Positions 1-64,000 of a stretch of DNA of 64,000 nucleotides are shown in pieces. Both the position numbers and the translations under genes were made by a program. This DNA is from Deltaproteobacteria bacterium (GTDB lineage: Bacteria; Myxococcota_C; UBA6777). Within the stretch, counting starts at the first letter, position 1. Each line of letters starts with the position of its first letter. The stretch lies in the NCBI GenBank assembly GCA_006226375.1, contig SBHC01000026.1, forward strand, positions 30,903 through 94,902. The letters run 5' to 3'. Under the pieces are notes generated by a model. It worked only from the letters and a program-made list of their open reading frames with translations, did no database searches and was not told where the DNA came from.

Positions 1-1292
1 GCCCAACGAAGACCACCCAATTCAACCGTTGTAGCCTTGTGTTCGTAGCGAGCAGTGACGCCAGTTTCAACTTTTTCAGGCTTCCAGCACGTTCCGCTCC
101 GCTTGAGCAGGATAGCATGGGCAGGAAGTTCCCGGTTGCCCGAGTCATCCACCCGAATCCCACCAGTTACCAAGAGGACGTTGTTGTCCAATCGGGAAGT
201 CTGGTGCCAGAGGCGGCCGTCCACCTCTGTGTTTTTATCCGGTGCAGGGAACGGACCACAGCCATCAGCTGTCACAGGATAACGGAGAGCCCCTGTGACC
301 TTGCTGGTTTCAGCCGACTCGCCGACGACATAGTCTTCCACTTCAAGGACTTGCTGACCCACAGGCAAGGTTCGCTTGGTCGGGTCCATCGGCGCTGCGA
401 TTCCCCCCACCATGACAATCTCGCTGTCACCAATCAGGGTAGCTGTGTGAAACGCCCGAACCTTCTTCAGACCGTTTCCACTGCGGAGCGTGTCGGAGTC
501 GGGGTCGTACACTTCAACGCTGTTGAGAACGGAGAGCTTGTTGTTAATGAAACCAAGTCCACCAGCAATGATGACTTTTCCACTGGGCAACACTGTCGCT
601 GTGTGAAAAGCACGTGGGTTTGCTAGAGCAGCGTTGGAGAACTCAACCAACCCGGTTTGGGGGTTGTACAACATCAAGCGCTGGAGCAAGAAGCTCGACT
701 GGCTAATGTCATAGGCGCCGCGGTTGCCGCGCATCTCGACAGTCCCACCGACAATCAGCATCTTTCCATCGGGCAAAGGAACGATCTGATGGCCTACCAA
801 CTTGCGAGGCGAGCTGCTCTGCAGTCCGCTGGACAAAATGGTGAGCCAACCAAATGCTTGGACCCTGCTAACTAACAGTCCTCTGTCGACAGAGCGGGAT
901 ACAAACGGTAGCTGCGACCGACCGAAGGCAACGAGCTTGCCGGCATCGTTGAACAGGGAAGCTTGCATCGAGAAGAAAGGATTGTTCGCTTTCGGATCGA
1001 TGGCAAACCCAGGGACTTCGCCGTTGGAGTTGGAGAAGTCAAAGGAAAAGGTTTGAGGAGACTTTTCCAACCCATCACCTGACACCACAAATTCCATGCG
1101 CGAGGCATCAGAAAAGGACTGTCCAGACGTTGGAATGACCTTGAGTGAGATGTTTCCCTCAGGAGCACATCCAACAGCGATGGATAACCAGAGAGAAGCA
1201 CAAAGAGCGACAAGCCAAGGCATCCGAGACTTGCGGGAGGACAGCCTTGAGACCTGGGCTGCACAAGTGTTTTTTTGACTAAGGACTACCAT
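1..1292 (-). CDS. Kelch-repeat (beta-propeller) lipoprotein, 3' end runs off the window
   Basis: Not in the ORF track; translated by hand. Open frame from ATG 1292 (or ATG 1223) to the window edge. MPWLVALCASLWLSIAVGC has a lipobox. Kelch-type motifs RAFHTATVLPSGKVIIAGG, RAFHTATLIGDSEIVMVGG and RLWHQTSRLDNNVLLVTGG follow. Confidence 0.8.
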   Translation of the reverse strand, partial: MVVLSQKNTCAAQVSRLSSRKSRMPWLVALCASLWLSIAVGCAPEGNISLKVIPTSGQSFSDASRMEFVVSGDGLEKSPQTFSFDFSNSNGEVPGFAIDPKANNPFFSMQASLFNDAGKLVAFGRSQLPFVSRSVDRGLLVSRVQAFGWLTILSSGLQSSSPRKLVGHQIVPLPDGKMLIVGGTVEMRGNRGAYDISQSSFLLQRLMLYNPQTGLVEFSNAALANPRAFHTATVLPSGKVIIAGGLGFINNKLSVLNSVEVYDPDSDTLRSGNGLKKVRAFHTATLIGDSEIVMVGGIAAPMDPTKRTLPVGQQVLEVEDYVVGESAETSKVTGALRYPVTADGCGPFPAPDKNTEVDGRLWHQTSRLDNNVLLVTGGIRVDDSGNRELPAHAILLKRSGTCWKPEKVETGVTARYEHKATTVELGGLRW

Positions 1293-1353
1293 AACAACAC
1301 CAAATTCATCAATCCAACAATAAGCATCCCAAAAGGCCCAGAGAGTCGATTCC

Positions 1354-3708
1354 TTACTCGGGCTGGTTGATGTTTACAAAGACATTGTAAGCATTGGAGG
1401 GGGAAGTTGCGACAATCGCTGCGGTGACACCGCCTGCCACAGCAACTCCTCCAACAATCGCTGTCCAGAACCACCACTTTTTGGTAATGGGGGTCGGGCC
1501 AGTCGGACGTCGTGGAGGGGGACGGCGGACGATTGCTCCACCATCGTTATCTCCACCACCCCAAGAATCGCTTCGACGACGGGGAGGTGGTTCTCTTCGA
1601 ACAATAGAGTCATCATCATCTGTGTTGCGCTTGGGACTCACAGGCTCAGGGCGGGGTTTGGGCCGTCGAATCGGAGGCGGGTCTTCCACAACAGGAGTAC
1701 GCACTCGGCGGACACGACGACGAGCCAACACTTTTTCTCGGTAGGCAGAGTCGCGAGCGATTCGTGGAATCGGATTGGACCAGTCCACATCAACATCAGC
1801 GTCAAACTTGCCGGAACGACGGGGTCGGGGAGTTACTCGAGGCACACGAGCCACACGTCGAGGCTTACGAACAGGGGGAGGTTCGACTGCAGCCGGACGC
1901 GGTCGGGGTTCCACAACGGCTGGACGAGGCTCGGGACGAGGCTCTACAGCGGCGGGCCGGGGTTCAGGACGGGGTTCCACAGCAGCGGGTCGAGGCTCAG
2001 GGCGAGGCCTTGGGCGAACGACAGGCTTGCGAGTCTTCGAGATCGAATCCACGTCGTCATCATCGTCATCTCCACCAGGAATCACCGGCTTGGGACGAGG
2101 CTGGGGGCGCGGCTCCACTACAGCAGGACGCGGCTGGGGGCGGGGCTCCACTACAGCAGGACGCGGCTGAGGACGCGGTTGAACGACGGCAACCTTGGGT
2201 TGAGGCCGAGGACGTGGACGAGGCTGCACAACCTTCATTCCACCCGCGATGTTTCCATCGTCATCATCGTCGTCGACACCATCCAACGAGGGATCGTCTT
2301 GGGCAAGCCGGTTGGGACGAGTTTGGGGTTTGGCGACGGCGACTGTGGGGTTAGGCCGGGGTGTCGGCTTCACCACATCGCCAGCCCGGGGTTCCGGTTT
2401 GGCAACAGGAGCAGTTCCCGTATCCCAGGCTTTGTTTGGCAAGGAGTTGTAGCTTCCCATCTTGGCCTTGATCGCGTTCGCGACCTTGATCAATTTGATG
2501 TCCACCATAAGAAGCTCGACATCAAAGGGAATCGGGGGATAAGCCTTGAGGGCGCCGTCGCTACGACGATAAATAAACATGGACAGACGGTTGGCCGTTG
2601 GTTGTCGCTCAAAGTAACCAAACATCACATAGTTGACCTTGAGGCTTGAGGCAATGCTTTGAACATTGCGACGAACTCTGGCGTTGACCAGACCCGACCG
2701 AAGGGAGCTATGAATCGCACCAATTTGCGCGGAGAAGTCTGCGCCACCGGTTTGAGGGATACGCTCCAGAGAAACAGACAGCTTGGTCGCCCGGCTTCCG
2801 CGAATGACAACAGGTTCTGCAAAAGGAATGAAGCCCGACTTACGGACCCAAAGGTAATGTTTGCCAGGAGCCAACCCTTTGATGACCAAGGGGCTGGAGG
2901 CGTTGGAGAGGATCTTGTCGTTGAATTGAACGCTGCTTCCTTCGGGAAGCATGATCCGGATGCTCCCTTTGCCGCGTCGAGCACGTCGCTGGGCACCTTG
3001 CAGCACACGACGCATGGCAGGTGGCATCTTTGAAACGGCGTATTTTCGTTTGGGGGCCAACGCGCCAAGCCGGTTAATGGCTTGTTCGCCTTGCTCACCC
3101 AAACCCAGACGGAAAAAGCAAAGACCCATCAAACGGTACAGTTCCAGAAACTGATTGAAGTCACGTACGTGAACCATACCTTGGTGGAAGCTACGTAGAG
3201 CGCCTTCCAACTTGTCCTTTGCGGGTTCGTACTTCTTCTTCCGCATCAGGTTCTTGCCGAGTGTAAACAAAGACATGGCTTCGTTGTAGGCACTTCGGTT
3301 GGGGAGCACAAAGGTCTTTTTGTTCTCGTCTTTGGTTGCACCGACGACAGCAAACCCGCGAGACTTGAGCAACCGACCCATCTTCTTCGAGACGGCAGGG
3401 ATGGAGGAAACGGCAGCCGCTTTTCCCTTCACAGGAACAAAGGGCACAATCGTAAGTTTGGTCTCGGCCTGGGCAGATGAGAATGGGACGCCTCCAAAAC
3501 CAAGCGACATCCCAAGGACAAAGCCCAACACCCAATGTGGCAAGTGATTGACTCGTAGGGTGTAACAAGGCGTTGTCTGTGGAAAAGTCTTTACCGAACT
3601 GTACATGCGTGATGAACTCCTTCGTTGAAACCCGTTATGGTGGCGCTGGGGTTGCCTCTCGACCACCTGCTCCCTCTTTCCTCTTAAGTACTGAAAGACA
3701 CAAAGCAA
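1354..3708 (-). CDS. PEGA-domain secreted/membrane-anchored protein with TPR-like helices and a long Pro/Arg/Asp-rich linker
   Basis: Signal-like segment ending AQA-E. PEGA-like motif GLAPGKHYLWVRKSGF. C-terminal KKWWFWTAIVGGVAVAGG hydrophobic anchor. True start is probably downstream of 3708. Confidence 0.75.
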   Translation of the reverse strand: MLCVFQYLRGKREQVVERQPQRHHNGFQRRSSSRMYSSVKTFPQTTPCYTLRVNHLPHWVLGFVLGMSLGFGGVPFSSAQAETKLTIVPFVPVKGKAAAVSSIPAVSKKMGRLLKSRGFAVVGATKDENKKTFVLPNRSAYNEAMSLFTLGKNLMRKKKYEPAKDKLEGALRSFHQGMVHVRDFNQFLELYRLMGLCFFRLGLGEQGEQAINRLGALAPKRKYAVSKMPPAMRRVLQGAQRRARRGKGSIRIMLPEGSSVQFNDKILSNASSPLVIKGLAPGKHYLWVRKSGFIPFAEPVVIRGSRATKLSVSLERIPQTGGADFSAQIGAIHSSLRSGLVNARVRRNVQSIASSLKVNYVMFGYFERQPTANRLSMFIYRRSDGALKAYPPIPFDVELLMVDIKLIKVANAIKAKMGSYNSLPNKAWDTGTAPVAKPEPRAGDVVKPTPRPNPTVAVAKPQTRPNRLAQDDPSLDGVDDDDDDGNIAGGMKVVQPRPRPRPQPKVAVVQPRPQPRPAVVEPRPQPRPAVVEPRPQPRPKPVIPGGDDDDDDVDSISKTRKPVVRPRPRPEPRPAAVEPRPEPRPAAVEPRPEPRPAVVEPRPRPAAVEPPPVRKPRRVARVPRVTPRPRRSGKFDADVDVDWSNPIPRIARDSAYREKVLARRRVRRVRTPVVEDPPPIRRPKPRPEPVSPKRNTDDDDSIVRREPPPRRRSDSWGGGDNDGGAIVRRPPPRRPTGPTPITKKWWFWTAIVGGVAVAGGVTAAIVATSPSNAYNVFVNINQPE
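1880..2225 (-). repeat. Intragenic 33-nt tandem repeats encoding PRP(E/Q)PRPA(A/V)VE
   Basis: Near-exact copies at 2111-2143 and 2144-2176 (ggctccactacagcaggacgcggctg...). More diverged copies at about 1880-2010. Confidence 0.85.
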
Positions 3709-3912
3709 ACCATGCCATGCGTCCGAAGAACTCTTCCGCAGCAGGAGAGCTTGGGCTGAAGATTCGCCCCAACTATATATGGGAGGAAACGTTTGGGGTC
3801 AAGAGATGATCTAGATTTGACTTCCCTTTTTCCCCTTCGTATGATACTCCATCCTTTTGATTGTTCGCTAACCGCCGTTGGTACTCGACTTCCCTTTTCA
3901 GCGAGAGTAGGG

Positions 3913-4359
3913 ATGCAGGATCAAGATCGACTGTCTGTCTTTTTGAGTTATTTGGGGTTCCTGATACTGGTTCCCCCCTTCCTTGCGTACGTCTTCTTGA
4001 GCAAGGCGACCAACCCCAACGTGTTCTTGACGCTGTTCTTTCTGTTGTTGACCGCCATGTTCGGTTCACTCCCCTTCCTCTCCTACTTTCTGGTGGCCCG
4101 CTCGACCTACTCCAGGTTTCACGCACAACAAGGAGTCTTGGTAACCTTTGTGTTTCTCCTTGGAGTCACGTTGATGAGCGCCATCCGATGGATTTTCCTC
4201 TCCATGCAATGGACCACGCAGTGGCTCTACATTGTCTTTTTCCTATGGATTTTCATCTACATTTTCGTTAATATTCTAGCTGCAACCTCTGGCTTTTTAG
4301 GCAAAACCTGGAAAATCCCCCTTGTGGGCCGTATGACGACGTCTACCGACGCCAAGTAG
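3913..4359 (+). CDS. DUF4870-like small membrane protein
   Basis: ATG 3913. LSYLG..., RFHAQQG and WKIPLVG motifs with several TM helices. Confidence 0.65.
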   Translation: MQDQDRLSVFLSYLGFLILVPPFLAYVFLSKATNPNVFLTLFFLLLTAMFGSLPFLSYFLVARSTYSRFHAQQGVLVTFVFLLGVTLMSAIRWIFLSMQWTTQWLYIVFFLWIFIYIFVNILAATSGFLGKTWKIPLVGRMTTSTDAK

Positions 4360-4517
4360 CTCCTCGACTTGGCAACCAAAGACTTCAGCCGGAAGCCTTG
4401 CTTTTTGAACCCCCAAGCACTATGGTTCAGATTGTTCAGCAACGTTTATCCATGAGCTCACATCACAACCTATGAGCCGGTCTGTTTGCCTCCTGCTTTT
4501 TCGAATGGGAATCTGAG

Positions 4518-4652
4518 ATGACGAACTCTCCACAAAGCGAGTCACCTCCACCCAACCGAGGCGAATACCTTGTTCTTCTTTTCGTGGTGTGCTTGCTCAT
4601 CATGATACTGTTTACCTACTGTGGACCCCACATCCGCAAAAGTTTGTTCTAA
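4518..4652 (+). CDS. 44-aa single-TM small protein, Flp-pilin-like
   Basis: Hand translation: MTNSPQSESPPPNRGEYLVLLFVVCLLIMILFTYCGPHIRKSLF*. Below the ORF-track cut-off. Confidence 0.4.
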   Translation: MTNSPQSESPPPNRGEYLVLLFVVCLLIMILFTYCGPHIRKSLF

Positions 4653-4709
4653 ACTCAACAACAACCTACACATACAACCGCAACCGGACACAAAAGGAGA
4701 CAGAGATCC

Positions 4710-5681
4710 ATGAGTAAACTGGTTCGCCTAATGATTTCAACGCTGGCTGTTTTTGCCGTGATGCTGGGACTGAGCCTCTCTGCCCACGCACAGCAACTTG
4801 ATGATTGTGACAACCTCCCCAAAGTTGCTCAAGGGGAAGGTTATGGGGAGTGCCTCGCCAAATGTTATGCCAAACACTGTGGCACTGCTGGCCTCCGCTG
4901 CCCCACCGTCCAACTCAAAAACCTGTTCAAAGTTCGTTGTCGTGGGAAGTGTCGCGAAATGATGCGTCGCAAACAAGACATGCGTCGGCTCATCACCTTC
5001 TGCCGAGGGTTGAAGGTCGAGCGTGAACGCGCCGCTCGTTATCGCCGTCGGTTGATCCTCCGACATAACATGTGGATGGCGAAGCGCAAGCTCGTCCATC
5101 GACTTCGTATGCAATACCAGCAAGCCAAAGCCCGACGACAAGCGGCCGCTGCTCGCGCCTACTACCGTCGAATGAATCTGGCCCACGCACAACAGATGCA
5201 GCTCATGCGTGAAAAGATTCAAATGAAAGCCAAGTTTTACATGGCCCGCGCTGCGGTTCGGCATCGTCAACGAATGGAACTTATCAACCAAGTTGGACGA
5301 CTGAAGAAAGACATCATCCAGGCCCGCGCCAAAGGTGACAAGCAACGATTGGAAGCCCTTCGCAAGGTTGTTCTTGCCAAGAACCAAAAGGTGTACGTGG
5401 CTGAGAAGAAAGAGAAGAAGCTCAAAGTTGAGTTTCACAAAGCGAAGGTCAATGAAAAACAGCACGACATCAAAGAAGTGAAGGTCAAGAAAGCCCAGAT
5501 CCAGGAGGCGCAGATCGAAGCCAAGAAAAAGAATGACCAAAAGCGTCTCGAAGATCTCGCCAAACAATTGGGTGAACTCGCCGGCAAGCAGGCTGCGCTG
5601 ACCCGTCAAGCAGAAATCGAACGACAAAAGCTGAAGAAAGCCAAGGTCGCTTACGCTTCCGTCAAGCAGAAACCCATGTAA
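4710..5681 (+). CDS. Secreted, highly basic coiled-coil protein with Cys-rich N-terminal domain
   Basis: SD AAAGGAG upstream. Signal peptide ending AHA-Q. Eight Cys in the first ~75 mature residues, then K/R/Q/A-rich helical sequence. Confidence 0.8.
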   Translation: MSKLVRLMISTLAVFAVMLGLSLSAHAQQLDDCDNLPKVAQGEGYGECLAKCYAKHCGTAGLRCPTVQLKNLFKVRCRGKCREMMRRKQDMRRLITFCRGLKVERERAARYRRRLILRHNMWMAKRKLVHRLRMQYQQAKARRQAAAARAYYRRMNLAHAQQMQLMREKIQMKAKFYMARAAVRHRQRMELINQVGRLKKDIIQARAKGDKQRLEALRKVVLAKNQKVYVAEKKEKKLKVEFHKAKVNEKQHDIKEVKVKKAQIQEAQIEAKKKNDQKRLEDLAKQLGELAGKQAALTRQAEIERQKLKKAKVAYASVKQKPM

Positions 5682-5778
5682 GTGGCTTCATGCCTTCCTC
5701 TTCTTGGCTTTGGTTCCCTACTTTATCGAAAGGAGTATGAAGTCAGCATTCCTACACAATCTGGCTTCGTAAGATACA

Positions 5779-6999
5779 ATGAAAAAGTTATCCTTTGTTG
5801 CTCTTCTCGCTTTTGTGCCGATGTTGACCATGTGTCGACCGGCTGATGTTCGTCCCCACTTCAAGAACTGCAACTACAACGGTGCTTCCTCGGGTACAGT
5901 TGTGAAGTTAACCTGTCGCGGAAAAGGCGACAACCACGGCACTGCACTCACCGACGCTCGCAAAGCAGCCGCATTCACTGTGGCTTCCCGTATGCTGATG
6001 TCCGGTGCAGACCGAGCCAAATTCTCGATGGTTGAACGCCGGTTCTTCCTCGCCCATCGTAACTTTGTACGAAGCTGCACCACCAACGGCACCATCCAAC
6101 AGGACGATGACGGTAGCGTGTTGGTCATGGCCTTCTGCAATGTGGACCGCACCCAGGTGGTTGCTTTCCTCAAGGACAACGGCGTGATCAACCCCCAACA
6201 GACACGCGAAGATATTGGAAACCCCACTGTCGCAGTCGTCACCAAATGGTCCACGCACGATGCAAGCTGGAACGAGTTGGTCAAGAACTCTGCTTCGGAA
6301 TTCCTAACCGCTCGCAAATACAACGCGCTCGACCTCAGCAGCGGCATGAAGAACCTCAAGACCCTGGAACAAAAGATCCTCAAGTCTGACAACATCCCCA
6401 TCGACAAGAAGTACCGCGCTGCCATGATGATGGGCGCCGACGTCTACGTCGAACTCGCGGCACGCAACGATATCAAAGGACCCAACGTTCGTGGAGTAGC
6501 AGCCGTGAAGGCCTACGAAACCACCACCGGACGTTTGCTGGGAAGTTCCAGCTCTTTTGGTCGTCAGTACCCCTTGAGCATCGCTGGCGCACAGCAAAAA
6601 ACCGTCAAGGAATCCATCCAAAACGCGATGGAAAAGGTGCTGACCCAAGTCATGGGTTACTGGCGTGACGATGTGCCCAAGGGCAACCGTTACTACATCA
6701 CCCTCGCTGGTCAGCTGAACGCAGTGGAAGACATGAGCGATCACATCAACTTGAAGCTCAAGCGCATTCCGAATGTTACCAATGTGAAGTGCCCCACCAT
6801 TACACAACAGCGTATGATCTGCACTTTCCGCTCCAAAGGTGACGTGGCTGAGCTTCGCTTGAACATCAAAACTGCGCTTCGTCGCTCCCCAGGTGTTCGC
6901 TCTGTTTCACGTCGAATTGCAACACGCAAGTTCTTCTTGTTCACGATCAATCACAGCGCTCCATCGGGTAGTCCGGACTCTCTTCCTCCCGGACTGTAA
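5779..6999 (+). CDS. Lipoprotein, DUF6175/FlgT-CsgG-like
   Basis: Signal peptide with Cys19. Motifs PTVAVV, GADVYVE and VKAYETTTGRLLGS are typical of this superfamily. Family assignment is tentative. Confidence 0.6.
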   Translation: MKKLSFVALLAFVPMLTMCRPADVRPHFKNCNYNGASSGTVVKLTCRGKGDNHGTALTDARKAAAFTVASRMLMSGADRAKFSMVERRFFLAHRNFVRSCTTNGTIQQDDDGSVLVMAFCNVDRTQVVAFLKDNGVINPQQTREDIGNPTVAVVTKWSTHDASWNELVKNSASEFLTARKYNALDLSSGMKNLKTLEQKILKSDNIPIDKKYRAAMMMGADVYVELAARNDIKGPNVRGVAAVKAYETTTGRLLGSSSSFGRQYPLSIAGAQQKTVKESIQNAMEKVLTQVMGYWRDDVPKGNRYYITLAGQLNAVEDMSDHINLKLKRIPNVTNVKCPTITQQRMICTFRSKGDVAELRLNIKTALRRSPGVRSVSRRIATRKFFLFTINHSAPSGSPDSLPPGL

Positions 7000-7039
7000 G
7001 CCTCTCCCAAACCCTCCCTCCCTCAACCTTGAGAACCCC

Positions 7040-7456
7040 ATGAAACTCTTAACCTTCCTAGTTGACCACTTCCGCTGGGCACCCTTCTCCCAAACTCTCG
7101 AAGACGCTTCCACAGATTACGAAGCCGACGAAGTTGGAGAAGCCGTGGTTGTCTTCCTGCACCTCGAAAAGAACGACATGGTCGAAGACAACTACAACAA
7201 AGTGTTCCGCAAAACCCTCAAGCACATCAAATGGTTGGCCAACAAAAAGGGCTTCTCTGATGTTGTCCTTCACTCCTTCACACACCTGGGAGGAGATTCT
7301 GCTGAACCCAACGAAGCCGAAGCCTGGATGGAAGCCATGGCCGAACGCCTCGAAAGCACCGGCTACCACGTGAAGATCACACCGTTTGGTTGGTTCTCTT
7401 CCTGGGACATCAGCGTACAAGGTGACAGCCTCGCCAAGGTTTGGAAAGAGTTCTAA
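7040..7456 (+). CDS. Stand-alone archaeal-type threonyl-tRNA synthetase editing domain protein
   Basis: 138 aa from ATG 7040. VVFLHLEKND, VLHSFTHL, PFGWF and SVQGDSLAK match the archaeal ThrRS N-terminal editing domain (FISVEKxD, VYPFAHL, PFGYY, SCKGHPLAE). Confidence 0.85.
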   Translation: MKLLTFLVDHFRWAPFSQTLEDASTDYEADEVGEAVVVFLHLEKNDMVEDNYNKVFRKTLKHIKWLANKKGFSDVVLHSFTHLGGDSAEPNEAEAWMEAMAERLESTGYHVKITPFGWFSSWDISVQGDSLAKVWKEF

Positions 7457-8059
7457 CTTTCTAGACGGGCTCCACTGCTGCAAGAAACGGGTAAGGGAAG
7501 TATCACAAGTCCAACCATCAACAATCCACAAATGACGCGGATAACACAGACTGATGGAACGCAGGCTCAATTGATTTGGGTAAGCATATTAGGAAGAAGG
7601 GGATAGCACAAACCTTTTCCACTGAAGACTGGCCGCGCCAAAGTTAAGCAACAAACCCACCTGACATCCAGTTGCCTTCAGGTAATTGATAACCTGTGAC
7701 TCTTCCGTACCACTCAATCAAACCAGAAAACTCTCCCGCCTGTGAATTTTGAGGAGTCTGCAGACAGATGAAGAGCAAACTTTCCTTTTCATAATCCACT
7801 CCCCCAGCGATTGTTTCCTCCCATAGAAACACTGTTGCAGGTTAAGAAACGAGGTGAAGCAGACCAACCATTTTACCATACAAGTCCAATCCTTAGAACA
7901 CAACACAACGGCAACATACGCAAATTCGATGAGGTTGAAACTTCCAACAAAACGAGTACACTGGAATCAATGCATTTGGACTGATTGTTTCTTGTAGGAA
8001 AACAGCGGTCACCCAAAGGGGTATGGGATACCTAAAACTTGCGGCAGAAGGACAACACA

Positions 8060-8911
8060 ATGACGACACGACGAGATGTACTGCAAATGATGGCGATGGT
8101 TGGGGCTCAAGTGACTGTACCCACAGTGATGGGACTCAACGAAGCCGAAGCCGAGCAAGCCAACCCAGGCAAGTCCAACAACCGTGTGCAGTTGGTTCGT
8201 CGCCCCATCCAAACCTTCAACGTCAGGAAGTCCGAAGACAGAGGGATGGCGAATCATGGATGGTTGCTTGCCAAGCACTCCTTCTCGTTTGCCAACTACC
8301 GCGACCCCAAACACATGGGATTCCGCTCTCTGCGTGTAATGAACGAAGACAGAATCCAGGCCGGCCGTGGCTTTCCCATGCACCCACACTGGGATATGGA
8401 GATCCTAACATTCATACTGGATGGCGCACTCGAACACAAAGACAGTATTGGTAACGGCTCCATCATTAAGCCCGGCGAAATTCAGAAGATGTCAGCCGGT
8501 AGTGGAATTCGTCACAGTGAGTTTAATCCTTCGAGTGACAAACCCGTCCATCTTTTGCAGATCTGGCTTTACCCAGACAAACGAGGGATCAAACCAGGCT
8601 ACCAGCAGCAGGTCATCCCTCAAATTTCAAGCCCCGATCCAGTTCGATTGATTGCCTCTCCCAATGGCGCAAACAACTCCGTCACCATCCAACAAGATGC
8701 ACGGATCTATGCCTGCCGAATGTCCAACAGCCAGCACATGCACTTTGAGGTGAAACCCACACGACATGTCTGGATTCAAGTCGCCAAGGGAAGCGTCACC
8801 ATCAACAAAAAGGTGTTGAAGCAAGGAGATGGTTTTTCAACCAGTGATGTGGGGTGGATTTTTGCGCAGGCCAACCAACAATCCGAACTGTTAGTGTTCG
8901 ACCTGGCTTAA
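8060..8911 (+). CDS. Pirin family (YhhW-like) bicupin with Tat signal peptide
   Basis: RGMANHGWL, HSFSFANY, GFPMHPHWDMEI, GIRHSEFN and LLQIW motifs. N-terminus MTTRRDVLQ...AEA. Confidence 0.9.
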   Translation: MTTRRDVLQMMAMVGAQVTVPTVMGLNEAEAEQANPGKSNNRVQLVRRPIQTFNVRKSEDRGMANHGWLLAKHSFSFANYRDPKHMGFRSLRVMNEDRIQAGRGFPMHPHWDMEILTFILDGALEHKDSIGNGSIIKPGEIQKMSAGSGIRHSEFNPSSDKPVHLLQIWLYPDKRGIKPGYQQQVIPQISSPDPVRLIASPNGANNSVTIQQDARIYACRMSNSQHMHFEVKPTRHVWIQVAKGSVTINKKVLKQGDGFSTSDVGWIFAQANQQSELLVFDLA

Positions 8912-8929
8912 AGAGAGACGAGGGGTGAG

Positions 8930-9853
8930 TTAGGGGCAGGTTCCTTTCGTTCCGCTTGCATCCGTGCAGGCCTTGCCCGTGGGACATCCAGGTTTGTCGC
9001 AACAGTAGGTAGGCACAATGCCGGGCACACATTTTCCTGTACCTGGTGCACAAAGAAGACCCTGCGTACAGTCACAATCGACCTTGCATCCGGTGGTACT
9101 GGAAGGTTTGCAACAAATCAATGCCGGGTTTCCACAGGCCAGTGAGTTGTCTTGAACAGTGCCTGGCGCACAGGGTAAGCGAGAGTTCTGGCAAGTACCA
9201 CTGGCTTGCTCACAGCCGTTGTTGGCTGGTTTGCAGTCTTGCGCACAGTTGCATTCGGTTTCACCGTTGCTCGAATCACACTGACCGTCACCACAGTTCA
9301 CGCACACAAAGTCCTGTCCGGTGGTTACGCAGCCTGGAGGAGAACCCACGCTTCCTTTCTTAAGCCCCGAACAACACTGCTCCGTGAGCTTGATACGAGC
9401 GCCCAACTTTCCACACCCTGGAGGATTGTCCGTGGGGAGTTGCTCAGGTGGAGTTGGCTCTGAACCTGCATCAGGATTCAACTTCTCTAGCTGTCCCGGC
9501 TCTTGTGACACCTCAGCAGGAGCTTTCTCTTGCTCAGGCTCTTCAACAACAGATGGCTCCTCAGGAACGTTGGGCTCGGCAGGGTCTTTGGGTTCTTCAG
9601 GAGTTTGGGTTACTTCTTCTCCTGGTTCTGTGGAAGATTTTTCTTCACCAGGCTCTGATTGGGTTGGCTCGCCCGCCGCACCTTCATCTCCTTGAGAGAT
9701 ATCCACAACCACTTCTTTGCTCGATTCAGAAGAAGATGAACCCTCTTGCCCTCCTTCTCCTGAACCAACAGGTTGACTGCAGCCTGGAGCCCAAGCCAAC
9801 ACAACCATCAAACACAACACCAACGAACCAAGTACAAACTTACGACTCATCAA
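8930..9853 (-). CDS. Cys-rich lipoprotein with Glu/Pro-rich linker
   Basis: Lipobox APGC, acidic EP-rich stalk, and a C-terminal half with many Cys (CGDGQC, CKVDCDC). Confidence 0.8.
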   Translation of the reverse strand: MMSRKFVLGSLVLCLMVVLAWAPGCSQPVGSGEGGQEGSSSSESSKEVVVDISQGDEGAAGEPTQSEPGEEKSSTEPGEEVTQTPEEPKDPAEPNVPEEPSVVEEPEQEKAPAEVSQEPGQLEKLNPDAGSEPTPPEQLPTDNPPGCGKLGARIKLTEQCCSGLKKGSVGSPPGCVTTGQDFVCVNCGDGQCDSSNGETECNCAQDCKPANNGCEQASGTCQNSRLPCAPGTVQDNSLACGNPALICCKPSSTTGCKVDCDCTQGLLCAPGTGKCVPGIVPTYCCDKPGCPTGKACTDASGTKGTCP

Positions 9854-10006
9854 AACAAATCCTCCTCAGAAAGAACGCTTCCAACTCAAAACTTTGCTGG
9901 ACACAAACCGACGTACAAAGTTTAACAACTTGGCCTGCAAAAAGCGAACTGCTACCCTACAATCCAAACTCCATGCAACCTCTACCTACCACAAAGGAAC
10001 GAACGA

Positions 10007-11152
10007 ATGAAACAGTTTGGTCCACTTCATGGGATCACAATCGTGGATTTGACGCGGGTTTTGGCTGGCCCCTTCTGCACAATGGTACTGGCAGATCTTG
10101 GAGCCACCGTGATCAAGGTTGAAATCCCCGAGCATGGCGATGACTCACGTCACTTCGGACCTTTCCTCGGAGAGACTTCGGCTTATTTCATGTCGCTCAA
10201 CAGAGGGAAACAAAGCATCGCGCTCGACCTCAAACAACCCAAAGACCGCGAGAACTTCGAAGCTCTCCTCTCCAACGCAGACGTCCTCATCGAAAATTTC
10301 AGACCTGGGACGATGAAACGTCTGGGATATGATTGGATCAGTTTACATAACATGTATCCAGAATTAATCATGGCATCCATCTCAGGATTTGGTCAGACAG
10401 GCCCAATGTCCAACGAACCGGCCTATGATTTGGTGATTCAAGCGATGGGAGGGTTGATGAGTATAACAGGACAACCCGAAGGACCTCCTACTCGGGTGGG
10501 AACATCCATTGGTGACATTGCCTCAGCGATGTTTGCGTCCAACGGAATCCTAGCGGCGTTGTACCACCGAAGCCAAACATGTGAAGGCTCTTATGTTGAT
10601 ATATCGATGTTGGATTGCCAGGTGGCTCTGCTGGAAAACGCCATTGCAAGAACACACACTCAGGGCAACCCTCCACAACCACTGGGAGCAAGACACCCTT
10701 CGATAACACCTTTTGATGCGTTCCAAACCAAAGATGGACCTATCGTGATAGCTTGCGGCAATGATAAGTTATTTCAGAAGCTATGCGATGTGTTAAGAAG
10801 AGAAGAGTTAAAGCTGGATGTACGTTTTGTGACGAATGCAGCAAGAACCGAACATCAGGAGGATTTGAAGGTTGAGTTGGAGTCCACACTCCAGACCAAC
10901 CACAAGGAACACTGGCTAGAACAATTGAAGTTGGAGGGAATACCGTCTGGGCCGATTCAAAACGTGAAGGAAGTGATGGAGCACCCACAGGTTAAGGCTA
11001 GAAACATGATTGTAACGTGCCAGGACCCTGTGGAAGGGGCCGTTCCTATGGCAGGAAACCCCATCAAGATAGAAGGGTTCCCGGACCCAGGCAAACGAGC
11101 CCCAGCCCCCCGGCTAGATCAAGACCGAGAGAAGCTCATTGGAGAGTCTTAG
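10007..11152 (+). CDS. CaiB/BaiF family III CoA-transferase
   Basis: DLTRVLAGPFCTMVLADLGATVIKVE, NRGKQSIALDLK, ENFRPG and AYDLVIQAMGGLM (catalytic Asp). Confidence 0.95.
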   Translation: MKQFGPLHGITIVDLTRVLAGPFCTMVLADLGATVIKVEIPEHGDDSRHFGPFLGETSAYFMSLNRGKQSIALDLKQPKDRENFEALLSNADVLIENFRPGTMKRLGYDWISLHNMYPELIMASISGFGQTGPMSNEPAYDLVIQAMGGLMSITGQPEGPPTRVGTSIGDIASAMFASNGILAALYHRSQTCEGSYVDISMLDCQVALLENAIARTHTQGNPPQPLGARHPSITPFDAFQTKDGPIVIACGNDKLFQKLCDVLRREELKLDVRFVTNAARTEHQEDLKVELESTLQTNHKEHWLEQLKLEGIPSGPIQNVKEVMEHPQVKARNMIVTCQDPVEGAVPMAGNPIKIEGFPDPGKRAPAPRLDQDREKLIGES

Positions 11153-11162
11153 CCAAATCCAG

Positions 11163-11804
11163 CTATCGAAGCCGCCATAGCATGTCAAACCCAGGGGTGG
11201 TGTTTGCAACGTTACTGTTGTGAGATTCACACCATTGACTGTAGATGTCGGCCTGTTGGTAGGATTGACAAAGGCCATACGTTAGCATCATCCGGTAGGT
11301 TGGTGACTTCACAAATGGACTGGACTGAAGGACAACCCTTCGCCCATTGGGATTGATAGAATGATTGGCTTTGTACAACAGAAGCTCAAGCTTACGTAGC
11401 TTGTTTTGAGACGTAGGCAACGGTGCGACAAACAACAACTTCGCAACGGGGTTTCCTTGACCTGCAAGCAATCGGCTTAGACTTTTTCGTGTCATGGGTT
11501 TTAGCATGGCCGCTTGAGTAAAGACGTTCTTGTTGCTCCGTTTCTCACGAACAACCAGCTTCCAGGAGTCCTGGGTACGGTTCAAGACATTCACAATCAG
11601 CTTGGTGTTCGGCCTCCCGGCAATCAAGAGATTCAAACCATCTTCAAACTTAGGAAGCACTTCTTTGGTGGACTTGGCTTCCACAACAATGGGACCCAAC
11701 ACGACTCTCGTCGTTCCGCCGCTCCCGATGGTTTGTGTCGTCGCACAACCCATCAAACCAAGACTCAAACCAACCAATACGATCCATAGGTATCTCTGTC
11801 TCAT
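11163..11804 (-). CDS. Hypothetical lipoprotein
   Basis: SD GGAGG. Lipobox LMGC. 213-aa ORF. Confidence 0.7.
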   Translation of the reverse strand: MRQRYLWIVLVGLSLGLMGCATTQTIGSGGTTRVVLGPIVVEAKSTKEVLPKFEDGLNLLIAGRPNTKLIVNVLNRTQDSWKLVVREKRSNKNVFTQAAMLKPMTRKSLSRLLAGQGNPVAKLLFVAPLPTSQNKLRKLELLLYKANHSINPNGRRVVLQSSPFVKSPTYRMMLTYGLCQSYQQADIYSQWCESHNSNVANTTPGFDMLWRLR

Positions 11805-11837
11805 GGTAACCTCCTAGTAGAGTGCAAGCCGAGCTTG

Positions 11838-12608
11838 CTAAAGGTCCACGAAAGTCTTCCCCTCGGTACGAACATTGTCTTGAAACACCCGGACTTTGAG
11901 CCGGTGTTCATCCTTGCGTGACATTGTACCGTACAACGTGATTGTGTACTGCCCTCCAGGCTCTAGCCGGACAGGCTCCATCGCCAAAAGGACACCTTGC
12001 ATTTGCGTTGGAGACAGAACAAACGAATGAGTTGCAGCAGGTAACGTGGTGTAGGAAGAGGCCCCCAAGGCTCCAACGTTGGAGAACAAGGGCGCTCCGG
12101 CAGAGGTAGCAAGTTTGAGATCCAGCCGAATGGAATCAGGTACTGCGTTTGCAAATCGAACCAAAACTTCGTTTGGTCCTAAGGCGTTATCTCCTGGCGA
12201 ATCCTGGAGAAGCATCCACAAAAAACTAGTCCCTCGTGGAACCAACAATGCAGTGTATCGTGGGAACAAGTGAAGCGTTTTCGCAACCCGTGCAAGAACT
12301 CGTTGCTCGTTGAGAGAATCATGGACCTCGAACCAATGATCACCAGAGGGGATTGCCCGGTATCCACTGCTCTCACCGTACCGAATCGTTGAAAACAAAG
12401 AGTTGCGATTTCGCATGACAACCACAGGAGAAGTACCAGGACTCATGTGAAGCATTCGAAGCTCAACAGTATCCCCAGCCGGCTTGGAAGTTTGTTTGGG
12501 ATCAGGCCCCTGTCCCGGGTTGTCAAAATCTAACTTGTAACTGCCACAACCCAAGCAAAACCAAATCAAACCGAGGACGCTTATCCATACAAACTTCGGA
12601 AAGTTCAT
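11838..12608 (-). CDS. DUF4397 domain lipoprotein
   Basis: Lipobox CLGC. Two repeats: LRMLHMSPGTSPV...YGESSGY and VRFANAVPDS...ASSYTTLPA. SD AGGAGG. Confidence 0.85.
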   Translation of the reverse strand: MNFPKFVWISVLGLIWFCLGCGSYKLDFDNPGQGPDPKQTSKPAGDTVELRMLHMSPGTSPVVVMRNRNSLFSTIRYGESSGYRAIPSGDHWFEVHDSLNEQRVLARVAKTLHLFPRYTALLVPRGTSFLWMLLQDSPGDNALGPNEVLVRFANAVPDSIRLDLKLATSAGAPLFSNVGALGASSYTTLPAATHSFVLSPTQMQGVLLAMEPVRLEPGGQYTITLYGTMSRKDEHRLKVRVFQDNVRTEGKTFVDL

Positions 12609-13031
12609 AGCTAGCCTCCTGTATGATGATGCTAAAGAAGTAACACCCCACAGTAGAAAGATTCATCAAGAACCTTCTACACTAACCAACACTTAACAGT
12701 GTAGTAGTATTCCAACAGAAGTACGTCAATCCTGCGAGGAGAAAAAAGATAGAAGAAAGAAATGCATCGAAAAGATCCCAGAAAAGACCTCTGCAAGAGA
12801 GGGGCTCATCCTGCTGCAAGAGTCCCAACCAAGCAGTGGGCTGGACATATCCGACCGATAAGTCATCCCACGCTCTTGGAAGAAAGAGTGAAGTGTCGCC
12901 CAAGCCTTGGTCTCTCCGCCTTGCTGTGCAGATGATTGGGTTGAAAACTCCACAAACAGAGAAGAAGCGTTGAGCATTCCAAGCCCATACAGCAGGCAAG
13001 TCGTTGGAACCAATCCAACAAAAAGAATCGA

Positions 13032-13060
13032 TTGACACCGTGAGCCGAACCCACTTAAAA
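13032..13060 (+). promoter_or_regulatory. Candidate sigma70 promoter for argE-argH
   Basis: TTGACA (13032-37), 17-nt spacer, TTAAAA. Perfect -35, weak -10. Confidence 0.35.
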
Positions 13061-13098
13061 GAGTGTCTGAAGTTGAACCCAAACCGCAGAGAGCAAGC

Positions 13099-14391
13099 AT
13101 GTCCCTAGATGTCGTTGCGTTATGCAAAAATCTCATCGCGATTGACTCCATCAATCCATTCCGAACAGAAATATCACCGACAGGCGAGGTCGTCATTGAC
13201 GGCAAGGAAGAAGAGATCCTCGCCTATTGTGAAGGGTTACTGCAAGACGCAGGCTTTGCAACCCGACGCCAAGACTGTGGCGGCGGACGACAAAATTTGA
13301 TCGCAGAAAAAGGAGAAGGAGTCGTCTCTCTGTTGCTGTATGGCCACGTGGATACCGTGGAAGTCAAAGAGGGATGGACCTACGAAGAAGCTCTATCACC
13401 CGTTGTTCGAACAAGGGAGGTCGATGGGAAGGCCGTTGAAACCCTCGTAGGTTTGGGGTCAAACGACATGAAAGGCGGCGTGGCTGCGATGTTGTGCGCC
13501 GCGATGAAGGCCGAGTTTGATGGCTACAAGCTTAAGGTGGTGTTGGGGTGCGACGAAGAGTTTTGGTCCCTGGGCAGTCATTGTTTGGTCCATGACAGCG
13601 ATGTCCTCGACGATGTTGGTCTCATTCTGGTGCCCGAGTTAGGAGAATCCACAGTAGCTCCCAAACCAGGAGAAATGCTCGTAACACTCGGACGTTGTGG
13701 CCGGGCTGAGCTTGTGATTGATGTGCCAGGGACAGGAGGTCATGGAGCCGAACCTCACCGCAGAGACCGCGTCAATGCAGTGACCCAGGCAGCCTATATC
13801 GCAGTAGCGATCGAGGAATACTCCCACACCTTGCCTGTGTACTATCCCTTTCCAGGAAGCCAACAACATGTGGAGAGCAGCGCCCTGGTAACGCGAATCG
13901 AAGGGGGCCAAGGGCTGCTTTCCATTCCAGACAAGGCGCAAATTATTGTCAATCGTGTGCTTGTGCCTGGGGAAACCCCGGAGTCTGCCCAAGACGACCT
14001 CGAAGACTTGCTCCTCCAGCTACGAGAGACAGGGGCCATTCAACCTGTATCTTACGGTGCCCAGGAGCACTGGCCGAGCGTTTCCATCCGGCCTCGCCCT
14101 ACCCCACCCCTTCTTCCATACTGCATGGATCCGCAAGAACCCACCATCGCAAGAGCGCTCAAGAGAGTAAAAACTCACGGACCGCTCCAATGTGGGATGG
14201 GGCTCTCCGTCGCGGATGAAAACCGGTTTGGTGGAGAAGCCAAAAAGCCCGTCCTTGTGATAGGACCGCGCGGTGAAGACTCCCACGCTGCCTACGAATG
14301 GGTCACCATCCCAAGTTTGCATCGACTTGAATCGACCTACCTGGACCTCATCCAACACGGCAACACCATTCTTCCTATTGAGACAACCTGA
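13099..14391 (+). CDS. argE: M20 family deacylase (ArgE/DapE-like); probable N-acyl-citrulline/ornithine deacylase
   Basis: GHVDTV, GSNDMKGG, CDEE, GGHGA and SHAAYEW metal/catalytic motifs. Directly upstream of argH. The symbol rests on context. Confidence 0.7.
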   Translation: MSLDVVALCKNLIAIDSINPFRTEISPTGEVVIDGKEEEILAYCEGLLQDAGFATRRQDCGGGRQNLIAEKGEGVVSLLLYGHVDTVEVKEGWTYEEALSPVVRTREVDGKAVETLVGLGSNDMKGGVAAMLCAAMKAEFDGYKLKVVLGCDEEFWSLGSHCLVHDSDVLDDVGLILVPELGESTVAPKPGEMLVTLGRCGRAELVIDVPGTGGHGAEPHRRDRVNAVTQAAYIAVAIEEYSHTLPVYYPFPGSQQHVESSALVTRIEGGQGLLSIPDKAQIIVNRVLVPGETPESAQDDLEDLLLQLRETGAIQPVSYGAQEHWPSVSIRPRPTPPLLPYCMDPQEPTIARALKRVKTHGPLQCGMGLSVADENRFGGEAKKPVLVIGPRGEDSHAAYEWVTIPSLHRLESTYLDLIQHGNTILPIETT

Positions 14392-14422
14392 TAAAACCCA
14401 ACACAACAAACAAGGAGACACG

Positions 14423-15817
14423 ATGAGCAAGCTTTGGGGCGGACGTTTTGAGGGCGAAAACGATCAATTGTTCGCGCGATTCAATGAGTCGCTTTCGTTC
14501 GACAAGAGACTATGGCGGGCTGACATCACAGGAAGTCTGGCTTACTCCGAAGGTCTCAAGCACGCTGGTGTCCTGAGTCAAGAAGAAGCGACGACCATCC
14601 AGGACGGATTGCGCTCCATCTTTGCCGACCTCGAAGCCAACCCCGCCTTGCTTGAGGAAGGTGTCCGCCAAGGAGTGGAGGACATCCATAGCTTTGTGGA
14701 AGGCGAATTGGTTCGTCGTATCGGAGATGTTGGTGGAAAGCTTCACGCTGGTCGGAGTCGAAACGATCAGGTAGCGACGGACCTCCGACTGTTTACCCGT
14801 GATGCCATCCGAAGTGTGCAGGGGCTTGCACGTAACGTTCAACAGGCTCTAGTGGACCTCGCCGAGAACAATCTTGATGTCGCAATCCCTGGCTACACAC
14901 ACCTTCAAAAGGCCCAACCTGTGCTGTTGGCGCATCACATGTTGGCCTACGTTGAGATGCTAGAGAGAGACCTTGAACGACTTGAAGATGCCCATCGACG
15001 CACCAACCGTTTGCCCCTTGGTTCGGGAGCAATGGCAGGAACCAACTACCACATTGACCGAGAATTTCTAGCCAAAGAGTTGGGCTTTGATAACATCAGC
15101 ATCAACAGCATGGATGGAGTTAGCGATCGAGACTATGTCTCCGATGTACTCCATGCTTGCTCTTTAATCATGATGCACCTGAGCCGCCTCTCTGAAGACT
15201 TGATTGTCTTTGCATCCACCGAGTTCGGCTTCATCGAGATGGGCGACGCTGTTTCAACAGGTTCGTCCATCATGCCCCAAAAGAAAAACCCCGACGCCCT
15301 CGAACTCATCCGAGGCAAAACGGGCCGGGTGTATGGCAACTTGCACTCCTTGCTGACAACATTGAAGGGCCTACCCCTCTGCTACAACAAAGACATGCAA
15401 GAAGACAAAGAGCCTCTCTTTGATACCCTTGATACCGTATCCGATTCGCTCGCAGTGACCACGATTGTCTTGAGAAACACCACCATTCGCAAAGACCGTT
15501 GTTTGCACGCTGCAAGCCGAGACTACCTGAACGCCACCGAGCTGGCTGATTACCTTGTCCGGAAAGGAATCCCTTTCCGTCAGGCTCATGGTGTGGCAGG
15601 ACGCTGTGTTTTGCATGCAGTACAAAACCAACTGCAGCTGGAAGAAATGACTCTGGAAACATACCAATCGTTCTCGCCTCAAATCGAAGACGATGTGTAC
15701 GAGGCGTTGTCCTTGGAGTCTGCTTTAGCCGGAAAGAACGTTCCCGGTGGAACAGCCCCCAACCAGGTCAAACAAGCCTTGGCCACCGCCAAAGCAAGGT
15801 TGCAGTCTGCTTCCTAG
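14423..15817 (+). CDS. argH: Argininosuccinate lyase
   Basis: MSKLWGGRF, GRSRNDQVATD, PGYTHLQKAQP and GSSIMPQKKNPD. SD AAGGAG. Confidence 0.98.
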   Translation: MSKLWGGRFEGENDQLFARFNESLSFDKRLWRADITGSLAYSEGLKHAGVLSQEEATTIQDGLRSIFADLEANPALLEEGVRQGVEDIHSFVEGELVRRIGDVGGKLHAGRSRNDQVATDLRLFTRDAIRSVQGLARNVQQALVDLAENNLDVAIPGYTHLQKAQPVLLAHHMLAYVEMLERDLERLEDAHRRTNRLPLGSGAMAGTNYHIDREFLAKELGFDNISINSMDGVSDRDYVSDVLHACSLIMMHLSRLSEDLIVFASTEFGFIEMGDAVSTGSSIMPQKKNPDALELIRGKTGRVYGNLHSLLTTLKGLPLCYNKDMQEDKEPLFDTLDTVSDSLAVTTIVLRNTTIRKDRCLHAASRDYLNATELADYLVRKGIPFRQAHGVAGRCVLHAVQNQLQLEEMTLETYQSFSPQIEDDVYEALSLESALAGKNVPGGTAPNQVKQALATAKARLQSAS

Positions 15818-15826
15818 CTTCCACCC

Positions 15827-16858
15827 TTATTTCTTGCTTTTGACAACCTCACCAGCTTTCCCCAAAGGCTCCAGCACCGCTTGGGTCGCCCCTGTTTCCC
15901 CGTAGGCAAACTCCTTAATGAAAGCAGCCACTGCGTTTTGGGTGGCCACCTGCACAGCGATGGTTGGGTCTTTGTTGGTTTCCAAAAGGTCGGAGTGTTG
16001 GGCGTCTTGAAGCCCCAAGAAGAAGACGGTTCCCGTGAAAGACTCGTACATCTTCACGCTGACATCGTACTGGAGCACTTCATCTTTTTTCCCATGAATG
16101 ATTAGCGTCGGGGGTCCGACTTTCGAAGGCTCCGACTCTTTGAACACAACAGCATTGAGGTTGGTCGCTGGTGCAACAAGGACGGAAGCCATCACCCGCT
16201 TCTCGGTGCAGCAGGCAAACCTTGTCCAACCCAGCACGGTAGCTCCACCTAGGGAATGGCCCAAGGCCACGATTTTGGAGGGGTCAAACCTGCGGAAGAG
16301 AGGGCTGGTTTCATCCTTCCCTTGCTCCAGGATTTTGTCCAAAACAAAGGTCAAGTCAGAGGGTTGTTGCTCCAGATCAAACATACCTGCTGGCGCGCCA
16401 GCCGGAGCGTCACGATGGGTCATGGGAAAGCGAGGAGCAACCACGGTGATCCCCTGGCTGGCAAGGTATGCGGCAAAGGTCCTAAGTTTCTCGGGATGAC
16501 CACCCAAGCCATGTGCAACCATCAGCAAGGGATACGTTCCGGCTTGCTCCTCCTTCATCACACCTGTCCAAACCCACACCTTAAAGGTCCGCTCCTCTGC
16601 GCCAGGCTCTCCTTTAACAGCCGGAGTTTTTCGAGAGGTATCGACAAACTCAAGAGTAAACATCGCAGGCTTGTCTTGGCTTACTGGCTTGGGCGGGGTT
16701 GTGTTGGAGTTGTTGGCATTGCTTGAGGCAGAATTGTTCGTGTTGTTCTTGTTGCTGGTAGAGTTGTTGTTCGAATCCGATGTCGAAGAACAATGAGCTC
16801 CGAAAAAGCCCAGCCCCAGAAGAAACGTAACAACCAAGAAGCGCTTCCAAACCATCAT
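15827..16858 (-). CDS. Alpha/beta hydrolase lipoprotein (chlorophyllase/PAF-acetylhydrolase-like)
   Basis: Signal with Cys, Asn/Ser linker, AHGLGG, nucleophile motif GHSLGG, HGKKD and QHS. Confidence 0.85.
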   Translation of the reverse strand: MMVWKRFLVVTFLLGLGFFGAHCSSTSDSNNNSTSNKNNTNNSASSNANNSNTTPPKPVSQDKPAMFTLEFVDTSRKTPAVKGEPGAEERTFKVWVWTGVMKEEQAGTYPLLMVAHGLGGHPEKLRTFAAYLASQGITVVAPRFPMTHRDAPAGAPAGMFDLEQQPSDLTFVLDKILEQGKDETSPLFRRFDPSKIVALGHSLGGATVLGWTRFACCTEKRVMASVLVAPATNLNAVVFKESEPSKVGPPTLIIHGKKDEVLQYDVSVKMYESFTGTVFFLGLQDAQHSDLLETNKDPTIAVQVATQNAVAAFIKEFAYGETGATQAVLEPLGKAGEVVKSKK

Positions 16859-16952
16859 ACCCGCTGCCCTTTTCGTCAGAGATAGAACGTAGAACCTGTG
16901 CCCATGCTCACCTTGATGTGGGAAGTTGTCAAGATCTTCGATAGGAAGTGAC

Positions 16953-17858
16953 CTACCTCTCTTGGGAAGAGATCATTGTACCAGAGCCTGACAGGGTGAA
17001 GATCTCCTGGAGCATCACATTTTCGCGTCTGCCGTTGAGAATGTGGGCGGCTTTGACGCCACGCTTTAACAAGTCGATAATGGCGTAGATTTTGGGCATC
17101 ATACCCGCTCCCACACCCTTGGACTTGTACATAGCTTCGGCTTCCTCAAGTGTCATTCTGGAGATAAGAGATGACTTGTCCTCAAAGTCCCTGTAGATGC
17201 CGTCCACATCACTGAGCAACAACAGTTTCTCTGCGTTCAATTCGACGGCAATTTCCGCAGCGATGGTGTCAGCGTTGATGTTGTAGACGTTGCCTTCGTC
17301 GTCTGCACCCAAGGAAGAGAGAACAGGGACATACCCTTCGTTAAGTAAGATTTTGAGCAAGCGGGCGTCGATCTCTACGATGTCACCAACATGACCGTAA
17401 TCCACCATCTTGCGCTCTCCCGTGGTTCGGTCCGTGACAGGCTGCTCTTTGCGACGCTTTGCGCGAATGATGTTCCCGGCCAAGCCCGACAAACCGACAG
17501 ACGGAATCCCCAACCGACGGAGGGTAGAGAGAATCTCGGTGTTGATTTTGCCCATAAACACCATCTTTGCGAGATCGAGCGTTTCACTATCGGTGACCCG
17601 TCTCCCGTTGATGATGGTTTGCTCTACGCCCATTTGTTCGGCCAAATGGGTCAGCTGCTTTCCACCTCCATGGATCACAACAATGAAGAAACCCACCTGA
17701 TGGAACAGAGCCACTTCTTCCATGATGGAGTGGAGCAACGTTGAATCTTCAGTGACCTTGCCGCTCAGCTTCACAATAAAGACGCTTCCCTTAAATTTCT
17801 GGATGAAAGGGAGGGCTTCACGAAGCAAAGCAACGCGTTCTTGGCTTGTATCAGACAT
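16953..17858 (-). CDS. argB: Acetylglutamate kinase
   Basis: IVKLSG, IHGGGKQ, GRRVTD, YNINADTIA, LSDVDG and GMMPK. Confidence 0.95.
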   Translation of the reverse strand: MSDTSQERVALLREALPFIQKFKGSVFIVKLSGKVTEDSTLLHSIMEEVALFHQVGFFIVVIHGGGKQLTHLAEQMGVEQTIINGRRVTDSETLDLAKMVFMGKINTEILSTLRRLGIPSVGLSGLAGNIIRAKRRKEQPVTDRTTGERKMVDYGHVGDIVEIDARLLKILLNEGYVPVLSSLGADDEGNVYNINADTIAAEIAVELNAEKLLLLSDVDGIYRDFEDKSSLISRMTLEEAEAMYKSKGVGAGMMPKIYAIIDLLKRGVKAAHILNGRRENVMLQEIFTLSGSGTMISSQER

Positions 17859-17932
17859 GGAAGGGGTCCTTTTTGGAGAGAATAGAGAAAAAGGAGCTTG
17901 GAAGGCAGAACAAACTTGTTGAGAAGAGCAGA

Positions 17933-18976
17933 TTAACCGTTGTTCAGGTACACCGACATCATGGTTTTTTGGAAGTGAAGTCGGTTTTCGGCTTCGTCCA
18001 CCACAACAGAGTGAGGACCATCCAGAACTTCATCTCCAACCACAACATTCCGGCGGACAGGCAGACAATGCATGAACAAGCCGTTGTTGGTGCGGCTCAT
18101 CACGTCGCCCGAGATCATCCAATCTCTGTACGCCTTGCGCATCTCGACTTCTTCGTCCAAACGACCGTAGTATTGGAGGCTTCCCCAGGACTTGGCGTAA
18201 ATCACATCTGCATCAGTAGCGGCTTCGTTCAAATCATGGGAGATGCTGAAGGAACCACCTGCGGCCTCGGCTCTTGCTTTGGCATCGTCCATCAAGGACT
18301 GATCCAACAAGAATTCTGGGGGACAAGCCAATGTCACGTGGGCCCCCAGCTGCGAGGAAGCCAGAGCAAAGGAGTTCGGAACAGCCATGGGCAACGCTTT
18401 GGGGTGATAAGCCCACGACAACACGACCTTTCGACCTGCAACAGAGCCAAGCTTTTCCTTGATGGTCATCATGTCAGCGCCCCCCTGCATGGGGTGATGA
18501 GTGGCCGATTCCATGTTCAAGATAGGCACCGGGCTGTACTTGGAGAACGCGCTCAACACAGGCTCGGTTTTGTCTTCTTCGTAATCCGACATAGAGGGAA
18601 AGCATCGCACTGCAATTGCATCAGCGTAGGAAGCCAAGACAGGAATAGCTTCCTTAATGTGCTCTGCGTTGGCGCCGTCCATGACAATGCCTTCGCGATG
18701 CTCCAGGTTCCAAACCCCTTTGCCAATCTCCAAAAGAACTTCTTCACCACCAAGTTGACGTACACCCACAACCATTGACGTCCGGGTCCGCAAGGAGGGG
18801 TTGAAAAAGAGCAGAATCACGCTCTTGCCATCCAGGGGTTTGCCGTAGGAGGCGCTCCCTTGCTTTTGTGCAATCGCAAGGTCCAACAGCGCTTCAAACT
18901 GTTCACGGGAAAGATCCCCGGTGGACAGGTAGGAAGAACCTTTAAGCTCGGCAAGAATAGGATTCAACTCTGACAT
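17933..18976 (-). CDS. argF': N-acyl-ornithine carbamoyltransferase (ArgF', AOTCase/SOTCase family)
   Basis: FFNPSLRTRTS, VMDGANAEHIKEA, HPMQ, WAYHPKALPMAVPNS, KSWG and HCLPVRRN. No SMG motif of classical OTCase. Confidence 0.92.
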   Translation of the reverse strand: MSELNPILAELKGSSYLSTGDLSREQFEALLDLAIAQKQGSASYGKPLDGKSVILLFFNPSLRTRTSMVVGVRQLGGEEVLLEIGKGVWNLEHREGIVMDGANAEHIKEAIPVLASYADAIAVRCFPSMSDYEEDKTEPVLSAFSKYSPVPILNMESATHHPMQGGADMMTIKEKLGSVAGRKVVLSWAYHPKALPMAVPNSFALASSQLGAHVTLACPPEFLLDQSLMDDAKARAEAAGGSFSISHDLNEAATDADVIYAKSWGSLQYYGRLDEEVEMRKAYRDWMISGDVMSRTNNGLFMHCLPVRRNVVVGDEVLDGPHSVVVDEAENRLHFQKTMMSVYLNNG

Positions 18977-19022
18977 CAGTTACTCCAATCACGTGTGCAA
19001 AGTATATGCAAAAGAACAAAGA

Positions 19023-20183
19023 TCAGGAAGAAAATTGAGAGAGAACATCCAGGAACAGATCAATCTCAGGTCGCTTAAGAGTCAACGGGGGCAACAAACG
19101 TAGCACATTGGGGACACTGGAGGTCCCCGTGATGATGTGATGCTCCATCAAAAAGTCCCGAATGACCGAGGCTTGCACCTCGAACTCAATCCCCACCAAG
19201 AAGCCCAAGCCGTGGGTCGCCTTCACGATAGGAAGCTCATTTAACTTGGCTCGTAGGTAGGCACTTTGTTCTTGCACATTCCCGATCAGATTGTCCTGCT
19301 GGATCGTATGAACCGTGGCAAGCAAAGCGGCTGAAGCAACCGGTCCAGCGCCAAAGGTAGTGCCGAGGTCTCCGTAACCCACATGACTTGCGACATCATC
19401 GCTCACCAACAAGGCTCCCATGGGGATGCCGCTCGCGATGGCTTTGGCCAAGCAAATGATGTCGGGGAGGACTCCGTGATGAGGGGCAAAGAAGAATTGA
19501 CCCGTTCGTCCCATCCCGGTTTGAATCTCATCAAAGACCAACATCGCTCCGTACTTGTCACACAAGTCCCGGAGGCCCTTAAAGTACGCAGGCGGCGCAG
19601 AGCGTGCGCCGTACATGCTCTGTACGGGCTCCAACATCACCCCGGCGGTCTTGTCCGACATCATCGACTCAAGCGCATCCAAATCTCCGAAGGGAGCGAA
19701 CAAGTGGTCGCTGACTCGGGGAGAAAACGCCTCTCGGTACTTGGCCATCCCCGTCGCAGAAAGAGTACCGATGGTCCTGCCGTGGAAGCTTCCCTCAAAG
19801 GTGATAACTTCTGGGCGGCCGGTCACCTTTCGGACAAGCTTGATCGCGTTGTCGTTGGCCTCAGCGCCGGAGTTAATAAAGAAAGCGTTCTTCAAACCCT
19901 GAGGCGCTACGGAGCAGAGAGCTTCTGCAGCAAGAGCGCGGGTCTCGTTGTAGACAACGTTGGAGTAGAAGATTAGCTCCGAGGCCTGCTTTTGGATGGC
20001 ATGCACGACATTGGGATGACAATGTCCTGTCGCAACAACAGCGTGACCTCCGTAAAGATCCAGATACTTCTGCCCTTCTGAGGTGTAGACCCACACATCT
20101 TCCCCACGCACAATCGACATGGGGTATTTTTGGTAGGTTTTCAGTTGGCAGGACTCTTCCAATTCAAACATGTTCCGAGACAT
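19023..20183 (-). CDS. argD: Acetylornithine aminotransferase
   Basis: NSGAEAN, SFHGRT, FDEIQTGMGRTG, LAKAIASG (PLP Lys) and GTTFG. Within the arg operon. Confidence 0.93.
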   Translation of the reverse strand: MSRNMFELEESCQLKTYQKYPMSIVRGEDVWVYTSEGQKYLDLYGGHAVVATGHCHPNVVHAIQKQASELIFYSNVVYNETRALAAEALCSVAPQGLKNAFFINSGAEANDNAIKLVRKVTGRPEVITFEGSFHGRTIGTLSATGMAKYREAFSPRVSDHLFAPFGDLDALESMMSDKTAGVMLEPVQSMYGARSAPPAYFKGLRDLCDKYGAMLVFDEIQTGMGRTGQFFFAPHHGVLPDIICLAKAIASGIPMGALLVSDDVASHVGYGDLGTTFGAGPVASAALLATVHTIQQDNLIGNVQEQSAYLRAKLNELPIVKATHGLGFLVGIEFEVQASVIRDFLMEHHIITGTSSVPNVLRLLPPLTLKRPEIDLFLDVLSQFSS

Positions 20184-20258
20184 GGTTTTCCCTTTCGCAT
20201 GGTTCCACACCGCTCCATCCCATACGCTTTGGAACGCGAGTGAGGAACTTCCCTGTCG

Positions 20259-21287
20259 CTATGGATGGGTTCCTGGAACCATCAAGCCCGTCCCCTCGGG
20301 ATATCCGCACATCACATTGAAGTTTTGGATGGCTTGACCAGAAGCACCCTTTACAAGGTTGTCGATGGTAGCAAAAACAGTAACATCCTGTCCATCCACA
20401 GCCCATCCGATATCCGCAAAGTTGGACTGTTTCACCCAGTTGGTGTTGGGCGAACCTCCCACCAATCGAACAAAGGGATGGCCTTCGTAGAATTCACGGA
20501 ACAGATCACCGACCTGTTCTTCCGTCATGACTTCCTTTGTCGAGAGATAGATAGAGGCAAAGATCCCCCGAACCATCGGCGCCGAGTGGGTTTGGAAGGT
20601 CAAGCGTCCATCCCAAGAGGGGTTTAATTCCTGAAGGGCCTGAACAATTTCGGGCTGGTGACGATGATTAAACATTTTGTAGGCATAAAAGCTGTTCGCC
20701 CGGCTGGGATGATGCGTACCCGCGCTGGGTTTGATACCCGAGCCGGAGGAGCCGGTCTTTGCATCCACAATGACTCGACCTTCGATGACATCAGCCTGAA
20801 CCAAGGGAGCCAAGCCCAAAATGGAGGCCGTGGCAAAACATCCAGGGCACGCAACCCTAGAAGATAGCTGCACAGCTTCCCGATTGAGTTCGGTCAGTCC
20901 ATACACAAACTCGGACTGCAGCAGGAACGAGGTATGCTCACCATAATACTCGGCAAACACATCCGGATCCTTAAGTCGGTAGTCCCCGGCCAGATCGATG
21001 ATTTTGACCCGGATGGGTATATCAGGAACAAGGTTCATGCTCTGGCTGTGAGGAAGACCCAAGAAGATAACATCGACTTCCTTCCAAGCCTCTGAGAAGG
21101 AAGAAGGCTGGAACACCAGATCGGTGAACCCACGAAGGTTGGGGTGTACTTCATCAACACGCTTTCCCTCTTGGGAGTGGGCGGTCACCCAAACAACTTC
21201 AGCATAGGGATGAACCAACAAACGACGAAGCAGTTCGCTCCCTCCGTATCCCGATCCTCCGACGATTCCAACCTTTTGCACCTTCAT
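20259..21287 (-). CDS. argC: N-acetyl-gamma-glutamyl-phosphate reductase
   Basis: GGSGYGG, YGLTE, ACPGCFAT, HRHQPEI and DNLVKGASGQA. Confidence 0.97.
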   Translation of the reverse strand: MKVQKVGIVGGSGYGGSELLRRLLVHPYAEVVWVTAHSQEGKRVDEVHPNLRGFTDLVFQPSSFSEAWKEVDVIFLGLPHSQSMNLVPDIPIRVKIIDLAGDYRLKDPDVFAEYYGEHTSFLLQSEFVYGLTELNREAVQLSSRVACPGCFATASILGLAPLVQADVIEGRVIVDAKTGSSGSGIKPSAGTHHPSRANSFYAYKMFNHRHQPEIVQALQELNPSWDGRLTFQTHSAPMVRGIFASIYLSTKEVMTEEQVGDLFREFYEGHPFVRLVGGSPNTNWVKQSNFADIGWAVDGQDVTVFATIDNLVKGASGQAIQNFNVMCGYPEGTGLMVPGTHP

Positions 21288-21336
21288 TCGATGCTCCTTC
21301 CTTCACAAACTTCCAAAACCCAGTTCCCCAACCAAC

Positions 21337-22545
21337 CTACTTCTGCTGCATCATCGAGTTGAGACGAAGGCGAAGAGAGTTCAACTTGATAAAGCCTTCC
21401 GCATCGCGTTGGTCGTAGACACTGTCCTTCTCAAAGGTTGCAAACTCCTCGGAGTACAACGAGAAGGGTGACTTGCGGCCGACAACAATGCAGTTTCCTT
21501 TGTACAATTTCACACGGGTGGTTCCAGTGACGTGTTTCTGGGATTCGGTGACCATGGCGCGAATCACGTCAAATTCAGGAGAGAACCAGAAGCCGTAATA
21601 GATCATTTCGGAGATTCGGGTGTTGAGGGAATCACGCAGACGCATCACTTCGCGGTCCATGGTGATCGATTCCAAAGCCCGGTGAGCGGACATCAACACG
21701 GTCGCTCCAGGAGTTTCGTACACACCGCGAGACTTCATACCGACGAAGCGGTTCTCGACAATATCAATGCGACCAACTCCATGCTCCCCAGCGACGTCGT
21801 TGAGATGATCCAACAACTCAAACGGACCCATCGCCTTACCATCGACAGCAACCGGGACACCTTTCTCAAAGTCGATTTCCAGGTATTGCGCCTGATCAGG
21901 GGTCTTCTCAAGAGGATTGACGAGAACATACAAATCGTCAGGGGGCTCGTTCCAAGGATCTTCAAGCACGCCACCCTCAAAGCTGATGTGCATGACATTG
22001 CGGTCCATGGAGTAGGGTTTCTGGTGAGAAGCAACCACAGGAAGGTTGTTGTTCTTGCAGTAATCCAACAGATCCGAGCGAGACGAGAACTCCCAGTGAC
22101 GCCAGGGAGCGATGACCTTGATGTCAGGCTTCAACGCGTAATAGGTCAACTCAAAGCGAACTTGATCGTTGCCTTTTCCAGTCGCGCCGTGAGCGACCGC
22201 GTCCGCTCCTTCAGCGATGGCGATTTCGATATGTCGCTTGGCAATCAAGGGACGAGCCAGGGAAGTCCCCATCAAGTACAAATCTTCGTACTTGGCGTTG
22301 GCCTGGATGGCAAAGAACACATAATCCCGGACAAATTCTTCCCGAAGGTCTTCGATGTACATCTTGGAAGCGCCAGTTTTTTTGGCCTTCTCATCCAAGC
22401 CTGTCAATTCATCTTTCTGACCAACATCTGCGCAATATCCGACCACTTCACAGTTGTAGGTGTCTTTCATCCAGTGAAGCATGACGGAGGTGTCCAGACC
22501 ACCCGAATATGCCAAGATGACCTTCTTTACGGAATCATGAGCCAT
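21337..22545 (-). CDS. argG: Argininosuccinate synthase
   Basis: [23 protein letters not shown] and [16 protein letters not shown]. Confidence 0.98.
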
Positions 22546-22663
22546 AACAACCCTTCCTCTGTGTTATTGGAGCAACGTGGTGGCCACATCCTCTTGGTTG
22601 GTTTCGACGGAGAGCCCGCCATTCAGCTGACCCTTGGTGAGGTTCCATCTTCATGATGAGCAC
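22535..22663 (-). CDS. Possible 42-aa leader ORF overlapping the argG start
   Basis: AGGAGG (22676-71), 7-nt spacer, GTG 22663. Reads [48 protein letters not shown] upstream at 22727-22722. Confidence 0.25.
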
Positions 22664-23133
22664 AAACGCCCCTCCTGACGACATCGCACCAAGCAAGCTT
22701 TCTGGTACAGGACAAAGGAAATGTCAAGTCACAATCCTGCCAAGACCTGAGTTGATGGTTGCTACAGGCCCAAACGAACCTTCTCCCAAGCATGGCGATA
22801 CGACGTTTGGCGAGGGAAAAAAGGGAAGAGTTGCAGTGCCACTTCCCTCCTAAAGACACGTGGATAGGGCAACAAGACAACAACAAATTCATAGAATTAG
22901 TCGAAAACCGAGCAGTCTCCGAAGAGAATTGCCTCAAACCTGCACTTGCAAAACCAACAATCGGTTTTATGTTCTGTGTGCAGAACGAGTTGGGATGTGC
23001 TATACAGGAACAACTTTGACCTCTGTGTTTCTCAAACTGGTTTTGCCTCCCTTGCGAAACCTGCTCCCCATCCGAGGCCGTCATCAACAAGGGATTCATT
23101 GTTTTCGAGCCCTTATCAAAAGGAAGACACACC

Positions 23134-23811
23134 ATGTCGAACATTTTTCGGACTGAGTTCTTGGGTAGCCAATGGGGACCTTGGGAAGATAGTCACCAAA
23201 TACCTGTCTTGCCCCCAGAGTTTGAACAAGAGCTGTCCACCGTCTCGTTCCTCACAGCGGGCGAAGACGAGCTTTGCTTTGTGTTTGATCCCGAAGCACA
23301 AGAAGTGACCTGGTGTACTTGGGAAGGTGAGACCTGGTCCGACTGGCAGGACTCATGCAAGCTTCCACCGCCACCCAACTTTTATGTGGAAGACGACGAC
23401 ATCCCCGCCTACTTCTCCATGGGAACCATGGACGGCGACCCAGCGATGTTCTCCTACCAGGCGGAAGACGACACTCTCTTCATCAGCTTCTGGGATGGAC
23501 GCCGCTTCAGCCATTGGGAAGAAGTGTCACCGGTGGAAGCTCCGCCCAACCTCAGCGAAGCTTCCGATGTATTCGCTGTTGGAGACGAAGAAAACACGTG
23601 GCTCATCTCCATTGACCTGGAAGAATGGTCCATCTTCTATTGTGCATGGGATGGAGAAGTCGAAGCCTTCAGCCCATGGGAAGATGCGCCCAACCTATCC
23701 CTCCCCGAAGAGTGGTACGACATGGGCGGAATCGATGTAGACGGAAACTCTGTGGATGGCGCGCTGTACATCTACGCGACAGTCTACGACATCGAAGATG
23801 AGTTTGAATAA
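23134..23811 (+). CDS. Very acidic Trp-rich repeat protein of unknown function
   Basis: SD AAAGGAAG. Four ~55-aa repeats with W(D/E)G..(W/F)S.WE..PP cores. No signal peptide. Confidence 0.75.
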   Translation: MSNIFRTEFLGSQWGPWEDSHQIPVLPPEFEQELSTVSFLTAGEDELCFVFDPEAQEVTWCTWEGETWSDWQDSCKLPPPPNFYVEDDDIPAYFSMGTMDGDPAMFSYQAEDDTLFISFWDGRRFSHWEEVSPVEAPPNLSEASDVFAVGDEENTWLISIDLEEWSIFYCAWDGEVEAFSPWEDAPNLSLPEEWYDMGGIDVDGNSVDGALYIYATVYDIEDEFE

Positions 23812-23817
23812 GAACTA

Positions 23818-24729
23818 TCAGTTGTAGCGGAAGGCTTCCATCGTGAGGCCTTCGTCAAAATCTTCCTTAAAGCCTGTCGCCTCCCGAAACAACGTACTAT
23901 CCACCACAACCGGAAACTTAATGTGAGTGACTGCTCCCGTGGGAAGTTTGGGGAACCCAAATCGACCCATCACGTGGGGGTAGAGAATCTCAGGGATGGG
24001 TATGCTTGTCCGACCCACAACCTTGATCAACATGGACAGAGGCATAGGCTGAGGTCCACTGACATTAAAGACCCCGCGAATGTTGCTCTCCAGAGCCAAC
24101 GCAATGGCCTTGACCACATCGTGTTCGTGCATGAACTGGAAGAGTGGATCAAAACCCATCACCGTCGGAACTCGTGGACCTTTGAGGAAGCTCGCAAGGG
24201 TTCCGTGGTGGGAAGGACCTAGCGTGTAGCACACCCGCAACACGGCGGTTTTCAAGTCGGGGTAACGCCAAAGCGCGGAAGCTGCGAACAAGTCGGCCGC
24301 GACAAGGTCTGCCAACTCAGGAAAGGTGCTCACAGCGGTAGGGGGTGCCGCTTCGGTTTGGTAAATAGGTGTATCTGGAGCGGCGCCGTAGTAAGTGTGA
24401 CGACCCACAAAGATGGCCTGCTTCACTCCGTAATTCGCGCAATATTCAAAGACCGAGCGGGTTCCATGAAGGTTGATACGATACCGCTCTTCGGCTCGCG
24501 CAGAAAAGTGTGTGACTGTCGCCATGTGGATCACAGCGTCGGGGCGTCGTGTACGAAACACGTCTTCGGCTGCACGTTTCCGGATGTCCACATTGAACAT
24601 TTCGATGCCTTTGTCAGCATCGGGCCACTTCCGTCGGTCCATACCAATGACGGTGTGACCGCGGTGAAGCAAACCTTGTGCGACGAGACGACCGATCTTT
24701 CCAGAAATACCAGTGATCAGAACTTTCAT
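23818..24729 (-). CDS. NAD-dependent epimerase/dehydratase family (extended SDR)
   Basis: [22 protein letters not shown] and QFMHEHDV. Canonical YxxxK not evident. SD AGGAGG. Confidence 0.9.
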
Positions 24730-24748
24730 CTGATGAATACCCTCCTGA

Positions 24749-25579
24749 TCAAGCGGTTTGGTTTTGGTCGTCTAGCAAATGCCGTTGCTCTCGGCCTGCC
24801 TGGATCAGATCAGCAATCTTGGCCTTCACCTCAGCAACGTACATTTCGATCATGTCATCATCTTCGTAGCCATCGCCTTCAAAATGCATGGGCTCACCAT
24901 ACAAGATTTGACAGGGCCGCGGCAAAGGAATTGGCAAAAGATAAGGTGTGATAGGGATATACGGTGCTCCTACCAACTTTCCGAGCGTCTTGAGGTTCAT
25001 GATGGTGGGGAGGATATCCCCTCCACCCAAGAACGCAAACGGTACAATCGGCGTGTTGTTTTGAAGGGCCAACCGCATAAAGCCTGTGCCAAACCGAACC
25101 AGGGAGTAGCGTTCTTTGTAGAGTTTGGCCGTTCCTCTTGCTCCTTCCGGAAACACGAGCAGGACCCGCTCGTCGTTGAGGAGTTGAACAGCATGCTCAG
25201 GAAGACCTGTCAGTTGGCCTGCTCGACTGTTCCAAGCTGAAGAGAAAGGCAGATTGTTCATGAACTTCTCGACCATCCCCTGCGCCAAACGAGGAGGATC
25301 CTTGTCGAGAAGAAGAGAGGCGATCACCATCGCCCCATCAATGGCCACGCCGCCCGAGTGATTTCCAACAATCATCACCCTACCCTGGTCAGGAATACGC
25401 TCCAAACCCTGGGCACTGACCTTGAAGTAACTTCTATAAAACTTACTCAGCAAGGAGAGAAACAGGCTGACATGCTTTTTGGAGACGCCAAACTTATCAA
25501 TCCCATAGCGATTAAACCCAATATCGAGTTGATCCACCCGGTCTTGAATCTCTGGGTCTATCATCCACTTCATCAACAT
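24749..25579 (-). CDS. Lysophospholipid/glycerol acyltransferase family protein
   Basis: [10 protein letters not shown] (HxxxxD-like), FPEGARG and GFMRLAL..TPIVP. Confidence 0.9.
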
Positions 25580-25735
25580 GATTTCTTACCTTGTTTTCCA
25601 TAGGTGAACGTGCCCACTGTACCGTATGGTGTGCACGAAGACAACCAAGGAGATACGATCAAACGGCTGAAAAAAAAACGCGACACCGCCTGGAAAACAA
25701 TGAGATCAATACGTCAACCTAGCGCACGACAAGAG

Positions 25736-26596
25736 CTACAGCCAGGGACGTCCTCCCACCCAGTAGTGCTCTGGAAGTTGCTTGTCGAAGCAATCTTTGT
25801 CTTTTTGGAAAAAATTGTAGAAGAGGATGTGACGAAGAGCCGCGACCCCATCTTTCCACGTAATCTTTTTCCCCTCCATGTAATTTCGGGGGAAATAGGA
25901 GATGGGAAGCTCCATCACACGCAGCTTGAGTCGTGCAACCTTTGCCGTCACTTCGGGCTCAAAACCAAACCGATTGGACTCCAGGTTCAAGTTCTTGATG
26001 ATCTCAGCCCGGAAGAACTTGTAACAGGTCTCCATGTCCGTAAGATACAAACCGCTCGACAGGTTGCTCAGCATCGTCAGAAATCGGTTCACAAGGTAAT
26101 GGTAGGTGCGATGCACCTGCCCGCTCTCATGGAAACGTGACCCAAACACAATGTCAGCCCGGTCTTCCATCAACGGCAGAAGGAGGGACTTAATCTCATA
26201 GGGGTTGTATTCAAAGTCGGCATCTTGAACACCAATGAAGTCGCCTGTTGCTGCATCAATACCGCGCCGGACCGCAGCGCCTTTGCCGCAGTTTTTGGGC
26301 TGCTCAATCAGCTGTACTTCGGATTGAAACTTGTAAGACCGAAGGATTTCACGGGACCGATCCTTGGAGTAGTCATCCACGATGACCAGCTCTTTCGCGA
26401 TAGGCAAATCCAGCTGGTCAATCACATCGAGAAACTCTTGGAGATGGCTTTCCTCGTTGTACACAGGGATCACCAAGCTCACCTTGAGGTGGCTAAAGTC
26501 AGCGGGTGCCTCAGTCTTTTGCTGTTCGCTTTGCTTCAACACTTCATTCTGTATTGGAGATATCGGTTTCGATGTCACGATCCAACCCTTCTTCAC
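25736..26596 (-). CDS. GT2 glycosyltransferase, polyprenol-phosphate sugar synthase (DPM1-like)
   Basis: VIPVYNE, VDDYSKD, GKGAA, QDADFEY, TDMETCYK, FGFEPE and EGKKITWKDG. Start uncertain. Confidence 0.92.
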   Translation of the reverse strand: MKKGWIVTSKPISPIQNEVLKQSEQQKTEAPADFSHLKVSLVIPVYNEESHLQEFLDVIDQLDLPIAKELVIVDDYSKDRSREILRSYKFQSEVQLIEQPKNCGKGAAVRRGIDAATGDFIGVQDADFEYNPYEIKSLLLPLMEDRADIVFGSRFHESGQVHRTYHYLVNRFLTMLSNLSSGLYLTDMETCYKFFRAEIIKNLNLESNRFGFEPEVTAKVARLKLRVMELPISYFPRNYMEGKKITWKDGVAALRHILFYNFFQKDKDCFDKQLPEHYWVGGRPWL

Positions 26597-26685
26597 AACA
26601 ATGACGATGCTTCAAACTACACCTGCGACACATCCGTCAGCAGACAGCGGTCTATACCATACATTCAGGCAAGACACCAATAACT

Positions 26686-28341
26686 TTATTGTTCTGGAGC
26701 CGAAGTTGCATCCGTCTGTTGGCGAAACCGCGCCAAAACCCAAATCATAAGGACCAGAAGCAAAGCATAGCCTGCCATACGAGCTTCATCAAACCAAAGA
26801 GGGAGCTTTAAGTGGATAAGCTTGAGTGAATGGATGTCTCGGATCACCGAATTGCCCGCCAGCCCCATCAAATAAAACGAGCCAAGCAACAACGAGACAA
26901 CAAGGAAGGATTTGGTCGTCTCAGAAACAAGAGGGACCTTGCCCGGGTCCTGAGGTTTGGGGTGGTAACCTCCCAGAAACGCAAGCAACAACAACAACGG
27001 CAAGTTGGCGCACCAGATGTAGTATATATCCCAGCACATCGGAGAGATCGTAGGCAACGCAACCATCCCAAAGGCCAGAAACAAAGGAAAAGCACTCCAG
27101 GCCACAACAAACGCAAGCCAGGCCCACAAGGCGACGACACCCAAACGAAGCGGCCACAACCAACGACGGTCTTGGGGAGGCAAGGGATGATGACGAAGCC
27201 GGAACGAAGCTTTGCGATACTTGGCGAAACGACCCACCACAGCGTAGTTAACACCGGCCGTCGAACCTTTCGCAATCTTCGGCATATTCGCGAGGAATCG
27301 TTTGCTCTCCTTGAAGCCCACTCCCCACAGTGAAACAAGCACAACAAAGACCAAGCCAAGCCCAAAGGCCCCAGACCAGCGAAGAACCTTCGATGAAAAG
27401 CCTGGTCTGTTTCGGTGACGGAACCACCAAAGCCCCAAGGGACCCAAAACGAGAACAGGAACGAGCTTAACACCGACAGCAAGGGCCAACACGAAGCCAC
27501 CCAAACCAAGATGCACGGGATGAGCGTTCTCGTTCCTCAGATACCATGCCGTGTGAAAAAGACCGACGGACAAGAGTAACAAAATACCCACATCCAATTG
27601 ACCCAAACGCCAGGACCTTTGGAAGGAGTTAAAATACATGGTGGTGATCACCAGAACGCCAAACATTGGGAGCCCAGGATGAGCAGGTAGCCAGCGTCCA
27701 GGAAGATTTCGCTTGTCGTTGTCTTCAGCAACTGGAGACACCATCGCACGAAGGCTGACCGTTGCAGCCTCCACCTTGCCGGTCCACAGCCACTTTACCC
27801 AGAGCCAGGCGTAAAAGAAGAACGTGAACAGGAAGAGAACATTGAGACCCAACCAATAAGGAAGGAAGGCCCGCGTTTTCATAAACCCAAACGGCTTAAG
27901 CAAAGCAATCACAAAGGGGGAAGCGTTCACGCTCTGGTGAAGGCCTCGAAGGTCGTACACACCGGCCCCTTTGTAAGCCCGCTGAGCACCAAGAAAGTGG
28001 TTGTAGAGGAGGTCTCCCACCGTAAACTTCGTAGCGACAAACTCCACAAGGTTGGCAAACCCACTGAACGCGACCAGCAGCGTCAGGCCCCAAAGACCTG
28101 TCAACACCCAGCCCAACATGCCTTTCCGACGCTGCCACCACAGGCTCACAGCCAACAAGCCCATCCACCAAAGAGTCCAAAACTCGCGGTAACCGGCTTC
28201 GGGGTACCACCAGCGTGACTCTTTGAGATCAGGCCATTGCCCAACAGCCCAACCCAAACCAAACAGGGCGGATAGAGCAAGGACAAAAGAAAACCAAGTC
28301 CCCAACCAACGTGACAATGAATGCATACTAGGAGTGGTCAC
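26686..28341 (-). CDS. GT87/DUF2029-type (GT-C) polytopic membrane glycosyltransferase
   Basis: Many TM helices. NASPF, LGQLD, VGVKLVP and SPMCWDIY match GT87 motifs (YPP, GQ, K..P, SP..W.HY). Confidence 0.7.
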   Translation of the reverse strand: MTTPSMHSLSRWLGTWFSFVLALSALFGLGWAVGQWPDLKESRWWYPEAGYREFWTLWWMGLLAVSLWWQRRKGMLGWVLTGLWGLTLLVAFSGFANLVEFVATKFTVGDLLYNHFLGAQRAYKGAGVYDLRGLHQSVNASPFVIALLKPFGFMKTRAFLPYWLGLNVLFLFTFFFYAWLWVKWLWTGKVEAATVSLRAMVSPVAEDNDKRNLPGRWLPAHPGLPMFGVLVITTMYFNSFQRSWRLGQLDVGILLLLSVGLFHTAWYLRNENAHPVHLGLGGFVLALAVGVKLVPVLVLGPLGLWWFRHRNRPGFSSKVLRWSGAFGLGLVFVVLVSLWGVGFKESKRFLANMPKIAKGSTAGVNYAVVGRFAKYRKASFRLRHHPLPPQDRRWLWPLRLGVVALWAWLAFVVAWSAFPLFLAFGMVALPTISPMCWDIYYIWCANLPLLLLLAFLGGYHPKPQDPGKVPLVSETTKSFLVVSLLLGSFYLMGLAGNSVIRDIHSLKLIHLKLPLWFDEARMAGYALLLVLMIWVLARFRQQTDATSAPEQ

Positions 28342-29615
28342 TATTGGCTGGAGTTAGGGCTGTTGCGTCGCCATTCCTGTCGAGTCCAGGCCAACGCATG
28401 GGAAGTATCGCGCAATCGCTTCAAAAGAACCAACACGAGGTTGTGTTGAATCTTGAATCCAATGTCTGGAGATTGCCGCATCATCTTAAGGAACTCTTCG
28501 CCATTGATCACAAGGCATTCGGTCCGCTCTTGCGAGACAACCGTCGCAGAAACAGGCGCGCCATCGTACAAGCCCATTTCACCGACATAGTCCCCAACGC
28601 CCAATACAGCGAGCATCTCTTGACCACGGAAAATTCCCAACTCGCCGGATTGAACAATGTACAATTCCCGGGAAGGATCCCCTTCTCGCAGCACAACTTC
28701 ACCAGGCTCAAAGACCTTTTGTGAGGACGCGGACAAGACCTTCAAGGATTCAGGATACGACATATCCTGGAACAAGGGACTGTGCCGCAAGACATCAACG
28801 CTCGCGACAATCTCGGTGGTGCGGGAAGCTTCACGACCTTCAACAGACACCACAACCACGGTAATGTTGTCTTTTCCGCCGCGCTGGTTAGCGAGATCAA
28901 CAGCTTGCTGTGGTACCTTGGAGAGATCGTGCTGCGATAACATCGTAGCCAGCTCCCCTTTCGCAAGGTAACCGTGAAAGCCATCGCTGCAAACGAGGAA
29001 GGCATCGTGGGGAAGCAGGTCCACAAAGAACAGATCCACCTGCAGACGGTCGGCCATGCCCACAGCGCGGGTGATAACATTCTTGTAGCGCGAAGTCGCC
29101 GCCTCTTCTTGCGAGATCAGCCCCATTTTGAGCTGCTCAGCAATCAAGGAGTGATCTTCGGTGAGTTGGTACGTCGTCCCATCTCTGTAAAGATAACACC
29201 GGCTGTCTCCAACATGCACAATACAAGCGACGTCACCGAGGACAACCATCGCACAAAGCGTGGAGCCCATTCGGAAGTCATTGCCGCGCTGTCGAGATTG
29301 GGAAAAGATCTGGTAGGTGATAGCCTGAACCGCCTGATCCAGGTAATCTTTGGCCTGTCTACGGTGCTCATCAGAGAGAGGTTGCCCAGGTGCAATCGCT
29401 TGTCGGCCGAACAAGTCGGGGCGACTGCGAAGGTGACTTTGCATCCCTTCCACCACCATACGGCTTGCGACATCACCGGCGGAATACCCACCAACGCCGT
29501 CTGCAACGACATACAGTCCAACTTCAGGATCAACGAGGACAGCGTCCTCATTGTGGTTTCTTCGGCGGCCAACATCGGTGGCTTGCCACCCAAACAATTT
29601 CAGTCGTGGGGCCAT
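28341..29615 (-). CDS. PP2C (PPM) Ser/Thr phosphatase with C-terminal cyclic-nucleotide-binding domain
   Basis: TDVGRRRNHNED, VADGVGG, HVGDSRCY, CSDG and GGKDNIT, followed by REGDP..LYIVQSG and VGEMGL...SATV. Confidence 0.93.
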   Translation of the reverse strand: MAPRLKLFGWQATDVGRRRNHNEDAVLVDPEVGLYVVADGVGGYSAGDVASRMVVEGMQSHLRSRPDLFGRQAIAPGQPLSDEHRRQAKDYLDQAVQAITYQIFSQSRQRGNDFRMGSTLCAMVVLGDVACIVHVGDSRCYLYRDGTTYQLTEDHSLIAEQLKMGLISQEEAATSRYKNVITRAVGMADRLQVDLFFVDLLPHDAFLVCSDGFHGYLAKGELATMLSQHDLSKVPQQAVDLANQRGGKDNITVVVVSVEGREASRTTEIVASVDVLRHSPLFQDMSYPESLKVLSASSQKVFEPGEVVLREGDPSRELYIVQSGELGIFRGQEMLAVLGVGDYVGEMGLYDGAPVSATVVSQERTECLVINGEEFLKMMRQSPDIGFKIQHNLVLVLLKRLRDTSHALAWTRQEWRRNSPNSSQ

Positions 29616-29784
29616 GTGCCCAACTCCACTTGAACTCTAAGGACTCCACTCGGGGAGAAAATACGCTAGGAACCAAACCTACCATAAGGAGGTACGCTTG
29701 ACTAGTCCCAAAGAAGAGACAGCTAAAGTCAGCGTCCCTTCGGTCTAGGGAGTTCGCCAACCGAAGACCCCAAACCCTGGCCCA

Positions 29785-30828
29785 TCATTTCCTGGGATGC
29801 TCTCCTCCCCCGCCAAATCCGGCGTGTTTTGCAAGTTCGCGAAGCCAGCTTCGAGGAGACACACCCATCCAACGCTTAAAGGAGCGGGTAAACGAACTAT
29901 GTTCATGGTAACCCAGCTTGGCAGCGACTTCAGAGATGGAAAAAAGCCTCTGTCCCAGCAAATGAAGCGCTTCTTGCTTTCGATACGATTCAACCAACTC
30001 CTTGAGAGATAGCTTCTCCTTGCGCAACCGCCGCTGGAGAGTTCGGAGAGGAATCCCCAATCGATCGGAGACGGCCTGCCCCACGCTGAGTTCTGAATCA
30101 AAAACCCCAGACATCACGTTCCAAACCGCATAGGCAATCGGAGCCGAGGAAAACCGCTGAAACATCATCTCTTCCGCGGCTTTTTGAAGAGACAGGTGCA
30201 ACGCGGGATCGGTGTTTGGAGCTGGAGACTGCCAAGCCTCTTTCGACAGCCTCACCCCCGTGTACATGGGGTGAGGAAGAACTGGAGTTCCCACAATGTC
30301 ATCCAAGGTGGGATCGCGTTTTTGGAGAGGCCGCAAAAACACCATGGGAAACTCAAAGTCCTCTCCCAACATCTCTCTTGCTCTCTTGATGAACATTCCC
30401 AAAAGCCAACGGTCCACATGGTCATGAAGTGGAAAGTACGGGCGATTGTAGATCCGAACCTCAATGTCATCCTCAACCTCAGCGTACTCCAAGCGAGTCG
30501 TTGAGCTGACAAGAGGGATGTATTTTTGCAATTGGAGGAGGCCATCCTCCACGGTATCGGCCGTAAAAACAAGATGATCCACAAGACCAAAGCTACCAAA
30601 GGGAACAGCGAGGCCCGCACGGACAAACAGATGTGGCGTCTTCGACAGCTGTTGGGCGTGCTCCCACAAGGACATGATGGAGTTGATACTGGCCATTACT
30701 CCCCAATATTCAGTGAGGACACCCTTCTGCGAATAAAAATGATCGGAGATACGCTCTCGGTCCAGGCCGACTTCCGCAAACGAGTCAAAAATCGCCTGAA
30801 AACTTTGTCGTGGTAAAAAGTGTCTCAT
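29785..30828 (-). CDS. AraC-family transcriptional regulator (OruR/Arabinose_bd_2 type)
   Basis: FGLVDHL..TADTV N-domain. RTLQRRL and ISEVAAKLGYHEHSSFTRSFKRWMGVSP HTH. Alternative start at 30873. Confidence 0.93.
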   Translation of the reverse strand: MRHFLPRQSFQAIFDSFAEVGLDRERISDHFYSQKGVLTEYWGVMASINSIMSLWEHAQQLSKTPHLFVRAGLAVPFGSFGLVDHLVFTADTVEDGLLQLQKYIPLVSSTTRLEYAEVEDDIEVRIYNRPYFPLHDHVDRWLLGMFIKRAREMLGEDFEFPMVFLRPLQKRDPTLDDIVGTPVLPHPMYTGVRLSKEAWQSPAPNTDPALHLSLQKAAEEMMFQRFSSAPIAYAVWNVMSGVFDSELSVGQAVSDRLGIPLRTLQRRLRKEKLSLKELVESYRKQEALHLLGQRLFSISEVAAKLGYHEHSSFTRSFKRWMGVSPRSWLRELAKHAGFGGGGEHPRK

Positions 30829-30951
30829 GACAAAGCCAACTCCATGTTTCAATAACAAGACTTTCGCCGACATACACCAACATTCCAAGACGACATCGAC
30901 GGGTTCGGATCACCCAATTTGTGGGCTTGTTTTTTACTTCGTTTGGGGGGG

Positions 30952-31016
30952 TGACGTCAAATGACAAAAAGTAGGTCTCGGAAGACAAGACTCTCCAACT
31001 CACCTTTCCTTATGCT
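30952..31016 (+). promoter_or_regulatory. Candidate AraC-type operator (direct repeats 21 bp apart) and -10 box
   Basis: tgacgtcaaatGACAA (30952-67) and aggtctcggaaGACAA (30973-88), then TATGCT at 31011-16. The second repeat abuts the -35 position. Confidence 0.45.
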
Positions 31017-31102
31017 CAGGAAAGCGATGCACACTTCGATGTACCCGACAATTCTTGCCTGGTGCTTATACCCAACGTTCATCCAAGACAACGGAGAGAA
31101 GA

Positions 31103-34100
31103 ATGAAACGAAGCCTTCTACTGCTTTGTGTGGGGTTGCTATTTGTTGCCCCAACCCTGAGCCATGCCAGCCAGCTTCAAGGCGACTACGTCCTTGATGC
31201 AGCCGCGACACGAAAGCACGCCCAAACGCTCATCAACAAACTTCCCGCCCAACAGCGACCGCTCGCCAGAAAGTACCTTCAAACGACACAAGGAAACCAT
31301 CAACTGTGGTTGCGTTTCCACCCCAACGGCAATCGCCTCTCGTTCATATCCCAGCATCAGGTTCGCGGTCGTCTGATTCGAAGCGGTGTGTTGCAAGGTT
31401 CATGGAGCCAAACCACCACCGGCTACCGTTTGACGTTTTCGACGACCCAGACCCTTTGTACGAAGGCTCGTGGCAATAAGCAGCTCAAGTGTCGGAACCT
31501 CTCCAAACGCGGCCAACAGCCGTTCTTTTTTATCAAACATGTCTCTAGCAATGACCCAACGTTACGAGCGTTTCGCGCCTACACCTCACAAATGAATGCC
31601 AATCGCAACCGGCGAAGCCGAGTTCGTAGGATGAGCGCAGGCAAAACCAGACCCATTCAAATCCGTGGTCTGGCGAACAAGCGAAAAAACATCTTTACCA
31701 AAGGACTGGCGCGAGAGGTCCTGGCGAAGCTTGCCAGAACACCGGGCAAACTACTCAACAGCAGCCGGGAAGCGGAGCAAGCGAAACTGAACCTTTTGCG
31801 GGCCGCTGCCAAACCACGAAGCAAAACGGTCAAAAAAAACACTCAAATGGCAGCTGCCTTTGGCGTTGGACCCTATGAAACTCCAAGCTTCGATGAGCTC
31901 AACAGGCGGATGAAGATCGAGCACTTGTTGAAGATCATCAGCGGTCGAGCAGGAGGAGAGGTTTGCTTTGATCAATGGTTCCTGCATTACAAGCTGCTCG
32001 TTTGTGGGGAGAGGCAGGTCACGGGGAAGGCCAGAGTCTGGGTCAAAAAGGCCGAGGCACACCTCTTTTTCTTTCAGCACCACGTCAAGTTGTACGATGT
32101 CCCTCCCAATGGCAAAGAGATCTTGGGATGGCTCCAACATCGGTTGATGGAATTCAACAACACTCTCCAAGGCGTCGAAAACGAACTCAACAAGGTTCGC
32201 GAAGAGGCGATGAGGTTCTACAAATCCAAAGAAGCGGATGTTCTTCGAGAGATCTCAACCTACATCAACAGCATCCTCGCAACTCCAACCTTTCAGTTCA
32301 TTCTAGCCGAAGCGCTCAACAAAGTAGGTCAGCCGCTCGCAGAGAAATACGCCAGAATCATCGCAGACAAGTTGATCAAGAACCTCTCCAAAACGCTGAG
32401 CAAAGCAGCAGGTCGGGCGGTGGTCGAGGCTGCCAAAAAGACCATCCTAAACTCCGACAAGGTAATCAAAGCCTCCAAAATCGACTCTCTCGTCTCTTTG
32501 ACGGTTGGGGTTGGCATTCAACTGGCCGCCCCCCCCATCAATGTCTTTATCAAATGCGCCCCCTACTCGGGTGATGCAAAGTTCTGTTGCATCCAACGGG
32601 CGGTCGCCGAAGAACTCACCATGCTGGTCTACAACATCGCGACAGCGATCATCGGAGTGGTGGTGGATGCAGCCATCATCACGCCAGTGTGCACTTCGTT
32701 AGGAGCGAGCATCGCAGGGGCAATCACTGGCTCAACGGCTGGCTTTGGTGCAGGAGTGGCAGCGGTGATTGCTCCCGTTGCCACGAAGATTCTCAGCGTC
32801 TCCTTTAACACCTTGATGACGGGTTTGTTTATCGGAGGAAGTTATGCCTGGGATGCAATCGCCAACGCTGCAACGGTAAAAACACACATCAACAAGCTCA
32901 CTGGCATCATCATGGTCGAACTCAACAAGTCTTTTAAGAAGGCAGGAATGGATCTTCGCAAGCTCCCTTGCATTGCTTGCGAACTTGCCGTCAAACCTGG
33001 AGAACAATGCAAAGGCCTCACCAGCATCAAGCCTTCGACACCCACCCAGGTGGCCACCAACGCACCAGGTTATGTGGGCTGTTTCAAAGACGAGGGCAAG
33101 CGTGATCTGCCAGCAACGGTCCATGGCAGCAAGTTTAATCCCGCAACTTGTACCCAGGCTTGCGCCAAACATGGCTACTCCTACGCAGGACTCCAATTCT
33201 ATGGACGCTGTTACTGTGGCAATACGTTTGGCCAACGCGGAGCTGCCCCCGAAGATCAATGCAGCTACAAATGCGAAAGCGACAAAGGACACCTCTGCGG
33301 AGGGAGCTGGAGAAACAGTGTCTATCTAACCGCCCCAGTCCTGGGCTGCTACGCTGACAAGGCCAACCGCGACCTTGGTCGTCAGGTGCTATCCAGAGGC
33401 GCCTTGCCCAACACCTGTGTACAACGTTGCCGCAGCATGGGCTATCGTTACGCTGGCTTGCAACATACAGGAAAGTGCTTTTGCGGAAACAGCTATGGCA
33501 AACATGGCAAGCGCCCCCTCGCCGAGTGCAACCTCCGCTGCACTGCAAAAATCCACCTACGCTGTGGAGGACTATGGAGAAGCCTGATCTTCGATACAAG
33601 ACAAAACCGTCTCCCGACTCCAGGACTTCTAAGAATCGGTGAAGACGCCGCACGACACGGAGACCAAGGAAGCAGTCTGTACGCCCTCCAAAGGAAACAC
33701 ACCGAGTCGTTTTATGTTGGTCCCGATGGCTATCTTCACTATGTCTTCTCACATCGTGGACGATGGATGCTCGACAAGAACACCTTCCGTCGTGGGGGCA
33801 AAGCTACTGGAGCTGTCTCTGCGGTCTTTGCACCTCACCGAAATCATGCTGAAGTGTTTTATGTAGGTCCCGATCGCCACCTACATTACTACTTTATCCA
33901 TCGAGGCCGCTGGATGCTCGACAAAAACACCTTCCGTCGAGGAGGCCCGATCAGCGGCTCAGTCAGTGCAGTGTACGCCCCCCACCGCAAACACTCGGAG
34001 GTCTTTGTGCGTGGACCCAGAGGTTACCTCCAACATTACTACCTTGTCCCCAACAAAGGATGGAGGCTCGAAACCAAGGCCTTTCGTCGCGGAGGTCAAG

Positions 34101-34675
34101 TCGAGGGACCGATCAGCGCGGTCTATGCAACCCATCGCAGACATGCAGAAGTGTTCTATCGTGGCCCCAACAACCTCTTGCACTACTTCTTCCTCCACGG
34201 TGGACGTTGGCATCTCGACAAAACCACGTTCCGAAGATTCCCTGTCCATGGAGACCTCGCAGCACTTTACAACCCACTCCACCGCCATAGCGAAGTGTTC
34301 TACCGAGGCAGGGATGGATACCTCAACCGCTTCTTCTTCCACAGAGGTTGGCACCATGATAACCAAAGTTGGCGAAGCGCAGGCCGAGTGACCGGAGAAA
34401 TCTCCGTTGTCTTCGACCCCAGTCGAAAGAACCCCTCAGGCTTTTTCCGCGGTGAAGACGGTTATCTCCGGTACTTCTTCTATGAAGGACGTGAAAGACG
34501 CTGGAAAGTAGATCGTATGTCCTTCCGCAAAGGAGGAAAGGTCGCAGGTTCAATTTCGGCCTCGTACTCATCCAAGCGCAGACATACAGAGGTCTTTTTT
34601 CGGGGCACAGACGGTAGCTACAGATACTTCCATGTTGGACCCAGAGGCTGGACGATGACAAAGCTTCGTAGGTAA
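31103..34675 (+). CDS. Secreted multidomain protein: helical/hydrophobic core + 2 WSC domains + 7-repeat lectin-like beta-propeller
   Basis: Signal MKRSLLLLCVGLLFVAPTLSHA-S. WSC motifs YVGCFKD...C...C...YAGLQ....CYCGN...C...C......CGG twice (~33068-33595). Seven HxEVFYxGxxxxL repeats (~33670-34672). Confidence 0.88.
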   Translation: MKRSLLLLCVGLLFVAPTLSHASQLQGDYVLDAAATRKHAQTLINKLPAQQRPLARKYLQTTQGNHQLWLRFHPNGNRLSFISQHQVRGRLIRSGVLQGSWSQTTTGYRLTFSTTQTLCTKARGNKQLKCRNLSKRGQQPFFFIKHVSSNDPTLRAFRAYTSQMNANRNRRSRVRRMSAGKTRPIQIRGLANKRKNIFTKGLAREVLAKLARTPGKLLNSSREAEQAKLNLLRAAAKPRSKTVKKNTQMAAAFGVGPYETPSFDELNRRMKIEHLLKIISGRAGGEVCFDQWFLHYKLLVCGERQVTGKARVWVKKAEAHLFFFQHHVKLYDVPPNGKEILGWLQHRLMEFNNTLQGVENELNKVREEAMRFYKSKEADVLREISTYINSILATPTFQFILAEALNKVGQPLAEKYARIIADKLIKNLSKTLSKAAGRAVVEAAKKTILNSDKVIKASKIDSLVSLTVGVGIQLAAPPINVFIKCAPYSGDAKFCCIQRAVAEELTMLVYNIATAIIGVVVDAAIITPVCTSLGASIAGAITGSTAGFGAGVAAVIAPVATKILSVSFNTLMTGLFIGGSYAWDAIANAATVKTHINKLTGIIMVELNKSFKKAGMDLRKLPCIACELAVKPGEQCKGLTSIKPSTPTQVATNAPGYVGCFKDEGKRDLPATVHGSKFNPATCTQACAKHGYSYAGLQFYGRCYCGNTFGQRGAAPEDQCSYKCESDKGHLCGGSWRNSVYLTAPVLGCYADKANRDLGRQVLSRGALPNTCVQRCRSMGYRYAGLQHTGKCFCGNSYGKHGKRPLAECNLRCTAKIHLRCGGLWRSLIFDTRQNRLPTPGLLRIGEDAARHGDQGSSLYALQRKHTESFYVGPDGYLHYVFSHRGRWMLDKNTFRRGGKATGAVSAVFAPHRNHAEVFYVGPDRHLHYYFIHRGRWMLDKNTFRRGGPISGSVSAVYAPHRKHSEVFVRGPRGYLQHYYLVPNKGWRLETKAFRRGGQVEGPISAVYATHRRHAEVFYRGPNNLLHYFFLHGGRWHLDKTTFRRFPVHGDLAALYNPLHRHSEVFYRGRDGYLNRFFFHRGWHHDNQSWRSAGRVTGEISVVFDPSRKNPSGFFRGEDGYLRYFFYEGRERRWKVDRMSFRKGGKVAGSISASYSSKRRHTEVFFRGTDGSYRYFHVGPRGWTMTKLRR

Positions 34676-34883
34676 CGATGAAGCCTCTTCCTCATTCCCT
34701 ACAGCAAGACACACGGGTGAAACCAAGACGCCTGGCTGCGAGTAGCACAACCCTAGAGCGTGATGTCACCGGCCTTCCCCACCACCATTCCTCCTCGTTC
34801 ACTTGTTCGTTCCCACTACGACGCAACCAGAGTAGCTCCTGACTTGAAGCGAACATCACCGAGAAGGCCGATGAACAAACCCA

Positions 34884-37880
34884 TTATGCGTTGGCATCGT
34901 TGAGATAGTCAGTCCCTGTGTACGAAGAATAATTCGATATAGCACCCGGAGCCAGGTCATTTTCGACAAGCCAGTTGGCGAGACCATTGATGGACCGACC
35001 TATGTTAAAGCCATCCATGAAGATTTCATTCGGGTCTCCCAGCTGAAAGACACCTTCGTCGTTGGGGTCCACGCCGTGAGCGTGGGTAACAATCTTCTTC
35101 ACATCACCAGAGGACAAGGAGCCAAGGTAGTCATAAAACTCTGGACCCGACATCCCAAACCTTGAGGCCAACTGGGCCAGGACAGGTCCAGCGCTTCGGC
35201 CTTTGTTGTCGTGATTGGAGAGTTGCTTGGCGATGTCTGGATCGATACCGGCATCGATCAAGAATTGTTCTGTGGGGCCTTCGTACTTGTTGGACTCCGA
35301 AACATTCTTGTAGTGGTTGAGTCCCAGACCAGTCACAAGCAAGCCAGCCGCAACAAGCTGTCCACCAGGAATGCTCCCAACAACTCCTGCCGCCGACAAA
35401 GCGCTCCAGGCTCCTACGGCAGCGCCAGCTGCGGACACACCATGGATGGAAGCGTTCAGGTAATTGCCATCTTTGAGGTCACTGATGGCTTGTGCCCCTT
35501 CAAAGATCCCCGTCACACCGTTCACAAAGACCCCAACCGCTGGCAGCTTGCCCACATGTTTGAGGTTCGCGAGTCCTCCCACATCATCAATCTTGGTGCC
35601 CAACCAAGCAGCCTTCGATGCGGCGCTCAGGCGACCGGCATGATCTGCAATTTTCAGCGCAGCAGAAGCACCGTCGGCCCCTAGGTCAAGAACGTCAACC
35701 AGCAATTGGGAGCGCTCCAGGGCGTCACCTGTTCTCCAATCCTCGCCAAGATTGTCCAACGTCTGACCCGTTTTGAACAAGACATTGGCGCTGTCAAAAG
35801 CAAGAGAGTGGACCTTGAATCGGTTTTTCAGAGCGTCACGAAATGCCGGTGAGATGTTGGCAAAGGTCTTACCGTCGTTCAACACATCCAGCAGACGTTC
35901 GGCAAATTGTTCGACTTTGCCCGGCTCGCCACTTCGGAACAAATCATCAAAGGTGTCCCGAAGTTCAGCAGTCTCGGGACTTTCGGGGTCAAGAACCTTC
36001 AGATTTTCAAGCTGATTAAGCAAACCATCATGAGCAGAAGTCGTCTGTTGCCCTGTCCCCTGGGTGCCGCCGGCGAGAAGGGTCGAGCTTGCGCTCTCCG
36101 TCAAAGCTACGGACAATTCGCCACGAAAAGCATCAGGGTCTTTGGTACGTTCGGCAACATCGTTGATGTGGTCAAGAGCGGTAGATTGTCCCTGGCCGCT
36201 TCGCTCCAGCATTGCACCAATGACCGCGCTTCCAGACGAAGAGTTCGCCAGATTGGGAATCTCTTGAGCGACGGCCGCTCCAACAATTTGCAGTCGGTCA
36301 GCATCAGAACCATAGAAGTTGTACTCACCATGTTCTGCAATCGCGCTGTCTTGGTCAAACACAGGACCCAGTCCTGGAACGGTAGAGGCCAACAACGCAG
36401 CCTTCTTTTCCAGGTCATCAAAGTCTTTCTGGTTCCGCCCTCTCTCCGCATCGATGGCTTGTTGAAGTTTGTCTTCTGGGAGTAACTCTCCCTGTGTACC
36501 GACCAGATGAGCGAGCTGTTCGTTGTGTTTGTCTACCTTTTCTTGTGCGGCCTGAAAGTCTTCCGTAAGTTCACCCACGCTGTGGGTAACAGCCTTGGAA
36601 ACGTCGTGGGCTCCGTCTGTTTTGCCAACGTTGTACAATTCGTTGGCGAGCTGTACGGCAAACGTGGTGCCTTTGCCTTCAAGAATCGAGGCTTCAATCC
36701 CATCGTCCAGCTTTTTCAGGTTTCCATCGGGCCAGTTCGCTGCGATTCCCTTGGCCAAGATAGCAGTGTTGTCGGGTCCCAGCGCTTCACCGACTTCAGA
36801 GAGTGTGCCGATGACGCGTTTGGCTTCATCAGTGTCTTTGGCTTCATTGAGAGATGCACCAAGCTTCTCGATGGAAGATTCGGACTGTTCCAGAACTTTT
36901 TGTTGGTAAACGGGGTCAAGTCCCTCTTGCCCAATAGTGTCTTGGAGGGCTTGAGCCCCTTGCTCTGGACCTTTAGCGACAGCCGAGCGAATCCGCTGCG
37001 CGTCGAGTCGTACCATCTCACCTTGTGAAATGTGGGAGGGAGATCCCAAGAGGGTAGCTTGCGTGTCTCGTGGCAATCGAGCAATTTGTTCGGAGACTTC
37101 GCGCGGAGACCCACTTGCATCGAGAGTCGTTGCCGCAGGATATGGAAGGGGTTTGTCATCATCGATGGCTTCCTGGTTGGCTTCTTGCTGAGAGACCACA
37201 AGGTTTTGTGCCCTCTCCTCCACAACCTGTTCGGCTTCCCTAATTTGCTGTTGGTATACAGAAGAATCACCAGGAGCATGTTGAAGTACAGCTTCTGCAT
37301 GTCTTAAGTCAGTCTGCGCCTCTTCCAATGCAGCATGATGTTCTTCGACAGTCGCAGGCTCCTTGTTCTCCGAAACGCTCACATCCTCACCCGGTGTTGT
37401 CTGTACACCAGACCGTGGGCGAGCAGAGTTTGTCACCGATTGCGCGGAGCGGTTCAAGATTTCCGGCGTCACTCCAACATCGCCCAAAGGTCGAAAGGAA
37501 GACAAAGTTGAGAGCCCTGGTTTCTGCGTCGGTGAATCGAAAGATGGGGGAGTCGCAGTTCCTTTGCCCGTTGTTGCTGCGGAAACCGTCTTTGGAGGAG
37601 TGCTTACAACGGCCTGATGGAGCTTTCGGGACAACATCAAAGATTGGGTCGAACGATGGGACGGCAGCTCTTGTTTTTCAGCCCGCTGAGCTAGCAGATC
37701 TTTCTTCGCCTGGATGGCTTTTTGGCTAGCGATGGAATGGGCATCTTCCTTTGCAGTAAGCCCCGGCGACTTCTGCAAGGAACTCTTTTTCTTGGACTTC
37801 TTCGACGATGTGTCTTGAGCCGAAGAAAGAGAACTCGGACTTTGAATTCTGCGGGTACTTCCGAGCTTTGAAACACTCAT
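34884..37880 (-). CDS. Large (~998 aa) helical protein with disordered Ser/Lys-rich N-terminus and C-terminal Gly/Ala-rich hydrophobic segments; effector-like
   Basis: Long ORF from ATG 37880 with GAGG upstream. No Sec signal. Hydrophobic stretch VGVFVNGVTG...AAGLLVTGLGL. Function not recognised. Confidence 0.75.
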   Translation of the reverse strand: MSVSKLGSTRRIQSPSSLSSAQDTSSKKSKKKSSLQKSPGLTAKEDAHSIASQKAIQAKKDLLAQRAEKQELPSHRSTQSLMLSRKLHQAVVSTPPKTVSAATTGKGTATPPSFDSPTQKPGLSTLSSFRPLGDVGVTPEILNRSAQSVTNSARPRSGVQTTPGEDVSVSENKEPATVEEHHAALEEAQTDLRHAEAVLQHAPGDSSVYQQQIREAEQVVEERAQNLVVSQQEANQEAIDDDKPLPYPAATTLDASGSPREVSEQIARLPRDTQATLLGSPSHISQGEMVRLDAQRIRSAVAKGPEQGAQALQDTIGQEGLDPVYQQKVLEQSESSIEKLGASLNEAKDTDEAKRVIGTLSEVGEALGPDNTAILAKGIAANWPDGNLKKLDDGIEASILEGKGTTFAVQLANELYNVGKTDGAHDVSKAVTHSVGELTEDFQAAQEKVDKHNEQLAHLVGTQGELLPEDKLQQAIDAERGRNQKDFDDLEKKAALLASTVPGLGPVFDQDSAIAEHGEYNFYGSDADRLQIVGAAVAQEIPNLANSSSGSAVIGAMLERSGQGQSTALDHINDVAERTKDPDAFRGELSVALTESASSTLLAGGTQGTGQQTTSAHDGLLNQLENLKVLDPESPETAELRDTFDDLFRSGEPGKVEQFAERLLDVLNDGKTFANISPAFRDALKNRFKVHSLAFDSANVLFKTGQTLDNLGEDWRTGDALERSQLLVDVLDLGADGASAALKIADHAGRLSAASKAAWLGTKIDDVGGLANLKHVGKLPAVGVFVNGVTGIFEGAQAISDLKDGNYLNASIHGVSAAGAAVGAWSALSAAGVVGSIPGGQLVAAGLLVTGLGLNHYKNVSESNKYEGPTEQFLIDAGIDPDIAKQLSNHDNKGRSAGPVLAQLASRFGMSGPEFYDYLGSLSSGDVKKIVTHAHGVDPNDEGVFQLGDPNEIFMDGFNIGRSINGLANWLVENDLAPGAISNYSSYTGTDYLNDANA

Positions 37881-38109
37881 ATTGGCCTCTAGCATCCATC
37901 GCCACAATGACAACATCGAAGAACTGTTTTCTTCCGAGAAAAAGGTATGTTAACAGCCAATCCCCACAGGGTCAAGGGCGGTATAGTGTTATAGGGTGAG
38001 GTTGATAGCAGTTGGTTTGTTAGGAGTCCGTAGGTTGCACAGATTGAGCAGGAGGGAGTCCGTCTAGCCTCTTCATTTTCAGCTAGAAACCTCCATCATT
38101 TTAACTTGT

Positions 38110-39834
38110 TCATTGGGTATTCCGGGATGGAGGCAACTTCGGTTTTTCCTTTCGGCCAAAGACAAAAACAGGCTTCCAGGCAACCAGAGGTTTGTAACAC
38201 CTGGCCAGCTGGAACCGAACCGAACGCTGAACTGGGAACCCCCAAACGACAATGTTATCTACTAACTTGCTTAGACCACAAAGTTGAAGAGTTTGAGGCC
38301 TCCCAATCAAAGATGGAATCCAAAATTTTTGGGAAGGAGGAACGCCCATTTTGGAGCGAATGTTCTGGAGAAATGCCTTGCGAAACGAGACAGGAAAGTA
38401 ATCCAACTCAGCTTCGTAGTTTGCGAGATTGATGGCCCCTTTGTCCATACAGGCATAACTGATAGCATGAAGATGAGTGTGAACGCGATAGCTTCGATCC
38501 ACTTGAACTTTTCCAGTGGGAAGTCCTTTGGCCTTAACACCCGAGCGGTAATGAAGCGGAAGATAGACACCTTTGGGTTTTACATTGCGGGTGACCCGAA
38601 CATAGTGTTCCAGGTCCTGACTTAGTTTGGAACAAAGGTAGGTAAAATGAGCAAAGTTCCCCACCAAAACAACAACGAGAACACCTCGAAACACCTGCCC
38701 CATCCAATTGGCGGGCAAACGCAAACAAGCCAGAAGACACAACCAACCCAAAAGTGAAAATCGGCTGTTCAACCACAACGCAGAACCCAAAGAACGCGGA
38801 GCCACCAAATAGCCCAAGAAAAGTCCCAATGCGAGAAGAACAATAGGCCACCGAAGTGATATGGCTCCTTCTTCAGGAGAAGCTTCCTTGGATTCTGTAC
38901 ACCCCTTCGACCGTCGCGACAATACAAGGGTAAGGATGCAGCCCACAATGATTAAAGCACCGACACCGTACGAAAAAAAGGTTTGGTAGGGGTGAAGAGA
39001 AACAAGGGGATAGAACAGGATCAATCTGACACGTTCAAGGAGCGCACCCCAAGTAAACCAACCCGCCGAAGTCGAAGAAGATAGCTCTGAATGTGGCAAG
39101 TAAAAGCCAAGCCAGCCAACAGCAGGAAGAAGCCACAACCACGTTCGCAGAAGCAGCTTTCGCTCTCGAAAGAAGCAGAGAACGGACAAACCTGCAAGAG
39201 CGCCCAACAACAAAACAAACGGCAAGAGATGGGTGAAGTAAAGACAACCCAAACCTAGATGTAGCCACAGATAATGAGTCCACCTCATCAGGTTTCGATG
39301 CTTCCACCAAAATCCAAGCAGACCAAAAAACATGGCCACGCCAAAAGAGAAATTCCAAAACCCCATCTGAAAATAGAAATGGTACACAAAGAAGAAGCTC
39401 AAAAGAACTGAGTCATACGGGAAACGGTCAGGCTGAACGGCTCGAAAGAAGTACGCCATGCATCCCAAAAAGAAGAGAACATAGAAGCTGAGAAAGATCT
39501 TCTCAGCAGCGAAAGGAGACACCACTTTCATCAACAAAGCCAAGACAGCTTGCGAAAACCAGTTTGGTAGAGCCTGCCATTGGATTTGAAAGTACTGGGA
39601 GTACACAAAATTGGGGTTCCAATACTCCGCTAGAATGTGAGCATTGTATAGATGGCTGGGTCCGTCTTGTGTTGGGAAATAGGGGAACAACCAAATGGGC
39701 AAAAGGGCGAGTATCACAAGAACAACAGCCGCCCAACCCCAAGCCTTAACTCTATGTTGTGACAATGGAACTCTCTCTCTACCACAGGAACGTATCTTCC
39801 ACTTAATTTTCAAGGCGTAACGGTAGCATTCCAC
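38110..39834 (-). CDS. Polytopic membrane protein, putative GT-C glycosyltransferase
   Basis: TQDGPSHLYNA acidic first loop, MGFWNF, YFTHL and about 10 TM segments, followed by a soluble C-terminal domain. Start uncertain. Confidence 0.65.
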   Translation of the reverse strand: MECYRYALKIKWKIRSCGRERVPLSQHRVKAWGWAAVVLVILALLPIWLFPYFPTQDGPSHLYNAHILAEYWNPNFVYSQYFQIQWQALPNWFSQAVLALLMKVVSPFAAEKIFLSFYVLFFLGCMAYFFRAVQPDRFPYDSVLLSFFFVYHFYFQMGFWNFSFGVAMFFGLLGFWWKHRNLMRWTHYLWLHLGLGCLYFTHLLPFVLLLGALAGLSVLCFFRERKLLLRTWLWLLPAVGWLGFYLPHSELSSSTSAGWFTWGALLERVRLILFYPLVSLHPYQTFFSYGVGALIIVGCILTLVLSRRSKGCTESKEASPEEGAISLRWPIVLLALGLFLGYLVAPRSLGSALWLNSRFSLLGWLCLLACLRLPANWMGQVFRGVLVVVLVGNFAHFTYLCSKLSQDLEHYVRVTRNVKPKGVYLPLHYRSGVKAKGLPTGKVQVDRSYRVHTHLHAISYACMDKGAINLANYEAELDYFPVSFRKAFLQNIRSKMGVPPSQKFWIPSLIGRPQTLQLCGLSKLVDNIVVWGFPVQRSVRFQLARCYKPLVAWKPVFVFGRKEKPKLPPSRNTQ

Positions 39835-39913
39835 CCCAACGCCGTCAAGATTGAGAGAAGTCCCCCAACAAGGCCGTCCTATCGCCAGATTGGCAGTTCA
39901 AAGGGAGCGAGAG

Positions 39914-41848
39914 TTAACGTCTTTGGGGAGAACGTCGTGTCGAGGGCGCCTGAAGTTTGGGAAGGGGAAGATTGTAAGGATACTTAAATCTCTTTCTCCA
40001 ATACATATATTGCCGATAGAAATGGACCTTGAGGCGAGCGTCAAAGTGAGTCTTGCGGTTGTAAACAAAGACAGTCCTGACATCTCCAGAGGTAAGATTG
40101 CAACGAAAGGTTGCCGAAGGTGGCCCAAAGAAACGACGTACTTTTTGCGCTGATACATTCCTTGAGTTCACTGCAACACGCTTGATCGCTTGCGCAGCGC
40201 TCAAGCCCTTTTGCTTCCAATGATTCAATTGACCTTGAATGGCCTTAACGAGCTTTGGGTTGTCTTGCGCTCGGAGGTACCGGCGAAACTCATCGTGAAT
40301 CTCCATGTACCCAGGAATGATAAAGTTAAAGAAGGGTGTTCCCAGCTTGGAAGTCCCCTGCCAATAGTAGGATACGTTGTTGTTCCAATGGTAGAAGTTC
40401 AACGTTTTGGGGTTGATTTGATAGACCCGCAACGCATCACGCGTCATCATTTGAATAGGACGGGCGGTCCAATACTCGGCAAGACCGTAAGCGAGGTTGT
40501 ATTTTTCTTTGTTCCGCATCAAACAATCTGCCAACGATTGAGCATCACCGGCCTTGGGCGACATCGCGAGCATCTCGTTCCAAGACACCTTCGCTTGCTT
40601 GAGTTGGGGCAAAGCGAGAAGAAAGACCACGATACAGACCCCAGAAACCACCGGAATAGCCCAAGGAACCCAACGAGGATGTAGAAGTGCCCTCTTGGTT
40701 TCCAACCGATAAGCAACATCAAACAGAAAAGCCAGGCAGAGATAAAAAGGAATGTAGGTGTAATACCGGCTGATGTTCCCTTTGGAAAGAAGCAAGTTAA
40801 ACGCGAGAATACACAGCGTAGCCCCAACAGCAAGTCCAAGCATGTAACCATGCGACCAATACACCAAAGGCTTGGGTTCGTCCGAGGTAAGGCTACGCAG
40901 CCATTGCACCATTCGAACAAACAGATAAGCAAACAACATCACTTGAACGAGCAGGAATAGGACAAGCAGGAAGCTACCTCCCAAGCTCGTGACGACCAAG
41001 TTCGCAAAGTTACGAAATGTGACGCTAAGATCCTTGACACCTTTGGGAGTGTAAGCCTGCCAAAGGTGGAACTGAGGCAAGGTGCTTTTGTACAGCACAA
41101 GGTACCCGAAAGCTGATGCTCCAAGCCCTGCAAGCGTTGCAGCGATCATCCTCTTCGAGTGCGAAGCTTTGAACCACCAGGACAATGCGGTGAGAACCAT
41201 CCATGTACCAAGAACGGGAGCGACAACGAAGGCTGCAAATTTAGCAGTACCTGTTAAACCGACACAAAGAATCGCAACCACCCAAAGGTAGTCATACCAT
41301 CGATGTTTCTGAACCAACAAGAACAATCGGGCGATAAGAAAATTTGCCAGAGAAAGATAAAGAAAGCGCCGTAGGTTGTTCGCGTTCGTGAAGATCACGT
41401 AGGTCGTACAAAGCAAATAATAGCTCCAACACAACAGCACCGTTGCACCCATAGCTATGGCTTGGGCAATCCAGCGCTGTGGATTCAGGACCACTCGCAG
41501 AACGTACCGCGTGGACGCATAGAGAAAAAGACCATTCACCCATGCGATCAAAAAACTTGTGAGAGGTATATTTTCTCGTGAGAGAAAGAAGAGTAGATAG
41601 TCAGAAACGACCACAAGTTCAAACCCACGCCCAGGAGGCTGGACCCAGTTTTGAAAAGGAAATCCGTGGTGAAACCAATCCTTGTAAAGGATCAAATACT
41701 CCAGGCCATCTCCATCAAGAGAACCATTCGCAAAAAAGAAAGGGAGCGCAGCCGCTGCCAAGGCCAGAACCAACAGTGCCTCACTCCCCAACCAACGCGA
41801 CCAGGGCGAAGAAGAAGTGGAGTTGTTGGGTTGTTCCTGAAGAGCCAT
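39914..41848 (-). CDS. Polytopic membrane protein with periplasmic C-domain, putative GT-C/glycan-modifying enzyme
   Basis: LDGDGLEY loop after TM1, about 11 TM helices, SRYY and GLAEYWTARP. Confidence 0.65.
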   Translation of the reverse strand: MALQEQPNNSTSSSPWSRWLGSEALLVLALAAAALPFFFANGSLDGDGLEYLILYKDWFHHGFPFQNWVQPPGRGFELVVVSDYLLFFLSRENIPLTSFLIAWVNGLFLYASTRYVLRVVLNPQRWIAQAIAMGATVLLCWSYYLLCTTYVIFTNANNLRRFLYLSLANFLIARLFLLVQKHRWYDYLWVVAILCVGLTGTAKFAAFVVAPVLGTWMVLTALSWWFKASHSKRMIAATLAGLGASAFGYLVLYKSTLPQFHLWQAYTPKGVKDLSVTFRNFANLVVTSLGGSFLLVLFLLVQVMLFAYLFVRMVQWLRSLTSDEPKPLVYWSHGYMLGLAVGATLCILAFNLLLSKGNISRYYTYIPFYLCLAFLFDVAYRLETKRALLHPRWVPWAIPVVSGVCIVVFLLALPQLKQAKVSWNEMLAMSPKAGDAQSLADCLMRNKEKYNLAYGLAEYWTARPIQMMTRDALRVYQINPKTLNFYHWNNNVSYYWQGTSKLGTPFFNFIIPGYMEIHDEFRRYLRAQDNPKLVKAIQGQLNHWKQKGLSAAQAIKRVAVNSRNVSAQKVRRFFGPPSATFRCNLTSGDVRTVFVYNRKTHFDARLKVHFYRQYMYWRKRFKYPYNLPLPKLQAPSTRRSPQRR

Positions 41849-41950
41849 ACCTTGTCCTGTTCGGAGAAGCCGTTTTGGGGAGAAGTGAATGGCTCAAAAG
41901 TACCAGATGCTCCCGTGCTTGTCGAGATTGCCAGAGAGCGTTTCAACAGA

Positions 41951-44764
41951 TTATTGGATGGACTGACCTCGTGTCCCCCACCGCAACTGTAGCATTGCCG
42001 ATGGGGTAAGCCAAAACGCCCAGGGCCCAGGGACACGGACACGGGGGTCGGAGCTGTCTTTCTGCAGGGTTCCTTGGTAAAAAATCGCTCGAAGTCGAAA
42101 GGCCATCGACAGATAGGACGTCAGCGCAAAGCTAAGTACGTTGTCTAGCTCCAACTCATGGGTAGGCTGAACCGAAGCACCCTTAACATCGACAGGGACG
42201 GAGAGACGGAAGGTGTAACGCCCCATGGATTGGAAGGTCATGACGCGCTGACCCAAGGACAAGAGCTTGAGTTCACCTGTTCGGTACAGCAAAACAAAGC
42301 CCGGCAGAAAGTTTGTGTCAGGAAAACCACCAATGTTGGGGTATGTTTGCATATCCGGGCTGCCAAAATCGGGAAACTGCTCCAGGGCAAACTCCCTCTT
42401 GGCGCTCACAGAGAGTCCAAAGATGAGGTACTTGGGAACTGCGTCCACTTCAAAGCCCACTTCACCTTCCAAAGAAAAGCTTCGGTATCGTATCTGATTG
42501 AGGGTCTCAACGTAAGCAGTATCGGAGAGATTGGGACGCCCACGCCGGGTGAGTTCGGTTTGAAGTTCAGCCCGAACCAACGGTCGAAACCTCTTGATTC
42601 GTTGGTACCGGTATTGCGTGTTCAACAAGACCTGATCGTTTACTTCGTCAAAGATATCCGAGATCCCCAGAGCACCTCGTTCTTTGACCACAGTTTGTGA
42701 GCGTATGTATGCCCCATAGTGAAGCAAAAAGTTGGAGTCCCATTGGTGAGACCGGGTCCCGGCATGGAGGGCAATGTTAAGCGTTCCTGAGAACTGGTAC
42801 TGGGTAAAAAAATCGGTGGGGATGCGCGGATACGAACGAGCACCCACCAAATCAACAGGTGAGATGTGATTGGAGTCAAAAGCCAAAGCAATGGAAGTGT
42901 CCAAACTCCAGGCAAAGGCTTCGTTAAGTTCAAGAACCTTTCCATCGTACGGGATGATGGTCCCAGGAAGTTTTTGAGAAGATTGCGCCAAGGCTGGGTT
43001 TCGTCGCTGCCTCTCTCGGCTCCAGCTCCTGAACTGGTCGTTCTTAAAGTGATGACGCAGCAGGGTTCGCAGTTTAGGACAACATCGACTGGAGCAAGGG
43101 TCCGATAGCTTCACCTGTTGGTTGCAGGTTGGGTAAGTTATCACCTTCCACATGCTATCCAGCTTCTTGAGCTTTCGCTGTGCAAACACCAATGCTCGGC
43201 GGCTCGCAACGGTGGGTTTCAGGTTGGATTTAAGCTTCCGTATGGTACGAAGAAGCTGGGTTCTTTGACGACTCACCACATATTCAATGGTTACAAACTG
43301 GTAAATCTTGTTGGGCTCCACAGCGCGCCCATTGACTTGCTTCTGTTTGGGCGACCAACCTGCGTAAGCCATCTCTTCGTCTAAGGTTTCGATGGATCCG
43401 GTTCGGGGCAGAAACCACCGAAGAAGTTCTTTCCCCGTTAAGGTAACTCGAACCAACTTGGAGTTAAAGGGGAGCGCCTGGTACAGGTCGTCTGCGGTAA
43501 TGAACTGCTTCAAAGGAAAAGGCCGACTCCGGATGGCGCCTTCATTAATGACGGCCAACTCCGACTTTGTGGTATGTCGCAAAACATTCAGGACATACTC
43601 CAAGAAGTTCTTGTAGGTCATCGCCTTCCCAGAAGGAATACGACCTGTCCCAAGCTGTATCCCCCAACGTTTGCAGTAGGTGTTCTCCCAGCCTTGGAGT
43701 TTCTGTTGCCAACCTGCATCCACCACCTGACTTTGGAGGGGCATGCTGATCGGCTTAACATCAACGAGGGTTGCTTTTGCAGCGTTGCTTGGCTTCCGTA
43801 ACTGAAGGTCCACGCGATGCAACATCCTTCCGTACTTTCCGCCTCCAACCATATACACATGCTCGCCTTTGCGATTGGTATAGATCACCGTTTGGGTGTG
43901 GGTTGAACCATCGCGAAGTCCATTGGTGAGGATAACATCAATGCCTGGAACCTCTTTCGCAAGTTGTCGAAGCTCACGATTGGCGCTGTTGGTGTGGCCC
44001 AAATGTGACATAACAACCGTCAGGTCGACAGGTAACTTCTCCTTTCGAATTTGCTCCATCACCTGTTTGGCATGTGCGATAGGTGGAGCAATCCGCAAAC
44101 CGAGCAGTCTCTTGCCAGCAACAGGCATATCCTGCGGCACCAAGTGGAACACAGCGATGCGAAGTTGTTTCCCTTGGAAGGGCTGCGTTTGAAACACAAA
44201 GTAGCTTCGCTTTTGTTGAAGCTTGTCACGGTTAATGACGATGTGAAGTGGATGCCGCGACTCTGTTCCAACAAGATTGGAGGCGGAGAACTGGAGCGCA
44301 TTCCTTCGAGATTTCTGCAAAAAGGTATCCAAGGCCTGCAAAGAGACCGAAAACTCATGATTACCAATGCCAATGAGATCATAACCAAAGGCAAGGAACA
44401 GGTCGGCCAACGCAGTAGCCCCCTTCCCTTTCGGCTGTGAGAGAAGAAAGCGGATATCGTGACGTGGTCCTAGGAAGTCGCCCGTGTTGAAGAGCAGAGG
44501 CTGTGGCTTTCCAGCCTGCTGATGGGCCTTTCGAACGGTCTGAACCTGCCCCAGCAAATGTGCCAGAGAAAAGCGAGCTGCCTTTGCTTTCTCTCCAGGC
44601 TTCTGACAGCGAAACCCCTGCAAATGCCCCCCGATGTCCGGTGTAAACAACAACGTGAGAGGCACGTTTTGAGCGGGTTTGGTCTGCGCTTGCGCGCTGA
44701 AAAAGCAAACCAACCACCCCACAATCCCCAGACCAAAGCCTCTCATCCATTTCCTACTCTGCAC
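41951..44764 (-). CDS. 5'-nucleotidase-like (metallophosphoesterase + C-domain) protein fused to a probable outer-membrane beta-barrel
   Basis: Signal peptide AQA-Q. NTGDFLG, IGNHEF, SASNL, MSHLG, INEGAIR, LPFNSKL and LTGKEL. The last ~320 aa show alternating amphipathic beta-strands. Confidence 0.8.
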   Translation of the reverse strand: MQSRKWMRGFGLGIVGWLVCFFSAQAQTKPAQNVPLTLLFTPDIGGHLQGFRCQKPGEKAKAARFSLAHLLGQVQTVRKAHQQAGKPQPLLFNTGDFLGPRHDIRFLLSQPKGKGATALADLFLAFGYDLIGIGNHEFSVSLQALDTFLQKSRRNALQFSASNLVGTESRHPLHIVINRDKLQQKRSYFVFQTQPFQGKQLRIAVFHLVPQDMPVAGKRLLGLRIAPPIAHAKQVMEQIRKEKLPVDLTVVMSHLGHTNSANRELRQLAKEVPGIDVILTNGLRDGSTHTQTVIYTNRKGEHVYMVGGGKYGRMLHRVDLQLRKPSNAAKATLVDVKPISMPLQSQVVDAGWQQKLQGWENTYCKRWGIQLGTGRIPSGKAMTYKNFLEYVLNVLRHTTKSELAVINEGAIRSRPFPLKQFITADDLYQALPFNSKLVRVTLTGKELLRWFLPRTGSIETLDEEMAYAGWSPKQKQVNGRAVEPNKIYQFVTIEYVVSRQRTQLLRTIRKLKSNLKPTVASRRALVFAQRKLKKLDSMWKVITYPTCNQQVKLSDPCSSRCCPKLRTLLRHHFKNDQFRSWSRERQRRNPALAQSSQKLPGTIIPYDGKVLELNEAFAWSLDTSIALAFDSNHISPVDLVGARSYPRIPTDFFTQYQFSGTLNIALHAGTRSHQWDSNFLLHYGAYIRSQTVVKERGALGISDIFDEVNDQVLLNTQYRYQRIKRFRPLVRAELQTELTRRGRPNLSDTAYVETLNQIRYRSFSLEGEVGFEVDAVPKYLIFGLSVSAKREFALEQFPDFGSPDMQTYPNIGGFPDTNFLPGFVLLYRTGELKLLSLGQRVMTFQSMGRYTFRLSVPVDVKGASVQPTHELELDNVLSFALTSYLSMAFRLRAIFYQGTLQKDSSDPRVRVPGPWAFWLTPSAMLQLRWGTRGQSIQ

Positions 44765-44860
44765 GTTTCATCCTTTCCAACGGAGAATTCCCTTCACGCA
44801 CCGGCTCACGTATCAATGCATCTATACGAGTTACGGCTAAACTAACACATAACAAGGAAA

Positions 44861-45110
44861 GGGTTGACGAATCCAAAGTTCTCATATGCATTTGTATTAT
44901 CTAACAAACAAGACTACAGAAGAGAACAATGGCCCCTCAAAACCTCTTGATTACCGTGTACGACATTGTCTGTCAAGGCTACAAGCATGTTCTCCCGTAC
45001 GAATGTCAACGATTCAACAACAAGAAGAAGAACCACTTTTCACAGACCAAGAGGTGATGACAATCTTTCTTTTTGGTATGTTAAGAAGGCGATTTCAACT
45101 CAGAGAGTTT
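44861..45110 (+). mobile_element. Truncated, frameshifted transposase remnant (IS982-like N-terminus)
   Basis: ATG 44929 MAPQNLLITVYDIVCQGYKHVLPYECQRFNN, then in another frame PLFTDQEVMTIFLFGMLRRRF. Resembles the CQRFSNN..FTDxEVxTIYLF N-terminus of IS982-type DDE transposases. No catalytic core. Confidence 0.6.
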
Positions 45111-45111
45111 G

Positions 45112-45560
45112 GTTCCCTTGTCGAACCACATCAGGTGAGTGTTATGGGTGAAAGATACAGCCTGCAACGTTTTCAACCCCCGATTGCCGTCAGTTGCCCT
45201 CTTGCGGTGAAACAGGAAGTTGCGGTTTTGTCGATGGGAAGTGCTTGCCCACGAAACGCGAACACTGCATGCTCTCGTTGATTTGTGAAAACGAGGGGCG
45301 CCCTGGTAGACGAAGCATGCGCTCCAACCCAAGACGAACATTGCGCAAAAAAACACAGAATGCTCCGCCTCAGGACATTGTGGATATGCCAACGGAGCAT
45401 GCGTCCCAACCCAAGATGTGCATTGCATCGGCTCAAGTGCTTGCCAGCAGTTTGGCCGCAGCTCCCTACAAGAAGAGCGATGGGAAGAGAGAAGGGACAA
45501 TACGGAGTGGGAGCTCACTTTCAATTCTAGAGTTGTTATTCCACACCTGAGGGAGTGAGA
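45112..45560 (+). pseudogene. Frameshifted fragment of a Cys-rich tandem-repeat protein
   Basis: Stitching frames gives DCRQLPSCGETGSCGFVDGKCLPTKREHCMLSLICENEGR / LVDEACAPTQDEHCA / TECSASGHCGYANGACVPTQDVHCIGSSACQQFGR: ~26-aa four-Cys repeats with at least 2 frameshifts. Confidence 0.6.
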
Positions 45561-45597
45561 TCGCCCACGATAGTGAGAATCAACTTTTTGTAATGGG

Positions 45598-45980
45598 TCA
45601 CAACTTGATAAGCTGGGTTTTCAGAGACACTGGAGACGCGCAAGATCCCAAGGCTTGGCCCGAATAGGCAAAGTGCTTAAAACCTGGTTGCTGCGAAACC
45701 TTAAGCGTCCGGGCCGTTCCATTCGGCTGCATCCGCAAAAGAAAGACACCATCCTCACTATCCCAAGCAACTGCAAGCTCGCGACCTGTCCACGAGATAC
45801 GTGGAAACTCATCGGAATAGTCATTGAACGTCAACCGAGTATCATGGGTGCCATGGGGCAGCTTGACTCCTGACCGACTCAAGCGAGCGAGATAGATTTC
45901 ACGGTTGCCGTCTCGACTGTCTCCCCAAACAACGGCCCACTCGTTGCCAGTCCAAGTGATGTCAGGGTCATACACCCAAG
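45598..45980 (-). pseudogene. Internal fragment of an extracellular beta-repeat protein
   Basis: Two repeats, PDITWTGNEWAVVWGDSRDGNREIYLARL and PRISWTGRELAVAWD. No signal peptide or convincing start. Confidence 0.55.
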
Positions 45981-45982
45981 GG

Positions 45983-47165
45983 ACTGCGACTTCGAGATCT
46001 CAACAGCCTCAATGGAACCCTCTGTTGCACCCTACAAGTGATGGACGTCTACTTGCATCCTGGGGCTCAATTTCTTGTGGATGAAACGCTTGTTTCGCTG
46101 CAATCCAAAGGTCAACAACAAGAGTTGGAACTTCATTACTACGACGACACACGCCAGATGGTGGGCAAAAGTGAAGCCATGCGCCGGGTGTTTGGCCGCC
46201 TTCCCAAGCTAGCCATTAAAGACTCCCCGAACTTGCTCACGGGAGAAACAGGCACTGGGAAGAGCAGCCTCGCTCGAATTGTTCACGAGCAAAGCCCGCG
46301 TAAAGATCGGCCTTTTGTTGTGGTCAACTGTGGAGCGTTGTCACCAACCTTGATTGAATCCCAGCTGTTTGGACACGAGAAAGGAGCCTTCACAGGAGCA
46401 GAAGAGCCTCACCGAGGATTTTAGAACAAGCACACACAGGCACGCTGCTTTTGGACGAAGTGGGAGATCTACCACTCTCCCTGCAGCCCAAACTTCTGGA
46501 TGTACTGGAGCGTAAGTCGATTCGTCGGTTGGGTGGGGAAAAAGAAATCAACGTTGACTTTCGTTTAATCTCAGCCACCCACCGGGATCAACGCACAGAC
46601 ATCAAGAAGAACTTGTTCCGGCAAGATCTGTTCTATCGACTTGCTGTGGTTGAGTTGGAGATAGCCCCCCTTCGCCAACGACCTGAAGATATAACTCTTC
46701 TCGCCGGTCTGTTTTTTGCAACAACACGAAGAGCAACTCCAACTTCACCCAGGCGCTCTTCGCAAACTCCAACACTATGTATGGCCTGAAAATGTTCGAC
46801 AGCTCAACAATGTGCTCCAACGCGCGGTAGCCCTTCAACAACAAGACACAACAGAAGGGAATCATCTACGATACATCACCGAAGATGAAATTGTCCTTCC
46901 CAGCACCTCACAAGATATCCTTGAAACGAATGAACTCGGGACCCCACCATCGGGAGAACTTCAACCCCACGAGACACCTCCATCCTTCTATCAATCAATA
47001 TTGGAGCAAGGTGTACCGTTCAAAAGCGCGATGGAAAGCACAGAGCGCGAACTCATCACTCTGGCCCTGGAACAAAATCGTTGGAAGATCCAAGATACAG
47101 CAGACGCCCTCCAAATCACTCGAAACTGGCTCTACAAACGAATGAAGAAGTATGGCATTGAGTAG
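45983..47165 (+). pseudogene. FHA-domain sigma54-dependent Fis-family activator, 5'-truncated and frameshifted
   Basis: LRDLNSLNGT (FHA C-half), GETGTGKS, HEKGAFTGA, LDEVG, FRQDLFYRL, WPENVRQL and a C-terminal HTH are spread over three frames (46038-46424, 46451-46789, 46716-47165). Confidence 0.88.
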
Positions 47166-47233
47166 CCTTCCAACCTTTGCGTTGATGTTTTGATGCACGT
47201 AGCCAAGCCAGTGACTGTCAGGACACCCATGAA

Positions 47234-47815
47234 CTAGAGATTGAGCCACCCCTCACCAACGCCAAGGAATACAAGATCTGGGAACCCTTTCGACTCAAGG
47301 TGCTCCTTGAGAAACTTGTGTACCAGAATGGTCGAAAAGTCCTCAGCCAACCGAAAGATCAGTAGGCCGTCTGGTTTCTGTGGGACGAACCCATACTGTT
47401 CGACATCAATACCATCACTTGGTTCTTCAACCTCAATCTCTCCTTTCAACTCTGCAATCTTGACAAGACCTATAATGTTGATGGCCTTGTATCCGGTGTA
47501 TTTGATCTCTTCGTCCACAGTTTCCAGAACGGCATCATAGGAGACAACATTCTCAACACCTGCTTCGTGCAAGGCGTCCACAAACGCCTGGCTCGCGATG
47601 GAGATAGCATAATAAAATGAGATAGGAGTGCTATTTTCACAACCTTCCTGAATGGTCACAGGAATTGGCTGTTCAGGATCTTGGGTAAACGGTCGACCGA
47701 ACATCCAGTCATTGTTCATATCATCGGGTAGGTCGGGTGTTCCGTAAAGCATCATACCGTCTTCTACCGCACTCACGCTGGACTGCAAGATGTAATAGTT
47801 ACGTTCGCTCATCAT
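47234..47815 (-). CDS. Imm11/DUF1629-like immunity protein
   Basis: Acidic 193 aa. SQAFVDALHEAGVENVVSY, YKAINIIGLV and IFRLAE..STILVHKFLKEHL match the Imm11 pattern. SD AAGGAG. Confidence 0.7.
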   Translation of the reverse strand: MMSERNYYILQSSVSAVEDGMMLYGTPDLPDDMNNDWMFGRPFTQDPEQPIPVTIQEGCENSTPISFYYAISIASQAFVDALHEAGVENVVSYDAVLETVDEEIKYTGYKAINIIGLVKIAELKGEIEVEEPSDGIDVEQYGFVPQKPDGLLIFRLAEDFSTILVHKFLKEHLESKGFPDLVFLGVGEGWLNL

Positions 47816-48023
47816 AACTCCTTGAAAGGAAGAGAAAGCATACCATAACCTATGGGCGATGGAATGCTGTCTGGCTGGAATTCTACTTCCAGGGTGGCTG
47901 TACCTACGACAACGCTCCTAAGCATACTTGGACACCATCGGTTTGAAGAATGGAGAAAAATGACTGTCAGATTGCGGGAGACACGGAGCGAGAAGGTAGG
48001 CTCATCGGAGAGAAGGAACGAAA

Positions 48024-50102
48024 CTATGACTCATCCTCTTGCTTGAGCTCGTCAATGATTTGCTTTTGCACTGGAGGAGGCACTTGCTCGTAGTGGGAAA
48101 ACTCAGAAGAGAAGATGCCGCGGCCTTCCGTCATCGACGTAAGCTGGTTGGCGTACGTTTGCACCTCAACCTCAGGAACCTTCGCAACAATGGTCACGTT
48201 CTTGCCTCGGTAGGTCGTCTCCTCAATTCGGCCACGACGACGGTTCAGGTCGCCGGAGATATCGCCCTGATGGTCGGCTGGAATGGTCACTCGAAGCGAC
48301 ACATAAGGCTCCAGCAAGACAGGCTTGCACTCCTTGACGGCAGCTTGGAAAGCAAAGCTACCTGCCATCTTAAAGGCCTGCTCGGAGGAGTCCACGTTAT
48401 GGGTCTTTCCGTCGTGAAGCCTGACATGAAAATCAATCGTGGGACAACCAGACAAAACGCCTTTCACTGCAGCCTCTTCGATGCCCTTCTCCACCGCCGG
48501 AATGTAGGTTTTCGGAATGACACCACCGACAATGCCATCTTCAAACACAAAGCCCTCACCTTGTTCGGCAGGCTTCATGTCGATCACGCAAACCGCAAAT
48601 TGTCCCCGTCCTCCCGATTGTTTCTTCAGCTTGCCTTCGACGTTGGTGGCGGAACCACGAATGGTCTCTTTGTAAGCAATCTTTGGGAGGGTCAGAGTAA
48701 TCTCCTGCTTGAAGTGATGGAGCAGTTGGTCTTTGATGATGTCGATGTGGCCTTGCCCCTGCCCGCTCAACAACAGCTCGTGCGTGATGGGATTGCGGTC
48801 CAGGATCAGGGAAGTGTCTTCTTCCGCGAGACGGTGCAACCCTTGCATCACCTTGTCTTCATCAGAAGCGTGGATCGCATAGGTCAACAAGGGCTCAGGC
48901 TTGTGAATCATATCAAACTGTACGGAGTGCTCCGGATCAACCAATGAGTCGCCTGTACGCGACGTTTTCATCTTGGTGACGCCAACAATATCACCCGTAA
49001 TCGCCTTGTCGATGGGGCTATTGTCTTTGCCTTGCAGTTGGTTGAGGGTTCCCAATCGACCTGTGCCATCAAGGTTGGGGTTATGAAGTTCAGCAGAGCC
49101 GTCGGTTTCTCCGCGAAACACTCGGAAGATCCCAAACTTTCCAACCCGTGACAGGACAATCTTAAAGAGGATGGCAGCAAAGGGCCCATCGGTAGAGGGA
49201 GTTACCTCGACATGGTTTCCTTCTTTGTCGACACCTTCAATGGGCTTTCGCTCCAAGGGGTTGGGACCGTATTTGCACATCATGTTCATCAACGGTTGGA
49301 TCCCAATGTTGGAGGTGGCAGAACCATAAAGGACGGGAATGACCTCTCCTTTTTTGAGCGCACGCATAAAGCCTGCACGCAGCTCTTCTTGGCACAGCTC
49401 TCCATCCTCCAACATGTGCTCCGCCAACACTTCGTCGCTTTCGGCAACAACGTACATCAAGTTTTCACGGGCTTCCGCGACAGCGTCGGCCATCTCTGCA
49501 GGGATGTCACTCTCTTCCATCTTGCCCGAGCCATCGCGAACAAACCGGTAGGCTTTCTCCTCCAGCAAATCCACAATGCCTTCAAATTGACCCGCGGTAC
49601 CCATGGGAAGATGCACCGCAACAACGGGTGAATCCGAGAAATGTTCTTTGATATCCTTGAGCGTGGCTTTGGGGTCTGTTCGTTCTTTGTCGCATTTGTT
49701 GACAAAGACAACCCGAGGCATTCCGAGAGTGTCTGCACGCGCCCACAAGATCTCGGTTCCTACTTCCGTACCTTCCGTGGCCGACACCACAAACAAGGCA
49801 AGATCCACAACTCCCATGAGATTGCGAGACTCTGGGATAAAGTTCAGATCACCGGCCGTATCGATGAGATTCACTTTCTTGTCGTTCCACGGCACCCAAC
49901 CAGGCGTGGCCGAGATGGTAAAGCCCTTGTTTTGTTCCTCTTCGTGAAAATCAAACAGAGATGTTTTGGCATCCACCGAACCCAAACGCGTGGTGATCCC
50001 ACTATTGAACAGAAACGCTTCTGCCAATGATGTTTTCCCACATCCCCGGTGCCCGAACAGTCCAACGTTTCGAATCGCTTCGGTTTGAAAAGCTTTCGAC
50101 AT
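48024..50102 (-). CDS. fusA: Elongation factor G paralogue (EF-G2 type)
   Basis: GHRGCGKT, KGFTI, DTAG, NKCD, GQGQGHI, KQSGGRGQF, HNVDSSEQAF and LLEP. SD AAGGAGG. Divergent G-domain and not in a str operon. Confidence 0.92.
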   Translation of the reverse strand: MSKAFQTEAIRNVGLFGHRGCGKTSLAEAFLFNSGITTRLGSVDAKTSLFDFHEEEQNKGFTISATPGWVPWNDKKVNLIDTAGDLNFIPESRNLMGVVDLALFVVSATEGTEVGTEILWARADTLGMPRVVFVNKCDKERTDPKATLKDIKEHFSDSPVVAVHLPMGTAGQFEGIVDLLEEKAYRFVRDGSGKMEESDIPAEMADAVAEARENLMYVVAESDEVLAEHMLEDGELCQEELRAGFMRALKKGEVIPVLYGSATSNIGIQPLMNMMCKYGPNPLERKPIEGVDKEGNHVEVTPSTDGPFAAILFKIVLSRVGKFGIFRVFRGETDGSAELHNPNLDGTGRLGTLNQLQGKDNSPIDKAITGDIVGVTKMKTSRTGDSLVDPEHSVQFDMIHKPEPLLTYAIHASDEDKVMQGLHRLAEEDTSLILDRNPITHELLLSGQGQGHIDIIKDQLLHHFKQEITLTLPKIAYKETIRGSATNVEGKLKKQSGGRGQFAVCVIDMKPAEQGEGFVFEDGIVGGVIPKTYIPAVEKGIEEAAVKGVLSGCPTIDFHVRLHDGKTHNVDSSEQAFKMAGSFAFQAAVKECKPVLLEPYVSLRVTIPADHQGDISGDLNRRRGRIEETTYRGKNVTIVAKVPEVEVQTYANQLTSMTEGRGIFSSEFSHYEQVPPPVQKQIIDELKQEDES

Positions 50103-50374
50103 GACTGACCTCCTTTGGTTAAATCGTGGTGGTTTAACCAATGTAACGAAGTATCAGACAAAGAACCACAGTATTTAGCGAATGCGGGATAAACAAAGAC
50201 CCTTAAGAGAGAAACAAAGCCAGCACAGTCTTGGCCAAGCCACCTACAACAAAAGAAAAAAGAAAGCTCCACATTGACTCTGTCTCATGGTATTTTGGCG
50301 AAAAGAGACTTGCTCCCATCCAAACTTATAGAGTTCTTACGAGACGAGCGATAACAAACCAAACAGGGACGACC

Positions 50375-51595
50375 ATGGCAGACAACCGAGAACTCCAAAG
50401 GTTATTGAGTGATGAGCAACAAATTCTTGGAGCGGACTTGAGCCAAGCCCAGTTGCGAGGTGAGAATCTTCGGGGAAAGGTCCTGATTCATTCGGACTTT
50501 ACTCTGGCAGACTTGAGCGGCTCGGTACTCAGCCAAGCCGATTTAAGTCAGGCGAACTTTGAAGGAGCAAACTTATCTTCTTGTGATTTGAAAGAGTCAG
50601 ATTTTACGTTCACGAACTTGAAAGAAGCCGATTTGTCTGAGGCTTCCCTCGCTCATGCTCTTCTTTATGATACAAACTTGAGAGGTTCCAATCTACAGAA
50701 TGCAGATTGTCGACACGCCGTGTTATCTGGGGTAGATCTCGCCGAAGCAAATTTGTCAGGAGCAGACTTTTCCAAGGCAGAGCTTTGTGGAGTGGACCTT
50801 CGGAAGGTAGACTTGCGTGGCGTTAACATGACCCAGGCAGACTTATCTGATACGGATTTGCGTGGTGTTGACCTTAGAGAGACTGAGTTATCTGATGTCG
50901 TACTCGTGAGCGCCAAATACGATAAACAAACGCGTTGGCCCGAAAGTATCAACCCCGATGATGCTGGTGTCCGCCTCATCAGCTGGGAAACTCGCAAAGC
51001 CAACTTTCTCTTCTTCTTGAAGGTGTCTTTCTACTGGACCCGCTATTCTATAGCTGCAGTGCTTCTCGTTCTCTTTTTTCATTTTCTTTGGCCCAGCCTT
51101 GGATTTTACTCATTTGGTTTCCTTCTCTGCGCGTGTGTGTTTTCCATCTATATACAAATGCCGAAAAGCTCCCGACATCTTCAGTCAGAACTACGCCGAA
51201 CCTCCGGTCAATACAACAAAAAGGTCGGACAGAGTGTCACCTTAGGACTGCTTCTTAACCTTGTTGTTCTTTCCGTTGTGATGTTTGCTTTGTTTACAGC
51301 CGGCATTTCGTTTCGTTGGGGTGGATTTCATGTCCAAGAGCCAACATTTTTGACATGGCTCTTCTTTTCAATCATAAACATTTTGGACCCCATTTCCCTA
51401 GGAGTTCCCGAGAAACTAGGACTCTATACCTCTCCCATCAGGCCGACCCATTTCCTATCACGGGCCTATGTCCTTGCTTACCAACTTTTCATTGATTTTG
51501 TGCTTGTGTTTACCTTTGTCAGATATTGGAAAGCAAGAACAGAAGAGGCTCGGATTCTCCGGAAAAAAACAATTCTAACGAACAAACAGCGGTAA
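50375..51595 (+). CDS. Pentapeptide-repeat protein with C-terminal membrane domain
   Basis: About 30 A(D/N)LxX pentapeptides, AKYDKQTRWP cap, then 4-5 hydrophobic helices. Confidence 0.88.
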   Translation: MADNRELQRLLSDEQQILGADLSQAQLRGENLRGKVLIHSDFTLADLSGSVLSQADLSQANFEGANLSSCDLKESDFTFTNLKEADLSEASLAHALLYDTNLRGSNLQNADCRHAVLSGVDLAEANLSGADFSKAELCGVDLRKVDLRGVNMTQADLSDTDLRGVDLRETELSDVVLVSAKYDKQTRWPESINPDDAGVRLISWETRKANFLFFLKVSFYWTRYSIAAVLLVLFFHFLWPSLGFYSFGFLLCACVFSIYIQMPKSSRHLQSELRRTSGQYNKKVGQSVTLGLLLNLVVLSVVMFALFTAGISFRWGGFHVQEPTFLTWLFFSIINILDPISLGVPEKLGLYTSPIRPTHFLSRAYVLAYQLFIDFVLVFTFVRYWKARTEEARILRKKTILTNKQR

Positions 51596-51672
51596 GTGAG
51601 GATACGAAGAACTTTATCGTGAACAGTCTGTAAAGCAACCCCAAATCCTCGACAACAAGTTACGACAATATC

Positions 51673-52035
51673 TCACCTACGAATGACTCCACCCCACATA
51701 CACGCCAACATACTCGCGGAGCATAATGCGGGCTTCCCGCCGACAAGAGTTGTGTCATCCCCTGGTGACCAGGGACCAAGCGTTATAGGCTTACATGGCA
51801 TTGAGACGGGCCCCTCTATCCCCAAGGTGGCTGTTGTAGCAGCGATAACTTCAGGATTATTCATCGAACAACACAACCCAAATGGTTGGACATTAACATT
51901 TGCTTCATGGTCCATGATGTTTGCTTCATAGTGAACATCAGAACCTTCTACCTTTGCAGAAGGTACCAATGAAGAAGGCTCGGATCCAAAAGTACAACTC
52001 AATGTGATCAAATTGGGGATTTTGTGGTCTGACAT
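51673..52035 (-). CDS. DUF4280 PAAR-like protein
   Basis: LSCTFG, ANIMDH, PFGLCCSMNNPEV.AAT, PCKP, PWSPG and LACMWGGVI. Confidence 0.88.
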   Translation of the reverse strand: MSDHKIPNLITLSCTFGSEPSSLVPSAKVEGSDVHYEANIMDHEANVNVQPFGLCCSMNNPEVIAATTATLGIEGPVSMPCKPITLGPWSPGDDTTLVGGKPALCSASMLACMWGGVIRR

Positions 52036-52169
52036 ATCTCTTTCACTTCCTTGGTGCGACACAATAGGATCTTAGAAAAAAGGATAAGCGAGAATCTCCT
52101 GGCGCGAGGTTCACCCCGACCATTCGCTCCTAAACTAAGACAATACTCCACGAATCAAGTGCGGACAAC

Positions 52170-53372
52170 CTAAATGTCAACTTGCAGAATGGAAGATGTG
52201 GACTCCAGCGCAGAGACGAGGAATCCAACCACTTCATCCAAGACTTCAGCCCCCCGCTCGGTCAATTGGAACCGGTCGGAAGGTTCAAGGAGTAGACCAT
52301 CTTCAACAAGAGGTTGGCTGGCCTCTACAAGGGGTTCATAAAGCTCCATCCCATAGAGTTGTTCAACAAGTTGAGGAGTCCATCCTTCACGAAGCCTCAA
52401 GCCAAACATCATCGCTTCAGTCACAACCTCTTCTCGGCTGCGGTTGTTCCAAGGCGAAGCCGTCGGTTGTTCGAGGTACTTGGGCATGTTGCGAGGGTTG
52501 GCTCTTCGTGCGCCCAACTCAGGCAAAGCCCGGAAGGAATGGGCGCCAGGTCCAACACCGAGATAGTCGGAGCCTCGCCAGTTGTCGACGTTGTGGCGCG
52601 ACTCGCGTCCCGGCTGAGCGTAGTTGGAGATCTCATACCACTGCATCCCCACGTCTTGGGTAATCGACCGCGTGACCCGAAACATCTCCAGCGATTCTTC
52701 TTCGGAAGGAAGCACCAATTCACCTTTGTTAACGGCCCGTGTCATCGGCGTTCCCCGTTCAAGAATAAGCTCGTACAAGGAAAGATGATCGGTGCCCCAG
52801 GTAAGCAGTTCGGTGAGTTCCTGGCTCCAGCCTTCCACGGTCTGGCCAGGCCAACCGTAGATCATATCGCAGCTCACATTGGAGAACCCAGCGTCACGGA
52901 GCGTCTCATAACAGCGTTTTGCCCTATCCACGCTGTGGAATCGTCCCAACAACTTAAGACCCTCAGGGTTGAGAGATTGCACCCCCATTGATGCCCGGTT
53001 CACCCCAACATCCAGGTAACCTTGGGCTTTTTCTGGGGTCATGGTGTCTGGATTGATCTCAATGGTAATTTCCGCGTCATCCACGAACTCCCAGTACTGT
53101 CGGACACAATCGAAGACTTCCCCTAACTCCTTTGGTGTCAGAAGAGAAGGAGTTCCCCCACCCAAAAAGACGGTACGAATGGGTCGGTCCAGCCACTCCT
53201 TACCCAAGGCGATAATCTCCTGGTGTAGAGCACGAAGATAGGGAGAAAACTGGTCGGAGCGGTTCTCGCCCAATGGCATGGTAAAGAAGTCACAATAAGA
53301 GCATCGTTGCAAGCAGTAGGGTACATGGATGTACAACCCAAACCCTTCTCTTGCATGGTTGGCTTGCTTCAA
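52170..53372 (-). CDS. hemW: Radical SAM heme chaperone HemW (HemN-like)
   Basis: LYIHVPYCLQRCSYCDF, GGGTPS, EINP, SMGVQS, YEISNYA, HNVDNW and GVGPGAHS. Confidence 0.9.
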   Translation of the reverse strand: MKQANHAREGFGLYIHVPYCLQRCSYCDFFTMPLGENRSDQFSPYLRALHQEIIALGKEWLDRPIRTVFLGGGTPSLLTPKELGEVFDCVRQYWEFVDDAEITIEINPDTMTPEKAQGYLDVGVNRASMGVQSLNPEGLKLLGRFHSVDRAKRCYETLRDAGFSNVSCDMIYGWPGQTVEGWSQELTELLTWGTDHLSLYELILERGTPMTRAVNKGELVLPSEEESLEMFRVTRSITQDVGMQWYEISNYAQPGRESRHNVDNWRGSDYLGVGPGAHSFRALPELGARRANPRNMPKYLEQPTASPWNNRSREEVVTEAMMFGLRLREGWTPQLVEQLYGMELYEPLVEASQPLVEDGLLLEPSDRFQLTERGAEVLDEVVGFLVSALESTSSILQVDI

Positions 53373-55312
53373 GAACTGGTCCCTCGGTACATCATCGTTT
53401 GCGCATACGCGACAAAGCCAAACTGACGAGCCAACGGCATTAACTCGGGATCAATCACCAGCAAGATCTGGTGCCCCTCCGCGTTGTGCAACAAGCTGGT
53501 CATCACTTGCTTAAACAACAAGGCAGACCTCTTGTACTTTTGAATGAAGGCAACGTCAGTGATGAGCGTTTGCGTCACGCCATCGGAAAGTTTTCGGCCC
53601 ACCGCAACAAGGGTTGGACCTTCAAAGATACACACCACACCTTGGCTGTTTTCAAACGCTTGCTTTCGCTTCGCAAGGGTCAGAGAGTTGTTGGGCTTGC
53701 CTTGAAACAAAGCGTCCACAGCCGTCCAGTTTAAGTCAGCGACTTCGATCTTCACTCGCCAGGGTAGCTGTGCGGTGGGAGTGCTGTCATCCGAGTTTAA
53801 GAAAGAGGGTCTTGCGAAGGGGTCAATGACAGGAGGCGGCGTTGATTCATCGTAATGTTTGCGAGCAGACCGAAGCGAAGACGGCGATTGAAAAACAGAC
53901 ACCTGAACGGGTTGGCCAGGGGAGCTGTCTGGATCCGCAGCCAAAGACTCCTCTGCCGCCGTGTTCTCAACTTTCGGAGGCTTCCGACTCAGGGTCTTCT
54001 CTCCGACCTCAACCTCGGAAAGCAAGGGAGGAAGCCAAGACTTGGGTTCCGCAGGCTTGTTGGTTAAAGCTGGCGGTGCAGAAGGTGCCGTGGGTAAGCG
54101 GGAGGAATCGTGGAGGTTAAAGCCTTCGCTTGTCTTCGCTCCTTCGAGGATTCCATGAGGTTGTGTGTCCTTCGACAAGCCGCTGAGAGCAGCAGGACGA
54201 AACGGAGACGTGGGGTTTTCCTGCATGGTCGAAAACAAGGGTGAGACCCTGTCTCGCTGGGTGGCCGCTTCCTTTTGAGCCGTGGGAATTTCATCCTCGT
54301 CAGGCAAAAGCAGCTCTTCGGCCAACGCGGCCCTGCCTCTTTTGGGCCCCAAATTGATGGTGTCCACTTCTTTGCTATCGGCGCGGGCAAACACAGGGGT
54401 CATCTGGGTAGATTCTTCCACCGTGTTCCAACTGTCAGCCACAGAGGTCGGCTCAAAATCGTCCTCGAATTCCTCTTCGACATCGTCAAGAGTTAGGACT
54501 GCAGTGTGATCATCGTCACTCGGCAACTTCTTTGCAGGTGGAGAGCCCAGGTCGAGTGTTCCATGCAAAGGTGACGTCGTTTTTTTGAGAACCGGAGCAG
54601 GAGGCAACATCAAAGGGCCTGAGGGCAAGGAGGACGGAGGTGGTGTAGTGTCGGGAGCTTGTGGAACAGGACCGCTCCCGTCTGCCAATTTGCGACGAAG
54701 CTCGCTAAGCCGCTTCTTCACCAACGGGTATCGCTTGTTGAGTTGGAGCACTTTCTCGTAGATTTCAATGGCGAGGCTGTACTCTTGCCGGGATGCTGCT
54801 TCTTCAGCTTGTCGACCTAGCTTGGCCGCAAGGACGAGTCTGCCTTCTTCAGGTTCCCCCTCGTCATCACCTCGCGATGAATCAGAGACTTGCAGGCGCT
54901 TCGTGTTGTCTGGGTCATAGGCATCATGGTCGCGCAAACCTGGACACTTGTTGGCTTCAAACCAACGCTCTGTGATGTGGTGAAAGACGGGAGTGTCAGG
55001 AAGAATCCACCCCCCATCCAAAAGTTCAGCCAGAGCATCCATGGTCGAGAGGGGGTAATTTTGCTCCATTAAGTGGACTGAGACTTTCGCCTTGGCCGGA
55101 CGCGCCCTGTACATCTCCAGAATGGACGATAGTTCAGGCCGCAGCATCGGGTTGATAGCTGGATCGATCGCCAGCATCGGAGCGGTCATCGTTCTTCGAG
55201 CGGGAGCGATTTTCGGATCACTTCCCTTTGGCTTCTTGTGGAGGTCTGCGTTGCAGCGAGAACACACCTGCGCATGGGGGGGTTGTGAAGCACCGCATTG
55301 CCAACATGTCAT
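53369..55312 (-). CDS. Zinc-ribbon + TPR + disordered linker + GNAT-like domain protein
   Basis: CWQCG...CSRC, a single TPR (YSLAIEIYEKVLQLN), a P/S/D/E-rich region, and C-terminal AFENS...LVAVGRKLSDG...ITDV...FGF. Confidence 0.75.
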   Translation of the reverse strand: MTCWQCGASQPPHAQVCSRCNADLHKKPKGSDPKIAPARRTMTAPMLAIDPAINPMLRPELSSILEMYRARPAKAKVSVHLMEQNYPLSTMDALAELLDGGWILPDTPVFHHITERWFEANKCPGLRDHDAYDPDNTKRLQVSDSSRGDDEGEPEEGRLVLAAKLGRQAEEAASRQEYSLAIEIYEKVLQLNKRYPLVKKRLSELRRKLADGSGPVPQAPDTTPPPSSLPSGPLMLPPAPVLKKTTSPLHGTLDLGSPPAKKLPSDDDHTAVLTLDDVEEEFEDDFEPTSVADSWNTVEESTQMTPVFARADSKEVDTINLGPKRGRAALAEELLLPDEDEIPTAQKEAATQRDRVSPLFSTMQENPTSPFRPAALSGLSKDTQPHGILEGAKTSEGFNLHDSSRLPTAPSAPPALTNKPAEPKSWLPPLLSEVEVGEKTLSRKPPKVENTAAEESLAADPDSSPGQPVQVSVFQSPSSLRSARKHYDESTPPPVIDPFARPSFLNSDDSTPTAQLPWRVKIEVADLNWTAVDALFQGKPNNSLTLAKRKQAFENSQGVVCIFEGPTLVAVGRKLSDGVTQTLITDVAFIQKYKRSALLFKQVMTSLLHNAEGHQILLVIDPELMPLARQFGFVAYAQTMMYRGTSS

Positions 55313-55445
55313 CCCAGTTAAGCAGCTCTTTCTACAGGGTGAACAAAGCCACAGGATCAGGACGCTCTACCAAAACACTCCCTTTCCTGTCGTGATAAGG
55401 TACAATAGCCTACGACATCAGGTTCCGACAAGAGGAGTGCGACCT

Positions 55446-57509
55446 TTGCCATCGAAAGCCCCAGAACGCTCGACCCCACATCCCCAAGATGGAGTGGGAT
55501 TCCTTCCTTTTCGGGAGCAGGAATTTCTCTACTTTGAGCAGGTCAGGCTCCTCCGGCAAAGTGAGCACAGCTCGGTGACACGGGCGACCCTGCTTACCTT
55601 GGCGGAAACCATCATCCATAGGTTGGAGCAACTTGGGGCGCAAACCCAACACTATCTTCAAGAGCTTCGAGATGACCTCAAGCTCACCACATCCTATTCA
55701 TCCAACCGACTCCCACGACAACTGTTTGTCACCCTCACCCGAGAAGAGTTTCCGCCGTCCCACGATGCCGCTCTGTACATTGCTCTACGCGACGAAGGCC
55801 TGGAGATGGGTTTTGGATTTGGAATCCGCAAAGCCCCAGACCCCTTCCCTGTCCTCGAAAAATACATCTCCCAGTTCCAACGATTCCACCGCAAGTCAGG
55901 GAACTACGTGGAGTCTCTTTTGCAGCGCGATTACAAGCTATGGACCGAACCGTTTCAACCGTTTGCCACGCCCAGTGAAAGTGTTGGCGACTGGCTTCAC
56001 CAACCGGGTGTCATTGTTCGAACCTTGGATCGCAGCGAGATGTCGAGCGCGGGCCAAACCCTTCCGACTCTTGTGGGTCAGGTGATGGGAGAACTTATCG
56101 GATGGTACGGTTTTTTGGACAGGCTTTATACCAAAGTTCCGCATGTCCGACCGTTGCTCATCGAGTCGTTTGAGGACCCGACCTCTCTTCCACCCGAGGA
56201 TGACATCTATGACGGCCACTCCGCCTTGCAGTCACTGCTGCTCGACTTCCAACAATACGCTCGCAGTCATCAACTCGACTTCAGCCTCAACGTGATCCGT
56301 GCTTACTACCTTGCGCTGCAAACCCGCCCCTTTGTCATCTTGAGCGGCGCTGCAGGAACAGGGAAAAGCAAGCTCGCCCTGTTGTTTGCAAGATTCTTGG
56401 CGTTGGATACGGAGTACGAAGAAGGCAACCCTCATGTCGCGTTTCTGCCTGTACGACCCGATTGGCTCGATCCACAGCCCTTGTTGGGCTACTACGACAC
56501 GCTCGCCCATACCTATCGCAGTACGCCCTTTCTCAACGTGTTGTTGCGAGCCCACCACGACCCAGACAGCCCCTACTTTGTCATCCTCGACGAGATGAAT
56601 CTGGCGCGGGTGGAATACTACATGGCGGATGTCTTAAGTCTGTTGGAAAGTCGGGTGTACTCGGCAGATGGTGAGCTCAACCAGGTCTCGCTACACCTCC
56701 ACTCTCAATCCGAGCCTCTCTCTATCGAAGACCGGTTTGGAGAATGGCTAGAACTTCCCGGACAGCTCCCCATCCCTGCCAACTTGTACCTCACCGGGAC
56801 GGTAAACATTGATGAAACGACCCACCGACTCAGCCCCAAGGTGTTGGACAGGGCCAATCTGATAGAGATGACCAGCCCCTCTCCAGCGAGCTATCTCCAC
56901 AACCTGTACTTGCAACCCTCACCGTATGCAGACCATCGAAGCCCCGCCATGATTTCCCGGCAAAGAGATGCCTTCTGTCGCAACGGCACCTTCACAGCAC
57001 CCTACAAACCCGAGCAACTCACGCTTCGGCCAGAGTTAATGGTAGAGCTGGCTTCGTCTTTGGAGATCATCGTGAAGGTCGTCACCGACGCTGGCTTTGC
57101 CGTAGGAATGAGGACCATCCAAGAGGTTGTCGATTTTGGTGAAAACCTCGCTCGCCTCAACGAACCTCATCCCCCAGACCTGGCCTGGTGGCTGGATCAC
57201 CAACTGCTTCAAAAGGTCCTCCCCAGGTTGAATGGCTCTCGCCAGCAATTGGAGCGACCCTTGGCCCAGTTGTTGTTGCTGTGTTGGCCCCAACGTTTGG
57301 AGCCAGACTTTCGCCGGGAGCTATTGGAGGTCGAAGGGTTTCCGTTGGAACCCCAACCGTTTGTACGACGGGCGCTTCGGACTCATCGACCGTTTCAACA
57401 CGATGAGGAGTTCCCAGCTCCAGACTTGCCGTTGTCAGCCAGGAAGCTAGCTGAAATGCTCACCACATTCCAACATCAACCTTACGTGGATTTCCACCTT
57501 CTCACCTAG
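55446..57509 (+). CDS. McrB-family AAA+ NTPase with N-terminal putative DNA-recognition domain
   Basis: SGAAGTGKSKLA, VRPDW, ILDEMNLARVEYY and GTVNIDETTHRLSPKVLDRAN. TTG start 8 nt after GAGGAG; TACAAT at 55401. Confidence 0.88.
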   Translation: MPSKAPERSTPHPQDGVGFLPFREQEFLYFEQVRLLRQSEHSSVTRATLLTLAETIIHRLEQLGAQTQHYLQELRDDLKLTTSYSSNRLPRQLFVTLTREEFPPSHDAALYIALRDEGLEMGFGFGIRKAPDPFPVLEKYISQFQRFHRKSGNYVESLLQRDYKLWTEPFQPFATPSESVGDWLHQPGVIVRTLDRSEMSSAGQTLPTLVGQVMGELIGWYGFLDRLYTKVPHVRPLLIESFEDPTSLPPEDDIYDGHSALQSLLLDFQQYARSHQLDFSLNVIRAYYLALQTRPFVILSGAAGTGKSKLALLFARFLALDTEYEEGNPHVAFLPVRPDWLDPQPLLGYYDTLAHTYRSTPFLNVLLRAHHDPDSPYFVILDEMNLARVEYYMADVLSLLESRVYSADGELNQVSLHLHSQSEPLSIEDRFGEWLELPGQLPIPANLYLTGTVNIDETTHRLSPKVLDRANLIEMTSPSPASYLHNLYLQPSPYADHRSPAMISRQRDAFCRNGTFTAPYKPEQLTLRPELMVELASSLEIIVKVVTDAGFAVGMRTIQEVVDFGENLARLNEPHPPDLAWWLDHQLLQKVLPRLNGSRQQLERPLAQLLLLCWPQRLEPDFRRELLEVEGFPLEPQPFVRRALRTHRPFQHDEEFPAPDLPLSARKLAEMLTTFQHQPYVDFHLLT

Positions 57510-57546
57510 GTGGACGAAGCGATAACACTCAAAAGGAGAACCCTTC

Positions 57547-60009
57547 ATGTTGCAGCACCCGACCCTTCCCTCTCATGCACAGGTTGTCATTGTGGGTGGC
57601 GGAATCATAGGATGTTCAGTAGCGTACCACCTTGCTCACGCAGGTTGGAAGGATGTGGTGCTACTGGAGCAGAGCCAATTAACAGCCGGAACCACATGGC
57701 ATGCTGCGGGTCTGATGACGACGTTTGGTTCGACCTCGGAGACCTCCTTCCGAATGCGCACCTACAGCCGAGACCTGTACGCGAGATTGGAAGAAGAAAC
57801 GGGCCAAGCTACCGGGTTCATGGATGTTGGATTCATTGAAGTGGCTGCCGACAAAGACAGGTTGGAGGAGTTCCGTCGGGTCGCTGCCTTCAATCGATAC
57901 TTGGGACTGGACGTTGTAGAGATCTCCCCCAAAGAAGTCCAAGAGCTCTTTCCCCTCGCCAAAGTCGATGACATCCTCGCTGGCTTCTATTGCAAAGACG
58001 ATGGCAGGGTGAACCCCATTGATGTGACGATGGCGCTCGCCAAAGGTGCTCGGATGCAAGGAGCCACTCTCCTTCAAAACGTCACAGCAACGGGAGTGAC
58101 ACAAACGAACGGCCGAGTGACTGGAGTCACAACCAAACAGGGGACGATCAAGGCCGAATTCGTCGTGAATTGTGCCGGGATGTGGGCCCGAGAGTTTGGC
58201 GAACGTGCTGGAGTCACCATCCCCAACCAGGCCGCAGAGCATTACTACTTGATCACAGAGCCCTCTTCCGACGTCCCCAAAGACCTACCGATCTTGGAAG
58301 ACCCTTCTTGCCACGGATACTACCGAGAAGAGACAGGGGGAATCATGATTGGATTGTTTGAACCTGTGTGTGCCCCCTGGAAAATAGAAGGCATCCCCGA
58401 CGACTTTTCTTTTGGCGAGATCCCCCCCGATTGGGAGCGAATGGGACCGTTCCTCGAAAAAGCCATGAGCCGAATCCCCCTGACGATGGAGCTTGGCATC
58501 AAAAAGTTCTTCTGTGGTCCTGAAAGCTTCACACCGGACCTCAGCCCCATCGTCGGAGAAGCGCCCGAACTCAAGAATTACTTTGTAGCGGCAGGACTCA
58601 ACTCTGTTGGAATCATCACCGGCGGCGGGATGGGACGAGTCTTGGCTCACTGGATCATGAACGGTCAACCTGACGTTGACGTCACAGGGTTTAACATGGA
58701 TCGACTTCACCCTTATCAATCCAACCCAGAGTACCGAAAGACGCGAACCGTCGAGACCTTAGGGCTTGTCTACCAGTGCCATTACCCTTACAAAGTTCCG
58801 AAGACCGCTCGGAACGCCAAGAAGTCTCCCTTTCACGACAGGCTCGCTTTACAAGGAGCCTATTTCAAGGATGTGAGCGGATGGGAGTCGCCCGACTGGT
58901 TTGCACCAGAGGGAGAAACACCCGAAGTACTCAAGCAATCCTGGGGGCGCCAGCACTGGTTTGATTGGTGGGCCGAAGAACATCATGCCTGCCGGAATGA
59001 AGTGGCTGCCTTTGACATGTCGTTTATGTCGAAGTTTCTCGTGGTAGGGCCCGATGCCAGCCGCGCTCTCGATTGGCTCTCTGCCAACCGTATCGATGGG
59101 GAATCAGGACAGATCACCTACACACAATGGTTGAACAAGAAAGGAACGTTGGAAGCGGATGTTACCGTAGTAAAGCATTCCTCCGATCGGTGTATGGTGG
59201 TAGCGACGGATACGATGCATCGCCATGTTGAAACCTGGATGAAGCGTAACATTCCCGACAACATGCACGCTTATGTGGTCGATGTGACCTCATCCTTCGG
59301 ACAATTGAACATCCAGGGTCCGCGCTCCAGGGAGTTACTCCAAAGCCTCACAACCACCGATCTCTCCGACGAAGCGTTCCCTTTTCGCACAGCCAGGGAG
59401 ATCGACCTGGGGTTCGCAAGGGCCTTGTGCGTTCGCATCACCTACGTGGGTGAGTTGGGCTACGAGTTGTACATCCCCTCGGAGCAAGCCACCCATGTCT
59501 ATGACCTGGTCGCCAACGCTGGAAAAGCCTTTAACCTTCGTCACGCTGGGTTGAAAGCGTTGGCCAGCTTGCGCATGGAGAAGGGATACCGAGATTACGG
59601 CCATGACATCGACAACACGGACAATCCCTACGAAGCCGGCTTGGGCTTTGCGGTAGACCTCAGCCCAGACAGAGACTTCCTTGGAAGACAAGCTTGCCTG
59701 GAGTTCAAAGCTCGGGCTTCCTGGAACAGACGGCTGGCACAAATCCAGCTGTTGGACCCAAAGCCCATGATGTACCACGCCGAAATCGTGTACCGAAACG
59801 GCCAGCCCATCGGGGACATTCGCGCGGCTTCGTACGGTCATACAGTAGGAGGAGCGGTTGGTCTTTGTATGTTGGAAGCCCATGAACCCATCAACCGGGC
59901 TTTCATGCAAGACGCGACCTGGGAAGTGGACGTCGCTGGAACTCGCTACCCTGCCAAAGCCTCGATACGACCGCTGTATGACCCTACCAACCAACGCATC
60001 AAGGGCTAA
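57547..60009 (+). CDS. GcvT-family FAD oxidoreductase (dimethylglycine/sarcosine dehydrogenase-like)
   Basis: VGGGIIG, AGTTWHAAGL, GPESFTPD, ITYVGELGYEL and SLRMEKGY. SD AAAGGAG. Confidence 0.93.
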   Translation: MLQHPTLPSHAQVVIVGGGIIGCSVAYHLAHAGWKDVVLLEQSQLTAGTTWHAAGLMTTFGSTSETSFRMRTYSRDLYARLEEETGQATGFMDVGFIEVAADKDRLEEFRRVAAFNRYLGLDVVEISPKEVQELFPLAKVDDILAGFYCKDDGRVNPIDVTMALAKGARMQGATLLQNVTATGVTQTNGRVTGVTTKQGTIKAEFVVNCAGMWAREFGERAGVTIPNQAAEHYYLITEPSSDVPKDLPILEDPSCHGYYREETGGIMIGLFEPVCAPWKIEGIPDDFSFGEIPPDWERMGPFLEKAMSRIPLTMELGIKKFFCGPESFTPDLSPIVGEAPELKNYFVAAGLNSVGIITGGGMGRVLAHWIMNGQPDVDVTGFNMDRLHPYQSNPEYRKTRTVETLGLVYQCHYPYKVPKTARNAKKSPFHDRLALQGAYFKDVSGWESPDWFAPEGETPEVLKQSWGRQHWFDWWAEEHHACRNEVAAFDMSFMSKFLVVGPDASRALDWLSANRIDGESGQITYTQWLNKKGTLEADVTVVKHSSDRCMVVATDTMHRHVETWMKRNIPDNMHAYVVDVTSSFGQLNIQGPRSRELLQSLTTTDLSDEAFPFRTAREIDLGFARALCVRITYVGELGYELYIPSEQATHVYDLVANAGKAFNLRHAGLKALASLRMEKGYRDYGHDIDNTDNPYEAGLGFAVDLSPDRDFLGRQACLEFKARASWNRRLAQIQLLDPKPMMYHAEIVYRNGQPIGDIRAASYGHTVGGAVGLCMLEAHEPINRAFMQDATWEVDVAGTRYPAKASIRPLYDPTNQRIKG

Positions 60010-60017
60010 GCCTCCGC

Positions 60018-61967
60018 CTACTTGGGAAGGCAGATTCCCATCGCGACTTTCCCACCTCCAAACGCGTACTCCACCGAGGCACATCTTTCATTGGAGGGGC
60101 AGTTGTCATCGCTTTGACAATACCTTCGACAAGAAAGCTTCAAGCTGCTGAGGTCCAACACGCAGCGACTACCGCGGGAGCAGTTGGTCGTGACCTCACA
60201 ATCTTCCTTGCACTCGGCTCCAACGCCGTTGGGTCCAACAGGCACACAAATGGAAGCTCCGTTGGATTTGAGCAAGCACTGTTCGGTTGCACCACAGCCC
60301 GATTGGGTTTTGGGATTGCATTGATCCCCAGGAACACATGCAAGCTCCTGGGTTGAGCAAAAGAAGCTCTGGGAGCACGAGTCAGGTTGGAGGAACTTGT
60401 TGCCAGGGTTGCAAGGTTCGCGGCAAAGTCCTTCTCGGATGGTGGAACAATAGCTTTGACCCTCAGGTGGTCCATACACACACTTGGTCTTCACGGAGCA
60501 AGGAGTTTTGGCATCACAAGGTTGCCCCAAGCCTGCTGGAGTGCGGCAATACCCGACGGAGCAAACCTTGTCGGGCGGACAATCGGTAGAGTCGCTGCAA
60601 CCGATACGAAAGGCCAGTCGTCGTCGGTTAAGATTCGCAGCCTGATCAATGGCCCGGACAACAAAGTGACGAACCCCCAAACCAAGCTTGTCTATGGGGT
60701 TGTCGATGGTTAAACAAAAGTTCTCGACAGGCCGAAGAACGGTAGTCCCCGTCGTACCGCCTTTCCCAGGAAAAAGGTAGGGAGTTTTGCCACCCTCGAT
60801 CGAGAAATCGACGGCTGCGAGCCGGTTGTCTTTGACTTGTGTGCAAAGAACCAGCCTCTTTGTAGCAGCATCCACGATGGGCAGTTGGTTTTGGTCCGTG
60901 CGAAGGACAGTAGGTTCATCGATGCGCATCGACACGATCTCAGGTGGCTTGGTGTCCACGGAGACGGTCATGGTTGTAGGAGGGTAGCTTTGGTTGCCCG
61001 CCAGATCGACCGCAACAGCTTTGAGTCGAACTTGAATCAGGTCGCTGGGTTCCGCTTTGTAACGCGATGACAAGGCGACGTTGATAAAGAAGTCTGGGCC
61101 TTTTTCGCTTTGCCAAAGACTGTCTGCTGAACATGGGTTGGTTGGATTGTTGGGGTCGGGGTCAGCACAACGGGCTGAGTCCGCCCAGAACTGCACTCGC
61201 TGCGTACCCACATTGTCGTTGGCTCGGAACTGTGTAAGGAACCGCAGCCCCAAGAGCTGCCCTTCTCGGTAAGGTCGAAGAAATTGCAAGGTTGGCGGCG
61301 TGTTATCGACTTGTGGCCGACACTCGATGGTTGCTTCCATCCCGCGGACGTCTTTCACTGTCGCTCGAATCCGCAACGAGTCGTTGTCAGAGAACGCTTC
61401 GGTGTCAATTGCATACCGATAGGGCGGCTGGCTTGTCGGTGAATGTTTGAGGGTCTGGCCATTCAAAGTTACGGTGGGAGGTCCGGTCCAGGCAGGGTCC
61501 TCCTTTTGCTTGTCGATGACAATCGGATACGACCCTCGTAGCCATTGCCCTGAGGTGCAGTTTACAAACCAAAATTGAGGGGCTGCGTTGTGGACTTGAA
61601 ACAAGATGGTTCGGCTGGGATAGGCATTTTGGCTGGCGTCATATCCAACAACCCGAAGCTTGTAGAATCCGTCAGGAACTCCTCGACTGTCCCATCGAAA
61701 CTCGTAGGGAGGCTTGGGCAAGGAGCCAATGGTGCGGAATTGTTCTTTCCCTACAGGAGAAAGTTCAAACTCTACCAAAGATAGGTCCTCTTCCCCTTCC
61801 AAGATACGGATGGAAACGGGCATTCGTTCCCACACAAGCTGAGACGCCTTCGGAGTAACCAGCTCCAACTGGATGGGCACCTTTTGACGTGCCAGTGGCC
61901 CACAATCACATCCGCTTACGATACCCAAGAGTCCAAGCCCAATGAGGCAAGCTATCCATCGTTGCAT
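60018..61967 (-). CDS. Lipoprotein with Ig-like repeats and Cys-rich C-terminal domain
   Basis: Lipobox VSGC. PPYEFRWDSRGVPDG.Y.L, VDNTPP and AVDLAGN Ig-like motifs, then more than 25 Cys. Confidence 0.82.
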   Translation of the reverse strand: MQRWIACLIGLGLLGIVSGCDCGPLARQKVPIQLELVTPKASQLVWERMPVSIRILEGEEDLSLVEFELSPVGKEQFRTIGSLPKPPYEFRWDSRGVPDGFYKLRVVGYDASQNAYPSRTILFQVHNAAPQFWFVNCTSGQWLRGSYPIVIDKQKEDPAWTGPPTVTLNGQTLKHSPTSQPPYRYAIDTEAFSDNDSLRIRATVKDVRGMEATIECRPQVDNTPPTLQFLRPYREGQLLGLRFLTQFRANDNVGTQRVQFWADSARCADPDPNNPTNPCSADSLWQSEKGPDFFINVALSSRYKAEPSDLIQVRLKAVAVDLAGNQSYPPTTMTVSVDTKPPEIVSMRIDEPTVLRTDQNQLPIVDAATKRLVLCTQVKDNRLAAVDFSIEGGKTPYLFPGKGGTTGTTVLRPVENFCLTIDNPIDKLGLGVRHFVVRAIDQAANLNRRRLAFRIGCSDSTDCPPDKVCSVGYCRTPAGLGQPCDAKTPCSVKTKCVYGPPEGQSYCSTIREGLCREPCNPGNKFLQPDSCSQSFFCSTQELACVPGDQCNPKTQSGCGATEQCLLKSNGASICVPVGPNGVGAECKEDCEVTTNCSRGSRCVLDLSSLKLSCRRYCQSDDNCPSNERCASVEYAFGGGKVAMGICLPK

Positions 61968-62023
61968 CTGGAACTCCCTTGTTGTTTCTCTAGGATGGGG
62001 TGGGTAAGATTCAGGAAATCAAT

Positions 62024-63037
62024 CTATTGTTGTGCAGCGGTGCAGCTGCTTTGGTTCCCGGTTTTGCAGCCCTTTTGGAAATACGTTTTCGCGGTTTTGG
62101 GGCTCTTCGGTACACCGTAGCCCCGAAGGTACATCACGCCCAGGTTGTGACAGGCCGCTCCAGATTTCAGGTTGCAAGCCTTGTGAAGCAGCTGGCGGGC
62201 TTTGGGATAATCCAGCCGGGTGCCTCCCATCCCTTGGGCCATGTAAAACCCCTGACGACTGCAGCCCATCACGTTGTTTTTGCGGCAGGCCTTTGCAAAC
62301 AACGCGTAGGCCTTCTTTTCATTCTTTGTGACCCACTTTCCCTTTTCGTAGAGCAGTCCAAGCGTTGAACACACCGTGATTTTTTTACCGCGCTGGCATG
62401 CCTCGGCGATCCATGGGATGGCCTTTTTGAAGTTGTAGGATTTCGTAGAAGACCGATTCGCGTACTCTGCAAGAATGTAACAGGCATCGTCTTCCTTCAA
62501 TTGACAGGCCTTCCCGTAGTACATGTTGGACTTGTCCACATCTTTGGGAATCCCACCTTTGTTCCATCGGTACATTTGCCCCAAGTTGTAACAAGCACCA
62601 GCAAGCTTGAGTTTGCATGCCTTTTCAAAGTAGTACGCTGATTTCTTGTAGTCCTTCTTGACGCGTTTCCCCACGTAATGCAAAGAGCCCATCGCTCCGC
62701 ATTCGTTGGCGCTCCCCTTCAAACAAAGCTGCCAAACCCGGCACAGCTGAGGCACAGACTCAGGGCATTTCTCTTGCGTTGGAGTTTGTGGAGCTTGAAT
62801 CACAGTACGACGAGGACGCTTAGCCTTGTTCGACTCCAAAGTCACATCCGAGACTTGGCCTTTGTCGTCGACATCATCCATCCCCTCCACTCTTTTCTTT
62901 CGCTTGACGGAATCCGATGTTTTACGAACAACCTTTTCAGAGGTGCAACTCGACACCAAGAAGCAACAAACAAGCACCCCAAGCAACCAAATGGTTGGGG
63001 GAAAGGCAACGCGTGGAGATGTCGGAAAATGTTTCAT
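62024..63037 (-). CDS. Sel1-like repeat (Hcp-type, Cys-paired) lipoprotein
   Basis: Lipobox VSSC. Repeats KAC....ACYNLG.MY..G.G.PKD. Confidence 0.88.
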   Translation of the reverse strand: MKHFPTSPRVAFPPTIWLLGVLVCCFLVSSCTSEKVVRKTSDSVKRKKRVEGMDDVDDKGQVSDVTLESNKAKRPRRTVIQAPQTPTQEKCPESVPQLCRVWQLCLKGSANECGAMGSLHYVGKRVKKDYKKSAYYFEKACKLKLAGACYNLGQMYRWNKGGIPKDVDKSNMYYGKACQLKEDDACYILAEYANRSSTKSYNFKKAIPWIAEACQRGKKITVCSTLGLLYEKGKWVTKNEKKAYALFAKACRKNNVMGCSRQGFYMAQGMGGTRLDYPKARQLLHKACNLKSGAACHNLGVMYLRGYGVPKSPKTAKTYFQKGCKTGNQSSCTAAQQ

Positions 63038-63322
63038 TGTTGGCTCCGAGAGACAAGCAACCACTGCTAGAAGACAAAGGATACAGATGGTTGGCTGCCT
63101 CAACTACATTTGTAAAAGCAAAACTCAATCTACCCTTAGTTGTACACCATAACAACAAACCAAGCATAGGGAGTGGGGCAAAAAACCTAACAAAAACGAA
63201 AAGGAGGACTAGCCAACAGCCCCCACAAAGAGACCCTTGGTGTTCAGATGCTCCAAAGCATGGATACAGAGAGGCTTTGTCAGAAAGCGAGAGTCTGTGT
63301 TTGAAGGATAGGAATGGAAAGC

Positions 63323-64000
63323 TTAAGCGTTGGCGGAACCTGGGGTGGTGCTTGAGGCATACTTGCGGTTGATGGCGACGCCAAACTTCCAGAAATAATC
63401 AAACCCAGAAGCAAGGGAAAGACACAAGGCAAGGTACAAGAAGAAGATACCGATACGATGGAAGTTCAGAAGCAGCTCAAACATACCGAAGTAGTCGATG
63501 CGGTAAGGGAAATGGAGCAGCAAACAGAACAACGCCAACATCTGGTAGATGGTTTTAAACTTGGCCAGAGGCGACGCAGCGATGACCATGCCTTCGCTGG
63601 CGGCAATTCCCCTTAAGCCTGTTATCGCAAACTCTCGGGCGAGCAGAACGATCACCAGCCAACTCGCCACTCGGCCCATGGGAACCAGGATAATCAAGAT
63701 ACCGCTGACGATAAGCTTGTCTGCCAACGGGTCGAGGAGTTTCCCAAGGATGGTGACTTGGTTAAGCTTACGAGCGAAGTAACCGTCAAACAAGTCGGTG
63801 AACGCTGCAAAGGCAAAGATGATAGCTGCCCAAAAGCTAAACTGACGGCTGTCTTGATTAACAATCACCAAGATCAGCGGAAGCATCCCAATCCGGATGT
63901 ACGTCAGAATGTTGGGAACAGTGAACAACTCTTGCTTAAAATTGGTGGGAGCTTTTCGTTCCTTGCGACGCTTTTTCTTAACCCGTCGGCGGCGGATTTT
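63323..64000 (-). CDS. pgsA: CDP-diacylglycerol--glycerol-3-phosphate 3-phosphatidyltransferase, 5' end may lie beyond the window
   Basis: PNILTYIR, TDLFDGYFARK, GKLLDPLADK and REFAITGLR. The frame stays open from 63928 to the edge (KIRRRRVKKKRRKERK...). Confidence 0.95.
   Translation of the reverse strand, partial: KIRRRRVKKKRRKERKAPTNFKQELFTVPNILTYIRIGMLPLILVIVNQDSRQFSFWAAIIFAFAAFTDLFDGYFARKLNQVTILGKLLDPLADKLIVSGILIILVPMGRVASWLVIVLLAREFAITGLRGIAASEGMVIAASPLAKFKTIYQMLALFCLLLHFPYRIDYFGMFELLLNFHRIGIFFLYLALCLSLASGFDYFWKFGVAINRKYASSTTPGSANA

Follow-up and report, generated by a model that had tools for sequence, protein, structure and literature searches.

The window, the whole stretch of 64,000 nucleotides analysed here, contains two divergent genes: one for a large secreted protein with lectin-type domains and one for a regulator. 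The open reading frame of the former occupies 31055..34675 on the plus strand and encodes 1206 amino acids if read from the TTG codon at 31055. The start codon is likely the ATG at 31103, with GGAGAG just 5' of it, which gives a coding sequence at 31103..34675 (+, including the stop codon) and a very basic protein of 1190 amino acids (pI 10.2), entry P0004 of a public protein collection. The neighbouring genes in the window encode envelope-glycan functions: a GT2 glycosyltransferase, an acyltransferase, an epimerase and polytopic membrane proteins.

The divergent regulator and a candidate operator

The regulator gene (listed open reading frame 29785..30888, minus strand) belongs to the AraC/XylS family. 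Its product matches the Pfam domains HTH_18 (62.5 bits against a cut-off of 33.6, E 4.8e-17), HTH_AraC (31.2 bits against 26.6) and Arabinose_bd (46.5 bits against 27.6, E 6.1e-12), and has the C-terminal double helix-turn-helix characteristic of the family. The QhpR-like model of NCBIfam gave E 1.9e-37 at a score under the cut-off. An orthologue with 55% identity was found in G003, a genome of another genus, where it is likewise divergent from a propeller-lectin gene; the N-terminal propeller of the protein encoded there is 47% identical over 335 amino acids to the propeller in the window. The G003 orthologue starts at residues aligned to M21, and thus the true start of the regulator is probably near 30828-30831.

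Alignment of the intergenic regions of the window and G003 revealed a conserved operator-like block of 27 nucleotides (30944..30970), GGGGGGGTG[A/G]CGTCAAATGACAAAAA. It contains TGACGTCA with the spacing TGAC-N6-TGAC, and is kept while the rest of the region has diverged. Across the six genomes a 20-mer of the block has just two occurrences, a single one each in G000 and G003, with zero control matches. The distance from the end of the block to the ATG of the lectin-bearing gene is 134 nucleotides in the window and 124 in G003. A divergent AraC regulator, claimed by the first-pass annotation, is indeed present, and both the pairing and the block are kept in a second genus. One possibility is that the regulator induces the lectin-bearing gene from this candidate operator.

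Domain organisation of the secreted protein

All elements named by the first-pass annotation were found where it had placed them. The N-terminus reads as a Sec-type signal peptide, MKRSLLLLCVGLLFVAPTLSHA, delimited by eye and ending SHA/SQ (31103..31168, +). It is followed by an orphan basic domain (31169..31819, +), for which we computed a pI of 12.0. Of the relatives, the orthologue P0005 alone has this domain too, and it has no matches in Pfam or NCBIfam. The next segment, the stalk (31820..32449, +), was outlined from alignment A1 as a beta-meander with a disulfide (C304, C317) that leads into long helices. In the same alignment it is also present in the short forms of the family, and AlphaFold2 model 1 represents it, at low confidence, by strands 47-81 and helices 98-246. 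The coiled coil named by the first-pass annotation is represented by these low-confidence helices only and is thus putative.

The central part of the protein is a conserved family module (32450..33010, +; residues 466-652 in the numbering of the 1206-aa form, also used for the core and the WSC domains), delimited by profile search, alignments and AlphaFold2. Its elements follow in the order helix, C501...C512 loop, long helical hairpin, helix, C639...C652. The Ala/Gly-rich core, recognised by reading the sequence, is nearly free of charge (32615..32851, +; residues 521-599). It opens with LTMLVYNIATAII at residue 521, that is, at nucleotide 32615, where the hydrophobic region had been said to begin, and has two charged residues. 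It contains a run of 39 residues without D, E, K or R and the glycine series G555-x3-G559-x3-G563-x3-G567. Kyte-Doolittle means exceed 1.5 across residues 503-568 of the 1190-aa form. The cysteine pairs reported to flank the core correspond to C501, C511 and C512 on the N-terminal side and C639, C642 and C652 on the C-terminal side; the mature chain has 27 cysteines in total.

WSC domains have eight conserved cysteines each. Two complete copies, both with eight cysteines, follow the module (33071..33325, residues 673-757, and 33338..33592, residues 762-846; both +). Pfam reports PF01822 in these two stretches (E 3e-29, 101.5 bits against a gathering cut-off of 27.8) and no other family in the whole secreted protein.

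The C-terminal part (33656..34672, +) is a predicted seven-repeat beta-propeller similar to the PLL and BP39L lectins. This prediction is based on the repeat count, on sub-cut-off similarity to a lectin family and on the similarity to the G003 protein. The seven repeats are anchored at residues 882, 931, 980, 1030, 1078, 1127 and 1177, with a spacing of 48-50 amino acids, in agreement with the count and length of about 48 amino acids given earlier. The PLL, PHL and BP39L lectins of Photorhabdus and Burkholderia likewise have seven repeats of about 50 amino acids with one tryptophan per blade. Both NCBIfam models scored below their cut-offs: beta_propeller_lectin NF052348 with E 2.5e-12 (46.5 bits against 200) and BP39L NF052349 with E 1e-07 (31.3 bits against 400). 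A phmmer comparison of the propeller with solved chains at E <= 1 gave two chance rows only. As described in parts of PMC6943638, PLL-family lectins bind L-fucose and O-methylated glycans between the blades. Unlike these lectins, the propeller considered here forms part of a larger polypeptide; its role as a lectin is putative.

A rare family with exchangeable lectin partners

When 1.84 billion representatives were searched with HMMER, 14 matched the protein at E <= 0.001. One of these is the protein itself, and 12 of the remaining 13 cover residues ~340-640 only. Among the searched genomes, clear matches to the module were confined to its own phylum of six genomes, five of which contain it. 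The family was not found in G001, the second genome of the same genus (93% complete, 930 contigs). No relative was found by a contig scan of the genome collection with P0004 or by a scan of metagenome contigs with alignment A5, while a collection scan with alignment A6 recovered three loci in two MAG records, the same as G003 and G005. The relatives carry source labels of Myxococcales or Deltaproteobacteria MAGs. Word-indexed protein searches added little: one returned only the protein itself, alignment A2 scored two proteins, and alignment A3 scored none, missing even established members. Low-complexity words probably crowded their candidate lists. A query of sequencing runs listed no RNA run and a single DNA run, which may be the origin of the window itself.

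The module has no match in Pfam, NCBIfam, PDB sequences or Foldseek, and Pfam revealed no recurrent family in the 14 module segments. These comparisons make the hydrophobic region a conserved domain, and the family that has it is very rare. The architecture had been called undescribed, and indeed the sole full-length relative is one cluster of 'hypothetical protein' entries.

All 15 sequences of one alignment retain the cysteines C501, C512, C639 and C652. In the larger set all 25 retain C501 and C512, and at least 90% have D538, P544 and G565. Polar or charged positions (D538, P544 and N585) are kept within the apolar segment. The longest run free of D, E, K and R has a median of 42 residues over the 25 members (range 16-53), and 42-64% of the module's run consists of A, G, S or T. 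We rejected a saposin-like arrangement in which disulfides C1-C4 and C2-C3 would staple the hairpin across: C3 and C4 are missing from three divergent members that have C1 and C2, and two local disulfides fit this pattern better.

Seven of the ten scanned relatives contain lectin-type or Cys-rich extracellular domains and three have none. The partners are Tachylectin (3.4e-41), DM9 (2.2e-38) together with Tectonin (2.2e-17), WSC (6.2e-15), a fascin-like trefoil (Fascin/FRG1/DUF7910) and Ephrin_rec_like; the PLL-like propeller is another partner within the family. In the relatives the module is joined to at least six other lectin-type folds. The orthologue P0005 differs from the window protein in architecture solely by the lack of the two WSC domains. 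The short forms consist of a signal peptide, a Lys/Arg-rich region and the module, and nothing more; one of them, of 433 amino acids, is encoded on contig C43 of the same genome as the window protein.

No immunity-like or other conserved neighbour was observed at the 14 family loci. The scanned neighbours encode regulators, kinases and one helicase or have no Pfam match, and neither transporters nor lipid enzymes occur as conserved partner genes in the loci examined. An antibacterial pore former would not usually lack such an immunity-like neighbour. The neighbouring protein P0003 was considered as possible kin of the module and rejected (BLASTP E >= 3; -1.5 bits in an unfiltered profile search).

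Predicted structure and membrane character

AlphaFold2 model 2, a monomer of moderate confidence built from an alignment of 25 sequences only, has a mean pLDDT of 73 (73-91 across the module) and contains helices 82-105, 111-165, 170-208 and 211-234. In this prediction the module is a long hairpin of helices whose tip is free of charge, and the boundaries of helices 111-165 and 170-208 would place the turn at the conserved GxG.

Foldseek gave no significant match, with best E-values of 0.063 for model 1 and, for model 2, 1.3 against PDB and 1.2 against the viral library. The top rows for model 2 were chemoreceptor four-helix-bundle hairpins (E 1.3-1.7, insignificant). ClyA, SmhB, AhlB and MakA occurred among rows at E about 1, mixed with unrelated helical proteins. 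PDB sequence searches were empty; phmmer at E <= 1 gave two chance rows only. In the ESM Atlas all leads were below the 0.9 level (Colicin 0.84, Gly-zipper 0.84) and were discounted, and a second query returned nothing.

The translocon scale was applied in approximate form, as simple 19-mer sums without position terms. On this scale the best 19-mer of the module in the window protein sums to +3.1 kcal/mol; the best values of the relatives are +1.3 to +2.9 in seven, whereas six others stay above +3. For comparison, two polytopic membrane proteins encoded nearby have genuine transmembrane helices that gave -3.3 to +0.9 kcal/mol. A constitutive anchor is expected to have a 19-residue window near or below zero, and with the best value at +3.1 the window protein has none. 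The hairpin tip is thus weakly hydrophobic and unlike a stop-transfer anchor. A median of 42 charge-free residues is unlike a solvent-exposed coiled coil. By the tests run (profiles, Foldseek, the translocon scale) the central region is neither a known enzyme nor an ordinary anchor, either of which would have contradicted the first-pass reading. The likeness to alpha-pore-forming toxins proposed there holds for the predicted helical hairpin with an apolar tip; it does not extend to sequence or fold similarity (Foldseek E >= 0.06 and >= 1.2 for the two models; no Pfam match).

Comparison with known toxins

Three-domain Cry toxins combine a helical membrane-inserting domain with lectin-like beta domains for receptor binding. 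They differ from the window protein in domain order, size and fold, and Pfam found neither Endotoxin_N nor any other Cry domain in it.

In outline the module resembles the ClyA, Hbl-Nhe, AhlB-SmhB and MakA toxins, long helical bundles in which an apolar head or hairpin becomes membrane-spanning. It is not a member of this family: the Foldseek rows 6mrt, 7a0g, 6h2f, 6grj and 7p3r had E 0.85-1.3 with model 1 at TM <= 0.13, 7p3r had E 6.2 with model 2, and no ClyA-type Pfam domain matched.

The pore-forming colicins and pyocin S5 have a modular design and an uncharged helical hairpin. As described in parts of PMC9558359, the pore domains of colicins are built around a hydrophobic helical hairpin, and a separate part of the molecule recognises surface polysaccharide (LPS for colicin N, CPA for pyocin S5). 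Similar features are predicted here, the central hairpin being formed by helices 111-165 and 170-208 with 39 charge-free residues. However, the colicin domain is a globule of ten helices, whereas the module is predicted to be an extended hairpin, Sec-exported and with disulfides. Colicins also have an adjacent membrane immunity gene, and none is conserved at the 14 family loci. The colicin pore domain PF01024 matched neither the protein at E <= 0.1 nor the 14 module segments at E <= 10.

A further analogy in design is provided by the lectin chimeras of aerolysin and MACPF pore formers. The sections of PMC3110756 on such chimeras describe pore formers of the aerolysin type that are fused to lectin domains, among them DM9 and tachylectin-2-like ones. 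These natterins with DM9, tachylectin-2-like fusions, the hemolytic lectin LSL and aerolysin with its lectin domain likewise have one attack module with exchangeable lectins, and share with the module family the DM9, tachylectin and beta-trefoil folds (PMC3110756, same sections). The snail protein PmPV2 is described as another lectin-pore-former chimera of this design. Unlike the module, which is all-helical, bacterial and restricted to one small phylum, these proteins are beta-barrel formers of known fold. By this analogy the swapping of lectins around one module is the pattern of lectin-targeted pore formers.

A candidate glycan-targeted toxin

Our preferred reading, with a probability of about 0.45, is that the protein is a toxin of a new alpha-helical family whose synthesis is inducible and which is directed to glycans and inserts into membranes. 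This reading draws on the anatomy of the protein, on the module, which is conserved, swaps its lectin partners, is predicted to form a hairpin and is weakly hydrophobic on the translocon scale, and on the conserved regulator with the operator-like block. A signal would act through the AraC-type regulator at the conserved operator and switch the gene on. The protein would then be carried across the inner membrane by Sec, with the weakly hydrophobic hairpin not stopping the transfer. Signs of export are the signal peptide, the 27 cysteines of the mature chain and three secretin genes in the genome, and we infer that the protein passes beyond the periplasm, by a secretin-dependent route or in vesicles. 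At the target, the two WSC domains and the seven-bladed propeller would bind glycans and, together with the positive charge, keep the protein on a glycan-rich, anionic surface. There the tip of the hairpin, some 40 charge-free Ala/Gly-rich residues flanked by local disulfide loops, may enter the membrane, and leakiness and toxicity would follow, probably after oligomerisation. Of the lectin-guided attack proposed by the first-pass annotation, the architecture is real, the module conserved and its lectin partners swapped; killing and a fungal, algal or other prey target are putative.

Several facts could also fit an adhesin or a cell-wall or glycan sensor held in the producer's envelope, with the hairpin as a two-pass or re-entrant anchor. 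Lectin-domain arrays are typical of adhesins, envelope-glycan genes surround the locus, and the high Kyte-Doolittle means over residues 503-568 and about 20 uncharged residues per arm of the predicted hairpin would suit a membrane anchor. We nevertheless regard this as unlikely, since the translocon-scale sums (+3.1 here and at least +1.3 in the relatives) are above those of true transmembrane helices, D538, P544 and N585 are conserved within the segment, and the short forms have no binding domain at all. Besides, in a diderm with secretins, a hairpin that follows a cleaved signal peptide would have its two ends in the periplasm, out of reach of external glycans. The short forms also bear on a non-lytic secreted agglutinin or matrix protein, in which the Ala-rich hairpin would be a scaffold for oligomerisation, a tight antiparallel helical bundle raising lectin valency to capture particles or cells or to build a matrix: they have nothing to multimerise. 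Avidity through oligomerisation is common in lectins, as parts of PMC6943638 describe for the PLL family, small residues permit close helix packing, and chemoreceptor hairpins head the Foldseek rows, although insignificantly. Such a scaffold seems improbable nonetheless, as exposed coiled coils do not have a median of 42 residues free of charge on every face, and a Lys/Arg-rich region with an apolar hairpin is the composition of membrane-active proteins.

The module matches nothing known, which leaves room for further uses of an apolar helical hairpin, such as a surface-active coat protein, a carrier of a lipid or another hydrophobic ligand, or a device for vesicle targeting or fusion. The layout, in which long helices and a head that binds a receptor accompany an apolar segment rich in Gly and Ala, also resembles that of viral class I fusion proteins, although no result supports homology. 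We found no positive evidence for roles of this kind, and the loci lack conserved transporter or lipid-enzyme partners, so they appear quite improbable.

Returning to the membrane-inserting toxin, a broader and slightly more tentative proposal is that toxins which insert into membranes by an alpha-helical module form a new superfamily, evolved inside one small uncultured phylum, with the window protein as its founding and most richly decorated member. The same disulfide-flanked apolar hairpin would be retargeted by lectin folds of eukaryotic type (PLL propeller, WSC, tachylectin, DM9/tectonin, fascin-like trefoil) and used, under dedicated transcriptional control, on prey or hosts coated with glycans, a helical bacterial counterpart of the natterin and aerolysin lectin-toxins. 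If the module inserts into membranes, the few helical folds that form pores or perturb membranes would gain a new one. The family would then be a natural case of combinatorial lectin retargeting, informative on how toxins gain specificity, and would open a functional view, the first, of an uncultured phylum whose bacteria have large genomes and which has six species genomes in the searched set. If the module is an anchor or a scaffold instead, the domain is undescribed all the same, and many eukaryote-like lectins of bacteria are organised around it.

The AraC partner and the unique operator-like block make the locus a compact regulated unit that is directly testable. Three other family loci adjoin regulators of the LuxR or BTAD type of STAND proteins.

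Domain structure of the window protein

We tentatively read the window protein as a toxin of a new helical family, one that is regulated, exported, targeted to glycans and able to insert into membranes (probability about 0.45). The proposed course would run from regulation through export and glycan targeting to membrane insertion by the helical module.

The long open reading frame spans 31055..34675 on the forward strand. The start was taken at ATG 31103, because it is immediately preceded by a GGAGAG box and because a 1190-aa form in the public collection (P0004) begins there. Residues are numbered by the 1206-aa reading (P0001); in the 1190-aa form they are lower by 16. The features named in the first-pass annotation are all present: a signal peptide (residues 17-38; signal peptides were assigned by eye throughout), a basic N-domain (pI 12.0; mature protein 10.2 overall), a nearly charge-free Ala/Gly-rich stretch (residues 521-599, nt 32615-32851, forward strand) between cysteines 501/511/512 and 639/642/652, two complete WSC domains with eight cysteines apiece (Pfam, 101.5 bits against a cut-off of 27.8), and seven repeats spaced by 48-50 aa. 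The middle part of the protein is predicted to be helical. The repeats match PLL/BP39L propeller lectins far under the curated NCBIfam cut-offs (E 2.5e-12 and 1e-07), and no PLL/BP39L-type chain was found for them by phmmer among PDB sequences.

A conserved module

Residues 17-660 were compared by HMMER with 1.84 billion representatives. Counting the query itself, 14 proteins matched at E <= 0.001, five at E <= 1e-10 and two at E <= 1e-30. The first-pass annotation recognised the architecture from no described protein, and the search agrees with it: the only match along the whole N-terminal 640 residues is an orthologue of 980 aa (P0005, 43% identity overall), which lacks exactly the two WSC domains. 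The remaining 12 matches cover only residues ~340-640. As judged from these sequences, the hydrophobic region forms a module that is both conserved and rare.

In an alignment of 15 rows (13 non-self matches, the window segment and the paralogue from the same genome), C501, K509, C512, D538, G563, N585, C639 and C652 are invariant. A wider alignment of 25 rows omits P0007 and P0010 (present as locus copies), P0018/P0019 (present as L018), two partial copies from genome G004 and two duplicated copies from G003. Here C501 and C512 are invariant, and D538, P544 and G565 are conserved in at least 90% of rows. Three divergent members keep the first cysteine pair and lack the second. Since the second pair is lost alone, two local disulfides at the module flanks are more likely than a cross-staple.

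Pfam detected nothing in the window protein besides WSC, and NCBIfam nothing within the module. When 14 module segments were scanned at E <= 10, no Pfam family was matched by more than one segment. The module is named in neither domain libraries, structure libraries nor source annotation, where the relatives appear solely as "hypothetical protein". No description of such an architecture was found in the open-access literature searched with limited terms, and among the matches listed in one literature set on the architecture, none concerned bacteria of this kind. The family and its architecture thus seem to be undescribed so far.

Architectures and distribution

The short forms, of about 390-460 aa, are made up of a signal peptide, a helical region that is very rich in Lys/Arg and includes a beta-meander with Cys, and the module. 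Long forms carry extra domains. Among ten relatives scanned with Pfam, these include Tachylectin (3.4e-41), four DM9 stretches with Tectonin (2.2e-38 and 2.2e-17), WSC (6.2e-15), Ephrin_rec_like (8.5e-13) and, in three proteins, trefoil-like Fascin/FRG1/DUF7910 domains (in one, DUF7910 is under the cut-off); three relatives have no Pfam domain. P0007 and P0008 bear a window-type propeller placed N-terminally. As the module is shared and the lectin partners differ, the module is, in domain composition, the constant part of the family and the glycan-binding domains are the variable part.

The phylum is represented in the searched set by six species genomes (one family, three genera, 5-11 Mb), five of which carry the module. 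It occurs at three places in the window's genome, G000, ten in G003 (two duplicated pairs included, so about eight distinct genes), two each in G005 and G004, and one in G002. None was found in G001, which belongs to the window's genus (93% complete, 930 contigs). Among 55 genomes of other families, only one matched the 15-row profile, weakly (E 2.6e-4) and outside the module. Ocean and JGI metagenomes are among the sources of the relatives, as are metagenome-assembled genomes whose labels read Myxococcales or Deltaproteobacteria bacterium.

Several related loci were observed. The third, divergent module gene of G000 (locus L029, contig C29, 7000-8886, +) encodes 628 aa with DUF7910 towards the N-terminus and without the second cysteine pair; next to it, on the opposite strand, comes the gene of a BTAD/NB-ARC/TPR regulator (1184 aa). 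On contig C43 of G000 (locus L003), a short-form paralogue of 433 aa (signal, Lys/Arg-rich region, module; 1348-2649, -) adjoins a reverse transcriptase of the group II intron type that carries HNH at its end (1-1161, +; identified by eye). On contig C17 (locus L002, 1216-1728, +), a 170-aa ORF beside a Cys-rich repeat protein is limited to two to three propeller blades, which share 59% identity with the final blades of the window protein. This ORF could be a remnant or else a lectin of minimal size. In G003 (contig C117, locus L017, 11831-13768, -), a 645-aa protein with eight STIG1 stretches (E 5.2e-41) lies upstream of a 1136-aa family member. STIG1 is a plant-type Cys-rich domain, a further eukaryote-like extracellular domain in this lineage.

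Structure and possible function of the module

An AlphaFold2 model of residues 256-661 built on 15 sequences (mean pLDDT 60) contains a helix, a three-stranded meander and long helices. The second model (residues 396-661, 25 sequences, mean pLDDT 73, pTM 0.59) has pLDDT 73-91 over model residues 91-260 and helices at 82-105, 111-165, 170-208 and 211-234. The module is thus predicted to form a long helical hairpin with its turn at a conserved GxG and two shorter flanking helices. Foldseek found nothing significant for the first model (best E 0.063, designed helical proteins), the second (best E 1.3, chemoreceptor hairpins) or in the viral library (best E 1.2). The likeness to alpha-pore-forming toxins expected by the first-pass annotation was not borne out: ClyA, SmhB, AhlB and MakA appear at E ~1 or worse amid unrelated helical proteins and were not taken as support.

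The hairpin could be a membrane anchor, which is unlikely given its composition. On the translocon scale, taken as a plain sum per 19-mer without position terms, the best 19-mer in the module of the window protein gives +3.1 kcal/mol, against -3.3 to +0.9 for the transmembrane helices of two polytopic proteins encoded at 38110..41848; the signal peptide of the window protein gives +2.5. In seven of the 13 relatives the best module 19-mer falls below +3 (+1.3 to +2.9), whereas the other six contain no such 19-mer. An oligomerisation scaffold for multivalent lectins is similarly improbable, as an exposed coiled coil fits poorly with the longest run free of D, E, K and R in the module (median 42 residues, range 16-53, in 25 members). 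A/G/S/T make up 42-64% of these runs, and their Kyte-Doolittle mean is 0.9-2.0; that of the window protein, 39 residues, contains a G-x3-G-x3-G-x3-G series. The runs and the translocon sums together indicate a segment apolar on all faces and too weakly hydrophobic to resemble a stop-transfer anchor. Such a make-up, apolar yet weakly hydrophobic, is that of buried hairpins in helical pore formers. Short of proof, it speaks against a simple anchor as well as against an exposed coiled coil. An apolar hairpin might serve other ends too, which are slightly less probable still.

The toxin reading has partial parallels. Chimeras of the aerolysin kind join a pore former to tachylectin-like, DM9 or trefoil domains (PMC3110756), and the window protein is proposed to work likewise. 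Colicin-type domains are built round an apolar hairpin, the point of likeness to the window module, and some use a surface polysaccharide as receptor (PMC9558359). The window protein is a member of neither group, as each membership test that could be run was negative.

Regulation and genomic neighbourhood

The gene divergent from the lectin gene (29785..30888, -) encodes, as the first-pass annotation had it, an AraC-type regulator: its Pfam domains are of the AraC/XylS type with an Arabinose_bd-type N-domain. Among the other five phylum genomes, matches at E <= 1e-10 occur in two, and an orthologue only in G003, which belongs to another genus (55% identity, E 7.8e-130). There the orthologue (locus L043, contig C2, 5983-7014, -) is again divergent from the gene of a large secreted protein (7350-12101, +; 1583 aa). 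Its N-terminal seven-blade propeller is 47% identical to the window propeller over 335 aa, its centre has ~900 residues without Pfam assignment, and its C-terminal end carries Ricin_B and fascin/DUF7910-like domains. The module is absent from it; regulator and candidate operator are as in the window, and the central part differs.

The two intergenic regions have diverged except for one block, GGGGGGGTG[A/G]CGTCAAATGACAAAAA. Its 20-mer occurs exactly once in G000 and once in G003 and is absent from the remaining four phylum genomes; controls gave 0 matches. The block ends 134 nt upstream of the lectin-bearing gene's ATG in the window and 124 nt in G003, and its distance to the regulator gene varies more. 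As a phylogenetic footprint, the block marks a dedicated candidate operator, which the regulator would bind to activate the lectin gene. Immediately downstream of the AraC gene, and in the same orientation, comes a PP2C phosphatase-cyclic-nucleotide-binding fusion (28341-29615, -).

Four family loci adjoin a dedicated regulator: AraC beside the window gene, LuxR/AAA_16/TPR beside two G003 genes, and BTAD/NB-ARC/TPR beside the third G000 copy. When the genes flanking 14 family loci were compared by all-against-all BLASTP, protein kinases and STAND regulators were the only neighbours in common, and no secretion-system or immunity-like gene recurs. G000 encodes three secretins, which in principle could provide passage through the outer membrane.

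Beside the window gene, P0003 (34884-37916, -; 1010 aa) has a long low-complexity N-terminus, no signal peptide, no Pfam or NCBIfam match and no homologue in the other five phylum genomes. It contains its own charge-free Gly/Ala-rich stretch of 53 residues (817-869), is not related to the module by sequence comparison, and is a second candidate membrane-active orphan. The region 38110-44764 (-) encodes two polytopic membrane proteins without Pfam match (574 and 644 aa) and a 937-aa exported protein that combines a 5'-nucleotidase C-terminal domain with a long, unassigned C-terminal part.
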